In this document: positions 1 through 64,000 of the stretch, in pieces
Layout: every line of letters starts with the position of its first letter
Numbering within the stretch: the first letter of the stretch is position 1
Source: Escherichia virus TH47
DNA length: 64,000 nucleotides
Sequence record: MT446416.1
Reading direction: 5' to 3' (one strand)
Notes under the pieces: model-generated
Databases searched by the model: none
The model's input: only the letters and a program-made list of their open reading frames with translations
Told to the model about the DNA's origin: nothing
Program-made: the position numbers and the translations under genes

Positions 1-375
1 GCTATTATTATCGATATACACCTTCACTCCACTTTCAAGATAATCATTTTCTTTGGAGTTGAAGTTTCTAATAGCAAACTTGACTCCATTTGTTGTATCC
101 GTGAATACATATCGTTCAGCACCGTAGAATGTTCTACCACGAAATAAACTGCCGTCTTCCCACTTCCAACGACTGGAATCATAATCATTAACGTAATCAA
201 TGATTAATGGTAGCAAAGGGTGTTTGCTCAATTTATATTTTGCTTCTAACAGAACACGACGATCTTGATCTGTATTGATACTATCTTTAAGTGAAAAACT
301 TTTTGATATAATTTTAAAGATAATTTCATGCCAAATTAAAGTACTGTTTTGTTTTCCAACTGGGCCAAAAAACAT
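1..375 (-). CDS. hypothetical protein, N-terminal part only (gene runs off the window start)
   Basis: ATG at 373-375 with GAGGA 6 nt upstream; frame stays open to position 1 (about 125 codons); immediately downstream of the stop of the 388-954 gene. Confidence 0.45.
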   Translation of the reverse strand, partial: MFFGPVGKQNSTLIWHEIIFKIISKSFSLKDSINTDQDRRVLLEAKYKLSKHPLLPLIIDYVNDYDSSRWKWEDGSLFRGRTFYGAERYVFTDTTNGVKFAIRNFNSKENDYLESGVKVYIDNNS

Positions 376-387
376 ATTCATTCCTCA

Positions 388-954
388 TTAATATAAATCA
401 GTAATGTCTTTGTATGCATTAAACTGTTTTTGTTGTAATGAAAGTTCATTGAGTTTAGTTACCATTTTATCTACACCGATACGTGTATAGAAAATAATAA
501 ATGAATCTAAATTGCCTAGAGTAATTCTTGAACTGAAATTTGAAAGTTTTCTTGCATAAACATAAATTTCTTCTTCACTTGGTAAACGTTTCTCAATCAG
601 CAAGTTTTCCACAACATTCGGCTCATAAACAATCTCGAACTCTACGCCTATCACAGTATCTTGAATGATATCAGTATATGAACCACCGAAAAAAAACTCT
701 CTTGGTTTGGTTCTCCAACGAGGACTAAATGGGTCAGATGCGTATTCTTTTACAAATTTGTAAAAGGACATTTTACTGAGCATATACTTCATCTCAATTA
801 GTGCTTTGCGGTCATCATCAGTTTTAAACTCTGCTTTGAGCGATGGACTTTTACACAGTAACTTAACTAAATTGTTGTACATCTTTAATGTACGTTGGTC
901 TTTCATTTCTTTGATTTTGTGACGCTTTGGTGGTGGTAGTAAAGATTTGACCAT
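388..954 (-). CDS. hypothetical protein
   Basis: 188-aa ORF, AGGAGGA Shine-Dalgarno upstream of the ATG; no recognisable motif. Confidence 0.55.
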   Translation of the reverse strand: MVKSLLPPPKRHKIKEMKDQRTLKMYNNLVKLLCKSPSLKAEFKTDDDRKALIEMKYMLSKMSFYKFVKEYASDPFSPRWRTKPREFFFGGSYTDIIQDTVIGVEFEIVYEPNVVENLLIEKRLPSEEEIYVYARKLSNFSSRITLGNLDSFIIFYTRIGVDKMVTKLNELSLQQKQFNAYKDITDLY

Positions 955-987
955 AATTTCCTCCTGTATTTTCTAGTATTATACACA

Positions 988-1016
988 TAAAAGAAAAGCC
1001 CGTCAATAGACGAGCT
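988..1016 (-). terminator. rho-independent terminator (minus-strand sense)
   Basis: Stem AGCCCGTC/GACGAGCT (one G-U pair) with a 4-nt loop, followed on the minus strand by TTTCTTTT; 9 nt after the stop of the 1025-3754 gene. Confidence 0.5.
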
Positions 1017-1024
1017 TAAAATTT

Positions 1025-3754
1025 TTAATGCCAACGTGTACCAGAGCTTGAAGGAACACCAGAACTTGCAGGGATAGCAGAACCACGCTTGGTTGTACTA
1101 GGTCTGTATGTCAAGAATCGTGTTACCTTTTCAGTATCAATTGACGTGATACTCGTACTTCCAGTAACAATATCACCTACGTATACGTTTGTCAATGTCT
1201 CATCAAGAAGAGTTGTACTGATAACGTATGCCGCTTTTCTTGTGTTACGGTTCATTTGAATGTAAAGATAAAAAGTACTGTTAGCTGGGTTAGTTTTAAT
1301 AGTACTTAATTCTATATTTTGAATCGCTAATCTATCAAACATACCACCAAGGAATACCGGAACTTCACGGGTGAAGTACACAGTGAAACCTTCAGCAACA
1401 TCTTGTGAAACTACTACGATTTTATCTTGTACAGTTCCTGAACCATCAATCAACCCATCCATCTGTGCTGATGTTGTCCCAAAGAGACTAAACACTGCTT
1501 TGGTTTGATAATCTGAATCTTGTAGATGATAGTATCCAAATCCAACACCTGGTATAACTCCGTGCTGGAATGCATTGCCATTATCTATGTAGCTGGATGA
1601 CATAAAACGGTTAGATGTAATCAAACCATTCACTGTTTTAGCAATCATCAATTTGAATTGAGCATTACCCGGTTGTGAAAACTGATGAACTGCATCAACA
1701 CCAATATAACCAAAACCAGAATATTTAGCAACAGTTAGACCTGTACAGCGTTTCATATAGGCTTCGGTTACAATACCTGTTACAGAATTAAGTGTTTCGT
1801 ATCTAGAACTCACCATAGTCGCAGAACTAATATTGGTTCCTGAAACAGTGACATCAACTTCAGAATATATTGCATAACCTTGGTTATTGCCTAAGTTATA
1901 TGCAGAAACCACCGCAATAGATTTTGAGAAAGAACTATCTGGTACATAATATAAAGCAATTTTACCAGAAAATGCTCCTACTATTCCAATATTAGCAAGT
2001 ATTTCTTGTTTTAATGTTTCCAGAACATTATCATCAATTGTATAAGAACCATCAAATTCTAAAGTATCTGGGTTAAACAAACCACCACTTGTTTTGTATA
2101 CACCTTCAATGAATGATGTCCCATAACATTTAACTGAACCGTCAGTATCAATTAGTGAAATCATACCTGTATATTTGAAATCATCACCAAGACGAATTCG
2201 ATTAGCTTGTGGAGCAAAACCATTAAGTGTTGTATTGTTTTGTACTGAATTGAACTGGAAGGTTGGATCAGTACCAATTTCAGAAAATACTGTATTGTTA
2301 TAACCATATGACTCACCTTCATATGTTCCAGAACATGCTAACAGTACTTTACGTTTATCAATAAAACGTGTTCCTAAAAGGTTTTCACCTACTGCACTAC
2401 CATATGTTGGGGCAACGTTTACAAATTTGGAATTGTTCGCTTTACGAGTACTGGCAATCCAACTATCATATGGTGTTCCTGTTACGTTGTAAACCTGAAT
2501 ACCATAGGTTTCAGATGAACTCCAACGAGCACGAGTGCTGAATACTAAACCGTCATAGGTTTGGCATATAGAACCAACGTTACCTAATAGTGGAACACCT
2601 AACTGTGTACCCATGAAGTTATTCATCTCAATTGCAAATGGGTTTGTTAGTGTGAATCCATCAACATCATTATATCCCGCAGCTATTGGTGCTCTACTAC
2701 TTCCATCAATTGATAATGATTTAGAGTTGATAGTGTAAACAAAACTAAAACCACTAGCATAAACAGTACTAATATATAGATTTGATACTAAACGGTTAGT
2801 TGGGAATAATGTAATTCTAATCTTTGATAAATCGGGACTTACGTTTGCTTGTATATTATAATCTGTATAATCTGAATATTCAACTCGTGTAACTGGTGAA
2901 GTGCATTCAAATAATGAATCACTGCTAGTTCCAACTGAATATAATCTTTCATAAATTTTCAAATTATTAGCACTTGTGTAGTTAACACTTCTTAAGGTTT
3001 GACCAGAAAAACCAGTAACCTTAGCAAAAGTACTCATAGTACCATCTTTAATACTACTTGTATCAACAGTATATAATGTTAAAGCCAAACCATAGTTTGC
3101 TATAGTAGTGTCTTTGCACCACACAAATACTTTATCATTAACGATATGTGCATATAATGGTTTATCTGTACCAAATGCTGTACCAGCGATAGAAGCGTGA
3201 ATATGTGCAACTTCGTTAAATGTACCATTTGTTAAAGTGAAAATATAATTACTTGCACTTGATAGACTAACTAGCAATTCATAACCATTCGTTCCGATGA
3301 ATTGTTTAACATTTTCAGTACTTGGAAGAATTCTAGGATGATATTTTGATGTAGTACTGATAACACTACTTTGTGTTAGTACATCAATATTACGTAAATC
3401 ACGAATAAATGCGTAGTAATATCCTTCAGTACTACCATTTGTACCAGCACGTAAAACCACACCAGTACCATCATCTTCGACTATTGTTGGTTGCATACGG
3501 TATACATTTGAAAGCGATGTTGCACCTTCGTATGAACCATTAACGTTTAAAGGTAGATAATCCATTTCCCCTATACGGGAGATTGGTAACATATCAAGTA
3601 TTTTTTGAACTTCTGATCTTTTATAAATTGGATAGTCAACAATACCTGTATTTGCGTCTGGTGCTGTACCATTAAAAGTACGCATAGCGTACTTTCCACC
3701 AATTGCCAAATTTCCAAGTATAGCAGCACTACCAATGATGCGTTTGGATGACAT
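1025..3754 (-). CDS. tail-fibre-like structural protein (paralog 3, 909 aa)
   Basis: Long Ser/Thr/Gly/Asn-rich ORF; shares an N-terminal LPIS-x-G-x(3)-YLP motif and a C-terminal module of about 110 aa (VYFT...RPSTT-x-GS-x-P-x-S-x-G-x-P...GT-x-W) with the 3771-4358 and 4371-7067 proteins. Confidence 0.6.
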   Translation of the reverse strand: MSSKRIIGSAAILGNLAIGGKYAMRTFNGTAPDANTGIVDYPIYKRSEVQKILDMLPISRIGEMDYLPLNVNGSYEGATSLSNVYRMQPTIVEDDGTGVVLRAGTNGSTEGYYYAFIRDLRNIDVLTQSSVISTTSKYHPRILPSTENVKQFIGTNGYELLVSLSSASNYIFTLTNGTFNEVAHIHASIAGTAFGTDKPLYAHIVNDKVFVWCKDTTIANYGLALTLYTVDTSSIKDGTMSTFAKVTGFSGQTLRSVNYTSANNLKIYERLYSVGTSSDSLFECTSPVTRVEYSDYTDYNIQANVSPDLSKIRITLFPTNRLVSNLYISTVYASGFSFVYTINSKSLSIDGSSRAPIAAGYNDVDGFTLTNPFAIEMNNFMGTQLGVPLLGNVGSICQTYDGLVFSTRARWSSSETYGIQVYNVTGTPYDSWIASTRKANNSKFVNVAPTYGSAVGENLLGTRFIDKRKVLLACSGTYEGESYGYNNTVFSEIGTDPTFQFNSVQNNTTLNGFAPQANRIRLGDDFKYTGMISLIDTDGSVKCYGTSFIEGVYKTSGGLFNPDTLEFDGSYTIDDNVLETLKQEILANIGIVGAFSGKIALYYVPDSSFSKSIAVVSAYNLGNNQGYAIYSEVDVTVSGTNISSATMVSSRYETLNSVTGIVTEAYMKRCTGLTVAKYSGFGYIGVDAVHQFSQPGNAQFKLMIAKTVNGLITSNRFMSSSYIDNGNAFQHGVIPGVGFGYYHLQDSDYQTKAVFSLFGTTSAQMDGLIDGSGTVQDKIVVVSQDVAEGFTVYFTREVPVFLGGMFDRLAIQNIELSTIKTNPANSTFYLYIQMNRNTRKAAYVISTTLLDETLTNVYVGDIVTGSTSITSIDTEKVTRFLTYRPSTTKRGSAIPASSGVPSSSGTRWH

Positions 3755-3770
3755 ATTCTTTTTCCTTTAA

Positions 3771-4358
3771 TTACCAGTCTAATGTACCAGTTTGTGTTGG
3801 ATTTCCAGTACTGACTGGGAAAGATGAACCTTTTTGTGTTGTACTTGGTCTGTATGTATTGAATCGTGATACGCGTTCAATGTTGATAGCAGTAATACCA
3901 GAAGTTCCAACGGTAATAGTCCCGATGAACATTATAATCTGTGATTCTTGTAATTGTGAAGTTGAGATTCTATAAATTGGCTCACCCAGTACTAAAGTAG
4001 CGTATACATATTGTGTTTGTGTTCCTGATGCCACTGTTGGTGCTGTCACTGCAACAACAGGGTAATTATAAAGATAGCCTCCGATGAATGCAGGTATCTC
4101 TCGGTTAAAACGTAATGAATAACCGCTTGATGTAATTGACAAACTAGATACATCATAAAGTTCACCATATTGTGATAATGGTAAACCGTTAACAATAGAA
4201 TCAACTTCATCTTTTGTTAAGAGGGGGAATGTACATTCCCCATTTGCGTCTGTTCGATACGATACGTCATTAATATCACTAATAGATAGTCCAGTGTTTT
4301 TATTCTGGACTACGATTTGTGACATAGCTTCGATATCGGATCTTATAATATATGCCAT
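3771..4358 (-). CDS. short tail-fibre paralog (195 aa; N-terminal motif plus shared C-terminal module only)
   Basis: C-terminus RFNTYRPSTTQKGSSFPVSTGNPTQTGTLDW aligns with the C-termini of both large neighbours; 16-nt gap to the next gene with an AAAGGA Shine-Dalgarno. Confidence 0.55.
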   Translation of the reverse strand: MAYIIRSDIEAMSQIVVQNKNTGLSISDINDVSYRTDANGECTFPLLTKDEVDSIVNGLPLSQYGELYDVSSLSITSSGYSLRFNREIPAFIGGYLYNYPVVAVTAPTVASGTQTQYVYATLVLGEPIYRISTSQLQESQIIMFIGTITVGTSGITAINIERVSRFNTYRPSTTQKGSSFPVSTGNPTQTGTLDW

Positions 4359-4370
4359 AAGATTAATCCT

Positions 4371-7067
4371 TTACCAATTGATTGTTCCTGTTTGTGACGG
4401 TAGACCATAACTAACTGGGAATGAAGAACCAGCAGCTTCAAGCGACGCACCGAAAATATCCAATCTTGAACGTTTTTGTATGTTAACATTTGATATTTGT
4501 AGTGAGTTTGTTTGTATAGTACCTATCCAGAAAATATTATATGCTGTAGTACCAGTCTCTGAAATAACATCAGTTGTTATTACATATTTTGCATTACCTT
4601 GTTCCATTTTAACATATACATGAAATAATGTGTTTGCCGGATTAGCCTTAACTGTAGTTAAGTTTATACTAGTAATAGGTAATGTAAATGCTTTACCAGA
4701 AAGAATTACTGGAGTTTCTTCTGTGAAGTACACAATAAAACCTTGAGCAACGTCTTGTGAAACTACGTTAATCGGTGCACCTTGAGCAGTCCAGTTATTA
4801 TAATCAGCAATTGTAGTACCACATTTTTGGAAAGTCATTTTGTTTACATAGTCTATTGCTTGGAAATAACCAAAACCAATACCAGGTAAAGCTGCTGGTT
4901 GAATACCTTGCTCATAACTTGCATGTGAACCACTGATAATAAAACTATCAAATTGTGCAGTTGCTTTTGTTACATATGCTCTGAATTGGTGTGTGTTTGT
5001 ATTACCAATAGTTGGGTGAGATAATGGGTCAGAACCACCTATGAAGTAGAAAGAACCACCATCATATATTGTTAAACCAACAGAAGACGATGCAAAACTA
5101 CCATTACCATTTGGTGTAAAGTTACTTCCGTAAACGTTTTCTAGTACTAAACGCTTGAAGGTAATTGTAGTGATATTACCTGAACGTGTATTCACATTCA
5201 CTTCAGCAATTCTAATATAGTTCTGATATGTATTTGTAACTGTACTTAGCATTACGAATGCAGGTATATCAGTTTGTTGTGGAACAAACAATGTCATATC
5301 TTTATAAGCAGCAGGAGATAAGTTCCAGTCGCTTAGTACTTTAGCGTATTCAGCATTTCTGAAATTATCAAGTACTGATTGAGTAACACTAATGATACCA
5401 GTTCCGTTCATATTTTTATCATATGATAGTGATTGGGAATATCTCTGACCTACCATGAATATCCCACCATTTGTAGTAACATTATTACCACTAATGGAAC
5501 TAATAAAAACTCTGTTGTTAGTGTTATCTGTCACATTAGCACGTTCTGTTGTTGGCTCATAACCTTGTATGGTTCCACGTGATAAAGAATTAAACGTAAA
5601 GTTAGGAGTACTTTTATGAACTGCATAAGATGGACGGAATGCACCAGAACCAGTTGAACGAGAATACTGTTTAGTACTGTTCCCTGGAAGCAATTCTACT
5701 CCGTTAATAAAAGAACCAACTGCTGAACCAAATGAAGGACGGACTATACCATTTCTGAAATCAGTTGAAATGTTCGCACGTACATTGATCATGCTATATA
5801 TTGATTGCGAAGTAAATTTAGCTTTCTGCATAAGTAATGGTTCTGCTAAGTTTGGACATGCAGTACAGAATACATCACCTGTATTCAGATAATAATATGA
5901 ACTGTAAATATTTCTTGCACCGTTATGGTCATATAACGGATCTTTGTTGAGAACATTACCAGTAGCAACCAATGCCGAACCTGTGTTTGTGACAACCAAT
6001 GGTGCAGCAAATGTACCAATATCGTTCCCAGTATCCAAGTTACATTGTTTAGTACTCATGTTAAAATTGAAACTATAACTATGCTGTGGTCGGGTATTGT
6101 AGTTTGCCATAGTGAACCATGCGTCACCATTCATTCTGAATCGGAAGTTCTGCGTTCCTGGCTCCTGAGCAACATATAAATCGATAGATGTCATATAAAT
6201 CCCCATACCAGCCAAATTTTGTGGTACATAGACATAGGGCTTATCAGCTATATTAGTTGAGTTAACATGGTCAGTAATGATTATATTATTCTGAGAAGTA
6301 TATGTAGTATTGTAAAAAGTTTTTGTTGTCCACCCCGTGATTCGGGTAGCAGTATAAGTACCGTTTGCAATATTCAACACAACACGAACAACAACAATCT
6401 GTAGTTTGTTATTTTCATTAAGGACGTTGAATACATAAACTGAACCGTCTTCTGCCATCATAGCATACTCAATCCCACCTTCAGGTGAAATATCAGCTTG
6501 GTTCACAAAAAGACCACTATGTTGTGTATCATCCAATGTACCATTCGTTACTGATATAAACAACCCATTAGTACTGGTAGATGTGTCATTGTAACGACCT
6601 AACAGTATTTTTGAATCGGTATTGTATAAACCAATAGCAACACGGTTTGCCCCGAAATAGCCAGGCTTATACTGACGGCTTGTATTAACAGTACGACTCA
6701 TATCGGTAACTGATAATGCGTTCGCTAGGTAAGAATAAAACAAACCTTCAACACTACCGTTTGTACCACTACGTAATAGTACTAATGTGCCATCGTTTTC
6801 TAAAAGTATTTTGTTTCTACGTTGGGATTGGTTTTCTGATGCACCATTAAAATCACCAGATACCCCAGCAGGTAGATAGTTATGTGTACCATAATGCGAG
6901 ATTGGAAGTAAACTAATTACATCAAGTAATTCTTCTTTGGAATATGTATCAATTTCCATATTACCATTAGCATCAAATACTTGATCATTGATGCCCTGTA
7001 CTGTTCTTTTCCCTTTAACTGTCACATTATGAGTGACGTCTAAGCCACCATATATTTTCTTTGACAT
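4371..7067 (-). CDS. tail-fibre-like structural protein (paralog 1, 898 aa)
   Basis: Same N-terminal and C-terminal modules as 1025-3754; AAGGGA Shine-Dalgarno upstream of the ATG. Confidence 0.6.
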   Translation of the reverse strand: MSKKIYGGLDVTHNVTVKGKRTVQGINDQVFDANGNMEIDTYSKEELLDVISLLPISHYGTHNYLPAGVSGDFNGASENQSQRRNKILLENDGTLVLLRSGTNGSVEGLFYSYLANALSVTDMSRTVNTSRQYKPGYFGANRVAIGLYNTDSKILLGRYNDTSTSTNGLFISVTNGTLDDTQHSGLFVNQADISPEGGIEYAMMAEDGSVYVFNVLNENNKLQIVVVRVVLNIANGTYTATRITGWTTKTFYNTTYTSQNNIIITDHVNSTNIADKPYVYVPQNLAGMGIYMTSIDLYVAQEPGTQNFRFRMNGDAWFTMANYNTRPQHSYSFNFNMSTKQCNLDTGNDIGTFAAPLVVTNTGSALVATGNVLNKDPLYDHNGARNIYSSYYYLNTGDVFCTACPNLAEPLLMQKAKFTSQSIYSMINVRANISTDFRNGIVRPSFGSAVGSFINGVELLPGNSTKQYSRSTGSGAFRPSYAVHKSTPNFTFNSLSRGTIQGYEPTTERANVTDNTNNRVFISSISGNNVTTNGGIFMVGQRYSQSLSYDKNMNGTGIISVTQSVLDNFRNAEYAKVLSDWNLSPAAYKDMTLFVPQQTDIPAFVMLSTVTNTYQNYIRIAEVNVNTRSGNITTITFKRLVLENVYGSNFTPNGNGSFASSSVGLTIYDGGSFYFIGGSDPLSHPTIGNTNTHQFRAYVTKATAQFDSFIISGSHASYEQGIQPAALPGIGFGYFQAIDYVNKMTFQKCGTTIADYNNWTAQGAPINVVSQDVAQGFIVYFTEETPVILSGKAFTLPITSINLTTVKANPANTLFHVYVKMEQGNAKYVITTDVISETGTTAYNIFWIGTIQTNSLQISNVNIQKRSRLDIFGASLEAAGSSFPVSYGLPSQTGTINW

Positions 7068-7100
7068 ACATATCCCTTGTAATTTAGATATTAGTTACTG

Positions 7101-7108
7101 TATTTATG
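7101..7108 (-). promoter_or_regulatory. candidate T4-late-type promoter (CATAAATA on the minus strand)
   Basis: Minus-strand CATAAATA about 35 nt upstream of the first tail-fibre ATG, between the nrdG terminator and the fibre operon; T4 late consensus is TATAAATA. Confidence 0.3.
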
Positions 7109-7116
7109 AATGTACT

Positions 7117-7137
7117 AAAAAAGCACCCATTGGGTGC
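7117..7137 (-). terminator. rho-independent terminator
   Basis: GCACCC-ATT-GGGTGC hairpin followed on the minus strand by TTTTTT; 7 nt after the nrdG stop. Confidence 0.55.
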
Positions 7138-7143
7138 TTGTGT

Positions 7144-7614
7144 TTAAAAGTCTTTATTTTTATATAAAATTCGTTGGTTATTTGAACCACGAAAAGGTAA
7201 TGTTAAATTCTTTTCTTCTGAAACAAATTTACCATCAACTAATACATCTAAGTACTGAAGAATGTCTTTAGCATGATTATCCATAATCTCTTCTAACGTA
7301 TATCCACTCCAGCACCAAATAGTTTTATTGGGATAAGTCTCTTTTACAATCTTACATAGTTCTAAAATTGTTTCTATGTTCTTTTTCATTAGAGGATCTC
7401 CACCAAGGAGGGATAATCCACTAACGTAAGGCTTACTGAGTTCAGCTAAAATTATATCAATTGTATCAGTACTGAACTCTTGTCCACTTCGGTAGTCCCA
7501 TGCATGTTCTGAGTAACATCCGGGGCATCCATGTGAACAACCGCTTACGAAAAGTGAACATCTAACACCTTCACCATTTATCAAATCATCTTTGAAAATT
7601 GCCATATAATTCAT
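7144..7614 (-). CDS. nrdG: anaerobic ribonucleotide reductase activating protein (radical SAM)
   Basis: N-terminal CSHGCPGCYS cysteine cluster (CxxxCxxC-type radical SAM motif); about 156 aa; adjacent to nrdD and grcA; ATGA start/stop overlap with the upstream gene. Confidence 0.85.
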   Translation of the reverse strand: MNYMAIFKDDLINGEGVRCSLFVSGCSHGCPGCYSEHAWDYRSGQEFSTDTIDIILAELSKPYVSGLSLLGGDPLMKKNIETILELCKIVKETYPNKTIWCWSGYTLEEIMDNHAKDILQYLDVLVDGKFVSEEKNLTLPFRGSNNQRILYKNKDF

Positions 7615-8597
7615 TTAATATTCCTTACTAGGTTATTTAAAATCTCCACATGGTTTTCATCATAACGTATTCTGATAAACTGTATATTATTGTCTATACA
7701 GAACTTTGTTTTTATATTGTCATTAATTTGTCTATTAATAAATTCTTTCTCCCCTCCCCAATGTTCAAAAATTTCATAATGTTGTTTACCATCATATTCT
7801 ATTAATATATTATAATCATTCAAATATATGTCAAATGGTAATTTTTGTTTGTTGTAACATTCAGGGAATTTTTTTTCTCGTTCAAAAGATATATTATTTT
7901 TTGTCAATATTTCAATTATATCATACATAGCTTTTGATGTGCTAGTATGTAACGCACACTCTGGGCATCCTCTTCCTGAGTTTAATGATGTTGGTGTAAT
8001 ATTAAATTCATGACCTTTTTCACAAATTGCAATACTAGGAGTTCTTACATTTATATATTTGAATTTATTAAAATTGTAATCTTTGAATTTATTATTTGAT
8101 TTTATTTTTGATATAAAATAATCTGAATCAATATTATGTTTTCTCCCATTTTTCATTTTACAAAGTTCACATCCAGTATTTCCTCTCAAGAAGGTTCTTG
8201 CTCTCAATGTTTTGGATTTTTTATGGATATTACACATAACTGTTATATTATCAACCATGCGAGTATAATCACTGATTAGTGTGAATTTATCTCCATAAAT
8301 TTTATTCATTTCTTGTATGAATTCATATTTTGATTTTGTTATTTTATTATCAGAACATTTTTTACAGCCCTTCCCACTTAAAAGTATATTTGGTGTTGAA
8401 TAAAAATCCGTTTTACATATGTTACAGTGGACATGTATTTTACATTGTGACCCGCCGTATTCATTTAAAAATGTGAATTTTTGTCCATGTATTAACAAAA
8501 TCTTATTAATGAATTCTTCATGTGTAAGTTTACGTGGCATTATTAAAACTCCTTTGACATTTGTGATGTTTATAAATGCCAAAGGGTATATCCTCAT
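7611..8597 (-). CDS. putative free-standing homing-endonuclease-like protein (zinc-ribbon repeats plus C-terminal DUF559/Vsr-like nuclease motif)
   Basis: Three L-x-x-G-x-G-C-x-x-C repeats and a C-terminal ...ILIEYDGKQHYE... motif; more AT-rich than its neighbours and contains no AGTACT. Confidence 0.45.
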   Translation of the reverse strand: MRIYPLAFINITNVKGVLIMPRKLTHEEFINKILLIHGQKFTFLNEYGGSQCKIHVHCNICKTDFYSTPNILLSGKGCKKCSDNKITKSKYEFIQEMNKIYGDKFTLISDYTRMVDNITVMCNIHKKSKTLRARTFLRGNTGCELCKMKNGRKHNIDSDYFISKIKSNNKFKDYNFNKFKYINVRTPSIAICEKGHEFNITPTSLNSGRGCPECALHTSTSKAMYDIIEILTKNNISFEREKKFPECYNKQKLPFDIYLNDYNILIEYDGKQHYEIFEHWGGEKEFINRQINDNIKTKFCIDNNIQFIRIRYDENHVEILNNLVRNIK

Positions 8598-8927
8598 TTA
8601 ATTATCGTCTGGTAATTCATCTAGTATTGCACTCACTATTTCAACGAGAACATCACCATGACATGATTTTGGTTTACAGAAACAACCAAGACGTTTCCCT
8701 GCTAATTCAAGTAAATCATCAATTTTAACTTCGCCATTAGAAATACGTTCAATTATGTATTCTCTGAACTTTTCGATTGATTCTTCCCTTGTAGCAACAA
8801 TGAACTCGGCCTTAGTCTGTTTATCATTGATATGGGTAAATGGGTTACCCCATTTAGACCCACGACCAATGTACACATCATACGGTTCTTTGTATTTGTT
8901 AACCACAATTGGCTTTAAATCCATCAA
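8598..8927 (-). CDS. DUF4326-family protein
   Basis: [12 protein letters not shown] ... [13 protein letters not shown] signature. Confidence 0.6.
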
Positions 8928-9283
8928 ATTTCCTTTGTAAAGGTACGAGAAATTACATCATCTTGTTGTTCTTTTGTTAGTGAATTGAAACGAACAGCAT
9001 AACCACTAACACGAATAGTAAGTTGCGGATACTTTTCTGGATTGTTTTGTGCATCAATGAGTTGTTCTTTAGATAAAACATTTACATTCAAATGTTGACC
9101 ACCCTCAATAACTGGTTCATGTTTGACCTGTACATCACGTAGAACCTCACCATCAAAAGTACTCAATAGTACTTCATCATCTTCGGAAAAAGTTTTAGAT
9201 ACTACAATTTTTACAACATCATCTTCTTTTAGAAAAATAGTACCACGATGTTCACCTGACATTACCTGTTTAGCTTCTAACAT
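8924..9283 (-). CDS. grcA: autonomous glycyl-radical cofactor (GrcA/YfiD-like)
   Basis: C-terminal ...[11 protein letters not shown]...[35 protein letters not shown] matches the glycyl-radical motif (RVSGYAV) and flanks as I recall them for E. coli GrcA; AAGGAG Shine-Dalgarno. Confidence 0.85.
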
Positions 9284-9351
9284 ATATTTCTCCTTAATTT
9301 TATTTCAGTGTTTTTTTAATATTCTATCATCAAACGATATTTTATAAACAA

Positions 9352-9386
9352 ATGAACAAAAAAAATAGATTCTTTGTTCATTTTTT
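9352..9386. terminator. hairpin with flanking T-runs (terminator-like, orientation ambiguous)
   Basis: ATGAACAAA / TTTGTTCAT 9-bp stem with a 12-nt A-rich loop, followed by TTTTTTC on the plus strand; lies between nrdD and grcA. Confidence 0.35.
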
Positions 9387-9404
9387 CATTTCATAATTAG
9401 TTTA

Positions 9405-9439
9405 CTCGATTTAATTTTAAATATTTATGTTAAATCGAG
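9405..9439. repeat. perfect 10-bp inverted repeat (CTCGATTTAA / TTAAATCGAG) with a 15-nt spacer
   Basis: Read directly from the sequence, 8 nt downstream of the nrdD stop; no T-run follows on the minus strand. Confidence 0.4.
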
Positions 9440-9446
9440 ACAATTA

Positions 9447-10331
9447 TTATAAATGGCGAATTCTCTGAATCACTTCATCTTGCTTTCCTTTATTGAATGG
9501 GCGACTATTTGGTGCACTAAGATATCCGCTAACTCTTCGAATAACTGACATAGATTTTTCATCTCTATTATTACAAACTGGACAGTGGAAACCGTTTTTA
9601 TCGACGCTGAATTCACCTTCAAAATTACATTTATGACAATGATCAACTGGCTGGTTTATTCCAAAATATGGAATTTTTTCATAGGCATAATTGATTAATG
9701 TTTCAAGTGCTTGAATGTTGTTTGTTAAGTTTGGTGTTTCGACATAGCTAATATTACCACCATTGCTTAGATAAGCAAAGTTTTCCTCATAATCCCACTT
9801 TTCAAAAGCAGAACTTTCAACCCATACTGGTTGATGGAATGAATTTGTAATATAATTACGTTTTAGTACTGAAGGGTACTTAGATTCGATGCAACGTGCA
9901 AATTTGTAGCAAAGTGACTCTGCTGGGGTTCCATATAGACTAAAAGCTATGTTACTCTCTTTTTTGAACTCATCGCATTTAACTTTCATATAATTCAGTA
10001 CTGACATACAAAACTCCTTACTGATAGAACCAGTGAGGATTTCTGAACATTCAACAAGTCCAACATAACCAATACTAATACTAGCATAACCATTGTAAAA
10101 TAGTTTGTCAATAGTTTCTTCTGCACCTAAACGTGCTAATGCACCTTCCATGAACAAAATTGGATTCTGTTTCGCTTTAGTGCCTTTTAAACGCTCTACA
10201 CGGTTCATCTGAGCACGATATGCAATATTCATATGCTCATCTATCTTATCAAAAAACTCTCCATCTGAGGCACTTTCAAGAGCAATTAACGGTAGGTTGA
10301 TTGAGACAACCATTTGTACCTTCACTTTCAT
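9447..10331 (-). CDS. nrdD: anaerobic ribonucleoside-triphosphate reductase, C-terminal exon (ORF extends into the intron; true exon probably begins near 10310)
   Basis: C-terminal zinc ribbon CHKCNFEG...CPVCNN followed by the glycyl-radical motif RRVSGYL; the first codons (MKVKVQM) are probably intron sequence. Confidence 0.8.
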   Translation of the reverse strand: MKVKVQMVVSINLPLIALESASDGEFFDKIDEHMNIAYRAQMNRVERLKGTKAKQNPILFMEGALARLGAEETIDKLFYNGYASISIGYVGLVECSEILTGSISKEFCMSVLNYMKVKCDEFKKESNIAFSLYGTPAESLCYKFARCIESKYPSVLKRNYITNSFHQPVWVESSAFEKWDYEENFAYLSNGGNISYVETPNLTNNIQALETLINYAYEKIPYFGINQPVDHCHKCNFEGEFSVDKNGFHCPVCNNRDEKSMSVIRRVSGYLSAPNSRPFNKGKQDEVIQRIRHL

Positions 10332-10354
10332 GAAGGATTAGAGTACACCATACT

Positions 10355-11194
10355 CTAACGAAGAGGAAATGACATATAACCAAGTTTATTTGATAGTTCT
10401 TTATATCCAGAACCGTTATTGATATTTGCAACAGTTTTTCTTCCTACATTTAAACATTTTGCAATTTCGGAATAATTTTTATCTGTATTAATTAGCATAT
10501 CAATAATCTTAGAAACTGTTTTAATAGAATGACGTTTTGATGAATTTTGTGGTTTAAAAATTGGGTATTCAAGTGATTTATTTCGATAGATTACTCCATT
10601 ATTAACATTACAAATGGTGACATTTGAAACATTATATATTTTTGCAATTTCTATACTAGAAACACCATTTCTTAATAACTCATAAATTGAATCTATATTA
10701 TCTTCAATCTTATTTCTTTTGTTATCTCTAATAGGGTATGTTTCATTTATTTGATACCAAGTTTCGCCACAATTTATATCACTAACACAGCCGTATGGGA
10801 CATTTAAAGTTTTTGCTATTTCTACAAATGAAAGATCTTTATGTGATTTGATATATTCTATAATTTTGATAGCATCAATTTCAGTTATTTTACTTCCATT
10901 GAAGGTTTGGTTACCACCTAATGTTGAGTTGTAACCATTCTTATAACTATCATAAATTTCAATATATTTTATTTCTTCATCATTAAGATTATTTAAATCA
11001 ATATTAGTTTTTAAAATTTGAAATGTAAAATTTTCAAAGCCAAATTTTTTAATAGCTTTACTAATACATGATTTTTCATCATTGTTGTTACAGTGTTCCA
11101 CCCATCTTTTCATCGGTGGATATAAAACAGTTTGTCCAATATAAACTTTATTAGTTACTATACACTCTATTTTATATATGCTTCCTTTTCTCAT
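10355..11194 (-). CDS. intron-encoded GIY-YIG homing endonuclease (I-TevII-like)
   Basis: N-terminal IYKIECIVTNKVYIGQT...W..H GIY-YIG motif; GGAGGA Shine-Dalgarno; lies inside the nrdD interruption. Confidence 0.75.
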   Translation of the reverse strand: MRKGSIYKIECIVTNKVYIGQTVLYPPMKRWVEHCNNNDEKSCISKAIKKFGFENFTFQILKTNIDLNNLNDEEIKYIEIYDSYKNGYNSTLGGNQTFNGSKITEIDAIKIIEYIKSHKDLSFVEIAKTLNVPYGCVSDINCGETWYQINETYPIRDNKRNKIEDNIDSIYELLRNGVSSIEIAKIYNVSNVTICNVNNGVIYRNKSLEYPIFKPQNSSKRHSIKTVSKIIDMLINTDKNYSEIAKCLNVGRKTVANINNGSGYKELSNKLGYMSFPLR

Positions 11195-11218
11195 TATATA
11201 TCCTCCATAAAATATTAT

Positions 11219-11226
11219 TTATGGAA
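11219..11226 (-). promoter_or_regulatory. candidate late-type promoter (CATAAATA) inside the intron, upstream of the homing endonuclease ORF
   Basis: Minus-strand CATAAATA about 24 nt upstream of the endonuclease ATG; same variant as upstream of the tail-fibre operon. Confidence 0.25.
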
Positions 11227-11456
11227 GTTTTAATATTAGAGTCACGTATTATACTCGTTGAACCTTCCACCATTCTAAAATGATAGCTTGGCTGCTGATT
11301 TCCCATTTTTTGTGCATATGAACTGATTTACAACTTTTCATATATCCATAATTCTTTTTTCTACTCTCGTAACATTCACGTTTATCTATTAAGATTGCGT
11401 TGTAGTGATTATGGCTTTAGGGGGTTCCAGCATGTTAACGTGTTTGCTATTACTGC

Positions 11457-12452
11457 TCACGCAGCAAAGGGGCATGTATGTCTACCCAAGTTGAAACGAC
11501 CGTTATATTGCTCATTTCCATTTGAATCTTCCCATTTTCCTAAGAATGAACGACAGCCCATCGGTGTTACAGCAGTGCTATTACTTCCCGTCACTTTGTG
11601 ATTTAATGGAACTGAAACAAAGTCTGGGTAGATTCTCTTCGATGCACAACGCATTGCCAACTGTTTCATGTCATAGTTGCAATCATCGCTATTCATGTTG
11701 ATTCCGTCCTGTAAAAAGAAAATTACTTTAGGAAACACTGGAGTAATCTTATCTTTGCCTAAACCATTCTCATGTACTTTTAAGTACTGTTCAGTGATTA
11801 ATTTGCCAAATTTTGAAGTATTCAGTCCTAAACTAAGAGAAATGAATGCTGCTTGTCCGTTTGTACTAATCATTGAATTTGTCTGGTAAAGTAAGGTTTG
11901 ACACCCATCATAGACTTCTTTTCGTAATTCTTCCTCAATGTATTCAGTACTGAGATTATATGCCTTTTGCTTCGCTAATAGCTTATCCCACGACTTTTGG
12001 ACGTAAGGTTCAAGACCAACGTCAATATGAGCCAATGATTGACCACCGTACTGGGAACTAGCAACAGCCTGAACAATTTGTGTCAGTACTGTACATGCTA
12101 CACTAAAACTCTTTGGTTCTTCAATTTTTGCACAACCAATGGTAAATCCATTTTTTAGCATATCTGGGTAGTTAACCAAGCAACAGTTAGTTAATGGGCT
12201 GATATAGTAGTCTAAATCATGAATGTGACCATAACCATCATTATGCCACTGCATTAGCTCCTTTGGAATAACATCTTGTGAATAATGTTTAGATAGGATA
12301 CCAGCAAGTAAATCCCTGTGTGTATTGACGCATTTCGCATCTTTGTTTGCATTTTCATTTGTAAGATCAGTATTGCTCTGATTTAGGAAATTTGTTACGT
12401 CAGTATATAATTTATCTAATTGCATTTTACTTTCCTTGTATTTTGAAATCAT
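11457..12452 (-). CDS. nrdD: anaerobic ribonucleoside-triphosphate reductase, N-terminal exon (ORF reads through into the intron; 5' splice site probably near 11484)
   Basis: ...PMGCRSFLGKWEDSNGNEQYNGRFNLG; continuity with the downstream exon ORF; the last 8 codons (RHTCPFAA) are probably intronic. Confidence 0.8.
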   Translation of the reverse strand: MISKYKESKMQLDKLYTDVTNFLNQSNTDLTNENANKDAKCVNTHRDLLAGILSKHYSQDVIPKELMQWHNDGYGHIHDLDYYISPLTNCCLVNYPDMLKNGFTIGCAKIEEPKSFSVACTVLTQIVQAVASSQYGGQSLAHIDVGLEPYVQKSWDKLLAKQKAYNLSTEYIEEELRKEVYDGCQTLLYQTNSMISTNGQAAFISLSLGLNTSKFGKLITEQYLKVHENGLGKDKITPVFPKVIFFLQDGINMNSDDCNYDMKQLAMRCASKRIYPDFVSVPLNHKVTGSNSTAVTPMGCRSFLGKWEDSNGNEQYNGRFNLGRHTCPFAA

Positions 12453-12563
12453 CTGGGGGTGAAGTTATTTAACATCACCAGACACCATTATAGCGTCAGA
12501 ACAGGGTATTTCTCTTGATCTATATCAAGGAAAGGTCACATTGCTTTTTATTTGCACAAATAG

Positions 12564-12584
12564 AAAAAGCACCTCTAGGGTGCT
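12564..12584 (-). terminator. rho-independent terminator
   Basis: AGCACC-loop-GGTGCT hairpin followed on the minus strand by TTTTT; between the small ORFs and the nrdD start. Confidence 0.5.
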
Positions 12585-12701
12585 TTAAAGTACTGCTAAT
12601 ATAAAAACTGCCCAAATTAGCAGTACTACATTGGTTGGAGCGGCAAAAAACATATATGCAGCAAGTGCACTGCATCCGATTACAAGTTTAGCTAGTCTCA
12701 T
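12585..12701 (-). CDS. small hydrophobic peptide (38 aa, MRLAKLVIGCSALAAYMFFAAPTNVVLLIWAVFILAVL)
   Basis: Not in the ORF track (below its size cutoff); ATG at 12699-12701; two predicted hydrophobic segments; contains a perfect 12-bp inverted repeat; a terminator follows immediately. Confidence 0.25.
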   Translation of the reverse strand: MRLAKLVIGCSALAAYMFFAAPTNVVLLIWAVFILAVL

Positions 12702-12873
12702 CTGGACTCCATGTAATAGTCACAGTAAATGTGCCTTCTTGGAAACCAAACTCATCTTGTGGGATTTGTCCAGCTAATGGGTTAAATCTTGAATCGAATG
12801 CTTCATGTACGTCTCGCTGAATATCATAGAGACTTTCACCATCGTATTCTTTTTTAAAGATTTCATTCTGCAT
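12688..12873 (-). CDS. hypothetical protein (61 aa)
   Basis: Minus-strand ORF in an operon-like array. Confidence 0.4.
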   Translation of the reverse strand: MQNEIFKKEYDGESLYDIQRDVHEAFDSRFNPLAGQIPQDEFGFQEGTFTVTITWSPDETS

Positions 12874-13273
12874 TTATACGTACCGACCCTCGTATTCTGT
12901 CTGGATATCCATCAAATAGATCAATGAATTGGTTTAACGCATAAGTACTGAAGAATGGATTATTCTTTGCAATTTCTATGCGTTTTTCAATATCCATTAA
13001 TATAATCTCTGGTCTACTGAAATTACCTTTACGTCTATATGTTAGTAAACGCTCTTTGTGTCCTCTGAACTGAAATTCAAAATATGTTGATGATGTGTAA
13101 TCACTTCCATCAGGAATCGGAATTGAAAAATCAACATTGTACTTATAACCAATTGCGAAAAAATAACCACCATCTTCTAACGGTATAGTTGCATCATTTA
13201 GATGAAAATCGATTTCATCTCCTAACATATCAAATATTTTGGTACTTAGAGACATAAAATCATCGACTAACAT
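12863..13273 (-). CDS. hypothetical protein
   Basis: 136-aa ORF, packed with neighbours. Confidence 0.5.
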   Translation of the reverse strand: MLVDDFMSLSTKIFDMLGDEIDFHLNDATIPLEDGGYFFAIGYKYNVDFSIPIPDGSDYTSSTYFEFQFRGHKERLLTYRRKGNFSRPEIILMDIEKRIEIAKNNPFFSTYALNQFIDLFDGYPDRIRGSVRINAE

Positions 13274-13284
13274 GTCTTTTTACC

Positions 13285-13503
13285 TTATCTTATAACTCGA
13301 CAGTAGTACTGAATAATGTAAGGAAATAAAGGATTATTTACGTATGTTGCAAAATTAGCTATTGTAACTTTTTTATAGTAAAAGTTGTGAATTGTTATAA
13401 TAGTGTGAGGATCTATTGAATCTCTATTAGAGAGTTCAACATAACGCCCACACTTCATATAAGCCTTACCATAATAATCGTAAATTATATCGTATTTTTC
13501 CAT
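13285..13503 (-). CDS. hypothetical protein
   Basis: 72-aa ORF. Confidence 0.45.
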   Translation of the reverse strand: MEKYDIIYDYYGKAYMKCGRYVELSNRDSIDPHTIITIHNFYYKKVTIANFATYVNNPLFPYIIQYYCRVIR

Positions 13504-13863
13504 TTACTCAGGATCTTTATTTTTATCAACTGTGTTGTTTTTATTCAAATCAATTTGCAAAGCCATTGCAGCTTCAGCATTTTCTTCATGTGTACCATTG
13601 AATTTATACCCATTCTTGATGAGATTCACTGTGTAGTACTTATTATAAAGAAATGCCCATACGATCATGGCAATAGAACCTACAATCCAAAAAGACACTG
13701 CGTTTAGGATGAAGTAAATTACAAATGCACCGATAAACGTAATAAAGTCACCACGGAACAATGCAGGGAAAGGTCCAAAAAATAATGTGGTCCAAGAAAA
13801 ACCATAGAAGCCATCTTTTCGTTGTCCTACCTTTTCATTTTTTAAAGAAATTGTTTTAGCCAT
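13504..13863 (-). CDS. small membrane protein
   Basis: Two hydrophobic helices (FITFIGAFVIYFILNAVSFWIVGSIAMIVWAF). Confidence 0.55.
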   Translation of the reverse strand: MAKTISLKNEKVGQRKDGFYGFSWTTLFFGPFPALFRGDFITFIGAFVIYFILNAVSFWIVGSIAMIVWAFLYNKYYTVNLIKNGYKFNGTHEENAEAAMALQIDLNKNNTVDKNKDPE

Positions 13864-13872
13864 TTTAATCTC

Positions 13873-14097
13873 CTACTTATTATTTGAGTTTGGAATACAG
13901 TACACAAATACTAGATTACTAAAGTGTTCAGTACTAGAATATTTTGCTAAATCTGTTATATGGAAGTTGACATCTTTGAATTTACCATTCTCATATGTCG
14001 TTATTTGTAAACAGTGTGTGGGTCTGAAAATATAAAAATAAAATATATCATCTTCAGTCACAACTGTATGGTTTTGGTAGCGTTCGATTTTCTTCAT
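13873..14097 (-). CDS. hypothetical protein
   Basis: Start moved to the ATG at 14095-14097 (MKKIERY...), which makes an ATGA overlap with the stop of the upstream gene. Confidence 0.45.
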   Translation of the reverse strand: MKKIERYQNHTVVTEDDIFYFYIFRPTHCLQITTYENGKFKDVNFHITDLAKYSSTEHFSNLVFVYCIPNSNNK

Positions 14098-14462
14098 GTA
14101 TGAATAATTTCTTTGACCCCATATTCCAGAATTGCCAACGTACAAATCTCACAAGGCTTGGCAGAAACGGGAATTCCATCTTTACTAACCCGTGCAATTA
14201 ATAATGTGTGAACATCAGCCCTTGCTGCGAGTAAACAGCTTATTTCAGCATGTAACCATATTGCATCATTTCTTCCAGCTTTAACTGCAAAGTTTTTCTG
14301 CTTAGGGTGAGTCCGTGTATAAGAATTGGTGCGAGTTGCCAGTACTCGACCTTTTTTATCAAGTGCACGAGCAATAATACGATACCGTTTATAATTACCT
14401 ACTTGTTCAATCGGTGGCATCTGGCGTAATTCTTCGATTAGTTTCTCCAATTTACTATTCAT
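14094..14462 (-). CDS. small zinc-dependent deaminase-like protein (CDA fold)
   Basis: HAE ... PCEIC zinc-binding signature of cytidine/dCMP deaminase superfamily; only 122 aa. Confidence 0.55.
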   Translation of the reverse strand: MNSKLEKLIEELRQMPPIEQVGNYKRYRIIARALDKKGRVLATRTNSYTRTHPKQKNFAVKAGRNDAIWLHAEISCLLAARADVHTLLIARVSKDGIPVSAKPCEICTLAILEYGVKEIIHT

Positions 14463-15085
14463 AAGTCTAAGTCTATACCCTTTTCAATAGATTTCTCTAG
14501 AACCCAAAGTTTACATTCTTCACTCTCCAAATGCATCTTTGCCTCTTTCTGTTGTTCTATTGTACAATACTTTATAAATTCACGCAAGGCTTCTATTGTA
14601 CTTTTTATATTTTTTATGTCTTCGAGAATTGTTTCTTTGGCTTCGGCATCAATTACAGATGAACTCCACCCGTGACGTTCTTCCCAAACTGTTTTTGTTG
14701 GATTGTAAATTGATGATGTAGAAATGACCACATGGATCTTATTAAACGTATCGTCTGCTTCTTGTTGGGTGTAATCACCATAAGTGTTTAGCACATTTTT
14801 GTATAGTTCATCGATTGCCTCATCATAAGTATCACCACCGCAATCTAACTCATAATCATGTGCTTGTACCCATTCATCATCTTGCTCAATGTACATAGGT
14901 GAGATGAATTCTACCCAAAATTGTGTCTTTGTATTCAGAGCTTTAAATGATTCAATGCGGTTTGTGATTGGACACACATCATGTGGTTCGATATCAATCC
15001 TTGGGGGAACCATATCTCTGTTGATGAATTTAGGATGGCCCAAAATCCACCAGTACTTTTCTGATGTAGTCATAGTAATCTCCAA
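14459..15085 (-). CDS. hypothetical protein
   Basis: 208-aa ORF. Confidence 0.55.
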   Translation of the reverse strand: MEITMTTSEKYWWILGHPKFINRDMVPPRIDIEPHDVCPITNRIESFKALNTKTQFWVEFISPMYIEQDDEWVQAHDYELDCGGDTYDEAIDELYKNVLNTYGDYTQQEADDTFNKIHVVISTSSIYNPTKTVWEERHGWSSSVIDAEAKETILEDIKNIKSTIEALREFIKYCTIEQQKEAKMHLESEECKLWVLEKSIEKGIDLDL

Positions 15086-15119
15086 TTAAAAAGTACCGCC
15101 CACTGTGGCAGTACTGATA

Positions 15120-15479
15120 TTAAATGTAACGTTTCTTTTTATAATCATACCCTACTGCTTTGTAAAAGTCAAACAACGAAGCATGTTCAAATGTAGGTAA
15201 TAGATCATATGGGTGCTGATAGTTCGCAATACCAACAACTGTCAGCATCGTTTCAGACGTTCGTGTGTTATCACTATCCCATTCATCTAAACGCCAAAGT
15301 GAGCAAAGTACCTCTCGTTCATGTTGCTTACCCAGAAAGAATTCAGCTTCACGGTCACGAAATGCACCTACACTGATAGTACTTTTGTACCAGTCTTCTT
15401 CACCATAAGCTGGCATACGGATAATGTGTTTTTCTTGAGCTTCACCAAAGCGATGAAGAAATGCCACATAATCACTCAT
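15120..15479 (-). CDS. hypothetical protein
   Basis: 119-aa ORF. Confidence 0.5.
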   Translation of the reverse strand: MSDYVAFLHRFGEAQEKHIIRMPAYGEEDWYKSTISVGAFRDREAEFFLGKQHEREVLCSLWRLDEWDSDNTRTSETMLTVVGIANYQHPYDLLPTFEHASLFDFYKAVGYDYKKKRYI

Positions 15480-15646
15480 AATTTATAACCCATTACAGGT
15501 TTGGTATGATCCGGTTCGTAAGACTTTTCAGTACTGAACCCTCTGAAATTACCACGACCTGGCTTCGGACAAGCCATCCCTTCTACACCGTGCTTACCCT
15601 GAACCTTTCCGCAGTTTTTGCATTTGTATCCAATAACTTCTTTCAT
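15476..15646 (-). CDS. small zinc-ribbon protein (56 aa, MKEVIGYKCKNCGKVQGKHGVEGMACPKPGRG...)
   Basis: Not in the ORF track; CxxC...CP cysteine pairs; start and stop overlap both neighbours (translational coupling). Confidence 0.35.
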   Translation of the reverse strand: MKEVIGYKCKNCGKVQGKHGVEGMACPKPGRGNFRGFSTEKSYEPDHTKPVMGYKL

Positions 15647-15876
15647 TGTGCATCCTTTGGAATAGTGTTAAGGCGTGTACGGTTTACAATCTTCCTGCAC
15701 ATGAGATTAAGATCTTGCCCATGACGCATCTCATGGCAAGCATACAATGTGCCATCATAGTTAAGTTTAGTCAAATTCTGTCGAATGAACTCTGCATCAG
15801 CCTCCTGAACTTTAGGTGCACAACCACAGAGAGTAATGGATACAAATATTGTTAATGTAATGAATATATTTTTCAT
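15643..15876 (-). CDS. small secreted or lipoprotein-like protein
   Basis: Start moved to the ATG at 15874-15876 (track start is GTG); MKNIFITLTIFVSITLCGC signal-peptide-like N-terminus. Confidence 0.45.
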   Translation of the reverse strand: MKNIFITLTIFVSITLCGCAPKVQEADAEFIRQNLTKLNYDGTLYACHEMRHGQDLNLMCRKIVNRTRLNTIPKDAQ

Positions 15877-15886
15877 GATATTTTTC

Positions 15887-16327
15887 TCATTTTGGGCTAT
15901 AACCACTTTTAATTTTAGAAATTACTTTCTTCTCGAAGAACTTACGTGCTTCTTCAATAGTTTTGAATTCTTCACCATCTGTGGTACTGCTTTTACCAAT
16001 AGCACCATACTCAATAATTACTTCACACACTGGAGCATTCAATTCAATATTATAGAATTTGTTTGAAGAACCGTGAACATATTCCAAATGTACATTATCA
16101 GGAATGTTCTGCACATAATCATAGTTCTTGAAGATAATATCAATCATATTTTCTTCACCGCGTTCAGGAAATAGTTCAGTATTATTCAGTACTAAACGCT
16201 GTGCAGCACGGAACATATCAAAATATCGTTCGCCTTTTTTCAGTTCTTTTATATCAGAACAGAAATGACCATAGTATTCTACATAATCATTCCAAGGATA
16301 AATTCCTTCATCAGCAGTTTCAAACAC
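15887..16327 (-). CDS. hypothetical protein
   Basis: 146-aa ORF. Confidence 0.5.
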   Translation of the reverse strand: MFETADEGIYPWNDYVEYYGHFCSDIKELKKGERYFDMFRAAQRLVLNNTELFPERGEENMIDIIFKNYDYVQNIPDNVHLEYVHGSSNKFYNIELNAPVCEVIIEYGAIGKSSTTDGEEFKTIEEARKFFEKKVISKIKSGYSPK

Positions 16328-16349
16328 GTAAGTTTCATCTTGTGGAACT

Positions 16350-16883
16350 TTAAAACCACGAGTTTTTTGGATGAGAAATTAAGCACAGTGAAATATTATG
16401 ACCTATATCTGAATCATCAGTAATACTACCACCAACCATATGAACAACATTTTTAATAATTTTAAAATCTACATCTTCAATAATTTTAAAATCTACATCT
16501 TCAATATCATGATACATTAAATGTTCTTCAATATTACTTACTAGTAATGAATTACCATTTCCGGCATCGAATTCAAAAATGAAAAGTTCTACACAATCTT
16601 CTTCTTTCATTTCAATAGTATCACTGAGTTTAATATACTCATTTTTTACTTGTTCAATATTTTCATGAGAACCAAAACTATAACGAGAACTGATATAACT
16701 ACTACCGTCTAACCATCCCATATCCCAATGTTCTTCTGACATGTATTCGGAGCTATAGAAATCAGTCAAATCATCTCTCTGAGTACAAACAGTAAGAGAA
16801 CGAACATTACTAAGACCTTGAACTTCAAGATTCAGTACTGTAGTATTGCCTATTTTTTGTTCAGAAATAATTTTAGTTTTCAT
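16350..16883 (-). CDS. hypothetical protein containing an in-frame 8-aa tandem duplication (IEDVDFKI x2)
   Basis: 177-aa ORF; holds the 24-bp tandem repeat at 16457-16504. Confidence 0.5.
   Translation of the reverse strand: MKTKIISEQKIGNTTVLNLEVQGLSNVRSLTVCTQRDDLTDFYSSEYMSEEHWDMGWLDGSSYISSRYSFGSHENIEQVKNEYIKLSDTIEMKEEDCVELFIFEFDAGNGNSLLVSNIEEHLMYHDIEDVDFKIIEDVDFKIIKNVVHMVGGSITDDSDIGHNISLCLISHPKNSWF
16457..16504. repeat. perfect 24-bp tandem duplication (TAATTTTAAAATCTACATCTTCAA x2)
   Basis: Read directly; in-frame within the 16350-16883 CDS. Confidence 0.9.
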
Positions 16884-16894
16884 TAAAAAAAAAC

Positions 16895-17734
16895 CTATTG
16901 AATTGATTTACGCCATTTGGCTAGTTTAACATTCATGTAAGTAAGGAACTCACGTTCCATCTCTTCTGGACTCATATTATCGCATTGCAAAGCGAACATG
17001 TCAAGTGCACAAATGCAAAGATCTACAGCTTCACCTTTGACACCATCTTTACCTGCTTCTTTATATGATAACCCATCACGGATGTTCATTTCAAGTGTCA
17101 TTTCACCAAGTTCTTCATTTATTTTACGAAGAACATAATCATCAGTTCTTGACGCATCGAAACCTTTAGCACCAAGCATTGAACTCATTTGGAACATATT
17201 ATTCAGTGCTGGTTGGCTGAAATCAATATCATTGATATTAGTAAGAGTTCTTCCCCAAGTAGGATTGGTATTGTATGGTGAAAGTTCTAAGTCAACAGAA
17301 TCAGTTAATTCAACATTTGTGGTCTTACTATTGAAATCATTAATTGCTTTAAGTTCATTCTTAGAACAACAATCTTTGAAATTATTAATATCTAAATCAT
17401 ATCGTTGAAGTGCTTGCTGTAATTCATCAATCCTACGTTGGTGCTTATCAGTATCTTTATGATTCTTATAAGCATATGCTAGACGATAAATCAATAGACG
17501 AACTTCACCTGCTTTGGTGATAGTATAGGTATGTGTTGCATTATCATAATCACTTTCCCATTTCTGACCAGCATATTCATACCAAAGTTCATTAGTTTCC
17601 CATTTAATGAAATCGAATTCTAACAAACTGTCAATCAACTTAGCCAAATTACCACTGTACTCACGGCTAATGATATTGAAACCACCATTGTACTTTGCAA
17701 GGTACAGAATCTTTTCTTGTGATACATTTTTCAT
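16895..17734 (-). CDS. protein with a C-terminal all-alpha NTP-pyrophosphohydrolase-like region (MazG / T4 gp56 dCTPase-like)
   Basis: C-terminal INEELGEM...GEAVDL...MSPEEME pattern resembles the EExGE motifs of MazG/gp56-type enzymes; the first 180 aa are unassigned. Confidence 0.4.
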   Translation of the reverse strand: MKNVSQEKILYLAKYNGGFNIISREYSGNLAKLIDSLLEFDFIKWETNELWYEYAGQKWESDYDNATHTYTITKAGEVRLLIYRLAYAYKNHKDTDKHQRRIDELQQALQRYDLDINNFKDCCSKNELKAINDFNSKTTNVELTDSVDLELSPYNTNPTWGRTLTNINDIDFSQPALNNMFQMSSMLGAKGFDASRTDDYVLRKINEELGEMTLEMNIRDGLSYKEAGKDGVKGEAVDLCICALDMFALQCDNMSPEEMEREFLTYMNVKLAKWRKSIQ

Positions 17735-18063
17735 TACATGTAATCCTTAATGTATTTTAGCAGTTTAGATTTCTCTTCGGTACTTAATGATTTCTTGTTC
17801 ATTAAGTGTTTCATTTCTTGACGTTCAATTTCTTCACATCTTTTAGATTCAGCTTCAATTCGTGTATTATATTCTTCGTCAGTTTCTTCTCTGGTCCAAA
17901 TTACATTGTATCCATCGAATCCTCCGTAACCACCGTCTGGTGAAAGACTAATGTATCCCTTGTACTCTGAACGGTACTTATTAAGAGTGTCAATAAAGGT
18001 ATCAATGCCACACTGTTCAATTTCAATATAACCAATCACTACAGCAACTTCAATTTTGTTCAT
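17734..18063 (-). CDS. hypothetical protein
   Basis: 109-aa ORF. Confidence 0.5.
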   Translation of the reverse strand: MNKIEVAVVIGYIEIEQCGIDTFIDTLNKYRSEYKGYISLSPDGGYGGFDGYNVIWTREETDEEYNTRIEAESKRCEEIERQEMKHLMNKKSLSTEEKSKLLKYIKDYM

Positions 18064-18090
18064 AATATACCTATATAAAAATAGGGAGCA

Positions 18091-18648
18091 TTAGCTCCCT
18101 TTGTATTGATGTTTACGTTTAGTACTGTATTTCCAGCCAGTACTGTGTCTTGTTCTGATATCGTCCCAATACGATGGTAGTGAACGCATCTTACGTCTTC
18201 CACGTATTTCAGGTTCCCCCTCATCCTTCAGTACTGCACAAGCCATACGACGCTCTTGTTGGGTCTTAGGACGTTTGTATCGGGAGTGGTTATGTTTGTA
18301 CATATACGAACGCTTGTGTCGCCATTCAGTGTCACGAGCATTTCGTTTATGCTCCCAGTACTCATTATAGAGTATCATGTATTCACCCATAAGTAAATCA
18401 GGAGATACAAGTAATCCTTTTTCAGTACAAAGATAATAACCTACGAACTTTTCTGGATACATTTCGTAATAGAAACGGTTCTTCCAAAATGTTTCACGAT
18501 TCTTTTTGTTGAATTCAGCTAAATCGAATTTCATCTTACTGTGGAAACGGTCTATACCGTCATGTTCCGCAATGTACTCTAACAGATTATCAATAATCTC
18601 AACTTTACCTGAATCATGGTACAACGTAAATGTTTGGTCAAAAAACAT
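18091..18648 (-). CDS. hypothetical protein (basic C-terminus)
   Basis: 185-aa ORF. Confidence 0.5.
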   Translation of the reverse strand: MFFDQTFTLYHDSGKVEIIDNLLEYIAEHDGIDRFHSKMKFDLAEFNKKNRETFWKNRFYYEMYPEKFVGYYLCTEKGLLVSPDLLMGEYMILYNEYWEHKRNARDTEWRHKRSYMYKHNHSRYKRPKTQQERRMACAVLKDEGEPEIRGRRKMRSLPSYWDDIRTRHSTGWKYSTKRKHQYKGS

Positions 18649-18741
18649 ATATTTCTCCTTTAAGTTAAACTAACCTAATGGAATGTCATTCTTCCTTTAC
18701 TACATGTTCTCATGGTTTAATCCTTTTGTCAATATCTAGAA

Positions 18742-18770
18742 AGAAAAAATCCCTGCCAAATGACAGGGAT
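18742..18770 (-). terminator. rho-independent terminator
   Basis: TCCCTG...CAGGGA hairpin followed on the minus strand by TTTTTTCTTTC. Confidence 0.5.
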
Positions 18771-18873
18771 GAAAAACTGAAATAACACATGGAGTTCTTT
18801 TTAAATTAATAAAAAGTATTATTATTCTTATGAAAGTATTTATCATGAACTCCAGTTTATTGCTTCAAATGAA

Positions 18874-19062
18874 TCAATAACCTTTTTGTGCTACTAGCTC
18901 ACGGTATTGAGCACGAGTTAGAACACCTTGTTTACGTAGAGCTTGAAGACTTGTTAGGGTTTCTGCTTTACGTAGTTCGAAAGTACGTTGTTCTTTAGAT
19001 TGAGTAACTTTAACTTTCTTAACTTTAGCTACTGGTTCTTGTTTCTTAGGTTGCTTTGCCAT
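18874..19062 (-). CDS. small basic protein (62 aa)
   Basis: Lys/Arg-rich ORF followed by a terminator. Confidence 0.4.
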   Translation of the reverse strand: MAKQPKKQEPVAKVKKVKVTQSKEQRTFELRKAETLTSLQALRKQGVLTRAQYRELVAQKGY

Positions 19063-19128
19063 GAGTATTTCTCCTTTGTTGTTAACAATATTATTATATC
19101 ATGTATGGGACGAATGTCCCACACATTA

Positions 19129-20568
19129 TTACATATTTTCTTCTGCAAATTCTGCTAGTGGTGAACGAACGACACCTTCTAGTTCGATTACACGACAGCC
19201 GTCCCAGTTTTTAAATTTCTCAACAACATATGTTAAGCCGCTGTTAACTGGGCTAATGAATTTACTATCAATCTGTGCCAAGTTTCCAAGAATAATCACT
19301 TTGCAGTTCATGCCAGCACGAGTAAGGATTGTCTTAGCCTGAGCAGGTGTGATGTTCTGAAACTCATCCACAACCAGAATGGTGTTGGTAAATGAACGAC
19401 CGCGAATGAAGTTCAATGCTTTGAACTGAATAACATTACGCTTGATTATTTCCTCAATACTACCTTGTGGTGATGCATCATCTTTATGTAAGAATTCCAA
19501 AGCATCCAATGCAGGGCCACAATGTGGTAGCATTTTTTCCATTTCAGTGCCTGGTAAGAAACCGATTTCGGCCCATTGTGAATCTTGTGGTTTTGAGAAC
19601 ATAATACGGTCGTATTTCTTCTTCTCAAGAACCAATTCAAGTGCAGTCGCAATGGTAATTAGCGTTTTACCAGTACCAGCAGAGCCTAGCAGTACTGTTA
19701 GATGAACATCAGGATCTAGAATACTGTTGATTGCTAGTGCTTGCTGAATATTCTTAGCCTTGATATCCCACACTTTAGCACGTAAAGCAACTGATTGTCC
19801 AACGTCCTGGAATACAAGAATATCTTCTGGTGTTAAAGTACCGTCGTCTTCTTCAATTGCAGATTGACCTTCGTACACAAATAGAACATCAGCATTATCA
19901 TATAGGTAATCACCGATGCAAACATTTTGTGGCATGATATGTTCAATCAAGCTTTTAGGAATGTAGTGATACAAACGGCGACCAACTTGTTCAGATTGGA
20001 TAGACACATCAGTTAGATTGCTATACACATCCCAAAAATCTAGGTCTAGGTGATGTTGACCAATGTGAATCAAATCACTATCACCAATCACGATATCATG
20101 ACGGTAATCTTGAACTTCTACCCCGTAGCTTAGAGCCTTGATACGCATGTTGATATCACGGGTAACAAGTACTGAATCAGTTGCTAATGCTACTAAAATG
20201 ATTTTATCATCTGGTACTGTGCTTTTTAGAAGAGTTTGAACTTTCTCTTCGTCGCCAGTAGTACGAATTAGTGCTTCAGCTTCTTCGCTTGTAATAACAA
20301 ACAATTTGCTTTCAGGACTCATATTAGTATGAACATCGGCAATATTAACACCAGTACTACTAATTTCTTCATGTGATGCATCAGAAAGGATTGCTTCAAT
20401 GTTACGGATTGCAACACGAGCATCACGGGAAACATCCACATTACGACTTTTGATTGAATCCAATTCTTCAAGTACTGTGAACGGTAGAATGATAGCTGCT
20501 CCATCAAAAGCAATGGTAGCATTTGGATCAGATAGTAGTACGTTTGTGTCAATTGTATATTTTTTCAT
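19129..20568 (-). CDS. phoH: PhoH-like ATPase with N-terminal PIN domain
   Basis: Walker A VLLGSAGTGKTLIT in the C-terminal half; PIN-like acidic N-terminus (IDTNVLL...). Confidence 0.8.
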   Translation of the reverse strand: MKKYTIDTNVLLSDPNATIAFDGAAIILPFTVLEELDSIKSRNVDVSRDARVAIRNIEAILSDASHEEISSTGVNIADVHTNMSPESKLFVITSEEAEALIRTTGDEEKVQTLLKSTVPDDKIILVALATDSVLVTRDINMRIKALSYGVEVQDYRHDIVIGDSDLIHIGQHHLDLDFWDVYSNLTDVSIQSEQVGRRLYHYIPKSLIEHIMPQNVCIGDYLYDNADVLFVYEGQSAIEEDDGTLTPEDILVFQDVGQSVALRAKVWDIKAKNIQQALAINSILDPDVHLTVLLGSAGTGKTLITIATALELVLEKKKYDRIMFSKPQDSQWAEIGFLPGTEMEKMLPHCGPALDALEFLHKDDASPQGSIEEIIKRNVIQFKALNFIRGRSFTNTILVVDEFQNITPAQAKTILTRAGMNCKVIILGNLAQIDSKFISPVNSGLTYVVEKFKNWDGCRVIELEGVVRSPLAEFAEENM

Positions 20569-20629
20569 AAAACATCCTTGAGTTATGAGTACATCCTTGT
20601 ACTCGACTAATGGTTAGTGACTCGGAATA

Positions 20630-20932
20630 TTACATGCTCGGTTCGTATTCAACATAACATCTTGAACCACGAGCCTTTTCCTCCCAGCATTCCTGGTAAA
20701 CTAGTTGACCAATTGATACTGGATCTCTTGATAACCCATTACGAACTTCACCAGTACTGGTTTTATAAGTAAATGAGCATTTATTTTCATTACATTGACC
20801 TAATCCCGTTACAGTCGCTGTATTGTAATGAATATTATAACGTTTAGTGTTCTCATGATATGAACTGAACCACAGAACACCTATACCTAACAGTGTTGTG
20901 CAAATAAGACTCTTGATATGTGTTGAAATCAT
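20630..20932 (-). CDS. hypothetical protein with N-terminal hydrophobic (signal or anchor) segment
   Basis: 100-aa ORF. Confidence 0.45.
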   Translation of the reverse strand: MISTHIKSLICTTLLGIGVLWFSSYHENTKRYNIHYNTATVTGLGQCNENKCSFTYKTSTGEVRNGLSRDPVSIGQLVYQECWEEKARGSRCYVEYEPSM

Positions 20933-21249
20933 AGTGCATTAAACCCATTGGTTAAGTAAGTTTCAATATTAACTTTTCCAACTGGATTACTACTATGTAC
21001 ATAGTATTTAAATGGTTCTTTAATATTATGCTCAAACATATAATCAATTAGAAATTTGGCAAAAGTGTATCCAGTTTTCTCATCTGTACTCAAGTCACCC
21101 AAGTCATGGTCAAATGAGACAAATGCTGGAATTCCATTTTTGATTACGTATTCACATGCACTTTCGTAGTCACGACACAATACCATCTCTTGGTCAGGAT
21201 AATATTTTTGATAATCGCGAATATCATCCAAGAACATTGAGTACGACAT
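20929..21249 (-). CDS. hypothetical protein
   Basis: 106-aa ORF. Confidence 0.5.
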   Translation of the reverse strand: MSYSMFLDDIRDYQKYYPDQEMVLCRDYESACEYVIKNGIPAFVSFDHDLGDLSTDEKTGYTFAKFLIDYMFEHNIKEPFKYYVHSSNPVGKVNIETYLTNGFNAL

Positions 21250-21258
21250 TTTAAACTC

Positions 21259-21810
21259 CTATAGATAGCTGATTAGTAAGTTTTCTTTTTGTACAAGATA
21301 CTCCAATTCTTGTTTCGCAGTTCCGATGAAGTTCTGTGTCATAAGATTATTATATCCTGCTTCTCGATTTTGTCCCTTAGAATAACGTGAGATGTGACAT
21401 AAATTTACACCCGCCACCTCTGCACTAGCATGTTTGCCATATGCATAATTATCACGAAGTTTTTTAAGTTCAGCATAAGTCATTTCATAACTATAGCTAT
21501 GGGTGTGTCCCTCTGGAAACAATTCAAGTGATTTTAATGGAGACAGGCGACTTTTGTCAATGATATAGTTCATTTCTTCTTGAACTTCACGCTGTAACGC
21601 ATCTTCTAATGACTTATCAGTACTTTCAACTGTTCCACCACATGCACCCAACAATCCATCCCAACGCACTTGTAGGAGTACTAAGTTAACCACTGGAATA
21701 TCATTTAGTTCATAATCAGCGTATGGGGTACATTCTTTTGCATAAAAGAAACAGAATACAAAATTTGCACGTTTCCCCATTTGCCCCAGTGGTACTTCAG
21801 CTTTACTCAT
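21259..21810 (-). CDS. Nudix-hydrolase-like protein
   Basis: GGTVE...REVQEE resembles the Nudix box (G-x5-E-x7-REUxEE) but the spacing is not canonical. Confidence 0.4.
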   Translation of the reverse strand: MSKAEVPLGQMGKRANFVFCFFYAKECTPYADYELNDIPVVNLVLLQVRWDGLLGACGGTVESTDKSLEDALQREVQEEMNYIIDKSRLSPLKSLELFPEGHTHSYSYEMTYAELKKLRDNYAYGKHASAEVAGVNLCHISRYSKGQNREAGYNNLMTQNFIGTAKQELEYLVQKENLLISYL

Positions 21811-22559
21811 CGCATTCGTTCCTTAATTATAGTTTCAACCTGTGGAATTGCTTTCGTCGCAGGTTTGATGACCTTCTCATTAAAAAGAAAATCATTATCA
21901 TTTTTTCGGATGTTCACATTTACACTATAGCATGGAAGTGCACCAGCTAGTCTGGACCATACCAGTACTGTATCACTGCTTCCAATAACTACAACTGTAT
22001 CATTTTCGGTGAGACTTTTCAACACTTCATTTCGTTCTTCATAAATGGGGAGACGTACCCCATCAACGTAGCGATGGTACTCACCAATCATCACTACATT
22101 TGGTTTTGCAAAAACATCAGCTTTAGGGATATATGGTTCATAACCACAATTAATGACATTGTAATCATCAGTATTAATAGAAAAGTTCTCAATTACTTCA
22201 CATAGATTTCCGTGTAGTTTGAGTTCGGTTCCACCAATTCTAGTATATAGATCATCCATATTAGAAGTCATGTGTAAAAAACAATCACCATACAAATCTT
22301 CTAATGATTTAATAAAGTAATGCATTTCATTAGGATGACATTCTCCTAATTTTACACGCAATGTATTATAAAATGAATGAACTACATGATACTTAGAACT
22401 AAGTCGTGCAATGTTACAAACATCATTAATTTTGAAATTGTCCCACAACCCATCATCAAAGCGGAATGGTTCCATCCCGCTCTCAACTGAAAGACCTGCC
22501 CCTGAAATTATAAGTAATCTTTTGTTCCCAGCATTTTGTATAAATTTATCTGATATCAC
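21807..22559 (-). CDS. SIR2-family (sirtuin-like) protein
   Basis: ISGAGLSVESGMEPFR near the N-terminus matches the sirtuin GAGIS-x-ESGIP-x-FR NAD-binding motif; downstream LHG. Confidence 0.65.
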   Translation of the reverse strand: MISDKFIQNAGNKRLLIISGAGLSVESGMEPFRFDDGLWDNFKINDVCNIARLSSKYHVVHSFYNTLRVKLGECHPNEMHYFIKSLEDLYGDCFLHMTSNMDDLYTRIGGTELKLHGNLCEVIENFSINTDDYNVINCGYEPYIPKADVFAKPNVVMIGEYHRYVDGVRLPIYEERNEVLKSLTENDTVVVIGSSDTVLVWSRLAGALPCYSVNVNIRKNDNDFLFNEKVIKPATKAIPQVETIIKERMR

Positions 22560-22568
22560 ATTTACTCC

Positions 22569-22769
22569 TTATATAAAAAGTATCAAGTTTAATACTAAAA
22601 ATACAATGATAGCAATATGATAGACATACATCCACTTATTGTGTCCATGTTTATTACCATTCCTGAATTCTCGGTATAAACATTTAGTGTGATTGTATAA
22701 CACCACACAAATAAACACAACTATGAAACAAAAAATCCACTCGTAAATTATGTATGCCATCAGATACAC
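22569..22769 (-). CDS. small membrane protein (two predicted TM helices)
   Basis: 66-aa hydrophobic ORF. Confidence 0.4.
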   Translation of the reverse strand: MYLMAYIIYEWIFCFIVVFICVVLYNHTKCLYREFRNGNKHGHNKWMYVYHIAIIVFLVLNLILFI

Positions 22770-22791
22770 TCTCTCTTTATAATTATTATTC

Positions 22792-23385
22792 TCAGTATTT
22801 CAAAATATCAAACTCTGGACTAACGCTTGTTACATTATCACTAACAATTTTGAAAATAGACTCAACACGTTCATGTAACTGAACATTGGTTTCTTCTTGA
22901 ACTTCAATATATGCTGACATGGATGCAATTGCATGATAAGTCCCACTTCCGACAGCAGTAATTTGTGTTTTAGGTTGCAGTACTGAAAAGTCTTCTTGAA
23001 CTTCATAAATTGTGTGATTATGAAGGATGATGAACTGACCACCACCAACATCTTGTGAAGCATCACGAGCACCCCATTCATCTTTGAACATTTGACGAAT
23101 GATAGGAATAACTTTCAGTACTAGATACTGCGAAAAGGTTTCTCCTGCAACTTGTTCTGGTAGAGTTAGGTTGTAATTCAACAACTGCCCCATGCGGAAC
23201 GATGTAGTGTACCCTAACGCCATTACTTCTTTTGTGCGAGTAAGACCATCCTCATTGAGTTTAATGAACTCTTTCTCAAACACTTTAGGCTCAGTTTGAA
23301 CTGCTTTAGTGAATCCATTGCTTCCTAATTTATCACCAGCGATGAAGGAAGATGTGCCATTTGTGTGAGCGATAATACAAGTCAT
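22792..23385 (-). CDS. HslV/proteasome-beta-like Ntn-hydrolase
   Basis: Start moved to the ATG at 23383-23385 (AAGGAG Shine-Dalgarno, ATGA overlap with the upstream stop), giving an N-terminal Met-Thr; ...TAVGSGTYHAIA resembles the HslV GSG segment. Confidence 0.5.
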   Translation of the reverse strand: MTCIIAHTNGTSSFIAGDKLGSNGFTKAVQTEPKVFEKEFIKLNEDGLTRTKEVMALGYTTSFRMGQLLNYNLTLPEQVAGETFSQYLVLKVIPIIRQMFKDEWGARDASQDVGGGQFIILHNHTIYEVQEDFSVLQPKTQITAVGSGTYHAIASMSAYIEVQEETNVQLHERVESIFKIVSDNVTSVSPEFDILKY

Positions 23386-23642
23386 GAAATAACTCCTTGT
23401 GCAAAAAGTGCCGTATATAACCAGTATATCAGCAACCCTAGTGTAAGTAAACATGCTCCATAAGAAATCGATAGAACATAGTAAATTCCTGCTCCGAACT
23501 TGGATGCAAATTTGTGTGTACTGGAATCCATAAAACCACGTTTGTAGTCTTTATAGATGAAACATGTTAAAACTAATGTAATGCAATATACAATAGTTGT
23601 TGCATAAAAAACAAGAGATGTTAAGTTTTGTAAATTTGTCAT
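23382..23642 (-). CDS. small membrane protein
   Basis: 86-aa ORF with hydrophobic helices. Confidence 0.45.
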   Translation of the reverse strand: MTNLQNLTSLVFYATTIVYCITLVLTCFIYKDYKRGFMDSSTHKFASKFGAGIYYVLSISYGACLLTLGLLIYWLYTALFAQGVIS

Positions 23643-23736
23643 AGTTTATACACTCCTAGTGTATGTTAACTTATAACAAAGGGGATGTACCACTTTATCA
23701 TCCTCTTATTATAATATTATTATTTTGTATCTAATA

Positions 23737-24345
23737 CTAATGAATGATACTACCTAATTCGAACAACTGCTCTGGTGTAAGTCTTACAACTTCATCACCA
23801 CGAACTTTACTAACCTCCACTAACAATTCTGGAGGAATACCATTCGCTGCATATAACGCAAATAGAACACCAACCTTAGTTGATAGCTGTTCTGCAAAAA
23901 TAGTCATTTGGCGAACTGTTATGTATGTGTCATCACTATTTCGTGCTTTACTTTCGATTGACACATTATGTAGACCTAGAATTGAGTCCTTCATCATGTA
24001 TCTGTTTTCTATATTAGCACTAAAGAATGCGATAGTGCAAGAAGAATTACAATATCTTTCAACAATAATTGTTAAATTGTTATCATTGACAAAATTTCCT
24101 AGTGCCACTCCCGCATCAAAATCACCACCTGGTGACGTAATGATGATAGTGTCAAATGGGTGTGTTTCTCTAAAAACCATCAAACGGTTTACAGTATTTT
24201 CAGTTAAAGTTGAAATGAACTGAACTGTCTGTTTAGATTCATCATATCTAATGATACTTTTTCTTTCATCACCTGCACTTGCAGGAAAGTTAATTAAGAA
24301 AATAATAATAATAGATTGGATGATTTCTTTACATAATCGTACCAC
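23737..24345 (-). CDS. secreted ClpP/S49-superfamily protease-like protein
   Basis: N-terminal signal-peptide-like segment ending ASA; IITSPGGDFDAGVALGNFV resembles the ClpP/SppA SPGG segment. Confidence 0.45.
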   Translation of the reverse strand: MVRLCKEIIQSIIIIFLINFPASAGDERKSIIRYDESKQTVQFISTLTENTVNRLMVFRETHPFDTIIITSPGGDFDAGVALGNFVNDNNLTIIVERYCNSSCTIAFFSANIENRYMMKDSILGLHNVSIESKARNSDDTYITVRQMTIFAEQLSTKVGVLFALYAANGIPPELLVEVSKVRGDEVVRLTPEQLFELGSIIH

Positions 24346-24472
24346 TGGTTAACCCTCTTAGTTGATTGTTGATTACATAAATAATATTATAGGAAGATTT
24401 AACTTAAGTCAAATTGTTTTTTTATCACTTCACACATTCCCTCGCAGAATCACCCCACATTTGTACCTTCTT

Positions 24473-24502
24473 TTGTATGATTATATCACACTAATGTATA
24501 AT
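24473..24502 (+). promoter_or_regulatory. candidate sigma70-like promoter on the plus strand (TTGTAT-N18-TATAAT)
   Basis: Read in the 280-bp intergenic region; would start a transcript of about 120 nt ending at the 24605-24627 terminator. Confidence 0.25.
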
Positions 24503-24604
24503 GTCTATGCTTTTGTTAACAAATAACGTGGTAGTACTGAACTCGTTGTTGGTTCTAAGAGTTTTCCTGAAATTCAAACAAGTTGTGTACTAACAAAAGA
24601 AAAA

Positions 24605-24627
24605 GGAGCCTTATGGCTCCTTTTTTT
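24605..24627. terminator. bidirectional rho-independent terminator
   Basis: GGAGCC-TTAT-GGCTCC hairpin with TTTTTTT on the plus side and TTTTCTTTT on the minus side. Confidence 0.55.
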
Positions 24628-24892
24628 ATTCTACCGTATTAAGTTTCTGACAAATCATGTCAGCTTCAACACGGTCTTTATAATAAATGGTAAAACCAAA
24701 TTTACCAGTTACTTTATACTCTTTACAAGTTAAACAATTTACAATGTAGTACTTGTTGTTTTGTGCTGAAAATCGTACTTCATGATTACGCATCACAGGT
24801 TGAGTAGTATTATCATTTAATACAATCATCACTAAAAGTACAAGAATCACAACTGCAAATGGAATACCTAAAATCAAGAAAGTCAAAGTCAC
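24626..24892 (-). CDS. small membrane protein
   Basis: N-terminal TM helix (LTFLILGIPFAVVILVLLVMIVL). Confidence 0.45.
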   Translation of the reverse strand: MTLTFLILGIPFAVVILVLLVMIVLNDNTTQPVMRNHEVRFSAQNNKYYIVNCLTCKEYKVTGKFGFTIYYKDRVEADMICQKLNTVE

Positions 24893-25365
24893 AACCCCTT
24901 ATCATAAATGCAATTTACAATAATCCCAGCATCTTCCAGTACTTTAATAGCTTCTGGTGGAGTGCGAGGATAACTTTTGTGATAAATCACGCGTGCAATA
25001 CCACTTCCTGCAATCAACTTAGAACAAGTATAGCATGGTTGTAGCGTTGTGTAAAGTGTTGCTCCCTGACGTTCGGTAGGTGAACTGTATAACAATGCAT
25101 TCATTTCAGCATGGATTTCATGGATATTACTCCATTCATGGTGTTCATGCTTTGCGTCATCGCTAACCCAGTCTTGGAAACGTCCACCATTAACTAAGTG
25201 CTCATTAGCGTCACAGCAGTTCGGTTGCTTAGATGGAGTACCATTATAACCAGTACTCAATACTCGGTTATTTTTAACAATAACACAACCAACTTTCTGT
25301 GAAATGCATTTACTCTCTTCAGCCACGACTTCGGCTATCTTCAACCACGTCAAGTGTTTCATCAT
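24889..25365 (-). CDS. cd: dCMP deaminase
   Basis: HAEMNAL ... PCYTCSKLI zinc-binding motifs; N-terminus LKIAEVVAEESKC aligns with T4 Cd as I recall it. Confidence 0.85.
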   Translation of the reverse strand: MMKHLTWLKIAEVVAEESKCISQKVGCVIVKNNRVLSTGYNGTPSKQPNCCDANEHLVNGGRFQDWVSDDAKHEHHEWSNIHEIHAEMNALLYSSPTERQGATLYTTLQPCYTCSKLIAGSGIARVIYHKSYPRTPPEAIKVLEDAGIIVNCIYDKGL

Positions 25366-25846
25366 ATACTCCTAGGGATTGTAATTTGGCTTTACAGTTC
25401 GAATGAATTTTAAGAATACGAAGGTAGTTTAGTACATCTGATTCTTCAATGTCAAATGGTTTCGCAGCATAAACGTCCCATGCACCCATTAATTCTGCAC
25501 AGAACTTGATATCACCAGAACTCAGCAACTTGTCACGGAATTGTTTAAACTCGATTTCTTCATCGGATAATGAAAAACCCAAATCCATAAAACACATACC
25601 GCCAGCACTGAAGCATGACCCAGATGATGTACCAATTAAAATATCATCCATCCCATATAAGCCGTAAAAAATATTGGAGTACCAAGTACTAAGTTTACTT
25701 CGGTGATGATATTTAAGAACATTCTTCTTGATATTTACATCTAATGAATTAGCTGTTGATATCACTTTTTTGGTTAAAATAATAGTTTTGTTCAAATTAC
25801 TCAACCATACTTTAGTATCAGTTGGGCTAAGAGCAGTGTATTTCAT
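25319..25846 (-). CDS. hypothetical protein
   Basis: 175-aa ORF; 3' end overlaps the cd start by about 47 nt. Confidence 0.5.
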   Translation of the reverse strand: MKYTALSPTDTKVWLSNLNKTIILTKKVISTANSLDVNIKKNVLKYHHRSKLSTWYSNIFYGLYGMDDILIGTSSGSCFSAGGMCFMDLGFSLSDEEIEFKQFRDKLLSSGDIKFCAELMGAWDVYAAKPFDIEESDVLNYLRILKIHSNCKAKLQSLGVYDETLDVVEDSRSRG

Positions 25847-25847
25847 G

Positions 25848-26372
25848 TTAATCCTCTAAATTCCATTCATCAACCACAGTTGAGCATAATTCCATGTGAC
25901 GGAAATATTTATCATTAAGTGAATATGGACTCTTATAAAATTGTCTTACATCAGTGAATATATCATAGTTTCTATATATAAATGACATATTTTTATTCAT
26001 GAATTCTATAATCTTCCATAACTTTTCTGTATCGTTTTGTATAGTTTCTGCACTCAATCCCGTCAATTTCATTAGACGCTTGATTTTAAAGCCAGACTCT
26101 ATTGGCGTATTATTATGCTTGGTTAAGTAACTATAGTCAATGGAACTATATATTAGTTCAATACTATCAGTACTGGTTATTGTTCCTAGAAATGATTTTA
26201 AATTTCTATTCAACCAATACCATTTTTTGTTCTTGTTATAGCAAGAATACCATTTTTTAACTATATCTATTGCCTCTGAATTTAAAACCTCGACAAATTC
26301 ATCAATTAAAAACATGTGATTGAAAAATACATCACTTTGATCTTCAGATAATTTATATTGCTGCATATCCAT
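25848..26372 (-). CDS. hypothetical protein
   Basis: 174-aa ORF. Confidence 0.5.
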   Translation of the reverse strand: MDMQQYKLSEDQSDVFFNHMFLIDEFVEVLNSEAIDIVKKWYSCYNKNKKWYWLNRNLKSFLGTITSTDSIELIYSSIDYSYLTKHNNTPIESGFKIKRLMKLTGLSAETIQNDTEKLWKIIEFMNKNMSFIYRNYDIFTDVRQFYKSPYSLNDKYFRHMELCSTVVDEWNLED

Positions 26373-26449
26373 CTACCCTATTAACAATTACACCTTGGGT
26401 ATTTACCTTGTATGGATCAATTTTTGATCAATAATTTTTGATATACAGC

Positions 26450-26478
26450 AAATAAAATGGGAATCATGAAAGATTCCC
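26450..26478 (-). terminator. rho-independent terminator
   Basis: GGGAATC...GATTCCC hairpin followed on the minus strand by ATTTTATTTG. Confidence 0.5.
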
Positions 26479-26485
26479 TAAGTAA

Positions 26486-26932
26486 TTATTTCTGGAATGG
26501 AGTGTACTGGTACTGCTCACAATCAGATACAGTTAGTACACCTTCATCATAACCGTACTGGAGAATAAGATCAAATGCTTTATCAACCATAGCTACAACG
26601 TCTTTGTAACGAACGATGGTATGTGCCTGTTTCTCAACTGCTTTCATAATACCCATCAACATCCAGCGACCTTCATCAGTGTGAAGTTTAGCAAAACGAG
26701 GACGTTTAGTTGCTGCCATAATGTCAGTCCATTCTGCTTTAAACACTGATGGACGTTTAGGAATATCATACAGAGTTGTTGGGAATGTTACGTTGTTTTT
26801 TTTCATAGCTTCAGCTTGTGCAGCACGATAACCTTGACGGAATAGTGGGTGCTGTGATTTTAGCTGTTCATTGTTAAAAACTACTTTGTTTTTAAACGCG
26901 GCAGAACCTTCTTTGTATTGTGCATTAGACAT
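26486..26932 (-). CDS. hypothetical protein
   Basis: Start moved to the ATG at 26930-26932 (MSNAQYKEG...), 1 nt after the upstream stop. Confidence 0.5.
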   Translation of the reverse strand: MSNAQYKEGSAAFKNKVVFNNEQLKSQHPLFRQGYRAAQAEAMKKNNVTFPTTLYDIPKRPSVFKAEWTDIMAATKRPRFAKLHTDEGRWMLMGIMKAVEKQAHTIVRYKDVVAMVDKAFDLILQYGYDEGVLTVSDCEQYQYTPFQK

Positions 26933-26933
26933 A

Positions 26934-27224
26934 TTATTCTTTCCCCTCGTCAGTACTGATGAATTTTTTATCTGAGAATGTGCCATGTTCTTGACGCATA
27001 GCTTCTGCGTGTTGAACTGCGTTAATTGGATTAATGTTCTTTTTAATAAGAACTTCTTGCATTAGTTCGAGAACAATAGAAAAACCATTGAGTACTCGCT
27101 CTGCCTCGTCAACACCTTTCAATTCAATAGCCACTGCACTAATCTGATCTAATGCGGTATTTATAAACTCTGAATCATCTAACACATCATTGACTTCAGT
27201 ATTATTACGTACAAGAACTTTCAT
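26934..27224 (-). CDS. hypothetical protein
   Basis: Start moved to the ATG at 27222-27224 (MKVLVRNN...) with GGAG 5 nt upstream; the track start is TTG. Confidence 0.45.
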   Translation of the reverse strand: MKVLVRNNTEVNDVLDDSEFINTALDQISAVAIELKGVDEAERVLNGFSIVLELMQEVLIKKNINPINAVQHAEAMRQEHGTFSDKKFISTDEGKE

Positions 27225-27275
27225 ATAATCTCCAGAAATAAGATGCCCCAAATGAGGCATCAAATGAAATTCAAA

Positions 27276-27971
27276 TTAGACCCACTCTTCCACGCCACCG
27301 CGACGTTTGACGAGATACTTACCTTCTTCGTTGCGTGGACCAAGGATGATACCATCAATGAAACCATGTTCACCGTATTCGAGTGCTTCTTCAGCGTTCA
27401 ACCACAGGTCACGGTCAGCATCTTTCAGTAGTTGTTCGTGTGATACACCAACTGCTTCAGCAATTTCTTTCGTCAATAGTGTGTTCAATGCGTCAGAGTG
27501 TTTCAAAGAAATCTTCTGATCGGTAATCAGACCCTGAGTACCGGAACTCACTTGGTGACACATGAAGTAAGAACGCTTACCACCTAGACGGAAACCTTTA
27601 GTTCCAACTACTGATTGTGTATAGCAACCCATTGATGCTGCATAACCCATTACTACTGTACGGATAGGAGATACACAAGACTTAGCAATGTCAGCGATAC
27701 CCAAACCTGCGTGTACTGAACCACCAGGAGAACTAATGTAGAAGGTAATTGGTTCAGAACCCTGAGAATCCAACCACACCAATTGTTGCTTGATGATATG
27801 TGCCATTTGGTCATTGAAGTCAGTATCAAGGAAAATGATACGGTCTTGCATCATACGAGATGCTAGGTCATAAGTACGTTCTGCACCATTAACTTTTTCA
27901 ACTACATAAGGAATAGAAATGTTGCGAACTTCACCACCAGCATAACCACCAAAATTGAATTGTTCAACCAT
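27276..27971 (-). CDS. clpP: ATP-dependent Clp protease proteolytic subunit (ClpP-like)
   Basis: RIIFL...ISSPGGSVHAGLGI...GYAASMG...MCHQ matches the ClpP fold and Ser/His catalytic motifs; AGAGGA Shine-Dalgarno. Confidence 0.85.
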   Translation of the reverse strand: MVEQFNFGGYAGGEVRNISIPYVVEKVNGAERTYDLASRMMQDRIIFLDTDFNDQMAHIIKQQLVWLDSQGSEPITFYISSPGGSVHAGLGIADIAKSCVSPIRTVVMGYAASMGCYTQSVVGTKGFRLGGKRSYFMCHQVSSGTQGLITDQKISLKHSDALNTLLTKEIAEAVGVSHEQLLKDADRDLWLNAEEALEYGEHGFIDGIILGPRNEEGKYLVKRRGGVEEWV

Positions 27972-28030
27972 TGTTATTTTCCTCTATTGTTTCATTGATG
28001 TGAGTATTATATCACAGTGTTCGTATTTGT

Positions 28031-28414
28031 CTACAAGTTTCTTAAAAAATCTAGTAAACCGCAAATTGTATGTTTATTAAACATATCGTGGTCAATCTTT
28101 AACAACTTAACCATAGCATTATCATACACCGTAGAGTCGGTAATGTCAAACAAAGAATTTGTGTAATAACGTTCATTTTCTACATAAATGTATAATTCAT
28201 TTGATTTGTCAAGATCTTCATAGAAGTTAGCATCAAAGTACTCTGCATTTCCATCAATCCAAACCTCAACTGAATCATCATATAAGCAGTAGTTTCTTGC
28301 TTCTTTTGAATATATTTCCAGCTTTCTGGCTGCACTGGAGTAATGTTTATAACCATTAATCACGTACTTGATTTCATCATTGTACTCAATTATATATACA
28401 ACAACATTTTCCAT
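28031..28414 (-). CDS. hypothetical protein
   Basis: 127-aa ORF. Confidence 0.5.
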   Translation of the reverse strand: MENVVVYIIEYNDEIKYVINGYKHYSSAARKLEIYSKEARNYCLYDDSVEVWIDGNAEYFDANFYEDLDKSNELYIYVENERYYTNSLFDITDSTVYDNAMVKLLKIDHDMFNKHTICGLLDFLRNL

Positions 28415-28809
28415 CAGTACACCCCTATTGACGCAAGAGCATGAAGAAATTCATATCGTATACCAACTGGGATGTCATCAAAATCAATCTCAATCATTCT
28501 TAGTGAATTTGAAAATTGTTCGTATCTAAAGAACATATTAATTGATAAAGTACTGAATGGTAACACACCACCACGTCTATCATCATTAATTAGAACATAC
28601 ACCTTTCCCGTAAATGAATCTAAATCGTCTGCTTGTTTTACATCACTGGTGAAGTGATGCCTATCTTTCATCACAGTACCAGTACCATCAGGATTGTAGT
28701 ATTGGGTTTTGTCACAAGAGTATAGCATACGCATACCCAATCGTTGAAACATATAACAACTACCCAATATAACAAGCATTTTATCATCAATGTGAAGTGT
28801 ATGTATCAT
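28414..28809 (-). CDS. hypothetical protein
   Basis: 131-aa ORF. Confidence 0.5.
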   Translation of the reverse strand: MIHTLHIDDKMLVILGSCYMFQRLGMRMLYSCDKTQYYNPDGTGTVMKDRHHFTSDVKQADDLDSFTGKVYVLINDDRRGGVLPFSTLSINMFFRYEQFSNSLRMIEIDFDDIPVGIRYEFLHALASIGVY

Positions 28810-28818
28810 AACATTACC

Positions 28819-29610
28819 TTAGATTTCAAATACAAATTTAGGATCGTAATCGAAGTTCTCACATGCACCACTGTAAGATTCATAACCTCTTGGGTTACAA
28901 ATGATACGAGTTTTCCCAATATTGTAGTCAAAGCTACTATGAACGTGACCATGAATCCAAACATCAGCACCCAAATCTTCGATGTACTGGTCCATATCAG
29001 AACAATAACATCCATTCAGTGAGTCATTCTTGTATCTCGGAGATACACTCTGATAACTTGGTGCATGATGTGTTACCACCACAACCTTGAAATCATTATC
29101 ATTCATTAGACGAACTGTGTCAACTGAATTTTTGATAAATTGTTTATCCTGATAATGCATGAACTCAACATCATCAGGTTTGAACTTACGTTTCCACGGT
29201 TCTGATGTTGTTCCATGACGAATGTGTTTATAATCATTCATCTTTTGTTGAGCATCAAACTTAACCAGTGCATTGCCTTTATCAAAGTCAGTCCACAGTG
29301 TACTACCAACCAGCAGTACACCATCCAGCCATACAAATTTGTTTTGCAAAAAGATGAAATTTGGAATCTCATCTTGCATATCGGACAGTACTTTATTAGT
29401 CTTGTGAATGTTTGAACCGTAGTACTCATGATTACCAGGAACCAGTACTACATTTTTGAACTGCTTACACAGTGATTCGATACCAGTACGGTAACGACTG
29501 CGTTTAACTTCATCGAAGTCCCCAGCAATGATCAGTACTGTATCACTGTAATCACCACTATGGAGGTAATCAGTTCCACCGTGTACATCAGATGTTACGA
29601 CAAATTTCAT
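28819..29610 (-). CDS. calcineurin-like metallophosphoesterase
   Basis: DVHG, GDFD, GNHE and HGHVH motifs; start moved to the ATG at 29608-29610 with GGAGGT Shine-Dalgarno. Confidence 0.7.
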   Translation of the reverse strand: MKFVVTSDVHGGTDYLHSGDYSDTVLIIAGDFDEVKRSRYRTGIESLCKQFKNVVLVPGNHEYYGSNIHKTNKVLSDMQDEIPNFIFLQNKFVWLDGVLLVGSTLWTDFDKGNALVKFDAQQKMNDYKHIRHGTTSEPWKRKFKPDDVEFMHYQDKQFIKNSVDTVRLMNDNDFKVVVVTHHAPSYQSVSPRYKNDSLNGCYCSDMDQYIEDLGADVWIHGHVHSSFDYNIGKTRIICNPRGYESYSGACENFDYDPKFVFEI

Positions 29611-29624
29611 AATTACCTCCGTAG

Positions 29625-30482
29625 TTATTTTATTCTTACCCCACCCCAATTCTCATATATTTCAATGATTTTGTCAATGTCTAAAGGTGATGTGGTTTCG
29701 GTATATCCGTCTTTCATTTCACGAGCATCAAGTACATGTGAAAAAGTTCTTTTACATTCAGCTTCTGCTGATTTACATAACGTGACCGATTCAAACTCCC
29801 ATACGCCACAATTATTAACATCATAGATGGAATGTTTATTTTGGGATTTTTCTCTGGTTGTATAATTATTGGCAATACCATATTTTAATGCAATAGGAAC
29901 CCCACTGTCAAGTACTAAATTTATGTAACATTGTTGTTGGTTGTTTCCATTACATGAACACGACACTTTACCACTTTTGAGATTACCCTGTTGACATTCA
30001 CATACATCTCCACATACTGGACATTTATAAAACCAAAATATCGGATGTCCATGATTATTCAAACGCTTAGATCTCCAAAACTTTGTACATGGATGGTATT
30101 TGCCAGTACTAAGAAAATCGTTTATATGAATATTATCATCAAACAATCTACTCTGGCCTATTCTTTCATTACCACAATCATTACATGCTTTGTCATGAAA
30201 CAGTAAATTGTCAATAGATGTTGTATTCCAGTATCCATGTTTTTTGCAATGCATTTTTAAATGCACCAACCCTTTTTGACGCACGGAATCCCATGAATCG
30301 TAAAAACCAAGGAAAGTATATCCTAACTGATTGCATTTTTCATAAACTTTCATCGTATATTGATATTTTGTCTTTTTAGATGAATTTGAACAATCACATC
30401 CTATTTTACCTTTTGAAATATTACTTTTCATTGATGCAAATATTCCAGTTCCGTGACATTTTAGGATTTTGTTTACATACAT
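29625..30482 (-). CDS. Cys-rich zinc-ribbon protein with C-terminal T5orf172-like (GIY-YIG-related) domain; putative nuclease
   Basis: Multiple CxxC pairs; C-terminus ...ALKYGIANN...DGYTET resembles the T5orf172 domain; start uncertain (ATG at 30482 or 30431); overlaps the 30421-30705 ORF. Confidence 0.4.
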   Translation of the reverse strand: MYVNKILKCHGTGIFASMKSNISKGKIGCDCSNSSKKTKYQYTMKVYEKCNQLGYTFLGFYDSWDSVRQKGLVHLKMHCKKHGYWNTTSIDNLLFHDKACNDCGNERIGQSRLFDDNIHINDFLSTGKYHPCTKFWRSKRLNNHGHPIFWFYKCPVCGDVCECQQGNLKSGKVSCSCNGNNQQQCYINLVLDSGVPIALKYGIANNYTTREKSQNKHSIYDVNNCGVWEFESVTLCKSAEAECKRTFSHVLDAREMKDGYTETTSPLDIDKIIEIYENWGGVRIK

Positions 30483-30705
30483 CACATTGTTCAAAATACA
30501 TCTTAGTATAACCACCGACACCGGTTCTGACGAAACCAATTATAGAATCGTGGTTTGAACAATACTCATCAGTTTCAAGATTATTAATATCAAAATTTTT
30601 GGGAAGCCATTTGTATTTTTCTTCCCAAATTTTATATGATATTAATAATGGATCTCCGCTATTATATAAATTGAAATAATCCGTTATTTCTTTATCAATT
30701 TTCAT
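30421..30705 (-). CDS. hypothetical protein (possibly the frameshifted N-terminal part of the downstream Cys-rich gene)
   Basis: 94-aa ORF overlapping the next ORF by 62 nt in another frame. Confidence 0.35.
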   Translation of the reverse strand: MKIDKEITDYFNLYNSGDPLLISYKIWEEKYKWLPKNFDINNLETDEYCSNHDSIIGFVRTGVGGYTKMYFEQCDVCKQNPKMSRNWNICINEK

Positions 30706-32120
30706 TACTTTATAGAATTTAGTAGTTTAGTACTGAATACTTCAATTGAACTCTCTTTAATTTCAAGGATTCGTTCGAAGCTATCACCAGTATCTTTATC
30801 ATCACGTATACAATCAAATACAGGTAAAAACAAACTTGGTTCATTAGTTCTTTTATCATATACAATATCATTACAAATACAAGTTACAATTTTGTCATAT
30901 AATGAATTTCTGTTATTCCATATATCATCCAACATTTCATCAGTGAACCCAGTACCACAATTTGTTTTTAGAGTACCACATTCAGATTGAAGTGTCAATG
31001 CACCAAGTGTTCCTTTTCGTTTACCTGAACCTTCAATAAAATCTACAATACGCAAATCAACCTCCATTTTCAACTTCACTTTTAGGCACGTTGGTGATGT
31101 GTGTGATTTAAATACAGAGTCACAACTTTTAATAATACTACCCTCTTCACCACGTGACATTAGTTCAGTATTGTAATCAAATGCATCTTTGAAATTTTTG
31201 AATTTTTTAAATTCAACCATACGAACAAATGTATTATTAACTTCTGAAATGGCTTTGACTAAATGTTCTCTGCGTTCTATTAGTTTGCAATTCCATGAAC
31301 CATTATTATAATTATCTAATGGTATTGCATCCCATAAACAAAATGCCACACTTTGTGCTTCCAATAAAGTTATAGTATTTTTGCCATCACCAGCTTTGGA
31401 AATTATACCATTATTATATGTTCGGGGCATTACAGTTTCACCATCTTCACCACCAAGACACACACCCTCACCAATCAATGCAATACCATTAGCATACACA
31501 GGATCAATTTTAGCTAATTCCGAAGCAATAGCATTCAAAACATCATCTTTTGTTCCAAGAAAATCATATACTTTTGCATTTCTACTGGTGGTTACAATTA
31601 CACCATTTTTGATAGTGTGTGCAAGATAAGTTCCATCCATTTTAACATCGCTGTAAAAATAATCATAATCTTTTAAGTTGATGTTTTTAATAGTTTTCTC
31701 GGTAAGAAGACTACAACGCTGGTATGGAACTTCTGAAATAAAGCCTTTACCGAATACATCATTACAGTTCTTTTCCTGAATACCACAATCAAGGTTCTTG
31801 GTAAGCATTTTACGAAGAACTTCCTGATCATCTTCAGAAACAGCACCCAGTACTGAAGCAATGAAGTCACGTCCAGCATTTCCGGTCACACCACGTTTGT
31901 AAATGCATTCTAGCTTATCAATAGCTTCGTCTAATGTCATATGTTGATATACATCATCAGCTTGTGGTAGCTTTTTATACCCACTTACAATTGAAGGGTC
32001 TAGTGTATATTTCAGTACTTTTTGTAATGTTTGGTTATCTTTGTTTTGTTCAAGGATAGCTTTTTTACCCAGAGTACTGCTAGTATTTTTAATGCTTTCA
32101 AGAATTGCTAAAATGCTCAT
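30705..32120 (-). CDS. ATP-dependent DNA ligase (T4 gp30-like)
   Basis: N-terminus MSILAILESIKNTSSTLGKKAILEQNKDN parallels T4 ligase as I recall it; nucleotidyltransferase motif I VKMDGTY. Confidence 0.85.
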   Translation of the reverse strand: MSILAILESIKNTSSTLGKKAILEQNKDNQTLQKVLKYTLDPSIVSGYKKLPQADDVYQHMTLDEAIDKLECIYKRGVTGNAGRDFIASVLGAVSEDDQEVLRKMLTKNLDCGIQEKNCNDVFGKGFISEVPYQRCSLLTEKTIKNINLKDYDYFYSDVKMDGTYLAHTIKNGVIVTTSRNAKVYDFLGTKDDVLNAIASELAKIDPVYANGIALIGEGVCLGGEDGETVMPRTYNNGIISKAGDGKNTITLLEAQSVAFCLWDAIPLDNYNNGSWNCKLIERREHLVKAISEVNNTFVRMVEFKKFKNFKDAFDYNTELMSRGEEGSIIKSCDSVFKSHTSPTCLKVKLKMEVDLRIVDFIEGSGKRKGTLGALTLQSECGTLKTNCGTGFTDEMLDDIWNNRNSLYDKIVTCICNDIVYDKRTNEPSLFLPVFDCIRDDKDTGDSFERILEIKESSIEVFSTKLLNSIK

Positions 32121-32131
32121 TGTATATTCCC

Positions 32132-33334
32132 TTATAGATAATACTTTCCAATGTAAAGTGTATTACTTAGTGATAGCTGGACGTGACAAGGTTTTTCTTG
32201 GTAGTAACGAGTTGATGATGTTTTATTTTCTGTTGGTGGGAAGAAAGGAGAACGGTATCCATTCCATGTACCAAATGATACATGTTCGTTTAAATCCACA
32301 TCCATTGTCATAATGCCATTAGCATCAATTTCAACTGGATACGCACTGTATCGTTCAAATACATCAGTGTATTGAAGAATATAATCACCATTACGACCAT
32401 AATAACTTCTGGTTGTATTGTTCTTTACACCAAAGAAAACACGATATGCCTGTTCATCAACTTTACACATGAACGGTACGTTCTCGTTGAATCGTCCATT
32501 ACTCATTATATCATCAGGATTGATTTCTTCGTACTTTACTTTCAAATCTTGTGCTTTAAACGACTTATCACTTATCAGTACTGGAATATTGCTTTCACAT
32601 AATGGGTTACTGCGATTTCGTTGGATATTTTGCCAGAATGCATTAGCTTTAACAATTTCATCTTGAACTGTAGTTTTTACATTCAGTGCAGCACTTGGTT
32701 CTAACGCATAAGTTTCAAGACGAGCATTAAGAGCATATGTCCCACGAGTAGTATTATATACTAAGTGATACTTGGAACTCTTATCAGAAAATGAAAACTC
32801 TTTAGTTTTCTTGATACAAATAGCATTTACTTTACCACAATAATAGTAATCTTCCTTATTGTGTCTAAAACCATCACCCACTTTCAATTTAGAAACAACT
32901 TCTTTTTGATGTTCTTTCTTATTCTCCTTCTCAACCAATTTAGCAAAGGTTTTAGTTTTACCGTTAATTAGTTCTAAACTATTATTAAAGAACATAGGTT
33001 CAACAAATACACCCTTAACAATATCATTGTTGATGATAAGGTCGTTCATGTTTTTAGCACTCACCAAGAACTCGAAACCTTCAGGGTGACGTATGGTGAA
33101 GTATGTTTCACGAGCATGAACAGTGAGCTTATGTACCACAGAAAACCCAATTGTAGGCACATTATCAATCCATAGTGACGGTAGATTGTTTTTCTTAGCC
33201 CAGTACTCGGCCTTTTCTTTTTTAGTCTCAAACGCTTTTGTGTGTGATTTTGTGGCATCTATAATATAACCAGTAACTTGGTTATGATTTACATATGAAC
33301 GAGCCACAAATAACTTCTCTGGAAAATCCATCAA
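32132..33334 (-). CDS. hypothetical protein (400 aa)
   Basis: Large ORF; no motif recognised. Confidence 0.55.
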   Translation of the reverse strand: MMDFPEKLFVARSYVNHNQVTGYIIDATKSHTKAFETKKEKAEYWAKKNNLPSLWIDNVPTIGFSVVHKLTVHARETYFTIRHPEGFEFLVSAKNMNDLIINNDIVKGVFVEPMFFNNSLELINGKTKTFAKLVEKENKKEHQKEVVSKLKVGDGFRHNKEDYYYCGKVNAICIKKTKEFSFSDKSSKYHLVYNTTRGTYALNARLETYALEPSAALNVKTTVQDEIVKANAFWQNIQRNRSNPLCESNIPVLISDKSFKAQDLKVKYEEINPDDIMSNGRFNENVPFMCKVDEQAYRVFFGVKNNTTRSYYGRNGDYILQYTDVFERYSAYPVEIDANGIMTMDVDLNEHVSFGTWNGYRSPFFPPTENKTSSTRYYQEKPCHVQLSLSNTLYIGKYYL

Positions 33335-33750
33335 ACAGTCCTCATTGTACTAATTGCTTTTAATGTGTTAAACAATGCACCATATTTTACTTGCATTAGT
33401 TGATCCCCAGCAGGAAGATTCATACGCATAACAGACATGTCTTCAACCATTTCAGATGTACACAGTACTGCTACACATGTAGTTGCATCATTTAATCCGG
33501 CTTCATTGAATTTAGCGAATGGCACTTTTCCCTGCTTACAAAGGTCATCATAATAAGAATTTAACTTATCATGACCGCCAGCATTTAGTACTACAATAGT
33601 TTCGTGGTCATAATACCATTCATCAATAATAGTACTGAAAGCAGTACCTTCATATTCTTTAATTAGTTTTACGCCAGCATGAAATGCTTGAATTCCTGCT
33701 TGTACACCTTGGCAGTACATGTTTGTTAAGCAATATAATTTCATTTCCAT
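33331..33750 (-). CDS. hypothetical protein
   Basis: 139-aa ORF. Confidence 0.5.
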   Translation of the reverse strand: MEMKLYCLTNMYCQGVQAGIQAFHAGVKLIKEYEGTAFSTIIDEWYYDHETIVVLNAGGHDKLNSYYDDLCKQGKVPFAKFNEAGLNDATTCVAVLCTSEMVEDMSVMRMNLPAGDQLMQVKYGALFNTLKAISTMRTV

Positions 33751-33968
33751 ACCTCTTGTTTTTCTACAAACCCTTTACCATCACAATGTGGACAAGCATA
33801 ATAACTGCGATAGTCTTCAGATGGTACTTGTTGTGTTCCATTACATGTAGGGCATACTTTACGTGCACCAGAAATAATACGTTCATGATGTTCAGCTTGT
33901 TTCGCTGAATCAAAAATACGACCATCTTCAGTTTGGTATTTTTCTACCATAACTTGAATTACTTTCAT
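33741..33968 (-). CDS. small zinc-ribbon protein
   Basis: CPTCNG...CPHCDG. Confidence 0.45.
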   Translation of the reverse strand: MKVIQVMVEKYQTEDGRIFDSAKQAEHHERIISGARKVCPTCNGTQQVPSEDYRSYYACPHCDGKGFVEKQEVWK

Positions 33969-33978
33969 TTCTATTTCC

Positions 33979-34557
33979 TTATAAAAATGTTAAATCTTCA
34001 GTACTTAATTGTGATAATTTGCCATCATATTCAACTTCAACATATATTGTTTGGTCTGAAATTATAACTACTCTTCTAATAACACCATAAACCACGACAT
34101 TTTTGTTGTAATGGAATTTAACCTCTGCACCAATAAGTTTTTTTGATAGGAAGTTACGTACCTGTTTGATCTGGTCGGCAAGTATAGAATTGATGGTTTT
34201 TTTCATAATATATAAATCATACAATGATTTTTTAATATCATCATGCATATTATTAACTTTTGGATCAGTTTCATCAAGTGCATTGTGAACATTCACTTGC
34301 ATTTGAACTTCAACTTTAAGTTCTTCTTGTTCTTCAGGAATAACTTTTTCAGGTTCTGGTGTAACCTGATCACGTTTATCATTAATCATGAAGTTGATAT
34401 TACGTTCACCAAGTACTAATAAAGTAACAATGGTGAGTACTGGGGTCAGTACTAGACTAAGTAGTACATAGCCGATAACACTACGGTTGTAATTGTAGGC
34501 AAGCATACCTGCAATGACTACACCTAGTACACTAATAACTGCTGCGATTGTTAACAT
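33979..34557 (-). CDS. membrane-anchored protein
   Basis: Two N-terminal hydrophobic helices followed by a charged region. Confidence 0.5.
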   Translation of the reverse strand: MLTIAAVISVLGVVIAGMLAYNYNRSVIGYVLLSLVLTPVLTIVTLLVLGERNINFMINDKRDQVTPEPEKVIPEEQEELKVEVQMQVNVHNALDETDPKVNNMHDDIKKSLYDLYIMKKTINSILADQIKQVRNFLSKKLIGAEVKFHYNKNVVVYGVIRRVVIISDQTIYVEVEYDGKLSQLSTEDLTFL

Positions 34558-34870
34558 ATTCTACTCCTTTGTATATAAATTTACCAATATCTTCGATGTA
34601 TAAACAGATTCCACCGCGTTCGTTTAACACAAGCCAATCACCAAAACCGCAACGAATGTTTTGTATATTAAATTCTTCAATACCATCCGGTGAATACGCA
34701 ATGAATGGACATATTTCATCTGATATACCATTTACATAGTTATTACATATTAAATCAAATGTATGTGAACTATAAGAATTATCAGTACTGAAAATGTGCA
34801 TTAATGAATTAGATAGAATTACTATTGTTTTTTCCCACATTTTTAAAAAATCGTTATTCACAACAACCAC
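34532..34870 (-). CDS. hypothetical protein
   Basis: 112-aa ORF. Confidence 0.45.
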   Translation of the reverse strand: MVVVNNDFLKMWEKTIVILSNSLMHIFSTDNSYSSHTFDLICNNYVNGISDEICPFIAYSPDGIEEFNIQNIRCGFGDWLVLNERGGICLYIEDIGKFIYKGVEYVNNRSSY

Positions 34871-34918
34871 TCCATGTCAGTGTCGTAATGAAATTATATC
34901 ACCGAATCAAGATATGTC

Positions 34919-35224
34919 TCATGAGATTCGCATTTCATCCAGATATAAACTACATGCTTCGAAATTGTTGTCAGCACTTAAACCTAAATCAACCATCAGA
35001 CCACAATGCGTTCCACAGAATTTCTTTATGTATAGTTTCTTATTGTTTGTACCTAAGTCATAAACATATTCATTTTCGAAAATAGTTTTTAAATCATTAC
35101 AAATACTTTTTACTATCTTCATTACATCATTATGATACTCATATGGTATTCCATCTAGTTCATTAATGATAATAGCAAAACCATTGTCATAGAGCTTTAA
35201 TTTATTGAATGTATATGTATCCAT
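34919..35224 (-). CDS. hypothetical protein
   Basis: 101-aa ORF. Confidence 0.45.
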   Translation of the reverse strand: MDTYTFNKLKLYDNGFAIIINELDGIPYEYHNDVMKIVKSICNDLKTIFENEYVYDLGTNNKKLYIKKFCGTHCGLMVDLGLSADNNFEACSLYLDEMRIS

Positions 35225-35530
35225 TTAATATATAATCTCACTAGCTTCTGTTGTGTAAATGCCATTATCAGTCATTACCCTTACTGCAATCTTTATGTTT
35301 TTACCCATTTTGGCAACTATCAAACCAATGATAATACCATCCATCTCAAACTTATTATTTCCAGCAGGATATCTAACTTTAATTTTAATTTTATTATCAA
35401 TCAAGTATCTACGGATGATGTGGATTTCTGTTCTGAATAAATCCAAAAGAACTTCGCTCTGTTCCTTATCAGAACCATCAGCACAGCTATACAATAAATT
35501 TACTTGTTCAAATAATTTTTTTATATTCAT
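35225..35530 (-). CDS. hypothetical protein
   Basis: 101-aa ORF. Confidence 0.45.
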   Translation of the reverse strand: MNIKKLFEQVNLLYSCADGSDKEQSEVLLDLFRTEIHIIRRYLIDNKIKIKVRYPAGNNKFEMDGIIIGLIVAKMGKNIKIAVRVMTDNGIYTTEASEIIY

Positions 35531-35829
35531 AAAAAACTCACAGATTTAATATTACTAGTTGTATGTTTAAACACAGTATTATCAAACTTGTAAACAATAG
35601 TATTAAGAGATTTATAAAAATTAACATCAGTTATTACTGCTTTGGAACCATTGATTAAACACGATGATGACGGTAATTTATTTTCTAATATATTCTTTTC
35701 ATCTGAACAAAGTGTTCCAATACAATCATAATATAAAGGTTCACCAACTTTATCAGTACTAAGAAAATCGAAAGCAAGATCATCTATTAGTTTTATGTAT
35801 TTGAATAAATCTTGATAGTACTCATTCAT
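35527..35829 (-). CDS. hypothetical protein
   Basis: Start moved to the ATG at 35827-35829 with AGAGGA Shine-Dalgarno. Confidence 0.45.
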   Translation of the reverse strand: MNEYYQDLFKYIKLIDDLAFDFLSTDKVGEPLYYDCIGTLCSDEKNILENKLPSSSCLINGSKAVITDVNFYKSLNTIVYKFDNTVFKHTTSNIKSVSFL

Positions 35830-36082
35830 GGTCGATCCTCTTGAATTTAGCATTATTCGAATAAGTATATGAATGTCCAAAATCATTTACACCATGCACA
35901 TTCAATACACCGTCGATGAAATAGATTCGGTCGATTGTTAGTTCACGTTTATAATCTGAATTATCATACCAACACAGAACACGAATACCTTTGTACTTTG
36001 TAGTTAGCTCTTTTTCTAAATCAGTAATTAGACTATTGATAAGATTACCTATCTGTGTTATATCTGTGTGAAATTTATCCAT
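35822..36082 (-). CDS. hypothetical protein
   Basis: 86-aa ORF. Confidence 0.45.
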   Translation of the reverse strand: MDKFHTDITQIGNLINSLITDLEKELTTKYKGIRVLCWYDNSDYKRELTIDRIYFIDGVLNVHGVNDFGHSYTYSNNAKFKRIDHE

Positions 36083-36271
36083 TACAATAATCCTCTCACA
36101 TAAAACATTGATGAAAATAGATAATCATCAGTACTGGAATTTAGTAGTTTATCAAAATTATAATTTTTATGTTTATTTTCATACAAAGACATTCTATAGA
36201 ATCTTTCTATATTTTCTAAGTAGTCTTTTCGCAATAACATCTGTGTTGTTACATTCACTATAATGTACCTT

Positions 36272-36301
36272 AAAAGAAAAAGGGACCAAATTATGATCCC
36301 T
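36272..36301 (-). terminator. rho-independent terminator
   Basis: AGGGA...TCCCT hairpin followed on the minus strand by TTTTTCTTTT. Confidence 0.45.
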
Positions 36302-36326
36302 CAAAAATTATAATCCATAAAAATAT

Positions 36327-37067
36327 TCATTCTCTCCACTTTTGACCACGTTGCCAATCTGGATCATTCAAACGTGGGTCATTTTCATTTTGTGTATTAG
36401 TAACTTTACCACTTTTATGAACTAACCAAATTCGTTTTGACGCGACCGAAGAATATTTTTGTTTTTGAACATCAGTTCTCTTTTTACCAGTGTTTGATTT
36501 CTTTATATTGTTGGACCATGATGTTTTTTCTTCATCTGTCATTTTATATGTACAGGGTTTACCATGCATAGGATTTTTATCTCCAGGGAAACAACCTTTC
36601 ATCCTCTGACTCATTTGAATACGTGTTTCTTCTGATACAGATTTACCTTTATTCCAAGCCACAACACCTGAAGAATATCGCTTCTTTTGTGCCGTTGATA
36701 TTTGTTTTTTCCAATTTTCTTTATCAATTACGCCGTAGCCACCTTCTCCACCACGTTTGATGTTATATGTGTCGCTTCTTTGTATAAATTGTTCATTAAC
36801 AATTTCTCTTTCTTTGTTATACATTTCTTCTTTATTATCAAAAATATAAAGTATTTCTTTATTGAATTTTTCAATTCCATATTTCTTAATGGATTTCTTT
36901 ATCAGAACACCTGAACCCATATATTCATCATTTATGTCATCAGTCATATGAGCACCAATATAAATTTTATTATTAATTAAATTGGTTATTTTATATATAA
37001 TATAATAGTGCATATAGAAAGTCCTTTTTGTCATATATGCACTATTTATTTTATCAAAAACGTCCAA
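36327..37067 (-). CDS. free-standing GIY-YIG homing endonuclease (Seg-like)
   Basis: YYIIYKITNLINNKIYIGAH...YMGSG GIY-YIG motif; repeated basic DNA-binding-like modules in the C-terminal half; contains no AGTACT. Confidence 0.7.
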   Translation of the reverse strand: MDVFDKINSAYMTKRTFYMHYYIIYKITNLINNKIYIGAHMTDDINDEYMGSGVLIKKSIKKYGIEKFNKEILYIFDNKEEMYNKEREIVNEQFIQRSDTYNIKRGGEGGYGVIDKENWKKQISTAQKKRYSSGVVAWNKGKSVSEETRIQMSQRMKGCFPGDKNPMHGKPCTYKMTDEEKTSWSNNIKKSNTGKKRTDVQKQKYSSVASKRIWLVHKSGKVTNTQNENDPRLNDPDWQRGQKWRE

Positions 37068-37986
37068 AATCTACTTGAAATACCTTCAAACCAAGTAGCT
37101 TACGCCACATGAACGTCACGGCTTCGCGGTCATCATATACCTTTTTAACATCGTATTGATTAACCACATTTTTCATGTACAGGTCGAATTTAACAACATC
37201 ATCAGGACGTTTATCATCGATGCCTCGCATAAACAATGCATCGTAAGGAACACCCCAATTCTTAAGCCACTGTTCGGTGTCAGTACGACACCCTTCAGTA
37301 CGCCCACTCATGACGATAATCTTGCGTTTATGAAAAACTGCTTCTGCGATAATAGACAAAATAACTTCTTCGTCTGGTGTATCCTGGAGTACAGTACTTT
37401 CATCGAACGGGTTACGGCCCCATTTATGAGCAAGAGTTCCATCGATATCAACGATGATAGCAGCTTCGCGTGAATTACCATAGTAACCAATGTGTAATGC
37501 CTTACTATAATAGTACGTATCTGCCATTGTGTCAATGATATTATCTTGTACTGAACGCTCACGCTGGAGGTTATATTTCTTACAAAGTTTTACGAACTCT
37601 TTAATCTTAAAGAATTCATGAACATCTGCACCACGGTCTTCATTAGGTACAAAATCATCATAGAAGTTCTTTTCTTTGTAATCATAACCATTATCTTTAG
37701 CCCACATTTTCCATTGATCACGGAAATGTGGTTTAAGGTTCGTATCGGATACGATGATATTCCAACTATTCTCCGCTGCTGAATTTGCTGCACTGAACTG
37801 TAAATTAGTTACGTACTTCTCATTAGCATCATTGAATTTGTAAGCATCATGTGACCCAGCCATAGATTCACGAATATCATCACGGTTGATGTTGATAGTC
37901 TTGGATTTGGCTTTTTTAATCTCTTGCACTGCCCATGTAGTTTTACCACACCCAGGCAATCCAACTGTTAGTGTGATAGTTGGCAT
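37054..37986 (-). CDS. pseT: polynucleotide 5'-kinase / 3'-phosphatase
   Basis: N-terminal P-loop GLPGCGKTT and NINRDD; C-terminal HAD motif IVDIDGTL; 310 aa, same architecture as T4 Pnk. Confidence 0.85.
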   Translation of the reverse strand: MPTITLTVGLPGCGKTTWAVQEIKKAKSKTININRDDIRESMAGSHDAYKFNDANEKYVTNLQFSAANSAAENSWNIIVSDTNLKPHFRDQWKMWAKDNGYDYKEKNFYDDFVPNEDRGADVHEFFKIKEFVKLCKKYNLQRERSVQDNIIDTMADTYYYSKALHIGYYGNSREAAIIVDIDGTLAHKWGRNPFDESTVLQDTPDEEVILSIIAEAVFHKRKIIVMSGRTEGCRTDTEQWLKNWGVPYDALFMRGIDDKRPDDVVKFDLYMKNVVNQYDVKKVYDDREAVTFMWRKLLGLKVFQVDFGRF

Positions 37987-37989
37987 CCT

Positions 37990-38319
37990 TTAATCCTCTA
38001 AAAATTTAACATGCTCTATATTATGATAGGTGAGCCATTCCTGTGGCGTTCCCTTGCGTATTAAAACACCAACATACGCAATACCATTAATTAGACCATT
38101 ACTATCAGTATTCACATCAACTTTCACAATCTCGGAATCGTACCAGTGTTTGAATGTGTAATCCCAACATCTGACTTTCTTTCCAATAAGATTGCTCTTG
38201 TATTTGTCAATCATTTCATCGACGATAGTTTGTACTGAATTTTTAATTTCAGCTTCTACTGACTTTATATATAGTAAATTACTTTGTGCATTGTTTATCA
38301 TTATATTTTCCAATCCCAA
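37990..38319 (-). CDS. hypothetical protein
   Basis: 109-aa ORF. Confidence 0.5.
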   Translation of the reverse strand: MGLENIMINNAQSNLLYIKSVEAEIKNSVQTIVDEMIDKYKSNLIGKKVRCWDYTFKHWYDSEIVKVDVNTDSNGLINGIAYVGVLIRKGTPQEWLTYHNIEHVKFLED

Positions 38320-38515
38320 ATCGCTTGGAGATTTTCACAAGTACAGATTCATCACAACGAATACTAGCAGTATCATTGGTTGAACTGTACTTTAATGGGG
38401 TCCACTGTAATTGAGATTCTTCTAGGAACTTGATACATCTGAAATAATCTTTTAAGGAAAGAAATTTAACTACTGACATATCCTGAACAATACTATGCTG
38501 AACTTCAACTTTCAT
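38279..38515 (-). CDS. hypothetical protein
   Basis: 78-aa ORF. Confidence 0.4.
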   Translation of the reverse strand: MKVEVQHSIVQDMSVVKFLSLKDYFRCIKFLEESQLQWTPLKYSSTNDTASIRCDESVLVKISKRFGIGKYNDKQCTK

Positions 38516-38524
38516 ATGAACTCC

Positions 38525-38782
38525 TTATAGTGGGTCGAATTTATTTTCACGTTTCGATGTATAGCGAGTTACATCATGTATTCTCGGCTTAACATCTTTT
38601 GGTTTCCTTTTCTTCTTGTATTCAGTACTACTACACCCGAAAGTATTCTCGATTCGTTTCTTACTAATCTTCACACCTTTCTTAGAGCGTTTGTGCTGTA
38701 ATTCATCGATTTCTTCTTGTATTTTCCTGAATTCTGTCGGAGAAAGGGAACCGTCATTTTTATACTTAGGTTTAGCCATCAC
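38525..38782 (-). CDS. small basic protein
   Basis: 85-aa Lys/Arg-rich ORF. Confidence 0.45.
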   Translation of the reverse strand: MMAKPKYKNDGSLSPTEFRKIQEEIDELQHKRSKKGVKISKKRIENTFGCSSTEYKKKRKPKDVKPRIHDVTRYTSKRENKFDPL

Positions 38783-38808
38783 TTCTCCTTGTGCTAGGCT
38801 AGATAGTA

Positions 38809-39951
38809 CTAAAAATCCTTTAGTACAATTTTCATGTACTTAATAAGAGTCTCTTTGTAATCGACTTTCTTATTGTTGTACATTGCAAAGGCCAAGCCCT
38901 GACGATTCAGTTCATTAGTTAAACACTCCTGAACCTTCTTAGCGAATTCCTTTCGCTCCAAGTGCTTGTGTTCCTTGACGAAGCTTTCAACTTCATCTTG
39001 TAAAGCATTATAGCACGAAAAGACTAGTTGTTCCATTCTTAATATCTTTTGAGTAGCATATTCGTCAGTACTGAACAACTGTTTTAAATCATCACTCGAA
39101 CCATTTAATACAGCTTCATATAAATGGGAATCGAATATAATACTGTCTTTCGTTAAATGCAAAGAACAATACCAGTCGGTTTTGATTTTGCACATTGTAC
39201 CATTATTTAGGATGCACACAAAACCTTCAATGTCAAGCATTTTCTTAACTTCTTCAACACTTTCTTTGAATGTAGTACGAACAGGGAAAGTGTAATGAAT
39301 ATCTTTACCTGTCATATTAGTACTGTACTGTGCAAGGCATGGAAACTTATTACGTAATGCAGAACCACATAATAGTTCACCACTCTTGCGATGGCGAACG
39401 TTTAGTACAAATAATTGTTCAACCTGGTATGGTAATACAATTCGGTACTCTGGACTTGTATACTCCAGATTAACAGTATAGCCCAAACGGTCTGCTTCGT
39501 CAATGTATTGATACAAATTTTGGTTCTCGGTGAGAAGACGAGTGCTGTTAATCGCATGGTCTGAATACAATGCAGTATGTGATTTACAACGAATCTCACC
39601 ATCATTATCACGGTAAGTACTGATCACTGAACCATCCAACTTAGGCATCACTACCGCAATGTCATCGCAGGTGGTATCAGCAGGGAACATTGTAGCAGGA
39701 TTCTCGTAAGCATTGAAGAACTTTTTCATAGTACGAGCAGCACAACGAATCATATTACCTTCTTCATCAATTTCCCACATAGATCCACGGGTTTCTAATG
39801 CATTGGGTTGCATGAAATCAGTATATGATGCTAGACGATAACTGAATACACGATACGTTCCACCAGCAGGACTTTTATGATCCACATAAAAGAAAGCCTC
39901 ACGGGTATTACATAAGTGCATTAAATCTTCATATATTTGTAAAAGGGTCAT
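38809..39951 (-). CDS. rnlA: RNA ligase 1 (T4 gp63-like)
   Basis: Adenylation motif MPKLDGSV; extended similarity to T4 Rnl1 as I recall it (FFY...SYRLASY...RG..WE, KIKTDWY.SLH, GSSDDLK). Confidence 0.9.
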   Translation of the reverse strand: MTLLQIYEDLMHLCNTREAFFYVDHKSPAGGTYRVFSYRLASYTDFMQPNALETRGSMWEIDEEGNMIRCAARTMKKFFNAYENPATMFPADTTCDDIAVVMPKLDGSVISTYRDNDGEIRCKSHTALYSDHAINSTRLLTENQNLYQYIDEADRLGYTVNLEYTSPEYRIVLPYQVEQLFVLNVRHRKSGELLCGSALRNKFPCLAQYSTNMTGKDIHYTFPVRTTFKESVEEVKKMLDIEGFVCILNNGTMCKIKTDWYCSLHLTKDSIIFDSHLYEAVLNGSSDDLKQLFSTDEYATQKILRMEQLVFSCYNALQDEVESFVKEHKHLERKEFAKKVQECLTNELNRQGLAFAMYNNKKVDYKETLIKYMKIVLKDF

Positions 39952-40256
39952 TTTATTACCTCTATATCTACATCTGTGCCATAGTAGGAAACGTAACCAT
40001 TATCTGACTTACATTGAATTGATAACTCTGATTCATAGTATGTTACTTTGATCACTGTTAGTACTTTTTCTTCAATTTCTCCCGTTAAATAATCCATTTC
40101 ACGAACACGAACGTTGGTTCCTTTTGGGAGTTCTTGTGCAATTTTATTAACAAGTTCAAAAGCAGCTTCTTCAAGTGTGTGCAACAATTGCAATCTATCT
40201 TGGATATTCATATTATTTCCACCAAGTTGTATCTCGACCACCAGACAAAGATTCAT
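39948..40256 (-). CDS. hypothetical protein
   Basis: 102-aa ORF. Confidence 0.5.
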   Translation of the reverse strand: MNLCLVVEIQLGGNNMNIQDRLQLLHTLEEAAFELVNKIAQELPKGTNVRVREMDYLTGEIEEKVLTVIKVTYYESELSIQCKSDNGYVSYYGTDVDIEVIK

Positions 40257-40902
40257 TGTACTGATGCCTGAAATTAGTATTTGGATTATTTGTCATTGTA
40301 CTAATAAAATCAAATTTAACATTCTCTTGAATGTAATTAATAACATTATCTTTAAATTTAATAGTACTGAAGTCTAAATCTAAATGTTCATACAATACCG
40401 GATGACAAAACTCATGTGTACGCAATGATGGCATGGTATCCTTAATGTATTGCACAGTGTTAATCATTGCATTATATTCAGGCATAGCACGCATCATCAT
40501 TAGCTGAAAGTGTTCTTCCTCTGACATTGATTCATCCAAATCAATAACGACTTCATCATTTTTAGAGTCAAATACTTTAATGTCACTCTTTGTTGGATCA
40601 AGCATAGCCCACTCTGGATACAGGCATGTTTTCCAAAAAGGATTATTGCACTGAAACATACTAATGAGATTTTGATCTTTATCAAAAATAGCAAATCCAA
40701 GATCCGAACTTGGCTGTACTTCACATACACAAATATCGTAAGGAGATTCTTCAGTACTGAATGATCCAACTACATTTGATATATGTGAATATGGAGTTTC
40801 TCTTGATTTTAATTCAAAGGCTCTCTCCATACGATTAACCTGTGGTTGTAATGTAATTACACCCCTCAGTACATATAAAATTCTATCTAAATCTTTAATC
40901 AA
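40213..40902 (-). CDS. FQ-motif family member (dispersed copy)
   Basis: SEEEHFQLMMM motif. Confidence 0.5.
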   Translation of the reverse strand: MIKDLDRILYVLRGVITLQPQVNRMERAFELKSRETPYSHISNVVGSFSTEESPYDICVCEVQPSSDLGFAIFDKDQNLISMFQCNNPFWKTCLYPEWAMLDPTKSDIKVFDSKNDEVVIDLDESMSEEEHFQLMMMRAMPEYNAMINTVQYIKDTMPSLRTHEFCHPVLYEHLDLDFSTIKFKDNVINYIQENVKFDFISTMTNNPNTNFRHQYNESLSGGRDTTWWK

Positions 40903-41477
40903 AATTCTATCCCCGTATCGGTTAATTTCGTTCCGTCCATATACTTAACAATTATTTCAATGCGTCGATCAGTACTCATTTTTTGAAGATCATTGTAGTA
41001 CAATTTAAATTCTTCAAAGAACTCAAGTGGTGGAATATCGTATAAAGTACTAATCTGGAAGTGCTCATGTAATCCAAAATCCAATATATCAATCTTAGGT
41101 ATAAGTCCATCGGCTGCTGCACCTTCTGGTGTACTGCTGTCTGCTACATAAAACATAGAATTACCATGACGCTGGATAACGAATACGCAATCATCTTCAC
41201 TTATATAAATCATATTTCCAAGGCATGGATCGTTATCACACCAATTGTCATGGACGAATTGATCAACTTGAAGTAAATCGTGTATAATTCCTCGACCACT
41301 ATCATCGATTCTAATATGTAAACCAGAATCACTTTTGCTCAACCAGCGGTATTTTGAATCACATCCTGATTCCATAACTGGATATTTTGAAAAATTCATA
41401 TCAGTACCATTATAAAACCAATCGTGCCACTCATTACGCATACTAATCAGCTTAGTACTTAATTCTAATACATTCAT
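40899..41477 (-). CDS. FQ-motif family member (dispersed copy)
   Basis: HEHFQISTLYDIPP motif, closest to 57529-58110. Confidence 0.5.
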   Translation of the reverse strand: MNVLELSTKLISMRNEWHDWFYNGTDMNFSKYPVMESGCDSKYRWLSKSDSGLHIRIDDSGRGIIHDLLQVDQFVHDNWCDNDPCLGNMIYISEDDCVFVIQRHGNSMFYVADSSTPEGAAADGLIPKIDILDFGLHEHFQISTLYDIPPLEFFEEFKLYYNDLQKMSTDRRIEIIVKYMDGTKLTDTGIEF

Positions 41478-41484
41478 TTTAGTT

Positions 41485-41787
41485 TTATCCTCTTAGTTTA
41501 ATAGTACTGGCTGGATAATCTACCATAGTACTATCTGGTAATCCTATACAGTAATAAGGAAAATATCCCATCTTTATATTAATACCAATTAACATTCCAG
41601 TTTTATATGAAGTATTAATTTCATAGTGGTCGTCTATATCAACTGCCAGTCCATATAAGGATATATTACAATCCTTGATGTATCGTTCAAAGATTTTATA
41701 CATTGATGGGTATAAAGTTCCATTGGATTCTTTTACTACATCAGCCAACAACTTTATAGTACTGTTAATTAAATCTATACTGAGCAT
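41485..41787 (-). CDS. hypothetical protein
   Basis: 100-aa ORF. Confidence 0.45.
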   Translation of the reverse strand: MLSIDLINSTIKLLADVVKESNGTLYPSMYKIFERYIKDCNISLYGLAVDIDDHYEINTSYKTGMLIGINIKMGYFPYYCIGLPDSTMVDYPASTIKLRG

Positions 41788-41800
41788 CTTTGTACCTGCG

Positions 41801-41838
41801 AAAAAAGACCAGCAAACGCTGGCCTATATTTTTATTTT
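41801..41838. terminator. terminator-like hairpin with T-runs on both sides
   Basis: GACCAGC-AAAC-GCTGGCC hairpin flanked by AAAAAA and TTTTTATTTT. Confidence 0.45.
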
Positions 41839-42116
41839 AACTCACTACAAGTGTATATACCGACAGTATCATCAGAAAATGTAATATAGAAATACACACC
41901 ACGGGTATCAAATGAAATTTCATCAATTGTACCTGTTTTATTCATAGTCTTATGTGTAACTTCTTTATTCACATAAAGGTATAAACTATTAAATTCCTTT
42001 GAATATTCATCAATCATATTGCTAAAATAATTGCAGTATGACATATCAGTATTATAAATTTCATTATACAAAGAAATATACTGGTAGAATGTCCAAGCAT
42101 GTGAGTTAAAATCCAT
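41832..42116 (-). CDS. hypothetical protein
   Basis: 94-aa ORF. Confidence 0.45.
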   Translation of the reverse strand: MDFNSHAWTFYQYISLYNEIYNTDMSYCNYFSNMIDEYSKEFNSLYLYVNKEVTHKTMNKTGTIDEISFDTRGVYFYITFSDDTVGIYTCSELK

Positions 42117-42125
42117 AACAGTTCC

Positions 42126-42854
42126 TTAGAAATATACCATACCCATCAATTCTGAATCTTCAGGGCGAGTATAACCTTGTTTCTTAACTTTAAAGTAGAA
42201 GGATTCATTATCTTCTAAATTATAACGTTTCTTTAAGCAACGGGTGTATGTTTGGCAATTAGGTGAAACCCATTCATAAACATGAACACCATTTTCATCA
42301 TAACCATTAATACTACAACGGTTTCCTTCGTGTTTCTTGAAGTTTTTACTCTTCTCAGTGAATTCTTTTACCGATGTAGTGGATGGTTTTTTATATTCAA
42401 ATGGAACTTCTGTTATACGAAAATAGAAATATTGGTCGTCTTCATCATATCCAACTAGCACTGTGTTAGTTTCACGTACATTGTAATGATTCTTACTTTT
42501 CAATTCATTTTCATATATATCTTTTAATACCTCATCGAATACAATATCACTTGCTGCATTTGGGTCTGAAACCCCACTAATACGGCGTTCAATAATAAAA
42601 TCGGTGAATTTGCGGTCTTCTGAAATATCTTCATTCATATAAAGACTTACGAACTTATCCTTGTATGTCTTTACGCTATATTGTTTGCTTTGAACTTCAC
42701 TATAAACATCAGCTAACATGTTAGCTTGTCCACATTGTATACCGCTAGATGAATATGCCGCAGCATGTTCAGCCATAACAGATGTTAACATTTGGAAATT
42801 TGCAATATTGAGTTGATTCGCCATTTCTGTTGCAAATTTTATATTATCTATCAT
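42126..42854 (-). CDS. hypothetical protein
   Basis: 242-aa ORF; contains no AGTACT. Confidence 0.5.
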   Translation of the reverse strand: MIDNIKFATEMANQLNIANFQMLTSVMAEHAAAYSSSGIQCGQANMLADVYSEVQSKQYSVKTYKDKFVSLYMNEDISEDRKFTDFIIERRISGVSDPNAASDIVFDEVLKDIYENELKSKNHYNVRETNTVLVGYDEDDQYFYFRITEVPFEYKKPSTTSVKEFTEKSKNFKKHEGNRCSINGYDENGVHVYEWVSPNCQTYTRCLKKRYNLEDNESFYFKVKKQGYTRPEDSELMGMVYF

Positions 42855-42879
42855 TTCACATTCCTTGTGTTTATGATTT

Positions 42880-43812
42880 TCATATTTTTAATTTATTTTC
42901 GAGTAAACATTTACATACATAATCAATAACAAGATTTATGTCTTGTAAATCAAATGTTTCAGTATACCCATCACCAAAATAATCCTTTGGCAATTTACTA
43001 CTATTTTTAAGCAGATTTAAAATATTATATTCTACACTTTTAATAACTTCGGTATTTCCAGTAAAATAATATAATTCCTCTACTATAAAATTAGTTTTTG
43101 ACCTAATACTAATTAGTCTTGATTTATCAATCTTTGTAGAAATACCAACTTTATATTTTATTAAAATATTTTGTTCATATATTCCTAAAATATATAATTT
43201 ACTTTCTTCTGGGATTGGTCTGATACAATTGCAGTTAAGAGATCCACATTTAACTCTACTATAATTAATATATTTGTCAAAATTACACGCTGTACAATAA
43301 AATCTAACCTTATATTGTGTACCACGGTATGTAGATTTATCCATATATATTGTATTTGAGTAATCTTTTATTTTATTCATAATAGTGTTATATGCTTCGT
43401 CGATATCTAACGGCATACAATATGATGAATGACATTTACAATATGAACCTCTAGACTTAACATCATGCACCGTCATATATCTTTCAAACGCACAATCGTC
43501 ACAATAAAATCTAGATTTGTTTTTTGTAGTTGTGAATGTGGAAATATCTAATTTTAATTTTGAATTAATTTCACCCAATTTATTATATAAAGTTTTAAAT
43601 GTGGGACAGTGACAAAATATTCCATTTTTGTACACATTCCTAACTATGATATTTTTACTAAACCCACATTCATCACAGAAAAAAGTTGATTTGTTTGATA
43701 TGGTAGTGTATGTTGTTCTATCCATTTTTACCGATGAACCAATTGAACTCAATTTTTCATCAACCAGTCTGAATACTTCAGAATCTGGCTTTTTACTTGG
43801 CACTTTACACAC
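42880..43812 (-). CDS. zinc-ribbon-repeat protein with C-terminal T5orf172-like (GIY-YIG-related) domain; putative homing-endonuclease-like nuclease
   Basis: Three F-x-C-x-x-C ... C-x-C repeats; C-terminus LYILGIY...KYKVGISTKIDKSRL...EYNILNLL...GDGYTETFDL resembles the T5orf172 domain; contains no AGTACT. Confidence 0.5.
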   Translation of the reverse strand: MCKVPSKKPDSEVFRLVDEKLSSIGSSVKMDRTTYTTISNKSTFFCDECGFSKNIIVRNVYKNGIFCHCPTFKTLYNKLGEINSKLKLDISTFTTTKNKSRFYCDDCAFERYMTVHDVKSRGSYCKCHSSYCMPLDIDEAYNTIMNKIKDYSNTIYMDKSTYRGTQYKVRFYCTACNFDKYINYSRVKCGSLNCNCIRPIPEESKLYILGIYEQNILIKYKVGISTKIDKSRLISIRSKTNFIVEELYYFTGNTEVIKSVEYNILNLLKNSSKLPKDYFGDGYTETFDLQDINLVIDYVCKCLLENKLKI

Positions 43813-43852
43813 TCCTTGTGTTAGTTATTGTTCCTCATCCAATATTATATCA

Positions 43853-44164
43853 CTACTTGAGCCATTGTCCCGCTTTGTAACAATAAAGATTCTCAAATTT
43901 AAAGTTCTCTATATCACATTCCTCACGTACTCGATTCTTGTTCCAGAATAAAATACGAATCCTTTCATAATCACGATAAACACTAATAATGCTTCTGTGT
44001 TTAGATTTATAATATTCTTTTACAATATCAAGATACATTGACCTAAGTAACGATTTCACTGGATAAGACAAATCCTGTGCCGTAGTAATAAAGTAAATCA
44101 TCTTCATTGTTTCAGCAATAAGAACTTCATTTGTTGTATTTGTCATTGTAATCCTTACATACAC
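43853..44164 (-). CDS. hypothetical protein
   Basis: 103-aa ORF. Confidence 0.45.
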   Translation of the reverse strand: MYVRITMTNTTNEVLIAETMKMIYFITTAQDLSYPVKSLLRSMYLDIVKEYYKSKHRSIISVYRDYERIRILFWNKNRVREECDIENFKFENLYCYKAGQWLK

Positions 44165-44309
44165 TATGTAAAGTAAATCCTAAACCAACACCAACAATTG
44201 GGAATAGTAAATTAACATACCATGTGTTCATTGTTAAAAAGGAATAAGCACCTGAAGCTGTCAGTACTGCAATAGAAAAAAGACTCCAGATAAAAAATAA
44301 TGCTCTCAT
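44127..44309 (-). CDS. small membrane protein
   Basis: 60-aa hydrophobic ORF. Confidence 0.35.
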   Translation of the reverse strand: MRALFFIWSLFSIAVLTASGAYSFLTMNTWYVNLLFPIVGVGLGFTLHSVCKDYNDKYNK

Positions 44310-44596
44310 AAAAATGTTACCTCGTTAGATGAGTAGTTACGATATATTTGTGAATTATGTTCCACACCATGAATTGTTATATGCCCGTTGTAGAAAAAAG
44401 TAATATCTACAACTTTGAGTTCTTTACGTTTTTTAGTACTGAAATATCTACCCACTAACGCAGCATATATATAATCCCTGTACTCTTGAGTAATGAATTT
44501 ATACATATTATGATTTGCACTACACTTTTCATCATAAGTATTAGTATATTCTTTCATCAGTAGAGCATATGTTTTTTGTATTAATATGATATTCAT
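44306..44596 (-). CDS. hypothetical protein
   Basis: 96-aa ORF. Confidence 0.45.
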   Translation of the reverse strand: MNIILIQKTYALLMKEYTNTYDEKCSANHNMYKFITQEYRDYIYAALVGRYFSTKKRKELKVVDITFFYNGHITIHGVEHNSQIYRNYSSNEVTFL

Positions 44597-44793
44597 CTGT
44601 AGTTTAATATTGAAATGGGAAGACTATATATATGTGCGTAAAGTTTATCAACTCTTTCCATATTCACTTTTAAAGTACTTCCAATACGACTGATGCTATC
44701 TATACGATAAAGCACGTCATTCAGCATCATTACGGTATCGGTGTAATCTTCACTAAGAGATTCAATGTAGATATCTTCAAGTTTCACATCCAT
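44593..44793 (-). CDS. hypothetical protein (start uncertain)
   Basis: The track ORF begins at a GTG at 44979 and would overlap the zinc-ribbon ORF; shortened to the internal ATG at 44793. Confidence 0.3.
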   Translation of the reverse strand: MDVKLEDIYIESLSEDYTDTVMMLNDVLYRIDSISRIGSTLKVNMERVDKLYAHIYSLPISILNYR

Positions 44794-44848
44794 GCGTGGT
44801 ATATCTAAATCCCTCAATAAACGCAGTGTTTGCACGATCAGTTCAGCT

Positions 44849-45049
44849 TTAGTAATGAATACGCTCACATGCCAGACAATAAATGCACTCAATGTCAGGT
44901 CGCCATGATTTATCGAAATCTTTGTGCTGTTCTTCAGTGTATTCCGCATCATCATTGATAGGAAAGAAATCCCCAGCACCAGAGGCCCAGTCTGAATCTA
45001 AACGGAAACGAGCTAATTGAGTACTGTTGCAATATGGACATTTATTCAA
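44849..45049 (-). CDS. small zinc-ribbon protein (TTG start)
   Basis: CPYC...CIYCLAC; no in-frame ATG, but the TTG has AAGGA 7 nt upstream. Confidence 0.35.
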   Translation of the reverse strand: MNKCPYCNSTQLARFRLDSDWASGAGDFFPINDDAEYTEEQHKDFDKSWRPDIECIYCLACERIHY

Positions 45050-45326
45050 AATTTATTCCTTCTAACTGATATACGTTTAATGAAAATGACCCACTATTAT
45101 TATCGCATCTGAAACACAGTGTTAAAGAACCATTATAACTCACGACATCCGTACATATACATTTTTCACCATTGGATATGATAGATTTTCCTATATATAA
45201 ATCTCTTACTATAGTACGGTAATGTTGCCATAAAAAATAATACACACTTTCATAGTACTCATCTTTTACATATGACAAGTATAAGAATTTATAAAATACT
45301 TGTATTTCCTTTAAGTTGTTTTTCAT
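45042..45326 (-). CDS. member 5 of a five-gene tandem paralog family (shared N-terminal M-x-N-x-x-IQFTYK-x-LY motif)
   Basis: MKNNLKEIQVFYKFLYLSY. Confidence 0.5.
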   Translation of the reverse strand: MKNNLKEIQVFYKFLYLSYVKDEYYESVYYFLWQHYRTIVRDLYIGKSIISNGEKCICTDVVSYNGSLTLCFRCDNNSGSFSLNVYQLEGINFE

Positions 45327-45600
45327 TCTCCAACTCCAGTAAATTTACACCAATCCAATCAACATCACTATCAGTACTTAATTCCAATCGTAGCTTACCG
45401 CTATGACTAACAATATCGCGGAATTTGTATATTTTATTATCACGAACTATACACAAATCATGGTAATATTCATGTAATTCATCCAAAAACTTTATCCATA
45501 CCGAACGATAGATTTCACCGTAGAGATATTCTCCAGCATCAACCGTAGCGTATTGGATATACAAAAATTTGTATGTGAATTGTATATCATTAATATTCAT
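45289..45600 (-). CDS. member 4 of the five-gene tandem paralog family
   Basis: MNINDIQFTYKFLYIQY. Confidence 0.5.
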   Translation of the reverse strand: MNINDIQFTYKFLYIQYATVDAGEYLYGEIYRSVWIKFLDELHEYYHDLCIVRDNKIYKFRDIVSHSGKLRLELSTDSDVDWIGVNLLELENEKQLKGNTSIL

Positions 45601-45610
45601 ATGTCAACTC

Positions 45611-45922
45611 TTATAGGTCCGTTAACTTCAAAACTTTGATCTCCATAAATTCCCTATCAGTTTTTTCAAGAAATTCTACATGGATAATACCTTGATAAGA
45701 TTTTACACCTGAATATTCAAATATGTCATCTCCATCAGTGTAAGTACTGTAATTCTTTTTTATATATTCAGCAATAGAATCTAAGTAATCATAGTAATTA
45801 TTAATAAATGGTGATTCTTTTGATTCGACATGTTCACCAATCTTCCCACTAAAAAGATACATGTCATACAAACCATATATATTTTTATACGTGAATTGAA
45901 CATCATTCAAATTTAATTTCAA
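45611..45922 (-). CDS. member 3 of the five-gene tandem paralog family
   Basis: MKLNLNDVQFTYKNIYGLY. Confidence 0.5.
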   Translation of the reverse strand: MKLNLNDVQFTYKNIYGLYDMYLFSGKIGEHVESKESPFINNYYDYLDSIAEYIKKNYSTYTDGDDIFEYSGVKSYQGIIHVEFLEKTDREFMEIKVLKLTDL

Positions 45923-46179
45923 GGGAATATCTCCAGAGGAACACTCGTAAATCCAAAATCAGTGTAGAACTGTACCTCTACTTTACCATCGAGCTTAATG
46001 ATTATATCTGAAAATTCTGCATGATCGTTGTTGATAATTACAGTACTGAATTTTTCTTTAATCCTCTCACGCACAGTATTAATCATTTCAATACATGTAT
46101 TTTCTAAAAATATACTATTATTTTTATCTGCTAGGTCACGAATGCACTTGAATGTTAATTGGAAATCTTTATAATTCAT
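45919..46179 (-). CDS. member 2 of the five-gene tandem paralog family
   Basis: MNYKDFQLTFKCIRDL. Confidence 0.5.
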   Translation of the reverse strand: MNYKDFQLTFKCIRDLADKNNSIFLENTCIEMINTVRERIKEKFSTVIINNDHAEFSDIIIKLDGKVEVQFYTDFGFTSVPLEIFP

Positions 46180-46445
46180 ATATTCACCAAATCAACAGAG
46201 AATAAGTCGTTATCAAATTTATATGAAAGTACTAATCTACCATCAAAACTATCGACACTAAGTATCTTTCGTTTTTTCCCATTAATGAAAATTTCAGTAT
46301 CAATAAAATACTCACGTAATTCTTCTAGGTAATTTGACCATAATTTATGAGTAAACGCATATTTATTAATTGTGTTAGTACTTCTGTGATTATGGTGTAA
46401 TTTAAATAATTCCATATAAGTGAATTGTATATGTTTGTAATTCAT
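46176..46445 (-). CDS. member 1 of the five-gene tandem paralog family
   Basis: MNYKHIQFTYMELFKL. Confidence 0.5.
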   Translation of the reverse strand: MNYKHIQFTYMELFKLHHNHRSTNTINKYAFTHKLWSNYLEELREYFIDTEIFINGKKRKILSVDSFDGRLVLSYKFDNDLFSVDLVNI

Positions 46446-46454
46446 ATTTCCCCT

Positions 46455-46484
46455 TACAAAAATAGCCCGAACTTATGTCGGGCT
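46455..46484 (-). terminator. rho-independent terminator
   Basis: AGCCCGA...TCGGGCT hairpin followed on the minus strand by ATTTTTGT. Confidence 0.5.
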
Positions 46485-46491
46485 ATATGTG

Positions 46492-47109
46492 TTATTCATC
46501 GTCATCATCATCGTCGTCGAGATCTAGGTAAATGCCATCATCACCATCATCGAAGTACTCAACCACTACACCAGGAATGTTCAGTGCTGTGAACATCGCA
46601 TCATATTTTTCATCAGATGGGATAAGAACAAACTCATCAATACTTTGAATTTCAGGCATACGATCTTCAGGAATACCCATTTGCAACAAGGATTGGATGA
46701 TTTTTTCCTTGTATTCTAGGAACTTCTCTTCTGATTCGAAATCCATAATAAGTTGTGCTACATAACCATCTTCGTTACCAAATGCGATTGACATTTGTGC
46801 ATCAGTACCGACATATGACCATGTACGCTTGCCAGTATTTTTCTCAATGAAGTTCTGAATTTCAAGAACGATTTCATGACGAGAACTATTGGCAATGTTG
46901 TTAAGGTTAGCAACACCAGCAATAATTTCTGAACTATCATTGGATTCTTCGAATGTACCATAGTCACCTAATACATATTGAACACCATCACAATGTAATG
47001 CATATGCATAATCCAAATCAGCAAGTGAATCACACTTACCACGGATTGGGCGTAGGGAAAGCCCTAGGCGAAGATAACGAAAGTATGTATTAGTATTTGT
47101 ATTTGTCAA
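46492..47109 (-). CDS. hypothetical protein with poly-Asp/Glu C-terminal tail
   Basis: C-terminus ...YFDDGDDGIYLDLDDDDDDDE; start taken as the TTG at 47107-47109 with AAGGAG 7 nt upstream; the first in-frame ATG is far downstream. Confidence 0.4.
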   Translation of the reverse strand: MTNTNTNTYFRYLRLGLSLRPIRGKCDSLADLDYAYALHCDGVQYVLGDYGTFEESNDSSEIIAGVANLNNIANSSRHEIVLEIQNFIEKNTGKRTWSYVGTDAQMSIAFGNEDGYVAQLIMDFESEEKFLEYKEKIIQSLLQMGIPEDRMPEIQSIDEFVLIPSDEKYDAMFTALNIPGVVVEYFDDGDDGIYLDLDDDDDDDE

Positions 47110-47377
47110 CGTAATGCTCCTTAACAATATAAAAGTAGTTGCTGTTGTTGTCAAAAAAGATGACTAATCCTTTGTAGACATTTACACCAATCTTGATTTG
47201 GCATATTTTATTCGATTTACAAGCCTCAGTCAATAACATCTTGTGCTCTTTACTGAAAGTGTGGAATAGTGGTTTTACATGCCACATCTCCACACCATCT
47301 AGTACTGGAAAATGTTCACTGAATTTGATCATTGATTCTTGTAAAAAATAACCTGTTAGATTCGAATCATCAGACAT
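47090..47377 (-). CDS. hypothetical protein
   Basis: Start moved to the first ATG (47375-47377); the track start is TTG. Confidence 0.4.
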   Translation of the reverse strand: MSDDSNLTGYFLQESMIKFSEHFPVLDGVEMWHVKPLFHTFSKEHKMLLTEACKSNKICQIKIGVNVYKGLVIFFDNNSNYFYIVKEHYVDKYKY

Positions 47378-47663
47378 GTAAGTTCGCCAGGAAGTCAATT
47401 ACTTCTTCATGTGTTAACTTATCACTACGCTCTAGAACATTGATGATGAATGGTGTTTGACTATATAATTCAGCCAGAAACGCAACTTCATCAGATGTAT
47501 AAGAATATCCCATAGGAACAACTTGTGCAGTCCAGTTTCCTAAAGTTTTGTTTGCAATGATTGCAACCACCGTATTACCTTTGAATTCAACATGGATTGA
47601 ACGGAAACCCGAATCCTCATTCTGATCCCAAAGTACTGGGTTAGTTTTAAACAGTACTGACAT
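47370..47663 (-). CDS. hypothetical protein
   Basis: 97-aa ORF. Confidence 0.45.
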   Translation of the reverse strand: MSVLFKTNPVLWDQNEDSGFRSIHVEFKGNTVVAIIANKTLGNWTAQVVPMGYSYTSDEVAFLAELYSQTPFIINVLERSDKLTHEEVIDFLANLHV

Positions 47664-47665
47664 AG

Positions 47666-48199
47666 TTATTTCCTCATGTATTTTATTACATCTTCAAATA
47701 GTTTAGTTTTCAGTGCATCATCATTACCAGGTAGAAAAGTACTGAAGCTATTAAAATCTTCATTCTTGGCAAACTCACGCATCTGTGTGGAACTGTAGCG
47801 ACTTACATTTCGGTCAATTCCAGCTTGAACTGCCTTGATTGAACAAAAATTATATAACTTCCCATTGTACGTGTCAAGCGTTTTTTGGAATGGTTCAAGT
47901 CTGTCTGAACCACATATGAAAAGAACATCTAAGTACTTTCCATCCAGTTCTCTCATTATATCAAACAGATTATCTTCTGTATAGATATTTTCTTGTACAG
48001 ATGGGTAAAATCCTTCTGTATAGTACATTTTCAGTTCAGGAGGTAATGGGTTTTTGACGGCATCAGTACTGGTACTAAGGAATATTTTCAAATCAGCATT
48101 GTACTGTTCTTGTAGTGCTTGGGCTTTTTCAAACACTAAACCATGTCCATTGTGGACTGGGTTACATCTCATGAATGTCACTACGCATGTTTCTTTCAT
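47666..48199 (-). CDS. HxGH-motif nucleotidyltransferase (cytidylyltransferase-like fold; possible NMN/NaMN adenylyltransferase)
   Basis: FMRCNPVHNGH near the N-terminus matches the (H/T)xGH signature; downstream SSTQMR resembles the ISSTxxR motif. Confidence 0.5.
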   Translation of the reverse strand: MKETCVVTFMRCNPVHNGHGLVFEKAQALQEQYNADLKIFLSTSTDAVKNPLPPELKMYYTEGFYPSVQENIYTEDNLFDIMRELDGKYLDVLFICGSDRLEPFQKTLDTYNGKLYNFCSIKAVQAGIDRNVSRYSSTQMREFAKNEDFNSFSTFLPGNDDALKTKLFEDVIKYMRK

Positions 48200-48720
48200 A
48201 TGTTCTTCATCACCTGACCAAGAGATTTAAGATAGTTGATTTTAGCTGGAGTCAAATACTTATCCAGTACTATTAAACAACTAGGGAATGGAGCACTGTC
48301 CGTCTTTTTATCTGGTTCTTCAGGGATACCGAATTTTAAGCGACCTTTTATAAAACAAATACAGTCGCATTCTTTTGATGCATAGTTCTGAAACGCAACC
48401 GTATCGGTACGTGAAGGTACAAGTATCAGTACTGTAGCACCTTTGTTATATGCATCAACTGCCTTAGATAACCACGTTTTCAAATCACTGTACGGTGGGT
48501 TGAGCCACACGATATTGTTTCCCCAGTCCTGTTCAAGTGAATTGTCTTCTGGTGTAAAGAACTTATCACACAATGCTGTTTCTTTAACACATGCTGCATC
48601 TAGTGTAAATTCCCAGAGTTCATCCAAATCTTCAAAGAAATCCTTTGGAGTAGTCCAGTTATCTTTTCCAGTACTGAAATGTACTGATTGTTTTTTCTTC
48701 GAAGCATCCTTCTTCGACAT
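48196..48720 (-). CDS. phage-type DNA N6-adenine methyltransferase (small Dam-like)
   Basis: NPPYS catalytic motif (the DPPY/NPPY family signature of N6-adenine MTases); about 170 aa. Confidence 0.65.
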   Translation of the reverse strand: MSKKDASKKKQSVHFSTGKDNWTTPKDFFEDLDELWEFTLDAACVKETALCDKFFTPEDNSLEQDWGNNIVWLNPPYSDLKTWLSKAVDAYNKGATVLILVPSRTDTVAFQNYASKECDCICFIKGRLKFGIPEEPDKKTDSAPFPSCLIVLDKYLTPAKINYLKSLGQVMKNI

Positions 48721-48736
48721 ACATAATTTCCTTTGA

Positions 48737-49282
48737 TTATAGACAGTTAAGTACTATGTCATCAAAAGTACTACTGTCAATGTTGTATTCATATAAAAAT
48801 TTAAAATGTGATCCATAACGCATCATCAGATTAAACTCTTCTTCAGTATTAAATTTGTAATCATGAAGAGTTTCAAGGGTACATGTTAAACCTAAAAACT
48901 CAATAATTTCTGATGTTACATCATTTCCTGAATTGAAGTATTTAACCCAAACACATTTTCCTTGTGGGTTGAATTTTCTATATTCTCCTTCTAGTTCTCC
49001 ATTGACGATATGTGCTTTCGCACTGATTAGATTATTACTATAACGCTCTTCGTAGTAGTTCCCATAACGAGCTTTAAGAATTGTAGGCTTCTTGGTTGGG
49101 AATAACTTAATGGAAGTTAATTCAAAACCGCACTGCAACTCTTTGATGTACGAAATACATCCCTTTTCTTTAATCACAACAAAACCAGTAAAATTCTCCT
49201 GGTCTTGGTTCTGATTGTCTGAATCAACAAATTCTAGTGTTTTATAAGTGACGCTTTTAGATTTTTTAATAAATGACATCAT
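48737..49282 (-). CDS. FQ-motif family member (degenerate motif TEEEFNLMMRY)
   Basis: Start moved to the ATG pair at 49277-49282 with AGGA Shine-Dalgarno; the track start at 49369 is TTG. Confidence 0.45.
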   Translation of the reverse strand: MMSFIKKSKSVTYKTLEFVDSDNQNQDQENFTGFVVIKEKGCISYIKELQCGFELTSIKLFPTKKPTILKARYGNYYEERYSNNLISAKAHIVNGELEGEYRKFNPQGKCVWVKYFNSGNDVTSEIIEFLGLTCTLETLHDYKFNTEEEFNLMMRYGSHFKFLYEYNIDSSTFDDIVLNCL

Positions 49283-49962
49283 TATTCCTATGGAAACATC
49301 AATGACTGTCCATGGCGTTGACTTCATCAACACCAGTCGAATTATACACGCTTCGCATGTATAATTCAACGAAAGTACTATGATTTGTTTTAATTAATAT
49401 TGACGGGGTTTGCTTGAGCATATTTCATCCCCCCGCAGGGGAAAGAACAAAAAAGTTTGACGCTGGTGGCCTTCACATAGTTCATATCACGAATTCTCTT
49501 ACGAGGCGAAAGCGGGTTGCTCTGTTTCTCTCTATCGCGGTTCTTGTAGCAACGGTCGTCGGTCTTAAACATCCCGACACATAATACAAATACCATATGA
49601 CCAGTACTTGTATTTGATTTCACGAATTTTGGACGCAACTATTTTGTATAAATTACGACCGCAAATTTCTCATGAAATCTCCCTTAGATAATTGGTAAGG
49701 TGCGATCCTTATATGTCTATCGAGGAACTCTCTTTATCCTATTGGAGTTCTTTATACAGCCGCATTGCCGTGAGTGGTTCAAACTATGCCATCATCTAAC
49801 GGGTTTCATTTGCTGTTCGTACTGAAAGGACTACTCATCTACCCTCTACTTTTCGAGTGGATTAGGCTTCAATCATTTCCATATGGAACCTTTCAGGATT
49901 AAAAAAAGGTGACAACATATTCTGCTGTCACCTTACATTATATCATAAACTTATGGTATGTC
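49283..49962 (-). other. ORF-free, GC-richer intergenic island of about 680 bp (candidate structured RNA, regulatory or origin region)
   Basis: No ATG-initiated ORF with a Shine-Dalgarno on either strand; local GC about 40-55 percent versus about one-third elsewhere; palindrome TTCCATATGGAA at 49877-49888; CCCCGCAGGGG hairpin; no tRNA T-loop found. Confidence 0.3.
49901..49932 (-). terminator. rho-independent terminator
   Basis: GGTGACA / TGTCACC 7-bp stem followed on the minus strand by TTTTTTT; 30 nt after the stop of the 49963-50826 gene. Confidence 0.6.
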
Positions 49963-50826
49963 TCAGTTGTATTCTGTTTTTTCAGTGAAATTCGTTAAGA
50001 TATCTGCACTTAAGCTTCTCATAACCTCAATCTTACTTGGCATGAACCTGTGCTTGTTTTTTACATACAACTCATCATCTTCAATGAAAGATGTGAACAT
50101 GAATACCATATCTTCACGTGGAATTGAGAGAATATTACAGTTTTCATTTTCAGTAACAGGGGAATCCCCGTAGTACTTAGAGAATGCAGTACTTTGACGA
50201 CCGATTATGATAGAATTTCGGATTAGAAAATTACTACAGTACTGAAAATCTTTGTAGTACTTGTCAAGGATATATGGCATTATCGCTTCTTTCACTTCTT
50301 CATATCCATTTGAACTATCAATTTCAGTACAATAATCTTCTCGGTCTTTTTTCCCTCGATGATTATCAAACTCGTACTCAAAGAATAAATTTTTATTTGA
50401 TGAATCTGAATCATTTAAACCAACTGATCCACTATAGTATGAATTTCGTGAATTTCTATCCTTCATTCGATCATCCGGGCATGATGCATACATAGAAATG
50501 TCATGTGTTGACGTACCGATATAAATTTTCTTAGTAATGTGATTGTACGCGATGTAATCATAATCTTGTACTCCAGTGAGCATTAACTGGAACATCAATT
50601 CATCAGGAACATCAATTAACGGGTACTCAAACTTCGAATATCTACTACGACAGAAATTCTTTTCAAATGCTCGGTGTGCGATGAAATCTTTTAGATTTGT
50701 AATAGATTCATGCTCATGTGTATTACTGGTGCGTACATTGACATTAGTAGACGAGCAATACCCTTCAGATTCTTCTGCGTAGACATAAAAACCCTTACTG
50801 TAGTCAACGATTAGATAAAGTTTCAT
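49963..50826 (-). CDS. FQ-motif family member (287 aa)
   Basis: PDELMFQLMLTG motif. Confidence 0.55.
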   Translation of the reverse strand: MKLYLIVDYSKGFYVYAEESEGYCSSTNVNVRTSNTHEHESITNLKDFIAHRAFEKNFCRSRYSKFEYPLIDVPDELMFQLMLTGVQDYDYIAYNHITKKIYIGTSTHDISMYASCPDDRMKDRNSRNSYYSGSVGLNDSDSSNKNLFFEYEFDNHRGKKDREDYCTEIDSSNGYEEVKEAIMPYILDKYYKDFQYCSNFLIRNSIIIGRQSTAFSKYYGDSPVTENENCNILSIPREDMVFMFTSFIEDDELYVKNKHRFMPSKIEVMRSLSADILTNFTEKTEYN

Positions 50827-50837
50827 ATATCTCCAGA

Positions 50838-50870
50838 CAAAAAAAAGGACGAGATATTATATCCAGTCCT
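50838..50870 (-). terminator. rho-independent terminator
   Basis: AGGAC...GTCCT stem followed on the minus strand by TTTTTTTT. Confidence 0.5.
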
Positions 50871-50878
50871 TTGGTTTA

Positions 50879-51184
50879 TTAGTGGCTTGCCCAGCAGTAA
50901 ACAGGACGTAGATTTTCCATTGGGTTTACTTCAGGCTTCAGTACTGTAACACGAACTTCATACGGAGTACCATCTGCATGATGGAACGTTTCGTAATGAA
51001 TACTCTCAATGAAGGTTTCATATTCTTCTTGAGAACGTGAACGAACTGATGGGGAATATTTCTTTTTGGTATCTGATTTTAGCGTAACACTTACTAGTTC
51101 TGTTTCTTCACCTTCTTCAAGTTTATTGAAATCGAACTCTGGTACACCTTCAAACATATCAAATTTCATTCCGTTGTCTTCCAT
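50879..51184 (-). CDS. hypothetical protein
   Basis: 101-aa ORF. Confidence 0.5.
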   Translation of the reverse strand: MEDNGMKFDMFEGVPEFDFNKLEEGEETELVSVTLKSDTKKKYSPSVRSRSQEEYETFIESIHYETFHHADGTPYEVRVTVLKPEVNPMENLRPVYCWASH

Positions 51185-51235
51185 TTTAAATTCCTTTTTA
51201 TATAATGTTAGTTAGATAGTTTTTAATAAATCAGA

Positions 51236-51622
51236 TTAGATTACGTCATACGGTAGAGTACCGTGACGGAATTTATCAAGTTGTGCAAGAACTTCTTTAC
51301 GTTCGACAATCTCTGGCACATCTTCTTGCAGTTGGTCACATACTTCAACGATGAAATCCCAATCGCTCTCACAACTCACACGTACTGCTTCAATTGTTTT
51401 CCAATCAGCACTAATTTCACCTTCAGGATTTACATACGAAGGCCATACCTTTCCATAGTCTTGTACTGATTTGTCGTTAAGAACACGAATAGCATTGAAA
51501 ATCTGTCCAGTACTGAAGTGTTTAGTATTCTTCATGTCTTCTAAGCAACATAGCTTAGGTTCACCCTGGACTTCAATCAGAAGTACACCACCAATCGCTT
51601 TTAGAACAGAACTTGTATTCAT
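51236..51622 (-). CDS. hypothetical protein
   Basis: 128-aa ORF. Confidence 0.5.
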   Translation of the reverse strand: MNTSSVLKAIGGVLLIEVQGEPKLCCLEDMKNTKHFSTGQIFNAIRVLNDKSVQDYGKVWPSYVNPEGEISADWKTIEAVRVSCESDWDFIVEVCDQLQEDVPEIVERKEVLAQLDKFRHGTLPYDVI

Positions 51623-51695
51623 CTATATCTCCATTTATCAAAAAAAAAGATGTGAACATTATATCACAAGGAATTGTTATGTCCACAATATTTTA

Positions 51696-51989
51696 TCAAA
51701 TAGTCAAACTTTCGTGCCAGTTATTGAAATCGTTAATAGCCAGCATAAACATATTCTCATCATTAAATTCTAGAATATGTTCATTGTATAAGTAGCTAAT
51801 GTACTTATTACTACAGTGTTTGCTATTCATAATTAGCATTTCAACTGCACGTTCATACGAACATGGGCTGAGATACAATTTTGTTCCATCAGGATGCTCA
51901 ATCTCCACTGCACCAGGTGGAATAAAACGTTCACCAGTATAAGGGATATACGGTTCTGTTTTGAAAATAAGTTTGAATTTAGTATCCAT
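51696..51989 (-). CDS. hypothetical protein
   Basis: 97-aa ORF. Confidence 0.45.
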   Translation of the reverse strand: MDTKFKLIFKTEPYIPYTGERFIPPGAVEIEHPDGTKLYLSPCSYERAVEMLIMNSKHCSNKYISYLYNEHILEFNDENMFMLAINDFNNWHESLTI

Positions 51990-52005
51990 ACCAAATCCTC
52001 CATAA

Positions 52006-52863
52006 TTACATTGTTTCTTTTATGTTGCACAACATAGTATTAACTATGTTCATCTTCCCGCCTAACTTGAAGTAATATTCCAATTTATTAATAATATTAC
52101 TTTTTAATATCTCAAATAGTTGATATTCATTTGTTTCGAAACCAAGTTCGAATTGAAAAGTATATAAATTGTTGAATAGATGTACTAAAGATGCATCCGG
52201 TGAATGCATTGTAAATGTGTAGTTGGCACGATAACCAGTACTAATCACTACTTCTGATATATCACCTTTCATGTATATGTCAATATTGTACATCATTGGT
52301 CTGCCTGTTGCAATATCTTTCATGCGAAAGAATGCAGTGCTACGATAAACAACACCTTCTTCTGTAACTTTTTCTTGAATAGTGATATTTGAAACGTCAC
52401 TCTCTTTGAATTTGGACTCGAATGAATGTGTGTAGCTTGTTTTTTCATTATCCGCGTGCATAGTACATGTGTACTTTCCAAAATCATCTCTAGATGTATA
52501 TGATTTATCACTGGCGGTTTTATAGAACGAAACCCCATTGATGTGTTCTTCTTTGTACATCATAGTGTCATTGGATTTGTAGTATGAACAATTAGGTGTT
52601 GAAAGAGATTCAAAAATGTTCACATCATGACAGTAAGAAATAGAAGAATCGCTATACAGTACTACATCACGAATTGCAACTTCTTTTGAAGTACCTTTTT
52701 TGACAGAAATTTGAAAGTCATTGCATGGGAAGATTCTATATCCATCGTATGTATCTGATGTACTGATGCCAAATGGTGTTGGGGAATTTAGAAATTCGTT
52801 GATATGTTCAAGTACTGAATACTTTTTGAAATTGCGAAAGTCAGTGCTATCTAACATATACAA
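52006..52863 (-). CDS. hypothetical protein
   Basis: 285-aa ORF. Confidence 0.5.
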   Translation of the reverse strand: MYMLDSTDFRNFKKYSVLEHINEFLNSPTPFGISTSDTYDGYRIFPCNDFQISVKKGTSKEVAIRDVVLYSDSSISYCHDVNIFESLSTPNCSYYKSNDTMMYKEEHINGVSFYKTASDKSYTSRDDFGKYTCTMHADNEKTSYTHSFESKFKESDVSNITIQEKVTEEGVVYRSTAFFRMKDIATGRPMMYNIDIYMKGDISEVVISTGYRANYTFTMHSPDASLVHLFNNLYTFQFELGFETNEYQLFEILKSNIINKLEYYFKLGGKMNIVNTMLCNIKETM

Positions 52864-52874
52864 TCTCCATAAAT

Positions 52875-52909
52875 TTGGACAAAAAATTAGTCGAGAATAA
52901 ATCTCGACT
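52875..52909 (-). terminator. terminator-like hairpin
   Basis: AGTCGAGA-ATAAA-TCTCGACT 8-bp stem followed on the minus strand by AATTTTTTG; overlaps the 3' end of the small ORF. Confidence 0.4.
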
Positions 52910-53018
52910 TGTGTTTTACTTTACCATTCTTCATTGCTTTCTTACGGTCCACATGTGTTTGAGGTTTATTAAACTCATTCATATGCTTTTGTACAAAGTT
53001 GTTTACATTTTTAGCCAT
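52887..53018 (-). CDS. small basic protein (43 aa, MAKNVNNFVQKHMNEFNKPQTHVDRKKAMKNGKVKHKSRFILD)
   Basis: Not in the ORF track; ATG at 53016-53018 with GGAG 5 nt upstream; lies in an otherwise empty 157-bp gap. Confidence 0.25.
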   Translation of the reverse strand: MAKNVNNFVQKHMNEFNKPQTHVDRKKAMKNGKVKHKSRFILD

Positions 53019-53020
53019 AC

Positions 53021-53494
53021 TTACTCCAAATCGGGATCTTTAACTGTTAGGCTTTCAATATCACTTGCGTAAAGAACTACATTAGTTTGTGTCTCTGATA
53101 CTTTAAAATCATGATAACTATCTTTCACTTTAAAATTATCCAAAATAAACCCTTTACTACAACACATCATGATTTTATCATCTTTGATAGTGTATGTATT
53201 CTTTTTCTTACGCACTTCAGATTGTGGGGTAATATTATCATTATTACGAATAACACAATCAATGTACTCGTCATTTGTACTCATAGGCATACCCATAATA
53301 AACGAATTGCTAGTACTGATTGTTAGTATAAAAACATTAGTATTTGGATTGTGAAAGAAGTCGTGCATAGTTTTACTGCATAAAAACAAACACTGAATTA
53401 TGTCCTTTACATTGAACATTATATCATGAACTTTGAATGCGTCCAACTCTAAAATGTCATCTATCTTTCCATTCTCAACAGTTTTAATCTCCAT
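53021..53494 (-). CDS. hypothetical protein at the downstream end of the 53-64 kb paralog array (no FQ motif seen)
   Basis: 157-aa ORF. Confidence 0.5.
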   Translation of the reverse strand: MEIKTVENGKIDDILELDAFKVHDIMFNVKDIIQCLFLCSKTMHDFFHNPNTNVFILTISTSNSFIMGMPMSTNDEYIDCVIRNNDNITPQSEVRKKKNTYTIKDDKIMMCCSKGFILDNFKVKDSYHDFKVSETQTNVVLYASDIESLTVKDPDLE

Positions 53495-53536
53495 GATCTA
53501 TCCTTGATCTTCAAAGGCACTCCATGTGCACATATA

Positions 53537-54037
53537 TTAGGTCACAGCTTTGTATTTCTCCATTGCTTCGGTGATATTCAATACTGCTTGCGGTACGTCA
53601 CTTTTGTTGTATGCAGTGGTTAGTTTTTCCATGTTATTGAGAAGACTAAGAAACAATGGAAGTACTTCTGCATTGTCACTGAAGTTGCAATCATTGACAG
53701 TACTCAATTGGAATAACTCACCCGCATCAACATTGAGTGTGTTGTATTCTTTAACAATGTTTTCTTCAGTATTGAAGATGTAGAATACAGTCCCCATGTG
53801 GTGTAAGTATACACCAGTTTCATTCTGAATATGACATGGGGTGATTACAATTGCTGTGTTATCAATATTATTTACTATTGTCAAACGCAGACTATGTAAC
53901 CCAAAGATTACAGTACAATCCTTTGTACTGTGTTGGATCTGGTCACTAGTAAAGGAAGACCCACTATATATTTTAGATCCATTTAGTATTTCTTTGATAA
54001 TTTTAAATGAATACTTCATCGAATTAGTTAAAAGCAT
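53537..54037 (-). CDS. FQ-motif family member
   Basis: GELFQLST. Confidence 0.55.
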   Translation of the reverse strand: MLLTNSMKYSFKIIKEILNGSKIYSGSSFTSDQIQHSTKDCTVIFGLHSLRLTIVNNIDNTAIVITPCHIQNETGVYLHHMGTVFYIFNTEENIVKEYNTLNVDAGELFQLSTVNDCNFSDNAEVLPLFLSLLNNMEKLTTAYNKSDVPQAVLNITEAMEKYKAVT

Positions 54038-54437
54038 GAACTTTACCTTTAAGTAAATTAATTAATGTTCGCATAGATTCAGTACTGACAGTACCAAAAT
54101 CAACACCTAAGCACTCGTATTGAAAGAACTCAATAGAATCAATTGAGTCCAAAGGAATATCAACAACCTGATTCCCTATACCAGACATAGTAACATTGCT
54201 TTTATTAATCGTCAAGAAGTTTTTTGTATAAGTGTTAAATTTTAGAGAAATCGCGTCGGGGTGCTTTGTAACAATGCAGTACTGGGAACCGTAGACATAT
54301 AGTACTTTACTTTCACTAAGATACGTTTTAAAAAAATGAATCCCATTGAAGTATTTCTCATTGGCGACCATCGCCGCGATTAGTTCATCTGTTGTTGTTA
54401 ACCTTGTTTCGTTCTTCGTTAAACTGTTGAAAAGCAT
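54024..54437 (-). CDS. FQ-motif family member
   Basis: SIEFFQYE; AAGGT Shine-Dalgarno. Confidence 0.5.
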   Translation of the reverse strand: MLFNSLTKNETRLTTTDELIAAMVANEKYFNGIHFFKTYLSESKVLYVYGSQYCIVTKHPDAISLKFNTYTKNFLTINKSNVTMSGIGNQVVDIPLDSIDSIEFFQYECLGVDFGTVSTESMRTLINLLKGKVHAFN

Positions 54438-54858
54438 AGAATACTACCTTAACCATTTGTAGTGTTTCAGACATTACTTCTGATGAAAATTCAACATCAT
54501 TGAATTTCAGCATAGTGTTCTGTGTAAAGAATGTTGCTTCTAAGTCTTCCAGATTGAAAGGTTCATCAAACAAATTAGTACTGAACATGTCAGTCTTCTT
54601 CTTGTATGTGAACAGGAATTTGGAATTATAACGAAGAACTACTTCATCTTTATTGACCAAAATACGTGCAATGTTCTGACGTGTCAATGTGGTAATGTTT
54701 AAATTGAACACGTTCTTGCGTGTTTCAGTGATATCAACAAAATACCCATCTCCCTGATGGATATTACATCGTACATCCAACCCTTTCTGTACTGTATTGA
54801 ACAGTGCATCTTGAATAAAATAATTTGCTGTATCGATGTTTCCTAAAATGTCTAACAT
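54385..54858 (-). CDS. probable FQ-motif family member (degenerate motif)
   Basis: EATFFTQNT. Confidence 0.45.
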   Translation of the reverse strand: MLDILGNIDTANYFIQDALFNTVQKGLDVRCNIHQGDGYFVDITETRKNVFNLNITTLTRQNIARILVNKDEVVLRYNSKFLFTYKKKTDMFSTNLFDEPFNLEDLEATFFTQNTMLKFNDVEFSSEVMSETLQMVKVVFYAFQQFNEERNKVNNNR

Positions 54859-55370
54859 AACTTCTCCTTGATTGCTGTCATATTTAGAAGAAATTCTTCA
54901 AGCAATTCCTCTGTAACATACTCAACATACCAGAATATCATAATATCTTTTGAAAGTCGAGTATTCTTAAAAATATCTACTAACTCTTTGTAGTACTCAA
55001 GATCATATACATCTTTTATAATTAGTGAGTACTGAAATAGTGATTCTTCAGTTAACTTAAATTCTGGATATAGTAAGTCATTAAATTCTAATGATTCTGA
55101 TTGTACTTTTATTTTAGTGAAGTCATTTGTTAATCCACCATTACATCCATATAATGCAGCGTAATTCACGAACTTGGCTTTTGGATTAAAATCAAGAACA
55201 GTTTCACCATTATATGACAATCGGTGGAACGCCGTGAACTTTGTAATTTGCCACGGTAGCTTAATACCTAAGTCATTTATGTCTTTATTATTGTACATAA
55301 GAACAGTGAATATTTCAGCAATCTTCAATAATAATTTAGTACGTGCTAGTACTGTCATAGGTTCAATCAT
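54852..55370 (-). CDS. FQ-motif family member
   Basis: EESLFQYS. Confidence 0.55.
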   Translation of the reverse strand: MIEPMTVLARTKLLLKIAEIFTVLMYNNKDINDLGIKLPWQITKFTAFHRLSYNGETVLDFNPKAKFVNYAALYGCNGGLTNDFTKIKVQSESLEFNDLLYPEFKLTEESLFQYSLIIKDVYDLEYYKELVDIFKNTRLSKDIMIFWYVEYVTEELLEEFLLNMTAIKEKLC

Positions 55371-55783
55371 TATACACCTTCATATTCATCAAGGAAATCT
55401 TCGATGATCATTTCTGCATCATCCATATGCATAGCATCTACTTCAACAATGCGAACCTTAGATGCATCCCAAATCATATAGCTAGGAACTGTATCTGGTT
55501 CGTAATCGTTCTTGTACTGAACAGCATCGTAACCCTTAGAATTACAATGTTCAATCAGCCCACGCCACTCATCATCACTACCTAAATCTTCCCATAGAAG
55601 CACGTTATCAACATCAACTTCTAATGTATGCAAGTATACTGTATTAGCGTCAACAACGTTCAGTGGGCTTCTCAGCTTGCGTAATGCAGCTTCTAAAGCA
55701 CTGTGCTTGCCTCCCATATGAAGGCCACCATACGGGATATAAAAGTTATCAATTTTTACAGTACTCGCATGATACAGTTTCAT
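55370..55783 (-). CDS. hypothetical protein inside the array (no FQ motif seen)
   Basis: 137-aa ORF. Confidence 0.5.
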   Translation of the reverse strand: MKLYHASTVKIDNFYIPYGGLHMGGKHSALEAALRKLRSPLNVVDANTVYLHTLEVDVDNVLLWEDLGSDDEWRGLIEHCNSKGYDAVQYKNDYEPDTVPSYMIWDASKVRIVEVDAMHMDDAEMIIEDFLDEYEGV

Positions 55784-55792
55784 AATTCATTC

Positions 55793-56377
55793 CTATTTCA
55801 GTACTTTGACCAGGGCTTTAACCGCTGTTTCAAGTTGTGCAAAGTCGTTGATTGTAAGATAATGAATACCCAATGTACTCATTTCTGAATCTATTTTACT
55901 ATACAAATCGAACATGTCAAGTAGATATTGATATGTATATGACTCCGATGACACGCATGATTCTTGAAATAGACGTTCTTCCATATCATTTACTACTTCG
56001 TCATTCACGTCTCGAATCACACCATCTTTGTATGTGTAGTAAATCTCATCCCATTCATCTGATAAGTGGAATAGTAAAGGCTTACCATTAAACATCTCAA
56101 GGTCATATGCATTGATTTCACTCAATAACATATCATCAGGATCAGGTGTGAAATCGAATTGGGCGAGTGACGAACCATCATAATCTTTAAGGAATACACC
56201 AATAGCATTCAATTTAACTTCGCCATAATTGCCATTCTTGAACTTCACACGAATATTAATATCAATGTTTTGAACAGTATCATCATCTTGGAACTGATAA
56301 TCAATTTTATACTTTTCCCAAAGTTTTTTAATATCTTTGAAGTACTTAATTTTACTTTCTATTTCTTTAAAGTTCAT
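55793..56377 (-). CDS. FQ-motif family member
   Basis: EERLFQES. Confidence 0.55.
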   Translation of the reverse strand: MNFKEIESKIKYFKDIKKLWEKYKIDYQFQDDDTVQNIDINIRVKFKNGNYGEVKLNAIGVFLKDYDGSSLAQFDFTPDPDDMLLSEINAYDLEMFNGKPLLFHLSDEWDEIYYTYKDGVIRDVNDEVVNDMEERLFQESCVSSESYTYQYLLDMFDLYSKIDSEMSTLGIHYLTINDFAQLETAVKALVKVLK

Positions 56378-56969
56378 CTGGAACCACCATCTCTTGTATG
56401 TTCTTGCATTTTTTCATTGCACAATTAGTATTTAAAATGATAGAGTACTTATGTAATGATTTAATTTTATAACACTCATTAAGTACTGAAATGATGCCCC
56501 ATAACTCTTCTACATCAATAGTGATAGGTTCACTAGTACTAAGTTGCATTAGTGCTGCTTCCACATCATCTTTGTTATTGATTTTGAACTGTATGCCACG
56601 TTTCAGTATTTTGGTTTTTGGATTATACTCTGCCATTACATCACCTTCAGGGTAACCCTCGTGTAATAATAATGTTGTCTCATAATCTCCACAATTGAAA
56701 TTAATTTCATCATAGTCAGGAACACAAATCATTCCTTCACCATATTGATTATCTACTGATTCGATTGTTAAAATACGCTGATGTTCATTACTCAGGATAA
56801 TAGAATCGTGCCAGTACTGCGTAGTGAATTTACTACGTTTCTTTTGACAGCACATACTTGACATGGGGCCATACTTTTTATATAGGGACTTCTTGAATGC
56901 TATCGCACCAGGAGCCACCTTAATAACTTCTCGAATTAGGTCAATAGCTTCTTGATAACTTTTTCTCAT
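56367..56969 (-). CDS. FQ-motif family member (variant)
   Basis: EAALMQLST; start moved to the ATG at 56967-56969 (ATGA overlap with the upstream stop). Confidence 0.45.
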   Translation of the reverse strand: MRKSYQEAIDLIREVIKVAPGAIAFKKSLYKKYGPMSSMCCQKKRSKFTTQYWHDSIILSNEHQRILTIESVDNQYGEGMICVPDYDEINFNCGDYETTLLLHEGYPEGDVMAEYNPKTKILKRGIQFKINNKDDVEAALMQLSTSEPITIDVEELWGIISVLNECYKIKSLHKYSIILNTNCAMKKCKNIQEMVVPDEL

Positions 56970-57517
56970 TTGTCGTACCCATATAAAATATGATCTAGTG
57001 TGCATTGTACTTCTTCATGGAAGAACAACGGGTAAATTTGTATCAATTTTTCTTTAAGTTCAAGTGAATGACATAGTTCCAGTGATTTAATACAATCTTC
57101 GTATTGAACTAAGCTATGTAATGTACTTAACTGAAAATGTTGTTCTTCAGAGTAAGCTAAATCATATACCAAATTATCATTTAATAGATTTGATTTAGTT
57201 GAAGGATCAAGTACTGTGTTGCTATGACCTACCCAGAAAAAAGCATTGGTGTTCATATTATTACAACCCCAACCTGTCCCCATTTTCTGGTGAATAGCAA
57301 AGACACAACTATCATAGAGATTAATACCAAGACGTTCTTCGTTGACATAAATCGTAACACCATCGATTGTCATGGTTATTTGGAAACGCATTGAACCTTC
57401 ACTTCGTGAACGTGCACAGAAGCCAAGATAACGGTTAATAATTGTATTGATTTTATCTGCCCATCCTTCCACATCTTTGGATGCACATAATTTAAAAAGA
57501 TCATGACTTTGGTTCAT
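56966..57517 (-). CDS. FQ-motif family member
   Basis: EEQHFQLST. Confidence 0.55.
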   Translation of the reverse strand: MNQSHDLFKLCASKDVEGWADKINTIINRYLGFCARSRSEGSMRFQITMTIDGVTIYVNEERLGINLYDSCVFAIHQKMGTGWGCNNMNTNAFFWVGHSNTVLDPSTKSNLLNDNLVYDLAYSEEQHFQLSTLHSLVQYEDCIKSLELCHSLELKEKLIQIYPLFFHEEVQCTLDHILYGYDK

Positions 57518-57528
57518 GTAGTTCTCCG

Positions 57529-58110
57529 TTAATCAAGCATAAGTGGCATCATCGCCCATATCTTTTTCATAATCATATCTTCAGTAAAAACAAACGTTTT
57601 AGGTGCAGTATATGATATTGACAACCCAAATGGAAGTACGATTGCATCATCAATTATATTATGAATATCAAACCATGTTTTTACACAATCATATGGTGGA
57701 AGTTCATGTATTGTACTTAACTGAAAGTATTGTTCTTCGCCAAAAGTACTGCAATCAATATCACAAATTTTAGTGAAATGATGATTCCATTTAGATATAA
57801 TACTGTTTTTATTATTGGACATATTAGTTCTATGCATGAAACCATTTCTGCTAATATAATTTGATATTGCGTTTTCTTCAATATCATTGCTTATTTTAAA
57901 ATTCATGTAAAAGTTGTAGTACACACTCGACGATTCTTTGAATTTTAAATGAAAATAACGATTGTTATTAATTTCCATTTCAATACAAAACACATCTGAA
58001 TCAAAACGATTAAACTTGTAATCGTTGTCTTCAGGTAGAGTCTGTAATTTTTTCATAACACCAAGCATAGGGTGCACTAAGCTTCTAATAAAATCATTAG
58101 TTATTTTCAT
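57529..58110 (-). CDS. FQ-motif family member
   Basis: EEQYFQLST. Confidence 0.55.
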   Translation of the reverse strand: MKITNDFIRSLVHPMLGVMKKLQTLPEDNDYKFNRFDSDVFCIEMEINNNRYFHLKFKESSSVYYNFYMNFKISNDIEENAISNYISRNGFMHRTNMSNNKNSIISKWNHHFTKICDIDCSTFGEEQYFQLSTIHELPPYDCVKTWFDIHNIIDDAIVLPFGLSISYTAPKTFVFTEDMIMKKIWAMMPLMLD

Positions 58111-58603
58111 AGTATTCCTTTAGAACTTTAAATGATTCAACAATACTATCTTGTGTGTAATTAGAACTATATACAATTGCATTTGATTTGATTGACCACA
58201 GATATGACATAAAGGTTATAACACTACTGCATGAACTTAATGTATTGTTTTGGAATTCATTTTCTTCAATGTTATCAGTACTGGTATTGATGAATTGGAT
58301 AGTATCTTGTTTCTGATTAGACATTGAAACTAAAGTACAATCAGTATAAGGAGTGTACAAAAACGTCTCATTACTAATTGAACTATCATTAGTATATGAT
58401 GGTTTGGTAATATAAATCAAACGCATGATATCACGCTCAAGACCCGATTTACTACTTTCCACTAAAGAAATCATATCTATATTTTTCATATGATCAACAT
58501 TGACATGGAACTTTTTGTTGAGAATTACATCTTTTGGAGAATTTTTATATGAAGATAAGATCTCATACATCTCAACTAATTCTCGTGCATTTAATAAACT
58601 CAT
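58097..58603 (-). CDS. FQ-motif family member
   Basis: EENEFQNNT. Confidence 0.5.
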   Translation of the reverse strand: MSLLNARELVEMYEILSSYKNSPKDVILNKKFHVNVDHMKNIDMISLVESSKSGLERDIMRLIYITKPSYTNDSSISNETFLYTPYTDCTLVSMSNQKQDTIQFINTSTDNIEENEFQNNTLSSCSSVITFMSYLWSIKSNAIVYSSNYTQDSIVESFKVLKEYYENN

Positions 58604-59028
58604 GTTTTGTCTCTTAATGAAAGAATATACTTAGTATAAACTGAAACTGAAATATGATTATATTTCATCATTAATTTATACACATAAGAAGCTAGTACTA
58701 AATCGTAAATTAATTTAGTATCATACAGTACTCCGTATTGTAAAGCAAGTGAATCAATATCATCTTTACTTTCAATATCCAGAAATGTACCGAAAATTGT
58801 AGTACCGTGAAGATGAAAAGTGGAATTAATGCAATCAATGCATTGATTGTCCAACAGTGTAGATGCAGATGCCCTTTGTGAATCCCAAATTGTCAGTACA
58901 TGTTTTTCATCAACAAACAAATCTATCCATGTTTTGTGTCGTTGCTTTTTTTGTGTTTTATAATTTTCTGGATTTGAAAGTGTAGTGTCAATTATATCCC
59001 ATATGTATAAGCATTCATCTCTTGTCAT
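58600..59028 (-). CDS. hypothetical protein inside the array (motif weak or absent)
   Basis: 142-aa ORF. Confidence 0.5.
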   Translation of the reverse strand: MTRDECLYIWDIIDTTLSNPENYKTQKKQRHKTWIDLFVDEKHVLTIWDSQRASASTLLDNQCIDCINSTFHLHGTTIFGTFLDIESKDDIDSLALQYGVLYDTKLIYDLVLASYVYKLMMKYNHISVSVYTKYILSLRDKT

Positions 59029-59606
59029 TATAGCACCTTATCCATTGCTGCATTTAATGCTTTTAAACGATCAACATTCAAAGTATTGAAGATGTACGTT
59101 CCTAAAATGTGGAAATCGAATTGGTTCTTTTTGTATGTGTGATAAATTAAACTACAAAAAACAACAGTACTAAGAACCTCTTCAGGTATAACGGTGCTCA
59201 TCTGAAACAGTTCTTCATCAACTGTACTTGATTCTGGATTGATAGCTTTTAACTCATACTCTTTATCACCGAATAGTACTTTAATATTATATAAAACACC
59301 AACAGTACTAATATGAAATGGATGGTGTGAAAAACTTCCATCATCATTAATTTGGATATCGGATCTAATCTCGCACTCTTCATTACTTTTACTATTATTT
59401 TTTACAATACAAATATTCCTGGCACCAGAAATAGTAAGAATACCGTGATCGTAATATTCTTTGGACAAACATTTAGATGAAAATGACACATCACGAATGA
59501 GGTAATGTTTGTTAATTTCTTTGGCACTACCAACAATGTGTAGCATCTTTGTACTGATATCATATAGCTGTTGGTGTCGGGCTGTCATATAACTATAAGC
59601 GTTCAT
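59028..59606 (-). CDS. FQ-motif family member
   Basis: DEELFQMST. Confidence 0.55.
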   Translation of the reverse strand: MNAYSYMTARHQQLYDISTKMLHIVGSAKEINKHYLIRDVSFSSKCLSKEYYDHGILTISGARNICIVKNNSKSNEECEIRSDIQINDDGSFSHHPFHISTVGVLYNIKVLFGDKEYELKAINPESSTVDEELFQMSTVIPEEVLSTVVFCSLIYHTYKKNQFDFHILGTYIFNTLNVDRLKALNAAMDKVL

Positions 59607-60177
59607 ATGTATCCTTGATGTTTTTGATTGCCGTGTGTAGCTCTTTTAATGTATCGGATTCACAGTTAATGAACTTACTATACATTACCAATTCACCAGT
59701 GTCAATAGCTTTTGCAGTTTCATAGCAAAGCATCATGTACTCAAACTCCTTGAAGTTGTCAAGTACTGATCTCTGGAAAATGTATGCTTCACGAATGTCT
59801 TCACTTTGATCTAGTTCTGGTGGAATTTCCAAATATGTATCATCCTCTACGTCATCAAAATTAGATTCAACAATTCGATTAATATCTTCGTGTAAAGCAT
59901 TGACAAATATCATGTTTGGGGTAATGGAACCGATTTGCTCACCATGCCTTGATGTACGGATATACATTGCCATAGTATCCCATGAACCTTTTTTTGTCGT
60001 TCCATAATCGTAAACTTTATAAGACTCCAGTGTCACTGAACCAAAACGATATGGTAATTTGCTTTCAACTTTAAGACGATAATTTCCAATAGGATCATGA
60101 ACGGTAATGTTGTGCTTATCAGATAGTTCTGCAATGTCATGCATCAATTTCATAATTTGAATGTGTTCAGCTTGCAT
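59593..60177 (-). CDS. FQ-motif family member
   Basis: EAYIFQRS. Confidence 0.5.
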   Translation of the reverse strand: MQAEHIQIMKLMHDIAELSDKHNITVHDPIGNYRLKVESKLPYRFGSVTLESYKVYDYGTTKKGSWDTMAMYIRTSRHGEQIGSITPNMIFVNALHEDINRIVESNFDDVEDDTYLEIPPELDQSEDIREAYIFQRSVLDNFKEFEYMMLCYETAKAIDTGELVMYSKFINCESDTLKELHTAIKNIKDTYERL

Positions 60178-60740
60178 TATAAGTCCTCTAATTTAACAGG
60201 TACATGTTCATTAATGAACTTCTTAAGAGCCAGTACTAGATCTTCTAATTCTTCTGTACTGAATTTTAAAATAGTTTTAAAGAATATCAATTCATTTCTT
60301 TCTATAATCTTTGGAATTTCATATGCTAACATAAGATTGCGAACAGTGTAAGCGTTATGTATGAGGTTCGCATTGAATAAAAGTACATCGTACTCGTCTT
60401 TTTTAATTTTATAATTGTACTCTTCAATTACTTCATGTGTGTATGTATTCTTATAAGCAATTTTATTTTTATGAAAGTTATAACCAACAGTAACACTTTC
60501 ATCATAAAATGTAGAACGATAATCTTGTTTTCTATCACCCGACGAAATGATGTGTAATGCTGTGTATTTGTCCTCAACATCTAACTCAATGTTTGCATAA
60601 CTGTTAACAGTTTCATTCTTTAGGACATTAATGTTATATTTCTCATTAATTTTAATGTGCTGGCGTGAACCATTATCTTCAATGAACTTAAAACAATGCT
60701 TTATCAACAATGTGATTTCTTTAATTAATTCAGTACTCAT
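60177..60740 (-). CDS. probable FQ-motif family member (degenerate motif)
   Basis: DVLLFNANL. Confidence 0.45.
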   Translation of the reverse strand: MSTELIKEITLLIKHCFKFIEDNGSRQHIKINEKYNINVLKNETVNSYANIELDVEDKYTALHIISSGDRKQDYRSTFYDESVTVGYNFHKNKIAYKNTYTHEVIEEYNYKIKKDEYDVLLFNANLIHNAYTVRNLMLAYEIPKIIERNELIFFKTILKFSTEELEDLVLALKKFINEHVPVKLEDL

Positions 60741-60827
60741 ATCTTCTCCTGTACTCTGTTAAAAGCGATTATAACACACCTGAATGCTCATGTAAAGCAC
60801 TAAACACAAAAAGACCCATAAGGGTCT

Positions 60828-61346
60828 TTATTTTGGTAAAACGCGGTCAAGGTACGCTAGATCCTCATCTTGGAGGTACGTTCCATCTATTGTTATGTAA
60901 TAGTTCTTAGGGATATCACAACCTATCTTCTCGTAAATTTGCATACATGATATCACATCTTCATCACAAATGGTACTCAATTGAAACAGTACTTCATCAG
61001 TTAGCGGCACAATATCATGTTTAGATATGGGGTTGGTATTTTCATTCAAAACAACATCAAACAAACTGGGAGTATTCTTTGACGAAATGTAACGATGCTT
61101 ACTACGAATTACCATTCTCGATAGTGAAATACTGGAACTCCATCTTGGGTCCACATCTTCGTATGATAGCGAAACTAACATTTCATAATAATCTTGGAAT
61201 TTCATTGATGCATAATATGTTTTTTCCTCACCGTACATTCCAAATGATTTGAATTCAATGTCACCTACATTGTGTGTATCACTCGCACTATTCACGAAAT
61301 TTAACAGACTGTTGATTAGTCTGATTAGAATATCATCTTTATTCAT
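60828..61346 (-). CDS. FQ-motif family member
   Basis: DEVLFQLST; start moved to the ATG at 61344-61346 (track start is TTG). Confidence 0.5.
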   Translation of the reverse strand: MNKDDILIRLINSLLNFVNSASDTHNVGDIEFKSFGMYGEEKTYYASMKFQDYYEMLVSLSYEDVDPRWSSSISLSRMVIRSKHRYISSKNTPSLFDVVLNENTNPISKHDIVPLTDEVLFQLSTICDEDVISCMQIYEKIGCDIPKNYYITIDGTYLQDEDLAYLDRVLPK

Positions 61347-61896
61347 TATCAGATAACTCCCTGTGCATGTCGTATAAATCTCGAAAGTCCTGATAGAAAT
61401 CTTTTTCTTCAAGAATATCTTTTAAACTAGGAATCTCAACCATAATCTCATCGATATCAGTTTCAATAGTAAAACCTGATTTATAATTTTGTAAGAGATA
61501 ACTAAAAGCAACAAGATAAAGAATTTCATTTGGTTTATGAATTAACATGTGTTGGAACATAACTGATTCTAAATCAGATTCAGTACTAAGGTCAGCATAA
61601 CATGTATCGTTGGTGTCAATTCGTACTTTACTTGAATTTGGATTCCATGTAAAGCAATGTGTTCCAACTGTTCCCAAACATCCTACTCTTGTACTATCAT
61701 TTGTTCCCAAAAAGATATCAAAATACGTTTCATCTGTATAATCGTATTTTTGTACTTTACCTTTTTTAAGGCATAAATCATTATCCTTTCGAAAAGTTTT
61801 AGATGATAGTGTATCAATGATGCACATTAATGTTTTTGCAAATGCAATACAATGACGTAATTCAAGTCTATGGAAATTATAATTAGTAAAATTCAT
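61339..61896 (-). CDS. FQ-motif family member (variant)
   Basis: ESVMFQHML. Confidence 0.5.
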   Translation of the reverse strand: MNFTNYNFHRLELRHCIAFAKTLMCIIDTLSSKTFRKDNDLCLKKGKVQKYDYTDETYFDIFLGTNDSTRVGCLGTVGTHCFTWNPNSSKVRIDTNDTCYADLSTESDLESVMFQHMLIHKPNEILYLVAFSYLLQNYKSGFTIETDIDEIMVEIPSLKDILEEKDFYQDFRDLYDMHRELSDNE

Positions 61897-62435
61897 AATT
61901 GTACCTTCAATATTTTATCAGCAATTGATATAACCTTGTCATTGAATACATTACCAATCTCAATTCTTATATACATCGCAGGTGGAATCTTTCCCTGAAG
62001 TGCATAATATGTTTGTATACCTAAGTACTCATTATTTGATAATGAAAATTTGATTCTCTCCATATCTATGTCTGATGTTGGTAAATCTAGTAGTTCATGG
62101 TTGTAGTCAACATTTTCAGTGTATATCTGTTCGACGTAATTTGAATAGTCACTACTAATGTAGATACTATCATCACGGATAATTACTTTATAATTAGAAG
62201 GTTTAAACTTATCTTTAGGAGAAAAGAAGACATCATCTATCTTCTCTTCTCGGACACCGAATAACAATTTACCATCGTACTTTACATCAAGCATACTATC
62301 TAGAATAGTAATTACACAATGATCATCAATGTTATGACGTAAAGAACGAGTCTTGTATTTTGGGTTAATGAAAATTTTCATTAATTTTATACAAATGTCA
62401 GTAATGCATTTTACATTATCATTTTCTATGTACAT
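61893..62435 (-). CDS. probable FQ-motif family member (degenerate motif)
   Basis: MERIKFSLS. Confidence 0.45.
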   Translation of the reverse strand: MYIENDNVKCITDICIKLMKIFINPKYKTRSLRHNIDDHCVITILDSMLDVKYDGKLLFGVREEKIDDVFFSPKDKFKPSNYKVIIRDDSIYISSDYSNYVEQIYTENVDYNHELLDLPTSDIDMERIKFSLSNNEYLGIQTYYALQGKIPPAMYIRIEIGNVFNDKVISIADKILKVQL

Positions 62436-62913
62436 CGTAAATCCTCTTTAATTCTTTTACATTTTTAATGAATACTTTCATTGCAGAAATCTCAAAAGCT
62501 AATGATTTAAATTTGCAGTACTTTTTAAAGTACGACATAATGAATAGCATCTTGAGTTCTTTTTCTGTGTAAATTAAAGTATTTTGAAAGTAACTTTCTT
62601 CTGATAAATCATCAATAAAAGGATATATAACTCCATTTGTTCTCAAGAACATGATACCTTCACTCCATGATCTAAATGAAATGTAATCAGTCTTACCACA
62701 TTCATATAAGGAGTTTATCATTCCGTCAATCATTAAGGAGAACTCAATACTGTATCCTAATCGTTGACACTTGTATCTCTTATCTTCTTTCTTTGTAATT
62801 ACGAAGTGGCGACCCAATGAGTCTTTGTTATCGAAAATGAAATCAACTGTCTCTAAACACTCCTTAGCGAACTTCATAGTTTCTCTGTACTTTCTGTTCA
62901 TTAGTCTCTCCAA
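62419..62913 (-). CDS. FQ-motif family member
   Basis: EESYFQNT. Confidence 0.55.
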   Translation of the reverse strand: MERLMNRKYRETMKFAKECLETVDFIFDNKDSLGRHFVITKKEDKRYKCQRLGYSIEFSLMIDGMINSLYECGKTDYISFRSWSEGIMFLRTNGVIYPFIDDLSEESYFQNTLIYTEKELKMLFIMSYFKKYCKFKSLAFEISAMKVFIKNVKELKRIYDVHRK

Positions 62914-63314
62914 ACTTTACCAGGGAAGTGTTTCTCGTAGAACTCATCATCACTTAACATATAATCAGGTGTTTCTACTTCTATGGGTTTGTAGAATGTT
63001 TCTGGGATGTGTGTAATTTTATTTGGTTGTACTTTATGTTCGCGTAAAACCTTCTGTATAGCTCCTAGGCGTTGTAAATCAATACAGGTGGGCAGAACTA
63101 AGCTGTACTGAAATAGCTCGTCAGGGGTCATTATAGACACATCCTTAGCTTGTTTGATTTTATTGTTGGTATCAATGAATATATCAAATCCAAGTACTGC
63201 ATTATAGCTTACATAGGTTGTTTTGTTTTTGTCAATAGCTGCACTTAAACTATATCCATATATTCCGTATCGGTCAACCATGCATCGTTGCATAATTTTA
63301 ATCATTTCGAACAT
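62901..63314 (-). CDS. FQ-motif family member
   Basis: PDELFQYS. Confidence 0.55.
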   Translation of the reverse strand: MFEMIKIMQRCMVDRYGIYGYSLSAAIDKNKTTYVSYNAVLGFDIFIDTNNKIKQAKDVSIMTPDELFQYSLVLPTCIDLQRLGAIQKVLREHKVQPNKITHIPETFYKPIEVETPDYMLSDDEFYEKHFPGKVWRD

Positions 63315-63663
63315 AATTTACCTCGTATGTGTTATAATTCCACGCTTTAACACTATCCATTTGTATATCCTGAACTTCATGGAAATATTTAAGTACCTTC
63401 TGGTATTCCATTAGTTCGTACACATCTTCAGTACTGACAGTACTCTCCTGAAACAATTCCTCTTCTGATAAAGTACTATAATCAGGGATTTTTATTTCAG
63501 AATATATCTCATTTATATATGAATCATTTTGGTAAATCTGTAGATAAAACTGATTATATTCAGGGATATAGGTTACGAAATGGTTCTCGTTGAATTCATA
63601 TCTTGAAGCAAAGTATTCATTGCCATCCGTCATGTACTGAATTGTTGTAGTATTATTATGCAT
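63298..63663 (-). CDS. FQ-motif family member
   Basis: EEELFQEST. Confidence 0.55.
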   Translation of the reverse strand: MHNNTTTIQYMTDGNEYFASRYEFNENHFVTYIPEYNQFYLQIYQNDSYINEIYSEIKIPDYSTLSEEELFQESTVSTEDVYELMEYQKVLKYFHEVQDIQMDSVKAWNYNTYEVNYVRND

Positions 63664-64000
63664 TTAAATAATCCACACATTTATAGTATACTGCTAAATC
63701 TAAAAAGAATCGTTGTTTGTATTTGTAATGATGAAGTAGTGCACCATAAAGTAATATAGCATTAAGTACTTTTGCATCATGAATACAAGACCATTGGAAG
63801 TACATTTCTTCAGTCATAAAAACTAACTCACTATAAGGGACAAACATTGCATCTCTAAATGTATCAATGTTAATCTTTAAATCAGACCCTTGGCAATATG
63901 AAATATATTCACCTTTGTAATGAAAGTCATTATCGTCAAAGTACTCAGCATATACTTGATTGCCCCTATTATTTTTAAAGGCAAGTCTTCCTTTGGTTGA
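63656..64000 (-). CDS. FQ-motif family member, 3' part (gene probably starts beyond the window end)
   Basis: EEMYFQWS; the frame stays open from the ATG at 63847 up to position 64000 with no stop, and in the other members the motif sits at least 55 residues from the N-terminus. Confidence 0.45.
   Translation of the reverse strand, partial: STKGRLAFKNNRGNQVYAEYFDDNDFHYKGEYISYCQGSDLKINIDTFRDAMFVPYSELVFMTEEMYFQWSCIHDAKVLNAILLYGALLHHYKYKQRFFLDLAVYYKCVDYLNA

Follow-up and report, generated by a model that had tools for sequence, protein, structure and literature searches.

The locus described here belongs to Escherichia virus TH47 (MT446416.1) and lies in a stretch of 64,000 nucleotides that was analysed as a whole and is referred to below as the window. 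It is made up of five consecutive genes of 86–103 aa, all on the minus strand, which a first-pass annotation of the same DNA had picked out as a tandem array and which were confirmed as open reading frames (ORFs). The first array gene, g1 (46176..46445; 89 aa; MNYKHIQFTYMELF), begins with ATG, and its Shine-Dalgarno sequence, AAGGGG, stands directly after an upstream hairpin. It is followed by g2 (45919..46179; 86 aa, ATG start; MNYKDFQLTFKCI), the most divergent member of the array, and by g3 (45611..45922; 103 aa; MKLNLNDVQFTYKNIY), which uses a TTG start that overlaps the g2 stop; in some relatives g3 is annotated from an internal ATG, so that the N-terminal motif of the family is lost. The array continues with g4 (45289..45600; 103 aa, ATG start; MNINDIQFTYKFLY), whose C-terminal tail of ~13 aa overlaps the start of the last gene, g5 (45042..45326; 94 aa, ATG start; MKNNLKEIQVFYKFLY). 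Overlapping start and stop codons had been described for the array, and they are present only at the g1/g2 (ATGA) and g2/g3 (TTGA) junctions, whereas g3 and g4 are separated by a 10-nt gap and g4 and g5 overlap by 38 nt. A 66-aa zinc-ribbon (Zn-ribbon) gene comes next and shares 8 nt with the end of g5.

A terminator had been placed after the array, yet the hairpin with its T-run really lies upstream of g1 and nothing terminator-like follows g5. This intrinsic-terminator-like element (46462..46486, minus strand; stem GCCCGAC...GTCGGGC) closes the operon that precedes the array; read on the minus strand, the hairpin at 46486-46462 lies between the stop codon of a 204/220-aa acidic-tail gene and the g1 Shine-Dalgarno sequence; the next terminator-like site on that strand is found at 41825-41806. 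Phages 121Q, A4 and Turkey5 retain both stem and T-run but have different loops, and the record of phage G17 annotates the hairpin as a terminator. Since the hairpin and g1 stand too close together to accommodate a promoter, transcription of the array is most simply, and probably, due to read-through of this upstream hairpin; a terminator positioned just before g1 could mean that array expression is low. Sigma-70-like sites were not commoner than in shuffled sequences (20 vs. 26 and 102 vs. 104). The T4-type late-promoter motif TATAAATA is strongly depleted in the whole window, with 1 occurrence observed vs. 11.8 expected, and its scarcity is compatible with a non-late region.

The part of the window between positions 44000 and 47500 is 95–97% identical to the Escherichia phages WPEC5, vB_Ec-M-J, Turkey3 and others, and ~83% identical to 121Q, PBECO4 and phAPEC6. 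All matched phages are Asteriusvirus-type (121Q/PBECO4-like) jumbo myoviruses of 350–380 kb, and the window phage is of the same type. Around the array the G+C content is 30–37% and nearly every gene is on the minus strand, in a block that encodes a Dam methylase, an HxGH nucleotidyltransferase, an RNA ligase and a polynucleotide kinase. Synteny with the array locus holds out to Klebsiella phage RaK2, and the conserved order runs from Dam through the HxGH nucleotidyltransferase, two small genes and the acidic-tail protein (~205 aa) to a variable slot, after which come the Zn-ribbon gene, further small genes, the RNA ligase and PseT. The Zn-ribbon gene (44849..45049, minus strand; 66 aa, CxxC...CxxC), which closes the slot, belongs to the context of the array and is not a member of the family, as hhalign gave a probability of 0.2% for its protein against the family. 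It is conserved as far as the Klebsiella phages RaK2 and K64-1 (73% nucleotide identity), and in K64-1 it was annotated by another group as 'transcription factor IIS-like'; a Pfam search of the protein returned no match. In each of the relatives examined this gene has family members around it, on its upstream side and, in most cases, downstream too. The GIY-YIG-like ORF nearest to the array is that at 36327-37067, and no homing endonuclease adjoins the array.

The five array proteins are only distantly related, with a pairwise identity of 18–33%, and in a blastp comparison (358-ORF database) they gave alignments of 84–100 residues with one another at E-values of 6e-7 to 5e-4. In leave-one-out HMM searches the omitted member was the top match each time, at E-values between 4.6e-12 and 4.4e-5 (g1 4.6e-12, g2 4.4e-5, g3 1.5e-6, g4 8.8e-11, g5 4.9e-8). 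When the first 20 residues were removed, g1 (3e-9), g4 (8e-7), g5 (9e-6) and g2 (9e-4) still ranked first and g3 was marginal (0.017) and came second. The full-length blastp alignments, the leave-one-out searches and the truncated HMMs all carry the similarity past the first ~15 residues, the limit that the first-pass annotation had named as refuting its claim, and the five genes are genuine paralogs along their whole length. The same conclusion can be read from the PHROG profiles, among which phrog_21004 matches all five genes: it matches g3 (3e-35) and g4 (3e-44) and cross-matches g1, g2 and g5 at E 1e-5 to 7e-5 (g2 5.6e-5), while g1 matches phrog_32291 (7e-27) and g2 has a PHROG of its own, phrog_35943 (1e-44). 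Further paralog groups that blastp detects in the window (40213/56966/57529, 1025-7067 and 60828/63298) are distinct from this family. The copies are 18–33% identical and each is kept as an ortholog across clades, hence the duplications are old; the neighbour-joining tree is star-like. The lineage-specific expansion proposed earlier thus stands in the sense that this is a paralog family of one phage lineage, but not in the sense of a recent expansion.

The family is larger than the five array genes: the window has seven members or more, and two further ORFs probably belong to it. The sixth member (44306..44596, minus strand; 96 aa; MNIILIQKTYALLMKEY) was taken in on HMM iteration, and its 121Q and A4 orthologs match an HMM of the A4 alignment that had been built without them (E 4e-5). 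A structural match in BFVD, a 96-aa slurp01 protein (14% identity, TM 0.63/0.67), may be an ortholog of this gene. The seventh member (35527..35829, minus strand; 100 aa; MNEYYQDLFKYIKLIDDL) is located ~9 kb downstream of the array; it is found with an HMM of the five array genes alone (E 7.5e-5), came second in three of the leave-one-out searches and has its own PHROG, phrog_28558. The first of the two probable remote members (44593..44856, minus strand) lies directly after the Zn-ribbon gene and was matched by hhalign at 73% (E 3e-5, 45 columns); in the window phage its start is changed from ATG to ATT, and its orthologs in 121Q, A4 and L004 score at E 2e-4 to 4e-4. The second (35225..35530, minus strand), which adjoins the seventh member, probably belongs to the family through its N-terminal half only (hhalign 72%, 49 columns), and the iterated HMM matches it over residues 1–51 (E 1.7e-11). 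A C-terminal pattern, 'Y-x-G-K-x-V ... V-x-F-L', shared by ~90–100-aa genes between the array and the RNA ligase/PNK genes had raised the suspicion that these form one large superfamily. This was rejected, since hhalign on alignments of ortholog groups supported only the ORFs at 44593 (73%) and 35225-35530 (72%) and gave at most 13% for the rest.

Structure prediction had been suggested as a check on the family, and AlphaFold2 gives a helical hairpin followed by a four-stranded antiparallel β-meander. The model of g1 has a pLDDT of 94.9 and a pTM of 0.82, that of g4 a pLDDT of 81, and both present the same H-H-E-E-E-E order, with predicted elements in g1 at residues 3–22 and 26–47 (helices) and 51–54, 57–67, 70–77 and 80–85 (strands). 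A Foldseek search of BFVD retrieved other members at 14–29% identity and TM 0.6–0.77. Residues conserved across the family are N2, D5, the F8/Y10/L13/Y14/Y17 face of helix 1, L35/W36/Y39/L40/I43/F47 of helix 2 and the S66-Y67-x-G69 turn. Seen on the models, the shared start MN-x-x-D-x-Q-F-T-Y-K-x-L-Y seems to combine a helix N-cap with the side of helix 1 that faces the core: N2 and D5 fit an N-capping box and F8/Y10/L13/Y14/Y17 fit the core of helix 1, so that a structural role is the simpler reading of the motif, and its use as a common docking site is unsupported. The wobble bases of the motif differ among the paralogs (ACT/ACG/ACA, TAT/TAC), which implies conservation at the protein level and rules out an RNA element or gene conversion as its cause. 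The family proteins are soluble, and inspection by eye revealed no long hydrophobic stretches in them. Their isoelectric points are scattered, with pI values for g1–g5 of 8.0, 4.8, 4.7, 4.9 and 5.8 and of 9.0 for the member at 44306, and net charges from -7 to +3. A pI range of 4.7–9 makes a common nucleic-acid-binding or DNA-mimic role unlikely, and DNA-mimic anti-restriction proteins of the Ocr/Arn/ArdA type were discarded as a model, as a strongly acidic surface with very low pI is not family-wide.

How far does the family extend beyond this phage? When 1.84 billion cluster representatives were searched exhaustively with HMMER, 18 proteins came up at E<=1e-3, nearly all of them from this phage group, and the HMM search beyond the window that had been recommended for the array thus confines the family to Asteriusvirus-type jumbo coliphages and their closest relatives. 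The database matches all lie on contigs of this phage group. One of the 18 proteins, P0044, a 237-aa secreted repeat protein with an E-value of 2.5e-5 to the β part of the profile, was judged unrelated and alike only in composition or β-hairpins. Further word-index searches for relatives brought no new lineages. Among 26 family members none scored above the Pfam-A gathering threshold and no Pfam family occurred in more than one member; the weak matches to Cdc13_OB2 (g2, E 0.002) and Phage_Gene33 (the 44306 member, E 0.008) were below threshold, did not recur and were set aside. The defence HMMs of PADLOC-DB gave scattered single-member matches only (best E 6e-4), none of them recurring, and searches of the PDB found no sequence-profile match and no fold match spanning both the helical and the sheet layers. 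In every record the family proteins are annotated 'hypothetical protein', and the PHROGs, i.e., phrog_21004, phrog_32291 and phrog_35943 and, for the dispersed members, phrog_28558 and phrog_28826, are all classed as 'unknown function'. These PHROGs hold the same proteins, clustered from 121Q/PBECO4-type genomes and matched by profile over their full length (E 1e-27 to 1e-45), but they split the family into unlinked clusters without a description of function, fold or locus. Literature searches turned up no account of this family, nor of any paralog array in an Asteriusvirus genome, and what is new here is the link between the PHROG clusters, the predicted fold and the variable-slot behaviour.

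The content of the slot varies between relatives. It holds five genes in the window phage, 121Q and A4, three in Turkey5, two in RaK2, where just one of the two ORFs matches the family, and weakly, and one in the metagenomic relative L002; in L002 and L003 more family members are found downstream of the Zn-ribbon gene. The weak candidate members in RaK2 are ORF453, ORF456 and ORF461 (E 4e-5 to 8e-4 in a small database). A4 also has five genes, but positions 1–4 share only 30–41% identity with their window counterparts. More than 30 phage records retain the array ORFs, and single genes differ in how closely they are conserved. For g4 the identity is at least 90% in 30 of 35 phage records, reaching 99% in Ecwhy_1 and 98% in 121Q, and it falls to 58% in ph0011 and to 64% in WPEC5, which is otherwise the closest genome. 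For g5 it is 95–99% in 121Q, A4 and UE-S1 (121Q 99%) and 60% in ph0011, and for g1 it is 92% in WPEC5 and 54% in 121Q. Single genes exist as versions, 58–64% identical, that are swapped independently of the flanks, by gene-by-gene recombination. Compared with 121Q, the g4–g5 block has a dS of 0.01–0.06 and the flanking genes have a dS of ~1–1.5; the value for the block, lying so far below that of the flanks, points to a recent transfer between clades. The pooled dN/dS of the array amounts to 0.27–0.44 vs. 0.07–0.15 in the flanks, so that replacement changes are in excess by a factor of about three (array vs. flank, Fisher p 6e-11 for 121Q, 4e-13 for ph0011 and 1e-11 for UE-S1). Against six relatives the array dN/dS is <1 wherever substitutions suffice, and the array genes are real and under purifying selection.

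What could such proteins do during infection? Small soluble proteins, a private fold, relaxed or diversifying constraint, a changing copy number and the exchange of versions, taken together, make a host-interaction locus the best supported reading. We therefore favour, at a probability of roughly 0.45, the view that the array encodes non-virion, intracellular small binders and forms a plastic host-adaptation or counter-defence locus. On this view anciently diverged paralogs fill the variable slot between the conserved acidic-tail and Zn-ribbon proteins; their transcripts probably arise by reading through the hairpin, and their translation is probably coupled. Inside the host during infection the products would bind or inhibit host factors stoichiometrically, with defence or stress-response proteins as the likeliest targets, and duplication, divergence and version exchange would broaden or retune the range of targets. 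Within the host-interaction reading, counter-defence seems the most likely role. Some neighbours have known or proposed counter-defence roles, namely Dam and the RnlA/PseT pair, the latter suggested in the phAPEC6 paper to counter Prr (PMC7247149). This gene-neighbourhood argument is weak, however, as most of the neighbours are also without a known function. It also speaks against the host-interaction reading that relaxed constraint would likewise raise the array dN/dS, which overall stays <1, that g4 and g5 are >95% conserved over most of the group, where a simple arms race predicts otherwise for every member, and that there is no homology or fold match to any characterised protein. A stronger form of the same idea would see here a structurally novel immune-evasion family, in which each paralog and each divergent version would neutralise a separate factor of E. 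coli defence or abortive infection and versions would be swapped by recombination, forming a 'counter-defence cassette' comparable with the multigene families found in large DNA viruses of eukaryotes; this form we consider rather doubtful.

Several other explanations were weighed. That the proteins are virion, assembly or packaged internal-protein-like components varying by strain has a precedent of sorts in the T4 internal-protein locus, which is small, variable and counter-defensive, and the array is similarly small and variable. Yet the phAPEC6 orthologs, gp386c-389c, and indeed all of gp382c-393c, are missing from the 62 virion proteins that mass spectrometry found in that related phage (PMC7247149, Table 1). 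No N-terminal prohead-protease targeting or cleavage motif was seen by eye, and the array lies far from the structural modules, amid nucleic-acid metabolism genes, so that a virion role is largely excluded and must be rated as very improbable. Another explanation holds that these are small early proteins of host takeover or regulation, which, like many small early proteins of T4, would target RNA polymerase, the nucleoid or the apparatus for translation or degradation by binding to it, perhaps together with the adjacent and much more conserved Zn-ribbon protein. The proteins are indeed small, soluble and non-virion, and the Zn-ribbon gene, which overlaps g5 translationally, stands among family members in every relative examined. 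However, conserved core targets leave a copy number of 1–5, replacements that are 30–40% identical and a threefold dN/dS unexplained, 'TFIIS-like' is an annotation of others with Pfam blank for the Zn-ribbon protein, and pI values from 4.7 to 9 argue against a common nucleic-acid-binding role. Host takeover is an unlikely account of the array.

The genes might also be dispensable, weakly constrained ORFan duplicates, i.e., filler that drifts and recombines in the plastic periphery of the genome. This would agree with a dN/dS above that of the flanks, with the gene content that varies among relatives, and with the deletions, truncations or missing annotations of related records, among them chimeric P0033, truncated P0030 and the 71–92% coverage in the SD-1, SD-2 and SD-6 phages, no function being known. 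It is harder to reconcile with a dN/dS of 0.1–0.4, which means substantial purifying selection per gene, with a very high-confidence fold prediction obtained from a shallow alignment, and with a five-gene order kept between the 121Q-type and window-type clades, whose flanks have diverged to dS >1. The near-identity of g4–g5 between these clades (dS 0.01–0.06), which looks like a recent transfer or sweep, also stands against mere filler, and we hold this explanation to be improbable.

The host-interaction reading matters for the biology of the ~350-kb phages of this group, which are under characterisation for therapy against pathogenic E. coli and in which ~83% of the genes are without an assigned function (PMC7247149). 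The array is a compact and well-delimited candidate for determinants of host range or counter-defence, and its natural variants, which differ in how many genes and which versions they carry and have well-marked recombination boundaries, would offer a tractable route to the function of a jumbo-phage ORFan family. If the proteins were inhibitors, they would represent a new inhibitor fold; if not, the array would be part of the ordinary plastic periphery of a large phage genome.

Among known systems, the closest in layout are the hyperplastic regions of the T4 superfamily, reportedly stretches where small ORFs peculiar to a lineage are lined up between core genes that are conserved. The array shares with them packed small ORFs on the same strand between conserved genes and a content that varies among relatives, and its recombination breakpoints, too, fall at gene boundaries. 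Unlike those regions, its slot is filled by one paralog family with one fold and not by unrelated ORFans. T4 hyperplastic regions are typically under early-promoter control; here sigma-70-like sites are as frequent as in shuffled sequences. Gene accordions, such as that of poxvirus K3L or the SegB-driven amplification of anti-defence loci in phage T6 (PMC13096335), likewise involve a small accessory gene in tandem at one locus, with a copy number that varies between related genomes. Accordion copies, however, are recent and near-identical, whereas those of the array are 18–33% identical and are kept as orthologs across clades; an accordion or recent segmental amplification was accordingly rejected, the copies being far from identical and the wobble positions of their N-terminal motif different. 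To small two-layer α/β inhibitors of phages the family bears a likeness in general architecture only. AcrIF1 is one such inhibitor, a small phage protein with two helices on a four-stranded sheet. With inhibitors of the AcrIF1 type the family has in common a similar size, the two-helix layer on a four-stranded antiparallel sheet, the build as a soluble single domain and the occurrence in variable phage loci.

In comparison with phage 121Q, a sharply delimited block stands out inside the array of five small minus-strand paralogs (g1-g5, 46445-45042). Identity to the 121Q locus reaches 95-99%, with dS of 0.01-0.3, in g4 (45289-45600), g5 (45042-45326) and partly in the Zn-ribbon gene that follows them (window 44849-45600, 121Q locus L001 6790-7535), and the flanking genes on both sides show dS of about 1-1.5 against the same phage. 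Such a pattern of divergence points to a recent exchange of this block with sharp boundaries. A further sign of plasticity around the array comes from phage ph0011, since it alone among the relatives examined carries a 1485-nt gene downstream of the array (L011 979-2463), with no counterpart of similar size in the others.

The Zn-ribbon gene (44849-45049, minus strand) encodes a 66-residue CxxC...CxxC protein and is by a wide margin the most conserved element of its stretch, with conservation retained at the DNA level in Klebsiella phages (73% identity to RaK2, K64-1, Muenster and others). The K64-1 record gives it the label 'transcription factor IIS-like'; a Pfam search of the protein gave no match. 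The start codon of the gene located 3' of it (44854-44856, minus strand) was compared with seven relatives, in all of which it is ATG, overlapping ...CATGACTAA. In the TH47 phage this ATG is replaced by ATT (...CATTACTAA), a substitution that also makes the final residue of the Zn-ribbon protein Y instead of D. Either translation of the downstream gene begins at a rare ATT start codon or at the GTG lying 24 nt further on, or it is impaired.

Annotation of the array is inconsistent among public records (L009 4260-4511 and L010 4263-4514; L008 and L012 near the position of g5). In WPEC5 and Ecwhy_1 the third gene, g3, is annotated from an internal ATG as an 83-residue product, by which the conserved N-terminal motif is lost, while g5 is cut to 78 residues in the 121Q record and lacks any annotation in phAPEC6 and UE-S1.

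Beyond the array, the final approximately 70 residues of a 192-residue protein (33979-34557, minus strand), which has a hydrophobic, membrane-anchor-like N-terminal segment, follow the 'L-x-G-x-x-V ... strands ... DLTFL' pattern of the small family to which the array genes belong. This protein may be a membrane-anchored relative of the family, a kinship for which profiles give no support. Between two groups of small-family members lies a 246-residue ORF (36327-37067, minus strand) with a GIY-YIG-like N-terminus (YIIYKITNLINNKIYIGAH...), probably a Seg-type homing endonuclease. The 310-residue protein at 42880-43812 (minus strand) contains a Cys-rich unit (F-x-C-D-x-C-x-F...C-x-C) in three copies, with a distinct domain after them at the C-terminus, and its only Pfam match was a sub-threshold one to CoiA_N. 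The 177-residue protein at 47666-48199 (minus strand) carries an HxGH nucleotidyltransferase motif (PVHNGHG) and had no Pfam match at E<=0.01; related records term it cytidylyltransferase, phosphopantetheine adenylyltransferase or 'ribonucleotide reductase A/NrdB', the last label being apparently wrong.

Other paralog groups, all on the minus strand, were found by blastp: a three-member family of about 185-230 residues (40213-40902, 56966-57517 and 57529-58110), three tail-fibre-like proteins with a common N-terminal region (1025-7067) and a pair at 60.8/63.3 kb (60828-61412 and 63298-63663).

The T4-type late-promoter motif TATAAATA was counted over both strands of the 64-kb window and occurs only once (27158-27165, minus strand), whereas 11.8 +/- 3.3 occurrences are expected from dinucleotide-preserving shuffles, every one of which contained at least one. 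The motif appears to be avoided, which suggests that it is a functional signal in the TH47 phage.

Follow-up and report, generated by a model that had tools for sequence, protein, structure and literature searches.

The minus strand from ~49965 to ~49390 of the 64,000-nucleotide stretch of DNA analysed here (the window), which comes from an Asteriusvirus-like (121Q/PBECO4/Turkey3) jumbo coliphage, very likely carries a gene for a non-coding RNA of ~0.5 kb that is transcribed independently and belongs to a new family. The full reading, in which this stand-alone gene encodes a structured RNA of a new family that has a defined fold and acts in trans, is given a probability of about 0.6. For the trans-acting mode of action taken on its own, the balance is slightly in favour. 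The RNA family is undescribed: it matches no Rfam family, no tRNA/tmRNA model and no description found in the literature searched.

The gene lies in a gap that extends from the stop of a 287-aa gene at 49963 to 49279, where the next gene starts, and the near-identical phage Turkey3 has an unannotated gap of 683 bp at the corresponding place. The initial annotation had described this region as free of convincing open reading frames and richer in GC than its surroundings. Both descriptions hold, with only scattered short ORFs in the gap, among them one of 82 aa with a TTG start (49390-49638), and with a GC content of 0.40-0.465 vs 0.30-0.36 in the flanks (in 200-nt windows). The sequence features it had picked out were also recovered, namely a 12-nt palindrome (TTCCATATGGAA, 49877-49888), a CCCC-GCAG-GGGG hairpin at about 49430-49441, a near-perfect inverted repeat (CTGAAAGG, 49823-49830, and CCTTTCAG, 49890-49897) and a terminator-like hairpin with a T-run (49934-49906, minus strand). 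In homologues from other phage genera, each of them shows conservation or covariation and thus goes beyond chance. However, the flanking genes, which had been taken for two members of one family, encode proteins without similarity by BLASTP (E = 0.8 and 4.0). A second copy of the RNA was found in the window neither by BLASTN nor by a repeat finder or a covariance model.

Across 7 kb that are syntenic between genera, no nucleotide match is stronger than that of the RNA (204 bits vs at most 84 bits for the coding neighbours). BLAST detects the family in 61-70 phage records at 4-5 places each, and three loci per genome (A, B and C) were verified by covariance model and nhmmer and are syntenic in Asterius-, Mimas- and Eneladusviruses. 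The verified copies of GAP32 lie at 35/177/261 kb. In Alcyoneusvirus K64-1, one copy was verified and BLAST gives two places, and the first 50 kb of Turkey3 contain no paralogue. In Rak2-like jumbo phages, the genomic loci of the several diverged paralogues are fixed. Loci A and C are situated within co-directional gene runs, and at locus A several genera have the same genes downstream of the RNA and on its strand (a 180-aa gene, a Dam-like methyltransferase and a cytidylyltransferase). Locus B lies among gp46/47, endonuclease VII and late-sigma genes, where transcription switches strand, and the RNA there is transcribed opposite to both neighbours in CBB, in 121Q and in a metagenomic contig. 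Several GenBank records annotate tiny ORFs across the RNA genes, which are called spurious here.

The signals that frame transcription of the window copy are the following:

49960 to 49965, minus strand: -35-like element TGAGAC, 17 nt upstream of the -10
49937 to 49945, minus strand: extended -10 TGATATAAT (TGnTATAAT); all phage copies have it upstream at a fixed distance
49899 to 49934, minus strand: terminator-like hairpin with U-run (12-pair stem and T-run), directly past the promoter
49341 to 49369, minus strand: sigma-70-type promoter (TTGAAT, 17 nt, TATAAT) that serves the downstream 180-aa gene and lies outside the RNA

The -35-like element has the consensus TG(A/G)(A/G)AC (TGRRAC) and is spaced alike in most of the 32 homologues, and its conservation together with the extended -10 at fixed spacing across the phage copies is evidence for a gene in its own right. 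From the sequence, transcription is predicted to start at about 49928-49931. Five instances of this promoter class, all on the minus strand, were found in the window, where 0.39 would be expected. The class agrees with a divergent RpoD-like one, 'TGAAACG', that has been reported from CBB and GAP32 and in CBB lies mostly ahead of DNA-synthesis genes (PMC5259590). Because of the sigma-70-type promoter at 49341 to 49369, the downstream 180-aa gene has its own promoter.

The terminator-like hairpin next to the promoter is limited to the locus-A classes c1 and c2, where its stem covaries, and the GAP32 record annotates the equivalent site as a terminator. Presumably, it terminates the upstream 287-aa gene. 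Its position directly past the promoter of the window copy counts against an RNA gene, as it might abort the transcripts. Other paralogue classes have a terminator-like hairpin with U7 inserted in the linker before helix P15, which the window copy lacks. In several paralogue classes, such a hairpin with a U-run lies ~50 nt ahead of the conserved 3' block, so that P15 and the 3' motif may or may not belong to the mature RNA.

The transcript of ~0.5 kb is predicted to form at least 15 helices and three pseudoknots (PK1 to PK3), connected by long invariant single-stranded joiners, with peripheral modules that are swapped or relocated between paralogues. From 5' to 3', the predicted elements are:

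49822 to 49896, minus strand: 5' domain with PK1, P1, P3, GAUGAG and P2
49889 to 49896 with 49822 to 49829, minus strand: PK1, formed by the inverted repeat noted initially (CCTGAAAGG/CCTTTCAG); double changes in 7/8 pairs
49877 to 49888, minus strand: hairpin P1, the 12-nt palindrome
49839 to 49865, minus strand: hairpin P3 with a conserved GAAAA(N)GUA loop; double changes in 7/8 pairs
49832 to 49834 with 49819 to 49821, minus strand: P2, which crosses PK1; 100% paired, 3 pair types at the middle pair
49756 to 49816, minus strand: P4 (ACAGC/GCUGU) around P5 (CCGU/ACGG) and an internal module; 99-100% paired
49725 to 49750, minus strand: hairpin P6, variable in sequence and conserved in shape; double changes in 6/6 pairs, up to 4 types
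49679 to 49721, minus strand: joiner GAUAGACAUAU, P7 (49696-49711) and single-stranded UAAGGGAG; the joiner and UAAGGGAG are invariant
49617 to 49678, minus strand: optional P8 domain with the module UACAAnAUAG(A/U)UnCGUC(Y)AAAAUU
49583 to 49614, minus strand: hairpin P9; double changes in 10/11 pairs
49595 to 49600 (P9 loop) with 49482 to 49487, minus strand: PK2; 97% paired, double changes in 5/6 pairs
49455 to 49582, minus strand: most conserved core with P10, ACGACCGUUGC, PK3, P11, P12, P13 and a tentative P14
49549 to 49553 (GUUGC, in ACGACCGUUGC) with 49516 to 49520 (GCAAC, P12 loop), minus strand: PK3; 100% paired
49535 to 49539 with 49488 to 49492, minus strand: P11; 99-100% paired
49508 to 49532, minus strand: P12 (GAUAGAGAGAAAC...AACCCGCUU); 99-100% paired
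49496 to 49505, minus strand: P13 with a GUAA loop
49459 to 49474, minus strand: tentative P14, unsupported in the alignment register used (38% paired)
49428 to 49454, minus strand: U-rich linker, then GC-rich P15 (CCCC-UGCG-GGGGGG), the initially noted CCCCGCAGGGG hairpin
49390 to 49427, minus strand: 3' conserved block ending in CAAACCCCGUCAA (49400-49412)

Within the 5' domain, GAUGAG is invariant across homologues. P4 has 3 covarying pairs, and the module inside P4/P5, which contains the invariant CACGGCAAUGCGGC, occurs in two alternative forms within the RNA family. The invariant columns around P7 are also kept in the bacterial copies. The P8-domain module (about 25 nt) is located within P13 in other paralogues, a signature of a three-dimensional fold; P8 itself is poorly aligned (51% paired). 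PK3 occurs among the homologues also as GUUAC/GUAAC and GUUGU/ACAAC. P15 is 94% paired with solely one-sided G-C/G-U changes, and its motif is unique in the window. Conservation across genera ends at about 49377-49390. Covariation support was not found for P8, P14 and the 3' block, nor was covariation seen for a predicted pairing of the 3' block with GAUGAG. A 'closing helix' GAUG/CGUC proposed by RNAalifold was rejected, as it shows no covariation and is mismatched in the window copy. CAGAUGAG...GAA was also considered as hammerhead-like and discarded because the 'GAA' is not conserved.

The fold was assessed on a structural alignment of 32 non-redundant homologues with 102 curated pairs. Pairing reached 89.3% on these pairs vs 39-43% with the partners slid, and double-sided changes occurred in 67/102 pairs vs 23-37 when slid. 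The covariation score was 0.396 vs 0.07-0.09 when slid, a value reached in 0/500 shuffles. All three pseudoknots covary, a repeated covariation analysis of the 3' half was concordant, and RNAalifold independently found compensatory changes in 36/67 pairs. Sense pairing (89.3%) exceeded antisense pairing (83.8%, with 225 G-U cells), and the orientation of the promoter agrees with this strand. The minimum-free-energy z-score of the single sequence, only -1.8, counts against a structured RNA. Covariance model R1 gave 102 bits (E = 3e-20) at the conserved core of the element as its sole match within the window; the core model used had 123 positions. The structured RNA that the initial annotation had suggested is borne out by the strong covariation in 32 homologues, a dedicated promoter at each copy and the lack of a conserved reading frame. 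The two observations it had named as speaking against its proposal, a conserved protein frame and an absence of conservation in relatives, were both looked for, and both outcomes favour an RNA.

Copies of the RNA were also found in bacteria. Intact copies are present in an integrative island of E. coli next to ffs, which also carries the candidate defence systems PDC-M45 (DuOB, DUF488, mSLOG/DUF4326) and PDC-S16. These intact copies in a rare island are the sole matches in E. coli, which does not fit the earlier idea of a host-derived fragment; the carriers amount to 2/5,426 complete E. coli genomes, and no plasmid copies were found. One of the E. coli copies is that of LR-29-1. In Serratia sp. 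2723, a copy lies directly past a large serine recombinase, and in an Enterobacteriaceae MAG, another lies between chromosomal thiMD and a CI-like repressor; both positions are edges of integrated elements. An unrelated TPP riboswitch adjoins one bacterial copy. No protein is common to the bacterial and phage contexts, the sole cross-hit being an unrelated DUF4326 domain.

Several other explanations have been weighed. A cis-acting leader, riboswitch or attenuator for the 180-aa gene, the Dam-like methyltransferase and the cytidylyltransferase would fit the conserved co-directional position at locus A, and in some classes the terminator-like hairpin with its U-run could be the expression platform. 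This alternative, which the initial annotation had also raised, is very improbable, as the RNA at locus B runs antisense to the genes on either side, with no gene in its own direction downstream, the downstream genes differ between loci, the neighbours of the bacterial copies are unrelated, and in the window the downstream gene is self-promoted and the RNA has no internal terminator. Slightly less credit still is given to a known RNA class in disguise or to a decayed or unrecognised protein gene. The 82-aa ORF of the window copy and the tiny ORFs in several GenBank records would speak for a protein. However, no ORF is conserved, the longest frames vary in strand, frame and position among the homologues, and variability by codon position is flat (0.228/0.225/0.236), so that codon periodicity is absent; a conserved frame with third-position substitution bias was not found, which leaves a decayed gene without coding signal. 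A small peptide starting with GGGGGGAUG was rejected because its frame is shifted by indels between paralogues. For a disguised class, short word matches seen by eye to the td intron of T4 and to the RNase P RNA of E. coli serve as leads only. However, no Rfam family reaches its gathering score anywhere in the window, and permissive searches (E <= 10, 5 or 1) of the region, nine other members or controls and two bacterial loci gave only chance-level matches (DapZ, snoRNAs and Hatchet, E = 2-8) and the TPP riboswitch beside one bacterial copy. ARAGORN, run on the window and on 40 loci, found 0 genes, and neither ARAGORN nor Rfam detected a tRNA/tmRNA cloverleaf or tRNA-like domain. The group I intron core (Rfam Intron_gpI) had no match in the window (gathering score), the region (E <= 10) or other members (E <= 5), which agrees with the initial failure to see tRNA or group I signatures. 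A P7-like pairing UAGA/UCUA, considered as a group I core, is not kept in the alignment, and an intron interrupting a gene was dismissed, since the element has its own promoter, follows a terminator and is flanked by complete unrelated genes. RNase P RNA covariance models gave no family even at E <= 10, and the similarities in words are not collinear. The covariance models of GOLLD, ROOL, OLE, raiA and HEARO had no match either.

The main rival to a trans-acting RNA is a replication-origin RNA, which is considered unlikely. Here, the transcript would form a persistent R-loop and prime leading-strand synthesis at each copy, as is known from T4 oriF/oriG and the folded primer RNA II of ColE1, and hybrid formation at the G-rich 3' block beside AT-rich DNA would be under the control of the structured body. 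Two features of such an origin were found, a replication/middle promoter class and several sites per genome: three verified copies (4-5 by BLAST) are dispersed around genomes of ~350 kb, and T4 has at least five origins (PMC3016281). The combination of a sigma-70-type -10 with a phage-specific -35 parallels the MotA-type middle promoters of oriF/oriG, the preference of the CBB class for DNA-synthesis genes (PMC5259590) and the setting of locus B at a strand switch point the same way, and AT-rich sequence comes after an invariant C4/G6 hairpin, the genome having about 35% GC. By inference, a bacterial island that holds a copy could be amplified by an infecting jumbo phage. The copies, the promoter class and the G-run beside AT-rich DNA fit a priming role equally well. 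However, T4 origins need a promoter and an unwinding element alone and no specific RNA fold (PMC3016281), whereas three covarying pseudoknots, invariant joiners and relocated modules far exceed the needs of a primer. Neither iterons nor direct repeats were found at the element, the cumulative GC skew has no turn at the locus, and the genes around loci A and C run in one direction. A more specific version of trans action, for instance a decoy or inhibitor of an RNA-sensing defence or the RNA of an exclusion system, is similarly improbable. The company of PDC-M45 and PDC-S16 in the E. coli island and the Serratia serine-recombinase and MAG thiMD/CI-like sites, typical positions of accessory or defence cargo, are consistent with such a conflict RNA. 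Yet this is guilt by association at three loci, the E. coli carriers are few and include no plasmid, the contexts share no protein, and paralogues fixed at the same loci across genera resemble core functions and not arms-race cargo.

The preferred reading of a trans-acting RNA implies that the folded RNA would serve as a ribonucleoprotein (RNP) scaffold or a ribozyme and not as a leader of the neighbouring genes. It would be produced alongside the DNA-metabolism genes of the same promoter class. Its partner would have to come from the enterobacterial host or another phage, because the intact copies sit alone in bacterial islands and their neighbours are not shared. A bolder proposal, which falls somewhat short of even odds, is a new triple-pseudoknotted RNA class, as complex as known ribozymes and the GOLLD and ROOL assemblies, with an activity of its own and 3-5 specialised paralogues in Rak2-like jumbo phages, that has been exchanged with enterobacterial islands bearing candidate defence genes. 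This activity could be catalysis, a higher-order RNA particle or the capture of a host or phage factor, and might be used in genome replication or in phage-host conflict.

RNAs of ~0.5 kb with intricate, deeply conserved folds are rare, and to our knowledge every such class understood so far has revealed a basic mechanism, as with ribosomal RNA, RNase P, self-splicing introns and tmRNA. OLE, GOLLD, ROOL and raiA are among the few unexplained large RNAs and are active research targets. The present family sits in cultivable jumbo phages of E. coli, Salmonella, Klebsiella, Cronobacter, Serratia, Erwinia and Yersinia, its natural paralogue series and module swaps map the fold, and the chromosomal copy in E. 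coli opens a stand-alone function to testing there. If it were an origin RNA, it would give a first handle on the replication start of Rak2-like genomes of about 350 kb; if it were a conflict RNA, it would add a protein-free player to defence or counter-defence. In addition, the spurious tiny ORFs over RNA genes in GenBank can be corrected.

Among known systems, the family resembles GOLLD and ROOL, and also OLE and raiA, in being an RNA of several hundred nucleotides with many helices, pseudoknots and conserved joiners, carried by phages or prophages and without a known biochemical function. As a large multi-pseudoknot RNA on mobile elements, it shares a likeness with the GOLLD/ROOL type, not homology. 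GOLLD and ROOL fold into RNA-only assemblies (PMC12286853). In contrast to them, the present family does not match their Rfam models, its hosts are Enterobacteria, Xanthomonas and their jumbo myoviruses and not Lactobacillales or rumen taxa, it has no nearby tRNA genes, and several diverged paralogues occur per genome. With T4 oriF/oriG and ColE1 RNA II, it has in common a promoter-driven transcript at a few dispersed sites, a host-type -10 with a phage-specific upstream element and a G-run near the 3' end. ColE1 RNA II is a primer of about 550 nt whose fold matters. T4 origins have no common sequence motif and need no defined RNA fold (PMC3016281), whereas the present family has a deeply conserved, pseudoknotted fold. 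The large ribozymes (group I introns and RNase P RNA) are of comparable size and likewise have long-range pseudoknots and invariant joiners rich in purines, and their peripheral modules can be grafted onto alternative sites, whereas the window RNA has no model match, flanking exons, tRNA-related context or recognised catalytic core. The phage PA5oct, described as related to 121Q, PBECO4, RaK2 and GAP32, has RNA-seq-defined, ORF-free and actively transcribed 'lncRNAs' of 0.24-0.62 kb (ncRNA001-004; PMC7318152). Homology to these is not supported, as covariance model R1 finds nothing at E <= 1; nhmmer matched only a short stretch at the 3' hairpin of ncRNA004 (E = 0.008), besides two non-significant collinear matches. 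The likeness lies in the type of element, ORF-free RNAs of 0.24-0.62 kb with four in one genome.

In the gap that separates the stop codon of a 287-aa gene (49963) from the next gene's start (49279) lies a self-contained gene; its product is a highly structured RNA, the fold of which is under strong purifying selection. This gene, for a non-coding RNA with a predicted length of about 0.5 kb, runs from about 49965 to about 49390 on the minus strand, which is also the coding direction of the surrounding genes. Escherichia phage Turkey3 shares 99.8% identity with the window, and 121Q, PBECO4 and related phages share 92–99%; all of these are Asteriusvirus members (Rak2-like jumbo myoviruses of 350–380 kb). 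The initial annotation had described the gap as GC-richer and devoid of a convincing open reading frame, and both observations hold: GC content is 0.40–0.465 as compared with 0.30–0.36 in the flanks, and only scattered short open reading frames were found. The corresponding 683 bp are likewise unannotated in Turkey3. The description of the gap as lying between two family members had to be dropped, since BLASTP detected no mutual relatedness of the proteins on either side. As to a group I intron implied elsewhere in the window, no Rfam family of any kind reached the gathering score over the whole 64 kb.

Conservation in relatives, the absence of which had been named as speaking against the proposal, was found by BLASTN and includes jumbo phages of other genera. 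Among 50,697 phage records, 61 matched the gap. Outside the close relatives, only the central ~480 bp (49390–49872) are kept at about 70% identity, namely in Cronobacter GAP32, Pectobacterium CBB, Serratia BF and Yersinia fHe-Yen9-04, and also in Erwinia, Xanthomonas, Salmonella and Klebsiella jumbo phages. With a second paralogue as query, the group of K64-1 (Alcyoneusvirus) was gained. In the search with the window's own copy, each genome had 4–5 matching places, most of them without annotation. Over 7 kb of synteny with GAP32 and BF, the RNA stretch is the top nucleotide match (204 bits versus at most 84 for protein-coding neighbours). Within the 64-kb window the RNA is single-copy, as BLASTN, a repeat finder and the covariance model found no further copy.

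Viral, metagenomic and genomic collections were scanned for motifs; together with an nhmmer profile, this yielded 62 matches, duplicate loci included, from which a working alignment of 32 full-length sequences below 97% identity was built (about seven sequence classes). The suggestion of a structured RNA was borne out in these 32 homologues by pairing and covariation above controls. Of the 67 pairs that RNAalifold predicted from 21 sequences, 36 had compensatory double changes. The final structure was curated via covariation scanning and by hand and was counted on 32 sequences. Over its 102 pairs, 89.3% of cells were standard pairs versus 39–43% when partners were slid by 1–3 columns; changes on both sides occurred in 67 pairs (23–37 when slid), and the covariation score was 0.396 (0.07–0.09 when slid). 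None of 500 column shuffles matched the observed value for four of five measures, and the fifth, further standard pair types, was reached in one of 500. Recounting the 3' half with K64-1 included left the picture unchanged. Covariation did not support P8, P14, the 3' block or a predicted GAUG/CGUC closing helix, and the folding z-score of the single sequence was only -1.8. The minus strand is indicated as sense by G-U pairs, with 89.3% pairing there versus 83.8% on its antisense, and also by the promoter. The 12-nt palindrome (49877–49888), the CCCC/GGGG hairpin (~49430–49441) and the inverted repeat CCTGAAAGG/CCTTTCAG that had been picked out by eye were all found, and are helix P1, helix P15 and pseudoknot PK1, respectively. 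All three pseudoknots are supported.

Pseudoknots and module sites of the RNA (window coordinates)
49889–49896 with 49822–49829, minus strand: PK1, double changes in 7 of 8 pairs
49595–49600 (P9 loop) with 49482–49487, minus strand: PK2, 97% paired, 5 of 6 pairs covary
49549–49553 (GUUGC) with 49516–49520 (GCAAC), minus strand: PK3, 100% paired, variants GUUAC/GUAAC and GUUGU/ACAAC
49617–49678: P8 site of the ~25-nt module
49496–49505: P13 site of the ~25-nt module

Even the most distant members keep long single-stranded segments unchanged, among them GAUGAG, CACGGCAAUGCGGC, GAUAGACAUAU, UAAGGGAG, ACGACCGUU, GAUAGAGAGAAAC and AACCCGCUU. Depending on the paralogue, an approximately 25-nt module, UACAAnAUAG(A/U)UnCGUC(Y)AAAAUU, lies in the optional P8 domain or is inserted in P13; the two placements are nearly complementary across classes, with some members having both and one class neither. 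Another module, inside P5, comes in two interchangeable forms. Grafted peripheral elements are typical where the function of an RNA depends on its three-dimensional shape, such as in RNase P and group I introns, and by analogy the same might apply here.

A decayed gene had been considered as an alternative, but the longest open frames of the 32 homologues differ in strand, frame and position. Three-base periodicity is absent in the same set (column variability 0.228/0.225/0.236), and the conserved blocks are separated by indels whose lengths do not come in multiples of three. In public records, the RNA genes are overlaid with strings of tiny hypothetical open reading frames (23–70 aa), for example in K64-1 (locus 1162–1817), fHe-Yen9-04 (g047/g048 and g347/g348) and several Asteriusvirus records. 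Given no shared frame, no periodicity and non-triplet indels, such frames are very probably artefacts of annotation.

All phage copies are preceded at a fixed distance by TGnTATAAT, and most have TG(A/G)(A/G)AC 17 nt upstream of the TATAAT hexamer.

Promoter and terminator elements (window coordinates)
49965–49937, minus strand: predicted promoter of the RNA, -10 element at 49937–49945
49906–49934, minus strand: terminator-like hairpin of the preceding gene, downstream of the RNA's -10 element
19121, 31440, 34921, 39035 and 49965, minus strand: starts of TG(A/G)(A/G)AC-N16-18-TATAAT promoters (motif scan)

These five promoters all lie on the coding strand, versus 0.39 expected by chance; TGnTATAAT alone occurs 19 times in the window versus about nine expected. 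The motif matches the 'divergent RpoD-like' TGAAACG promoter class of CBB and GAP32, found mostly before DNA-synthesis genes (PMC5259590). In the window, the RNA promoter comes right behind the preceding gene's stop codon and shortly before that gene's putative terminator hairpin, which had been noticed before and was found at 49934–49906. Transcripts would therefore start at the base of or inside its 5' arm, depending on the exact, predicted start site, which might either attenuate or protect the RNA. This arrangement is conserved in locus-A classes c1 and c2 of other genera; the remaining classes lack it, and in these a weak terminator-like hairpin with U7 separates P14 from P15. The downstream 180-aa gene, the product of which has a MORN/YwqK-repeat-like appearance by eye, has a promoter of its own at 49341–49369 on the minus strand (TTGAAT, 17 nt, TATAAT); this overlaps a 10-bp hairpin, GAAUUAUACA...UGUAUAAUUC, so that the -10 element lies within the 3' arm of the stem.

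Verified copies occupy three syntenic loci in jumbo phages.

Loci and positions of RNA copies
Locus A (that of the window): upstream of a hypothetical gene, a Dam-like methyltransferase and a cytidylyltransferase
Locus B: adjoins endonuclease VII, gp46/47 recombination nuclease, late sigma factor and a baseplate hub gene
Locus C: within a co-directional gene run
GAP32: 35, 177 and 261 kb
fHe-Yen9-04: 24.5, 174.5 and 260.5 kb
121Q: 193, 247.5 and 326.6 kb

K64-1 has a full-length diverged copy at locus A. The locus B copies run antisense to both neighbours, and general use of the RNA as a leader or riboswitch is thereby ruled out.

Beyond jumbo phages, two out of 5,426 complete E. coli genomes contain a full-length, near-perfect copy (432 bits). 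In strain LR-29-1 (NZ_AP027515.1, 3472118–3486555, RNA at locus 6950–7615), it lies in an integrative island of about 10 kb between ffs and ybaA, with an IS3-disrupted tyrosine integrase, a resolvase, several unknown proteins and the candidate defence systems PDC-M45 (DuOB, DUF488, mSLOG/DUF4326) and PDC-S16 (DUF2188). The copy sits inside a 1.4-kb unannotated gap, about 680 bp of which follow the RNA. In Serratia sp. 2723, a copy lies at the border of an inserted element, directly behind a large serine recombinase, and in an Enterobacteriaceae metagenome-assembled genome one is flanked by thiMD and its TPP riboswitch on one side and by a CI-like repressor on the other. A plasmid search found no copy, and no neighbouring protein is common to bacterial and phage contexts. 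Separately, a window open reading frame (8619–8927, minus strand) has a DUF4326-like domain with 41% identity over 106 aa to the island's PDC-M45 mSLOG/DUF4326 protein.

The RNA may act in trans as a folded particle, either as a ribonucleoprotein scaffold or as a ribozyme; it would be produced along with the phage DNA-metabolism genes, and its partner would be supplied by the host or an infecting phage. A role in conflict, be it defence or counter-defence, is suggested by the bacterial contexts only. The main rival to a particle acting in trans is an RNA that primes replication at origins. ColE1 RNA II is such a folded primer, of about 550 nt. Phage T4 has at least five origins, of which oriF and oriG combine a middle promoter with an unwinding element and the transcript forms the primer R-loop (PMC3016281). 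Copy number, promoter class, the context of locus B and the invariant C4/G6 hairpin adjoining AT-rich DNA would fit a primer, whereas the elaborate fold does not, and neither iterons nor a turn of GC skew were found at the locus.

The RNA matched no known family. None of the 4,227 families of Rfam 15 matched the window at the gathering score, and permissive E-value scans of the region, seven other members, two PA5oct controls and two bacterial loci gave chance matches only. ARAGORN reported nothing in the window or in 40 loci, and full-text literature searches found no description of the family. Phage PA5oct, described as a relative, has four long non-coding RNAs defined by RNA-seq (PMC7318152), none of which matched R1, the core covariance model of 123 positions. 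One of these four RNAs, ncRNA004, ends at its 3' side (locus 872–919) in a P15-like hairpin, UUCC...CCC-loop-GGGG...GGAA (nhmmer E = 0.008), and two further collinear nhmmer matches were not significant (E ~5).

What the first reader, a model, noticed from the sequence alone, without database searches (positions are those of the whole stretch)
53021..64000. Tandem array of 22 co-oriented paralogous genes sharing a short [DE]-E-x-hydrophobic-F-Q-x-[ST] motif
About 11 kb is occupied by 22 consecutive small genes (120-210 aa) with overlapping start/stop codons. At least 17 carry a motif such as EEQYFQLST, EEQHFQLST, DEVLFQLST, DEELFQMST, EESYFQNT, EEELFQEST, EEMYFQWS, PDELFQYS, EESLFQYS, EERLFQES or GELFQLST, embedded in otherwise highly diverged sequence. 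The codons encoding the motif differ between copies (TTT CAG, TTC CAA, TTT CAA), so conservation is at the protein level. The motif superficially resembles 3C/TEV-type protease recognition sites (E-x-x-Y/L-F-Q followed by S/G), which raises the possibility of a shared processing or recognition site, but it could equally be the conserved core of a small fold. A large, rapidly diversifying family of this kind is what arms-race loci (anti-defence or host-takeover factors) look like. I cannot assign it to any described family from the sequence alone.
Basis: partly seen in the sequence, partly recalled or inferred. Interest (0 to 1): 0.8.

Follow-up and report, generated by a model that had tools for sequence, protein, structure and literature searches.

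The report
Giant paralog family in jumbo phages
This block of small genes is one end of a gene family of about 54 copies, found only in RaK2-like jumbo phages, whose acidic non-virion proteins share one short conserved core motif and have no known relatives, fold or function; they are most likely a diversified set of early host-interaction proteins.

Summary
The window comes from an Asteriusvirus jumbo coliphage (97% nt identity to fEgEco12). The 22 tightly packed genes on the minus strand are real and under purifying selection. Nineteen belong to one family: 13 by leave-one-out profile comparison and 6 through their orthologues or variant motifs. Three (g01, g04, g06) are unrelated conserved genes.

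The motif [ST]-E-E-x-[YL]-F-Q-x-S-[TL] is far above chance and is conserved at the protein level. In fEgEco12 the family spans about 29 kb with about 54 copies. It also sits at the same position in Klebsiella phage RaK2 (at least 29 copies), Erwinia phage Hallingskeid (at least 24) and Cronobacter phage GAP32 (about 8). Nothing outside this clade matched among 1.84 billion proteins, Pfam, NCBIfam, PDB or fold libraries.

AlphaFold models of modest confidence place the motif in a short helix, the best-predicted part of an alpha/beta domain. The residue after Gln is mostly Tyr, Leu or Glu, and some orthologue lineages have lost FQ, so a 3C/TEV-type cleavage site is unlikely.

The proteins are acidic and absent from the phAPEC6 virion proteome. 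Their genes sit behind sigma-70-like promoters next to the terminal repeat. They diverge much faster than neighbouring genes, yet keep one-to-one orthologues. The best reading is an undescribed early host-interaction repertoire. The function is inferred, not shown.

The parts
53021..53494 (-). g01: last gene of the block, NOT a family member; a conserved acidic protein of 157 aa
   Evidence: hhalign against the family gives probability 0.2%. It is 84% identical in A4, 62% in RaK2 and 58% in Hallingskeid, with omega 0.03.
53537..54037 (-). g02: family member (DAGELFQLST)
   Evidence: HMM E 5e-10; leave-one-out hhalign 78-81%; orthologues in RaK2 and Hallingskeid keep the motif.
54024..54437 (-). 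g03: probable member with variant motif (IEFFQYEC); start codon uncertain (annotated start would be about 54371)
   Evidence: hhalign 14-21%, above the negative controls (under 4%). [DE]-[FL]-FQ-Y-E-C is kept in the Asteriusvirus orthologues, and the positional counterparts in RaK2 (NEIDFFQYTC) and Hallingskeid (NEYDFFQFET) carry a related variant. It is the most divergent gene against PBECO4 (41% identity, omega 0.58).
54385..54858 (-). g04: NOT a family member; a conserved 157-aa protein
   Evidence: hhalign below 1%. It is 60% identical in A4, 42% in RaK2 and 38% in Hallingskeid.
54852..55370 (-). g05: family member (TEESLFQYSL)
   Evidence: HMM E 2e-13; hhalign 92%.
55370..55783 (-). g06: embedded NON-family gene, conserved across the whole RaK2-like clade; annotated 'putative ADP-ribosyl transferase' in two records, which I could not verify
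   Evidence: hhalign 0.1%. tblastn finds it in 74 phage records, including GAP32, CBB, Eneladusvirus and Vibrio phages. Invariant residues are LYHxST / GGLHxGG / VQYxNxYEPD. The annotation appears in ph0011 and Muenster. No Pfam or PDB match.
55793..56377 (-). g07: family member (MEERLFQESC)
   Evidence: HMM E 2e-14; hhalign 89%.
56367..57005 (-). g08: probable member with the motif degenerated to EAALMQLST; the likely true start gives 56367-56969
   Evidence: hhalign 20-29%; the A4 orthologue reads ALFQMG at the same place; start as annotated in fEgEco12.
56966..57517 (-). g09: family member (SEEQHFQLST)
   Evidence: HMM E 4e-15; hhalign 89%; pairs with its neighbour g10 by phmmer at 3e-6.
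57529..58110 (-). g10: family member (GEEQYFQLST)
   Evidence: HMM E 3e-18; hhalign 96%.
58097..58603 (-). g11: family member (IEENEFQNNT)
   Evidence: hhalign 52-58%; the A4-only profile gives E 4e-5; the RaK2 orthologue YEELEFQYST is HMM-positive.
58600..59028 (-). g12: family member with degenerate motif (SLAL-QYGVL)
   Evidence: hhalign 54-63%; the A4 orthologue carries ATIFQLSTLY and is HMM-positive.
59028..59606 (-). g13: family member (VDEELFQMST)
   Evidence: HMM E 3e-10; hhalign 96%.
59593..60177 (-). g14: probable member (REAYIFQRSV)
   Evidence: HMM E 0.001-0.002; hhalign 44-50%; the motif is kept in all orthologues.
60177..60740 (-). g15: probable member, tandem duplicate of g14, with Gln replaced (DVLLFNANL)
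   Evidence: phmmer against g14 gives 6e-6; hhalign with its orthologue profile 29%.
60768..60829 (-). The only sizeable intergenic gap inside the block: a terminator-like hairpin followed by a sigma-70-like promoter (TTTACA-17-TGTTATAAT)
   Evidence: Similar promoter-like gaps occur elsewhere in the array in fEgEco12. These are consensus matches only.
60828..61412 (-). g16: family member (TDEVLFQLST); the likely true start gives 60828-61346
   Evidence: HMM E 2e-21; hhalign 97%; annotated start.
61339..61896 (-). g17: family member (LESVMFQHML)
   Evidence: HMM E 4e-19; hhalign 96% over 132 columns; still detected when the motif is masked.
61893..62435 (-). g18: family member that has lost FQ (DMERIKFSLS)
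   Evidence: hhalign 93-97%; orthologues in A4 (ETLFQYSL) and RaK2 (EEMFQLSL) keep the motif.
62419..62913 (-). g19: family member (SEESYFQNTL), the protein that was modelled; the only basic member here (pI 9.1)
   Evidence: HMM E 2e-20; hhalign 97%; AlphaFold models; pI.
62901..63314 (-). g20: family member, short form (TPDELFQYSL)
   Evidence: HMM E 2e-13; hhalign 95%.
63298..63663 (-). g21: family member, short form (SEEELFQEST)
   Evidence: HMM E 2e-14; hhalign 97%.
63656..64000 (-). g22: family member (TEEMYFQWSC), cut by the window end; 160 aa in fEgEco12
   Evidence: hhalign 99%; RaK2 ORF419 is its orthologue (31% identity, E 2e-4).
40213..40902 (-). Outlying family member (SEEEHFQLMM), 229 aa, next to the RNA ligase gene
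   Evidence: HMM E 1e-12.
40899..41477 (-). Outlying family member (GLHEHFQIST), 192 aa
   Evidence: HMM E 8e-13.
52889..52909 (-). Terminator-like hairpin just downstream of the last gene of the block
   Evidence: consensus scan only.

Best explanation
The block is the promoter-distal end of a very large, clade-specific paralogous family. It has about 54 copies spanning about 29 kb in the closest relative fEgEco12 (7.7% of the 374.7-kb record), roughly 8 to 30 copies in other RaK2-like jumbo phages, and grew by tandem duplication.

The proteins are small (100-230 aa), mostly acidic and soluble, and are not part of the virion. They share one alpha/beta domain: an N-terminal helix, a beta-meander of variable length, then the motif helix and two C-terminal helices at a fairly fixed distance from the C-terminus.

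The motif [ST]-E-E-x-[YL]-F-Q-x-S-[TL] is read as a structural element of that domain: a Ser/Thr-x-x-Glu helix-capping box plus a buried aromatic residue that joins the sheet to the C-terminal helices. It is not read as a cleavage site.

The genes lie just inside the 21-kb terminal repeat that carries dozens of sigma-70 promoter cassettes. They are split into a few long, translationally coupled operons, each with its own sigma-70-like promoter, so they are probably made early by host RNA polymerase.

Each paralogue is kept as a one-to-one orthologue but changes 3-4 times faster at non-synonymous sites than neighbouring genes. The most likely role is therefore a repertoire of binders built on one scaffold, each aimed at a different host or defence protein (host takeover or anti-defence).

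Shown: the family, its extent, its motif statistics, the selection regime and the absence from virions. Inferred: the fold details, early timing and the binding function.
For: Family is real. Iterated HMMs find 141 ORFs across the window and four related loci with no reversed-sequence decoy at E<10. Leave-one-out hhalign gives 78-99% for 13 window genes against under 4% for controls.

Extent and age. The family continues beyond the window in fEgEco12. It is syntenic in RaK2 (29 HMM hits), Hallingskeid (24 hits at E<0.01) and GAP32 (6-8). Metagenomic contigs show the same arrays.

Clade restriction. Only 24 hits at E<=1e-3 among 1.84 billion representatives. Nearly all are orthologues of these genes, and the few divergent ones lie in similar metagenomic arrays.

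Tandem duplication. Adjacent pairs are the closest relatives of each other (g09/g10, g14/g15).

Motif as structure. It has the highest pLDDT (about 89) as a short helix in two AlphaFold runs. The motif-to-C-terminus distance is 54 +/- 10 aa, against 108 +/- 26 aa from the N-terminus. Omega is lowest at the motif (0.16). BFVD Foldseek returns only family paralogues at 14-20% identity with TM 0.40-0.56.

Soluble and acidic. Median pI is 4.85, and 88% of members have pI below 6. No hydrophobic segment was found in the 22 window proteins.

Not in the virion. None of phAPEC6 gp402c-gp466c is among the 62 virion proteins found by mass spectrometry (PMC7247149).

Early context. There is a 20,993-bp terminal repeat (PMC13070987) with about 40 promoter cassettes, and sigma-70-like promoters sit in the array gaps. 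The analogous regions in CBB and PA5oct are predicted (CBB) or measured (PA5oct) to be early.

Fast but constrained evolution..
Against: - There is no direct evidence for early expression, for any binding partner or for any phenotype.
- The structural models are of modest confidence (mean pLDDT 62-66, pTM 0.60-0.62; the beta region is below 50). I could not inspect burial of Phe and Gln, so the structural role of the motif is inferred.
- Most detectable sequence similarity sits in the motif itself, so a common fold across all members is not proven.
- Classic arms-race loci show gain and loss of genes. Here the order and number of genes are stable across about 32 genomes.
- The strict invariance of a polar Gln in most members would also fit a functional site.
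Confidence: 0.55

Rival explanations
1. Adaptor library. The conserved FQ helix is a shared docking element recognised by one common partner, either a phage protein such as the embedded g06 or a host protease, chaperone or modifying enzyme. The variable rest of each paralogue would recruit a different target, as in F-box or BTB adaptor families.
For: - Phe and Gln are invariant and Ser nearly so across 148 members that are otherwise 10-25% identical.
- Conserved charged and polar residues (EE, Q, S, D) surround the motif.
- g06 is embedded near the same end of the array in all four genera examined.
Against: - The motif is predicted to lie in an ordered helix that packs in the domain, not in a flexible linear motif.
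- FQ is lost in some orthologue lineages that remain under selection.
- g06 homologues occur without the family in Vibrio phage helene.
- No partner was identified.
Confidence: 0.17
2. Shared proteolytic processing site. A Gln-specific (3C/TEV-like) protease cuts each protein after FQ and releases a C-terminal piece of about 50 aa.
For: Superficial resemblance to E-x-x-Y-F-Q|S/G. A few members read EEGYFQGS in relatives.
Against: - P1' is Tyr, Leu, Glu, Gln or Asn in 114 of 148 members.
- The motif lies in the best-ordered predicted helix, and conserved core positions continue on both sides.
- The motif is lost in g08, g12, g15 and g18.
- No protease domain was found among the 22 proteins. The only protease in the phAPEC6 virion proteome table is the prohead core scaffold and protease gp227c. 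T4-type prohead proteases cut after Glu (own knowledge).
- The proteins are absent from virions.
Confidence: 0.04
3. An expanded enzyme family in which E, E, Q and S of the motif form an active or ligand-binding site, with paralogues differing in substrate.
For: Invariant polar residues in a family that is otherwise hypervariable. RNA-repair and modification enzymes are encoded nearby (RNA ligase, polynucleotide kinase, Dam, cytidyltransferase).
Against: - No similarity to any catalytic domain by sequence or fold.
- The S/T-E-E pattern is a textbook helix N-cap (own knowledge).
- The motif decays in several conserved orthologue groups.
- Roughly 54 divergent copies of a small acidic enzyme of 100-200 aa would be unusual.
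Confidence: 0.08
4. Intracellular structural or assembly components (for example a replication or compartment scaffold, or assembly chaperones for the many fibres of these phages) that form hetero-oligomers through the conserved helix.
For: Many stoichiometrically coupled genes in translationally coupled operons. One-to-one conservation of every paralogue. Long terminal helices in the model.
Against: - The location is among predicted early genes and sigma-70 promoters, not in the structural module.
- Members are absent from virions.
- Copy number varies from about 8 (GAP32) to about 54, which is hard to reconcile with a fixed assembly.
- Surfaces evolve fast.
Confidence: 0.06

Closest known systems
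Lineage-specific expansion of a zinc-ribbon protein in Bacillus phage G (about 35 copies; Iyer et al. 2021, PMC7824862)
   Same: A single small domain amplified to dozens of copies within one jumbo-phage genome, with unknown or only guessed function.
   Different: That expansion uses a recognisable fold (zinc ribbon), occurs in one phage and was called 'unprecedented' at about 35 copies. The FQ family has no recognisable fold, reaches about 54 copies, and is shared at the same genomic position by at least four genera.
Blocks of small early 'host-takeover' genes next to or inside terminal repeats (T5 pre-early genes, the SPO1 host-takeover module, T4 immediate-early small ORFs: own knowledge; PA5oct early genes in the long terminal repeat, PMC7318152)
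   Same: Position next to the terminal repeat, co-orientation, host-type promoters, small acidic non-virion proteins of unknown function.
   Different: Those blocks consist mostly of unrelated genes. Here one domain accounts for about 54 genes. Early timing is measured in those systems but only inferred here.
Multigene families of large eukaryotic DNA viruses (ASFV MGF360/505, poxvirus ankyrin and BTB-kelch families; own knowledge)
   Same: Tandem paralogue arrays near genome ends, a conserved scaffold with divergent surfaces, and copy number that differs between lineages.
   Different: Those families show frequent gain and loss between strains and have known roles in immune evasion and host range. 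The FQ array is stable gene for gene within Asteriusvirus, and its function is unknown. There is no sequence relationship.
TEV / 3C protease recognition sites (E-N-L-Y-F-Q|G/S; L-E-V-L-F-Q|G-P)
   Same: An acidic residue upstream, an aromatic or aliphatic residue then Phe-Gln, and Ser two residues later.
   Different: P1' is bulky or charged rather than Gly or Ser, the context is helical and ordered, no cognate protease is known, and the motif is dispensable in some lineages.
PHROGs v4 families (phrog_16362, phrog_12674, phrog_9317 and 21 others)
   Same: Each window gene matches a PHROG made of its own orthologues (E 1e-18 to 1e-121).
   Different: PHROGs does not join them: 24 separate families, all of 'unknown function'. 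The superfamily relationship and the motif are not recorded there.

Membership tests
3C/TEV-type protease cleavage site | Gln at P1 followed by a small residue (Gly/Ser/Ala) at P1' | tested here: not met
   The residue after Gln is Tyr 45, Leu 27, Glu 19, Gln 13 or Asn 10 of 148. Ser is at P2', not P1'.
3C/TEV-type protease cleavage site | Site lies in an exposed, flexible linker between folded units | tested here: not met
   AlphaFold puts it in a short helix with the highest pLDDT of the protein. Conserved hydrophobic positions continue on both sides. Caveat: the model is of modest overall confidence.
3C/TEV-type protease cleavage site | A cognate chymotrypsin-fold Cys/Ser protease is encoded by the phage or host | not tested
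   Only the 22 proteins were scanned with Pfam, with no hit. The whole phage genome was not scanned. The phAPEC6 virion table lists only a prohead core scaffold and protease.
3C/TEV-type protease cleavage site | Cleaved products observed | not testable with these tools
   Needs mass spectrometry of infected cells.
Any curated protein family (Pfam-A, NCBIfam, PADLOC) or solved structure | Significant profile or fold match | tested here: not met
Lineage-specific expanded paralogue family of phage accessory genes | Members related to each other beyond chance | tested here: met
   HMM iterations give 141 hits and no decoys. Leave-one-out hhalign gives 78-99% for 13 genes against under 4% for controls. 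Motif statistics.
Lineage-specific expanded paralogue family of phage accessory genes | Tandem, co-oriented arrangement, with neighbours the closest relatives of each other | tested here: met
   (g09/g10, g14/g15). Runs of near-identical motifs in adjacent fEgEco12 genes g116-g119 and g111-g114.
Lineage-specific expanded paralogue family of phage accessory genes | Restricted to one clade, with copy number differing between lineages | tested here: met
   Only RaK2-like phages and metagenomic relatives. About 54 copies in fEgEco12, at least 29 in the RaK2 fragment, at least 24 in the Hallingskeid fragment and about 8 in the GAP32 fragment.
Early host-takeover / anti-defence effectors | Expressed early from host-RNA-polymerase promoters | tested here: inconclusive
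   Sigma-70-like promoters sit in the array gaps, and the array is next to a promoter-rich terminal repeat. The overall promoter count is not above the shuffle expectation. No transcript data exist for these phages.
Early host-takeover / anti-defence effectors | Not a virion component | tested here: met
   The phAPEC6 orthologues gp402c-gp466c are absent from the 62-protein virion proteome (PMC7247149).
Early host-takeover / anti-defence effectors | Faster protein evolution than neighbouring genes | tested here: met
   Against A4, members g07-g22 are 25-42% identical versus g01 84%, g06 89%, Dam 92%. Omega is 0.16-0.31 versus 0.07.
Early host-takeover / anti-defence effectors | Presence/absence variation between close relatives | tested here: not met
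   The order is collinear one-to-one in 30 or more genomes, and all 22 genes have reciprocal best hits in A4.
Early host-takeover / anti-defence effectors | Binds or inhibits a host or defence protein | not testable with these tools
   Needs interaction and phenotype assays.

The most novel reading that the evidence does not exclude
The FQ helix is a common handle read by a single conserved partner. The partner could be the co-embedded, clade-wide g06 protein annotated as an ADP-ribosyltransferase, or a host protease or chaperone. The roughly 54 paralogues would then form a combinatorial adaptor library that points one activity at dozens of different host or defence targets: a phage counterpart of F-box or BTB substrate-receptor families, and the largest such repertoire known in a bacterial virus.
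Probability: 0.12. Interest if true: 0.85.

Novelty: new member of a known kind. Interest (0 to 1): 0.6.

Why it matters
About 8% of a 350-380 kb phage genome, in a group of coliphages now proposed for therapy, is spent on a single protein domain that no database recognises.

If these proteins are host-interaction factors, they form a ready-made panel of about 54 naturally diversified binders against E. coli, Klebsiella or Erwinia proteins or defence systems. The copy-number series (about 8 in GAP32, about 30 in RaK2, about 54 in Asteriusvirus) offers a natural experiment on why jumbo genomes grow.

The family also gives annotators one profile that names 40-55 'hypothetical proteins' per genome. 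At about 54 copies it exceeds the roughly 35-copy expansion in Bacillus phage G that was called unprecedented.

Tried and rejected
1. Pairwise phmmer among the 22 proteins gave only 3 significant pairs. Pairwise methods are too weak, so I moved to profiles.
2. Pfam, NCBIfam, PADLOC and PDB sequence searches found nothing.
4. Three homologous-protein searches and the full 1.84-billion-protein HMMER scan returned almost only orthologues. These alignment-based profiles were too diffuse to report RaK2 members at library-wide E-values. The RaK2, Hallingskeid and GAP32 members were found by fetching syntenic loci and running a local HMM.
6. I tested whether the flanking ~285-aa paralogues, which carry FQ dipeptides, or other neighbours belong to the family. 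They do not (hhalign below 4%).
7. I tested g06 as an ADP-ribosyltransferase. Pfam at E<=10, PDB phmmer and a PDB profile search were all negative, so the annotation stays unverified.
8. I looked for fusions of the FQ domain to known domains in longer members and found none. The MCP-domain protein inside the A4 array is an unrelated insertion.
9. A DNA-level repeat as the source of the motif is rejected: Ser uses both the AGY and TCN codon classes, and the Phe and Gln codons are mixed.
10. Literature on Asteriusvirus, RaK2, CBB, phAPEC6 and fEgEco12, plus the jumbo-phage comparative review, gives only general remarks on paralogues and no description of this family or motif.

Full report
**Source and setting.** The window is 97% identical in nucleotide sequence to Escherichia phages fEgEco12, Ecwhy_1 and CMSTMSU, and 83-87% identical to PBECO4, 121Q, phAPEC6 and G17. 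These are jumbo myoviruses of the genus Asteriusvirus with genomes of 350-385 kb. Thirty of 35 matching records cover at least 80% of the region in the same gene order, and every gene under the match is annotated 'hypothetical protein'. All genes of interest lie on the minus strand.

**The observation.** From 53021 to the window end there are 22 consecutive minus-strand ORFs of 121-212 aa. The last is cut by the window edge and is 160 aa in fEgEco12. Neighbours mostly overlap by 1-17 nt or are separated by fewer than 15 nt. The one real gap is 60741-60827.

- Fifteen proteins carry Phe-Gln at a comparable place, about two thirds of the way along the chain.
- FQ.[ST][TLCV] occurs in 12 of 22, against 0.17 expected from residue shuffles (maximum 3 in 2000 trials) and 3 of 70 in the other proteins of the window.
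- Codons vary (TTT 9 / TTC 6; CAA 8 / CAG 7). Across 148 family members the conserved Ser uses both AGY (82) and TCN codons, so selection acts on the protein and not on a DNA or RNA element.

**Are the 22 genes paralogues?** Pairwise comparison is nearly blind here: only three pairs reach E<0.01, and two of them are adjacent genes (g09/g10, g14/g15). Profiles are decisive.

- An HMM seeded on motif-bearing proteins and iterated over all ORFs of the window and four related loci converged on 141 ORFs, with not one reversed-sequence decoy at E<10 in any round.
- In leave-one-out profile-profile comparisons, each gene plus its orthologues was compared with the family minus those sequences. Thirteen window genes scored 78-99% (g02, 05, 07, 09, 10, 13, 16-22).
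- Six more are intermediate (20-63%: g03, 08, 11, 12, 14, 15). Unrelated neighbours used as controls scored below 4%.
- Orthologues settle most of the intermediate cases. g12 (L-Q) and g18 (KF) have A4 and RaK2 orthologues with a canonical ...FQLST or ...FQYSL. g08 (ALMQLST) has ALFQMG in A4. g11's RaK2 orthologue is HMM-positive. g15 (FN) is a tandem duplicate of g14.
- g01, g04 and g06 score below 1%, and they are far better conserved between genera than any family member. They are different genes that sit inside the block.

One caveat applies. With the 16 residues around FQ masked, a profile built from phage A4 alone recovers only 2 window genes. Even so, N-terminal and C-terminal segments on their own score above every decoy in about 40% of members. 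The distance from the motif to the C-terminus is much more constant (54 +/- 10 aa) than the distance to the N-terminus (108 +/- 26 aa).

- In fEgEco12 the same motif continues through genes g132 to g085. Together with two outliers beside the RNA ligase gene (window 40213-41477), this gives about 54 members over record positions 27.3-56.3 kb, of which 44 are positive by HMM alone.
- In Klebsiella phage RaK2 (Alcyoneusvirus; RNA ligase 64% identical), the syntenic region lies upstream of the same pair of ~285-aa genes and of Dam, cytidyltransferase, RNA ligase and polynucleotide kinase. It holds 29 HMM hits with [ST]EExxFQYST.
- Erwinia phage Hallingskeid has 24 hits at E<0.01 and about 33 motif-bearing genes.
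- Cronobacter phage GAP32 (Mimasvirus) has only about 8, flanking its g06 orthologue.
- Metagenomic contigs that carry divergent members are again arrays.
- A full HMMER pass over 1.84 billion representative proteins found 24 hits. Almost all are orthologues of these genes, and the few divergent ones lie in similar metagenomic arrays. tblastn with the family consensus hit only Escherichia and Salmonella Asteriusvirus records.

The family is therefore ancestral to the RaK2-like clade and was expanded to different degrees in its branches.

**What the proteins look like.** The consensus is an N-terminal amphipathic helix, several strands marked by conserved Tyr/Phe, a D-[LIV] pair, then S/T-E-E-x-[YL]-F-Q-x-S-[TL]-[VI]-x-D, an amphipathic helix and a C-terminal helix.

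- Two AlphaFold2 runs on g19 (36 and 64 sequences) agree on that topology, with mean pLDDT 62 and 66 and pTM 0.60 and 0.62.
- The motif is a short helix (residues 105-111) with the best local confidence, about 89. The beta region, especially residues 61-89, is poorly defined.
- S/T-x-x-E at a helix start is a classical capping box (own knowledge).
- The proteins are acidic (median pI 4.85; 88% below pH 6). No hydrophobic segment was found in the 22 window proteins.
- Pfam, NCBIfam, PADLOC and PDB sequence searches are all negative. PHROGs files the 22 genes under 24 separate families of unknown function.

**Selection.** Against PBECO4, every gene of the block has dN/dS below 1 (0.03-0.58, mostly 0.1-0.35), like its neighbours.

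- Pooled over members, omega is 0.31 in the N-terminal part, 0.22 before the motif, 0.16 at the motif and 0.25 after it. It is 0.07 for g01, g04 and g06.
- Against the more distant Asteriusvirus A4, all 22 genes have collinear reciprocal best hits. Members g07-g22 are only 25-42% identical, while g01, g06 and Dam are 84-92%.
- Between genera, members are 21-33% identical where detectable, against about 60% for g01, g06 and RNA ligase.

So each paralogue is individually maintained, but its protein sequence changes several times faster than its surroundings. There is no sign of gain or loss within the genus.

**Expression context.** fEgEco12 has experimentally supported 20,993-bp direct terminal repeats (PMC13070987).

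- That repeat contains about 40 nearly identical cassettes, each with a strong sigma-70 promoter and a GC-rich hairpin in front of a tiny gene.
- A run of about 28 overlapping ~70-aa genes follows, and then the FQ array, all in one orientation.
- Inside the array the few intergenic gaps carry sigma-70-like promoters, some preceded by terminator-like hairpins: window 60829-60768, and fEgEco12 locus positions L001 38112-38185, L001 26592-26650 and L002 28519-28577. A terminator-like hairpin follows g01. These are consensus matches, and the overall count of promoter-like sites is not above the shuffle expectation.
- For the relatives CBB and PA5oct, the comparable regions of small unknown genes were predicted (CBB) or measured (PA5oct) to be early.
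- None of the phAPEC6 orthologues (gp402c-gp466c) is among the 62 proteins detected in virions by mass spectrometry.

**Interpretation.** The best-supported reading is a clade-specific, tandemly expanded family of small acidic intracellular proteins built on one alpha/beta scaffold. The motif is the most constrained structural element of that scaffold. The proteins are probably produced early by host RNA polymerase.

A conserved scaffold, fast-changing remainder, retention of each paralogue and lineage-dependent copy number together fit a repertoire of binders against different host or defence proteins. That function is inferred, not shown.

- the residue after Gln is bulky or charged in 114 of 148 members;
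- the site is in the best-ordered helix;
- several lineages have lost FQ yet stay under selection;
- no suitable protease is known.

The remaining rivals cannot be excluded without a structure and interaction data. They are a shared docking handle for one partner, an enzyme family, or an intracellular assembly.

**Comparison with the literature.** The RaK2 paper notes only that about 10% of its gene products are paralogues. The CBB paper notes that 22 ORFs have paralogues. The fEgEco12, Sharanji, UE-S1 and phAPEC6 papers do not mention the family. The comparative survey of 224 jumbo phages calls a roughly 35-copy zinc-ribbon expansion in Bacillus phage G unprecedented and does not describe this one.

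I therefore rate the finding as an undescribed member of a known kind of feature, namely lineage-specific paralogue expansions among phage accessory genes. It is notable for its size, its orphan fold and its conservation across genera.

Noticed in passing
L002 (fEgEco12 record) 1-21000: The 20,993-bp direct terminal repeat carries about 40 nearly identical cassettes, each in front of a tiny gene of 40-130 aa: a strong sigma-70 promoter (for example AAAGTACTTGCAAACTATGTTTAAAGGCGTATAATG) plus a GC-rich hairpin in the 5' leader.
   Followed up: partly
L002 21091-27280; also L010 (RaK2) 22337-22715: A second tandem array of about 28 overlapping ~70-aa genes lies immediately upstream of the FQ family. 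Several carry an 'x-G-T-N-F-Q-x-x-Y' motif, and RaK2 has the same motif. It is not detected by the FQ-family HMM, and any relationship between the two is unknown.
   Followed up: no
window 55370-55783 (-): g06 is a 137-aa protein embedded in the array and conserved across the whole RaK2-like clade (39-95% identity in 74 phage records, including Vibrio phages that lack the FQ family). Its invariant residues are LYHxST, GGLHxGG and VQYxNxYEPD. Two GenBank records call it 'putative ADP-ribosyl transferase', but Pfam and PDB searches gave no support.
   Followed up: partly
window 53021-53494 (-) and 54385-54858 (-): g01 and g04 are not family members. They keep 58-62% and 38-42% identity respectively to RaK2 and Hallingskeid at the same relative positions. 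They are conserved unknown genes interleaved with the fast-evolving family.
   Followed up: partly
window 49963-50826 (-) and 52006-52863 (-): Two paralogous ~285-aa genes sit just downstream of the array in Asteriusvirus, RaK2 and Hallingskeid. They are also hyperdivergent (33-37% identity to phage A4). One keeps a P-D-[DE]-x-x-F-Q-[FL]-M motif, but hhalign shows no relation to the FQ family.
   Followed up: partly
L004 (phage A4) 16149-17561: Phage A4 has a 470-aa protein with a methyl-accepting chemotaxis protein signalling domain (Pfam MCPsignal, E 4e-37) inserted in the middle of its FQ array. It is absent from the window phage.
   Followed up: partly
window 60768-60829 (-) and 52889-52909 (-): A terminator-like hairpin followed by TTTACA-17-TGTTATAAT sits in the only real gap of the block, and another terminator-like hairpin lies after the last gene. 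This suggests the array is cut into several operons.
   Followed up: partly
window 54024-54437, 56367-57005, 60828-61412, 62419-62913: The longest-ORF starts (two of them TTG) overlap the upstream gene by up to 74 nt. GenBank annotations of relatives use later ATG starts (about 54371, 56969, 61346 and 62901), which restore the usual 1-17 nt overlaps.
   Followed up: partly
proteins P0001, P0004, P0012, P0022 and others: Many orthologues are deposited as '[Escherichia coli] hypothetical protein' on contigs of 347-361 kb. These are complete jumbo-phage genomes sitting in bacterial assemblies.
   Followed up: no
window 40213-41477 (-): Two family members lie about 12 kb away from the main array, directly upstream of the RNA ligase gene. 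Hallingskeid has members at the equivalent place (L011 31027-32245), so this detached pair is old.
   Followed up: partly
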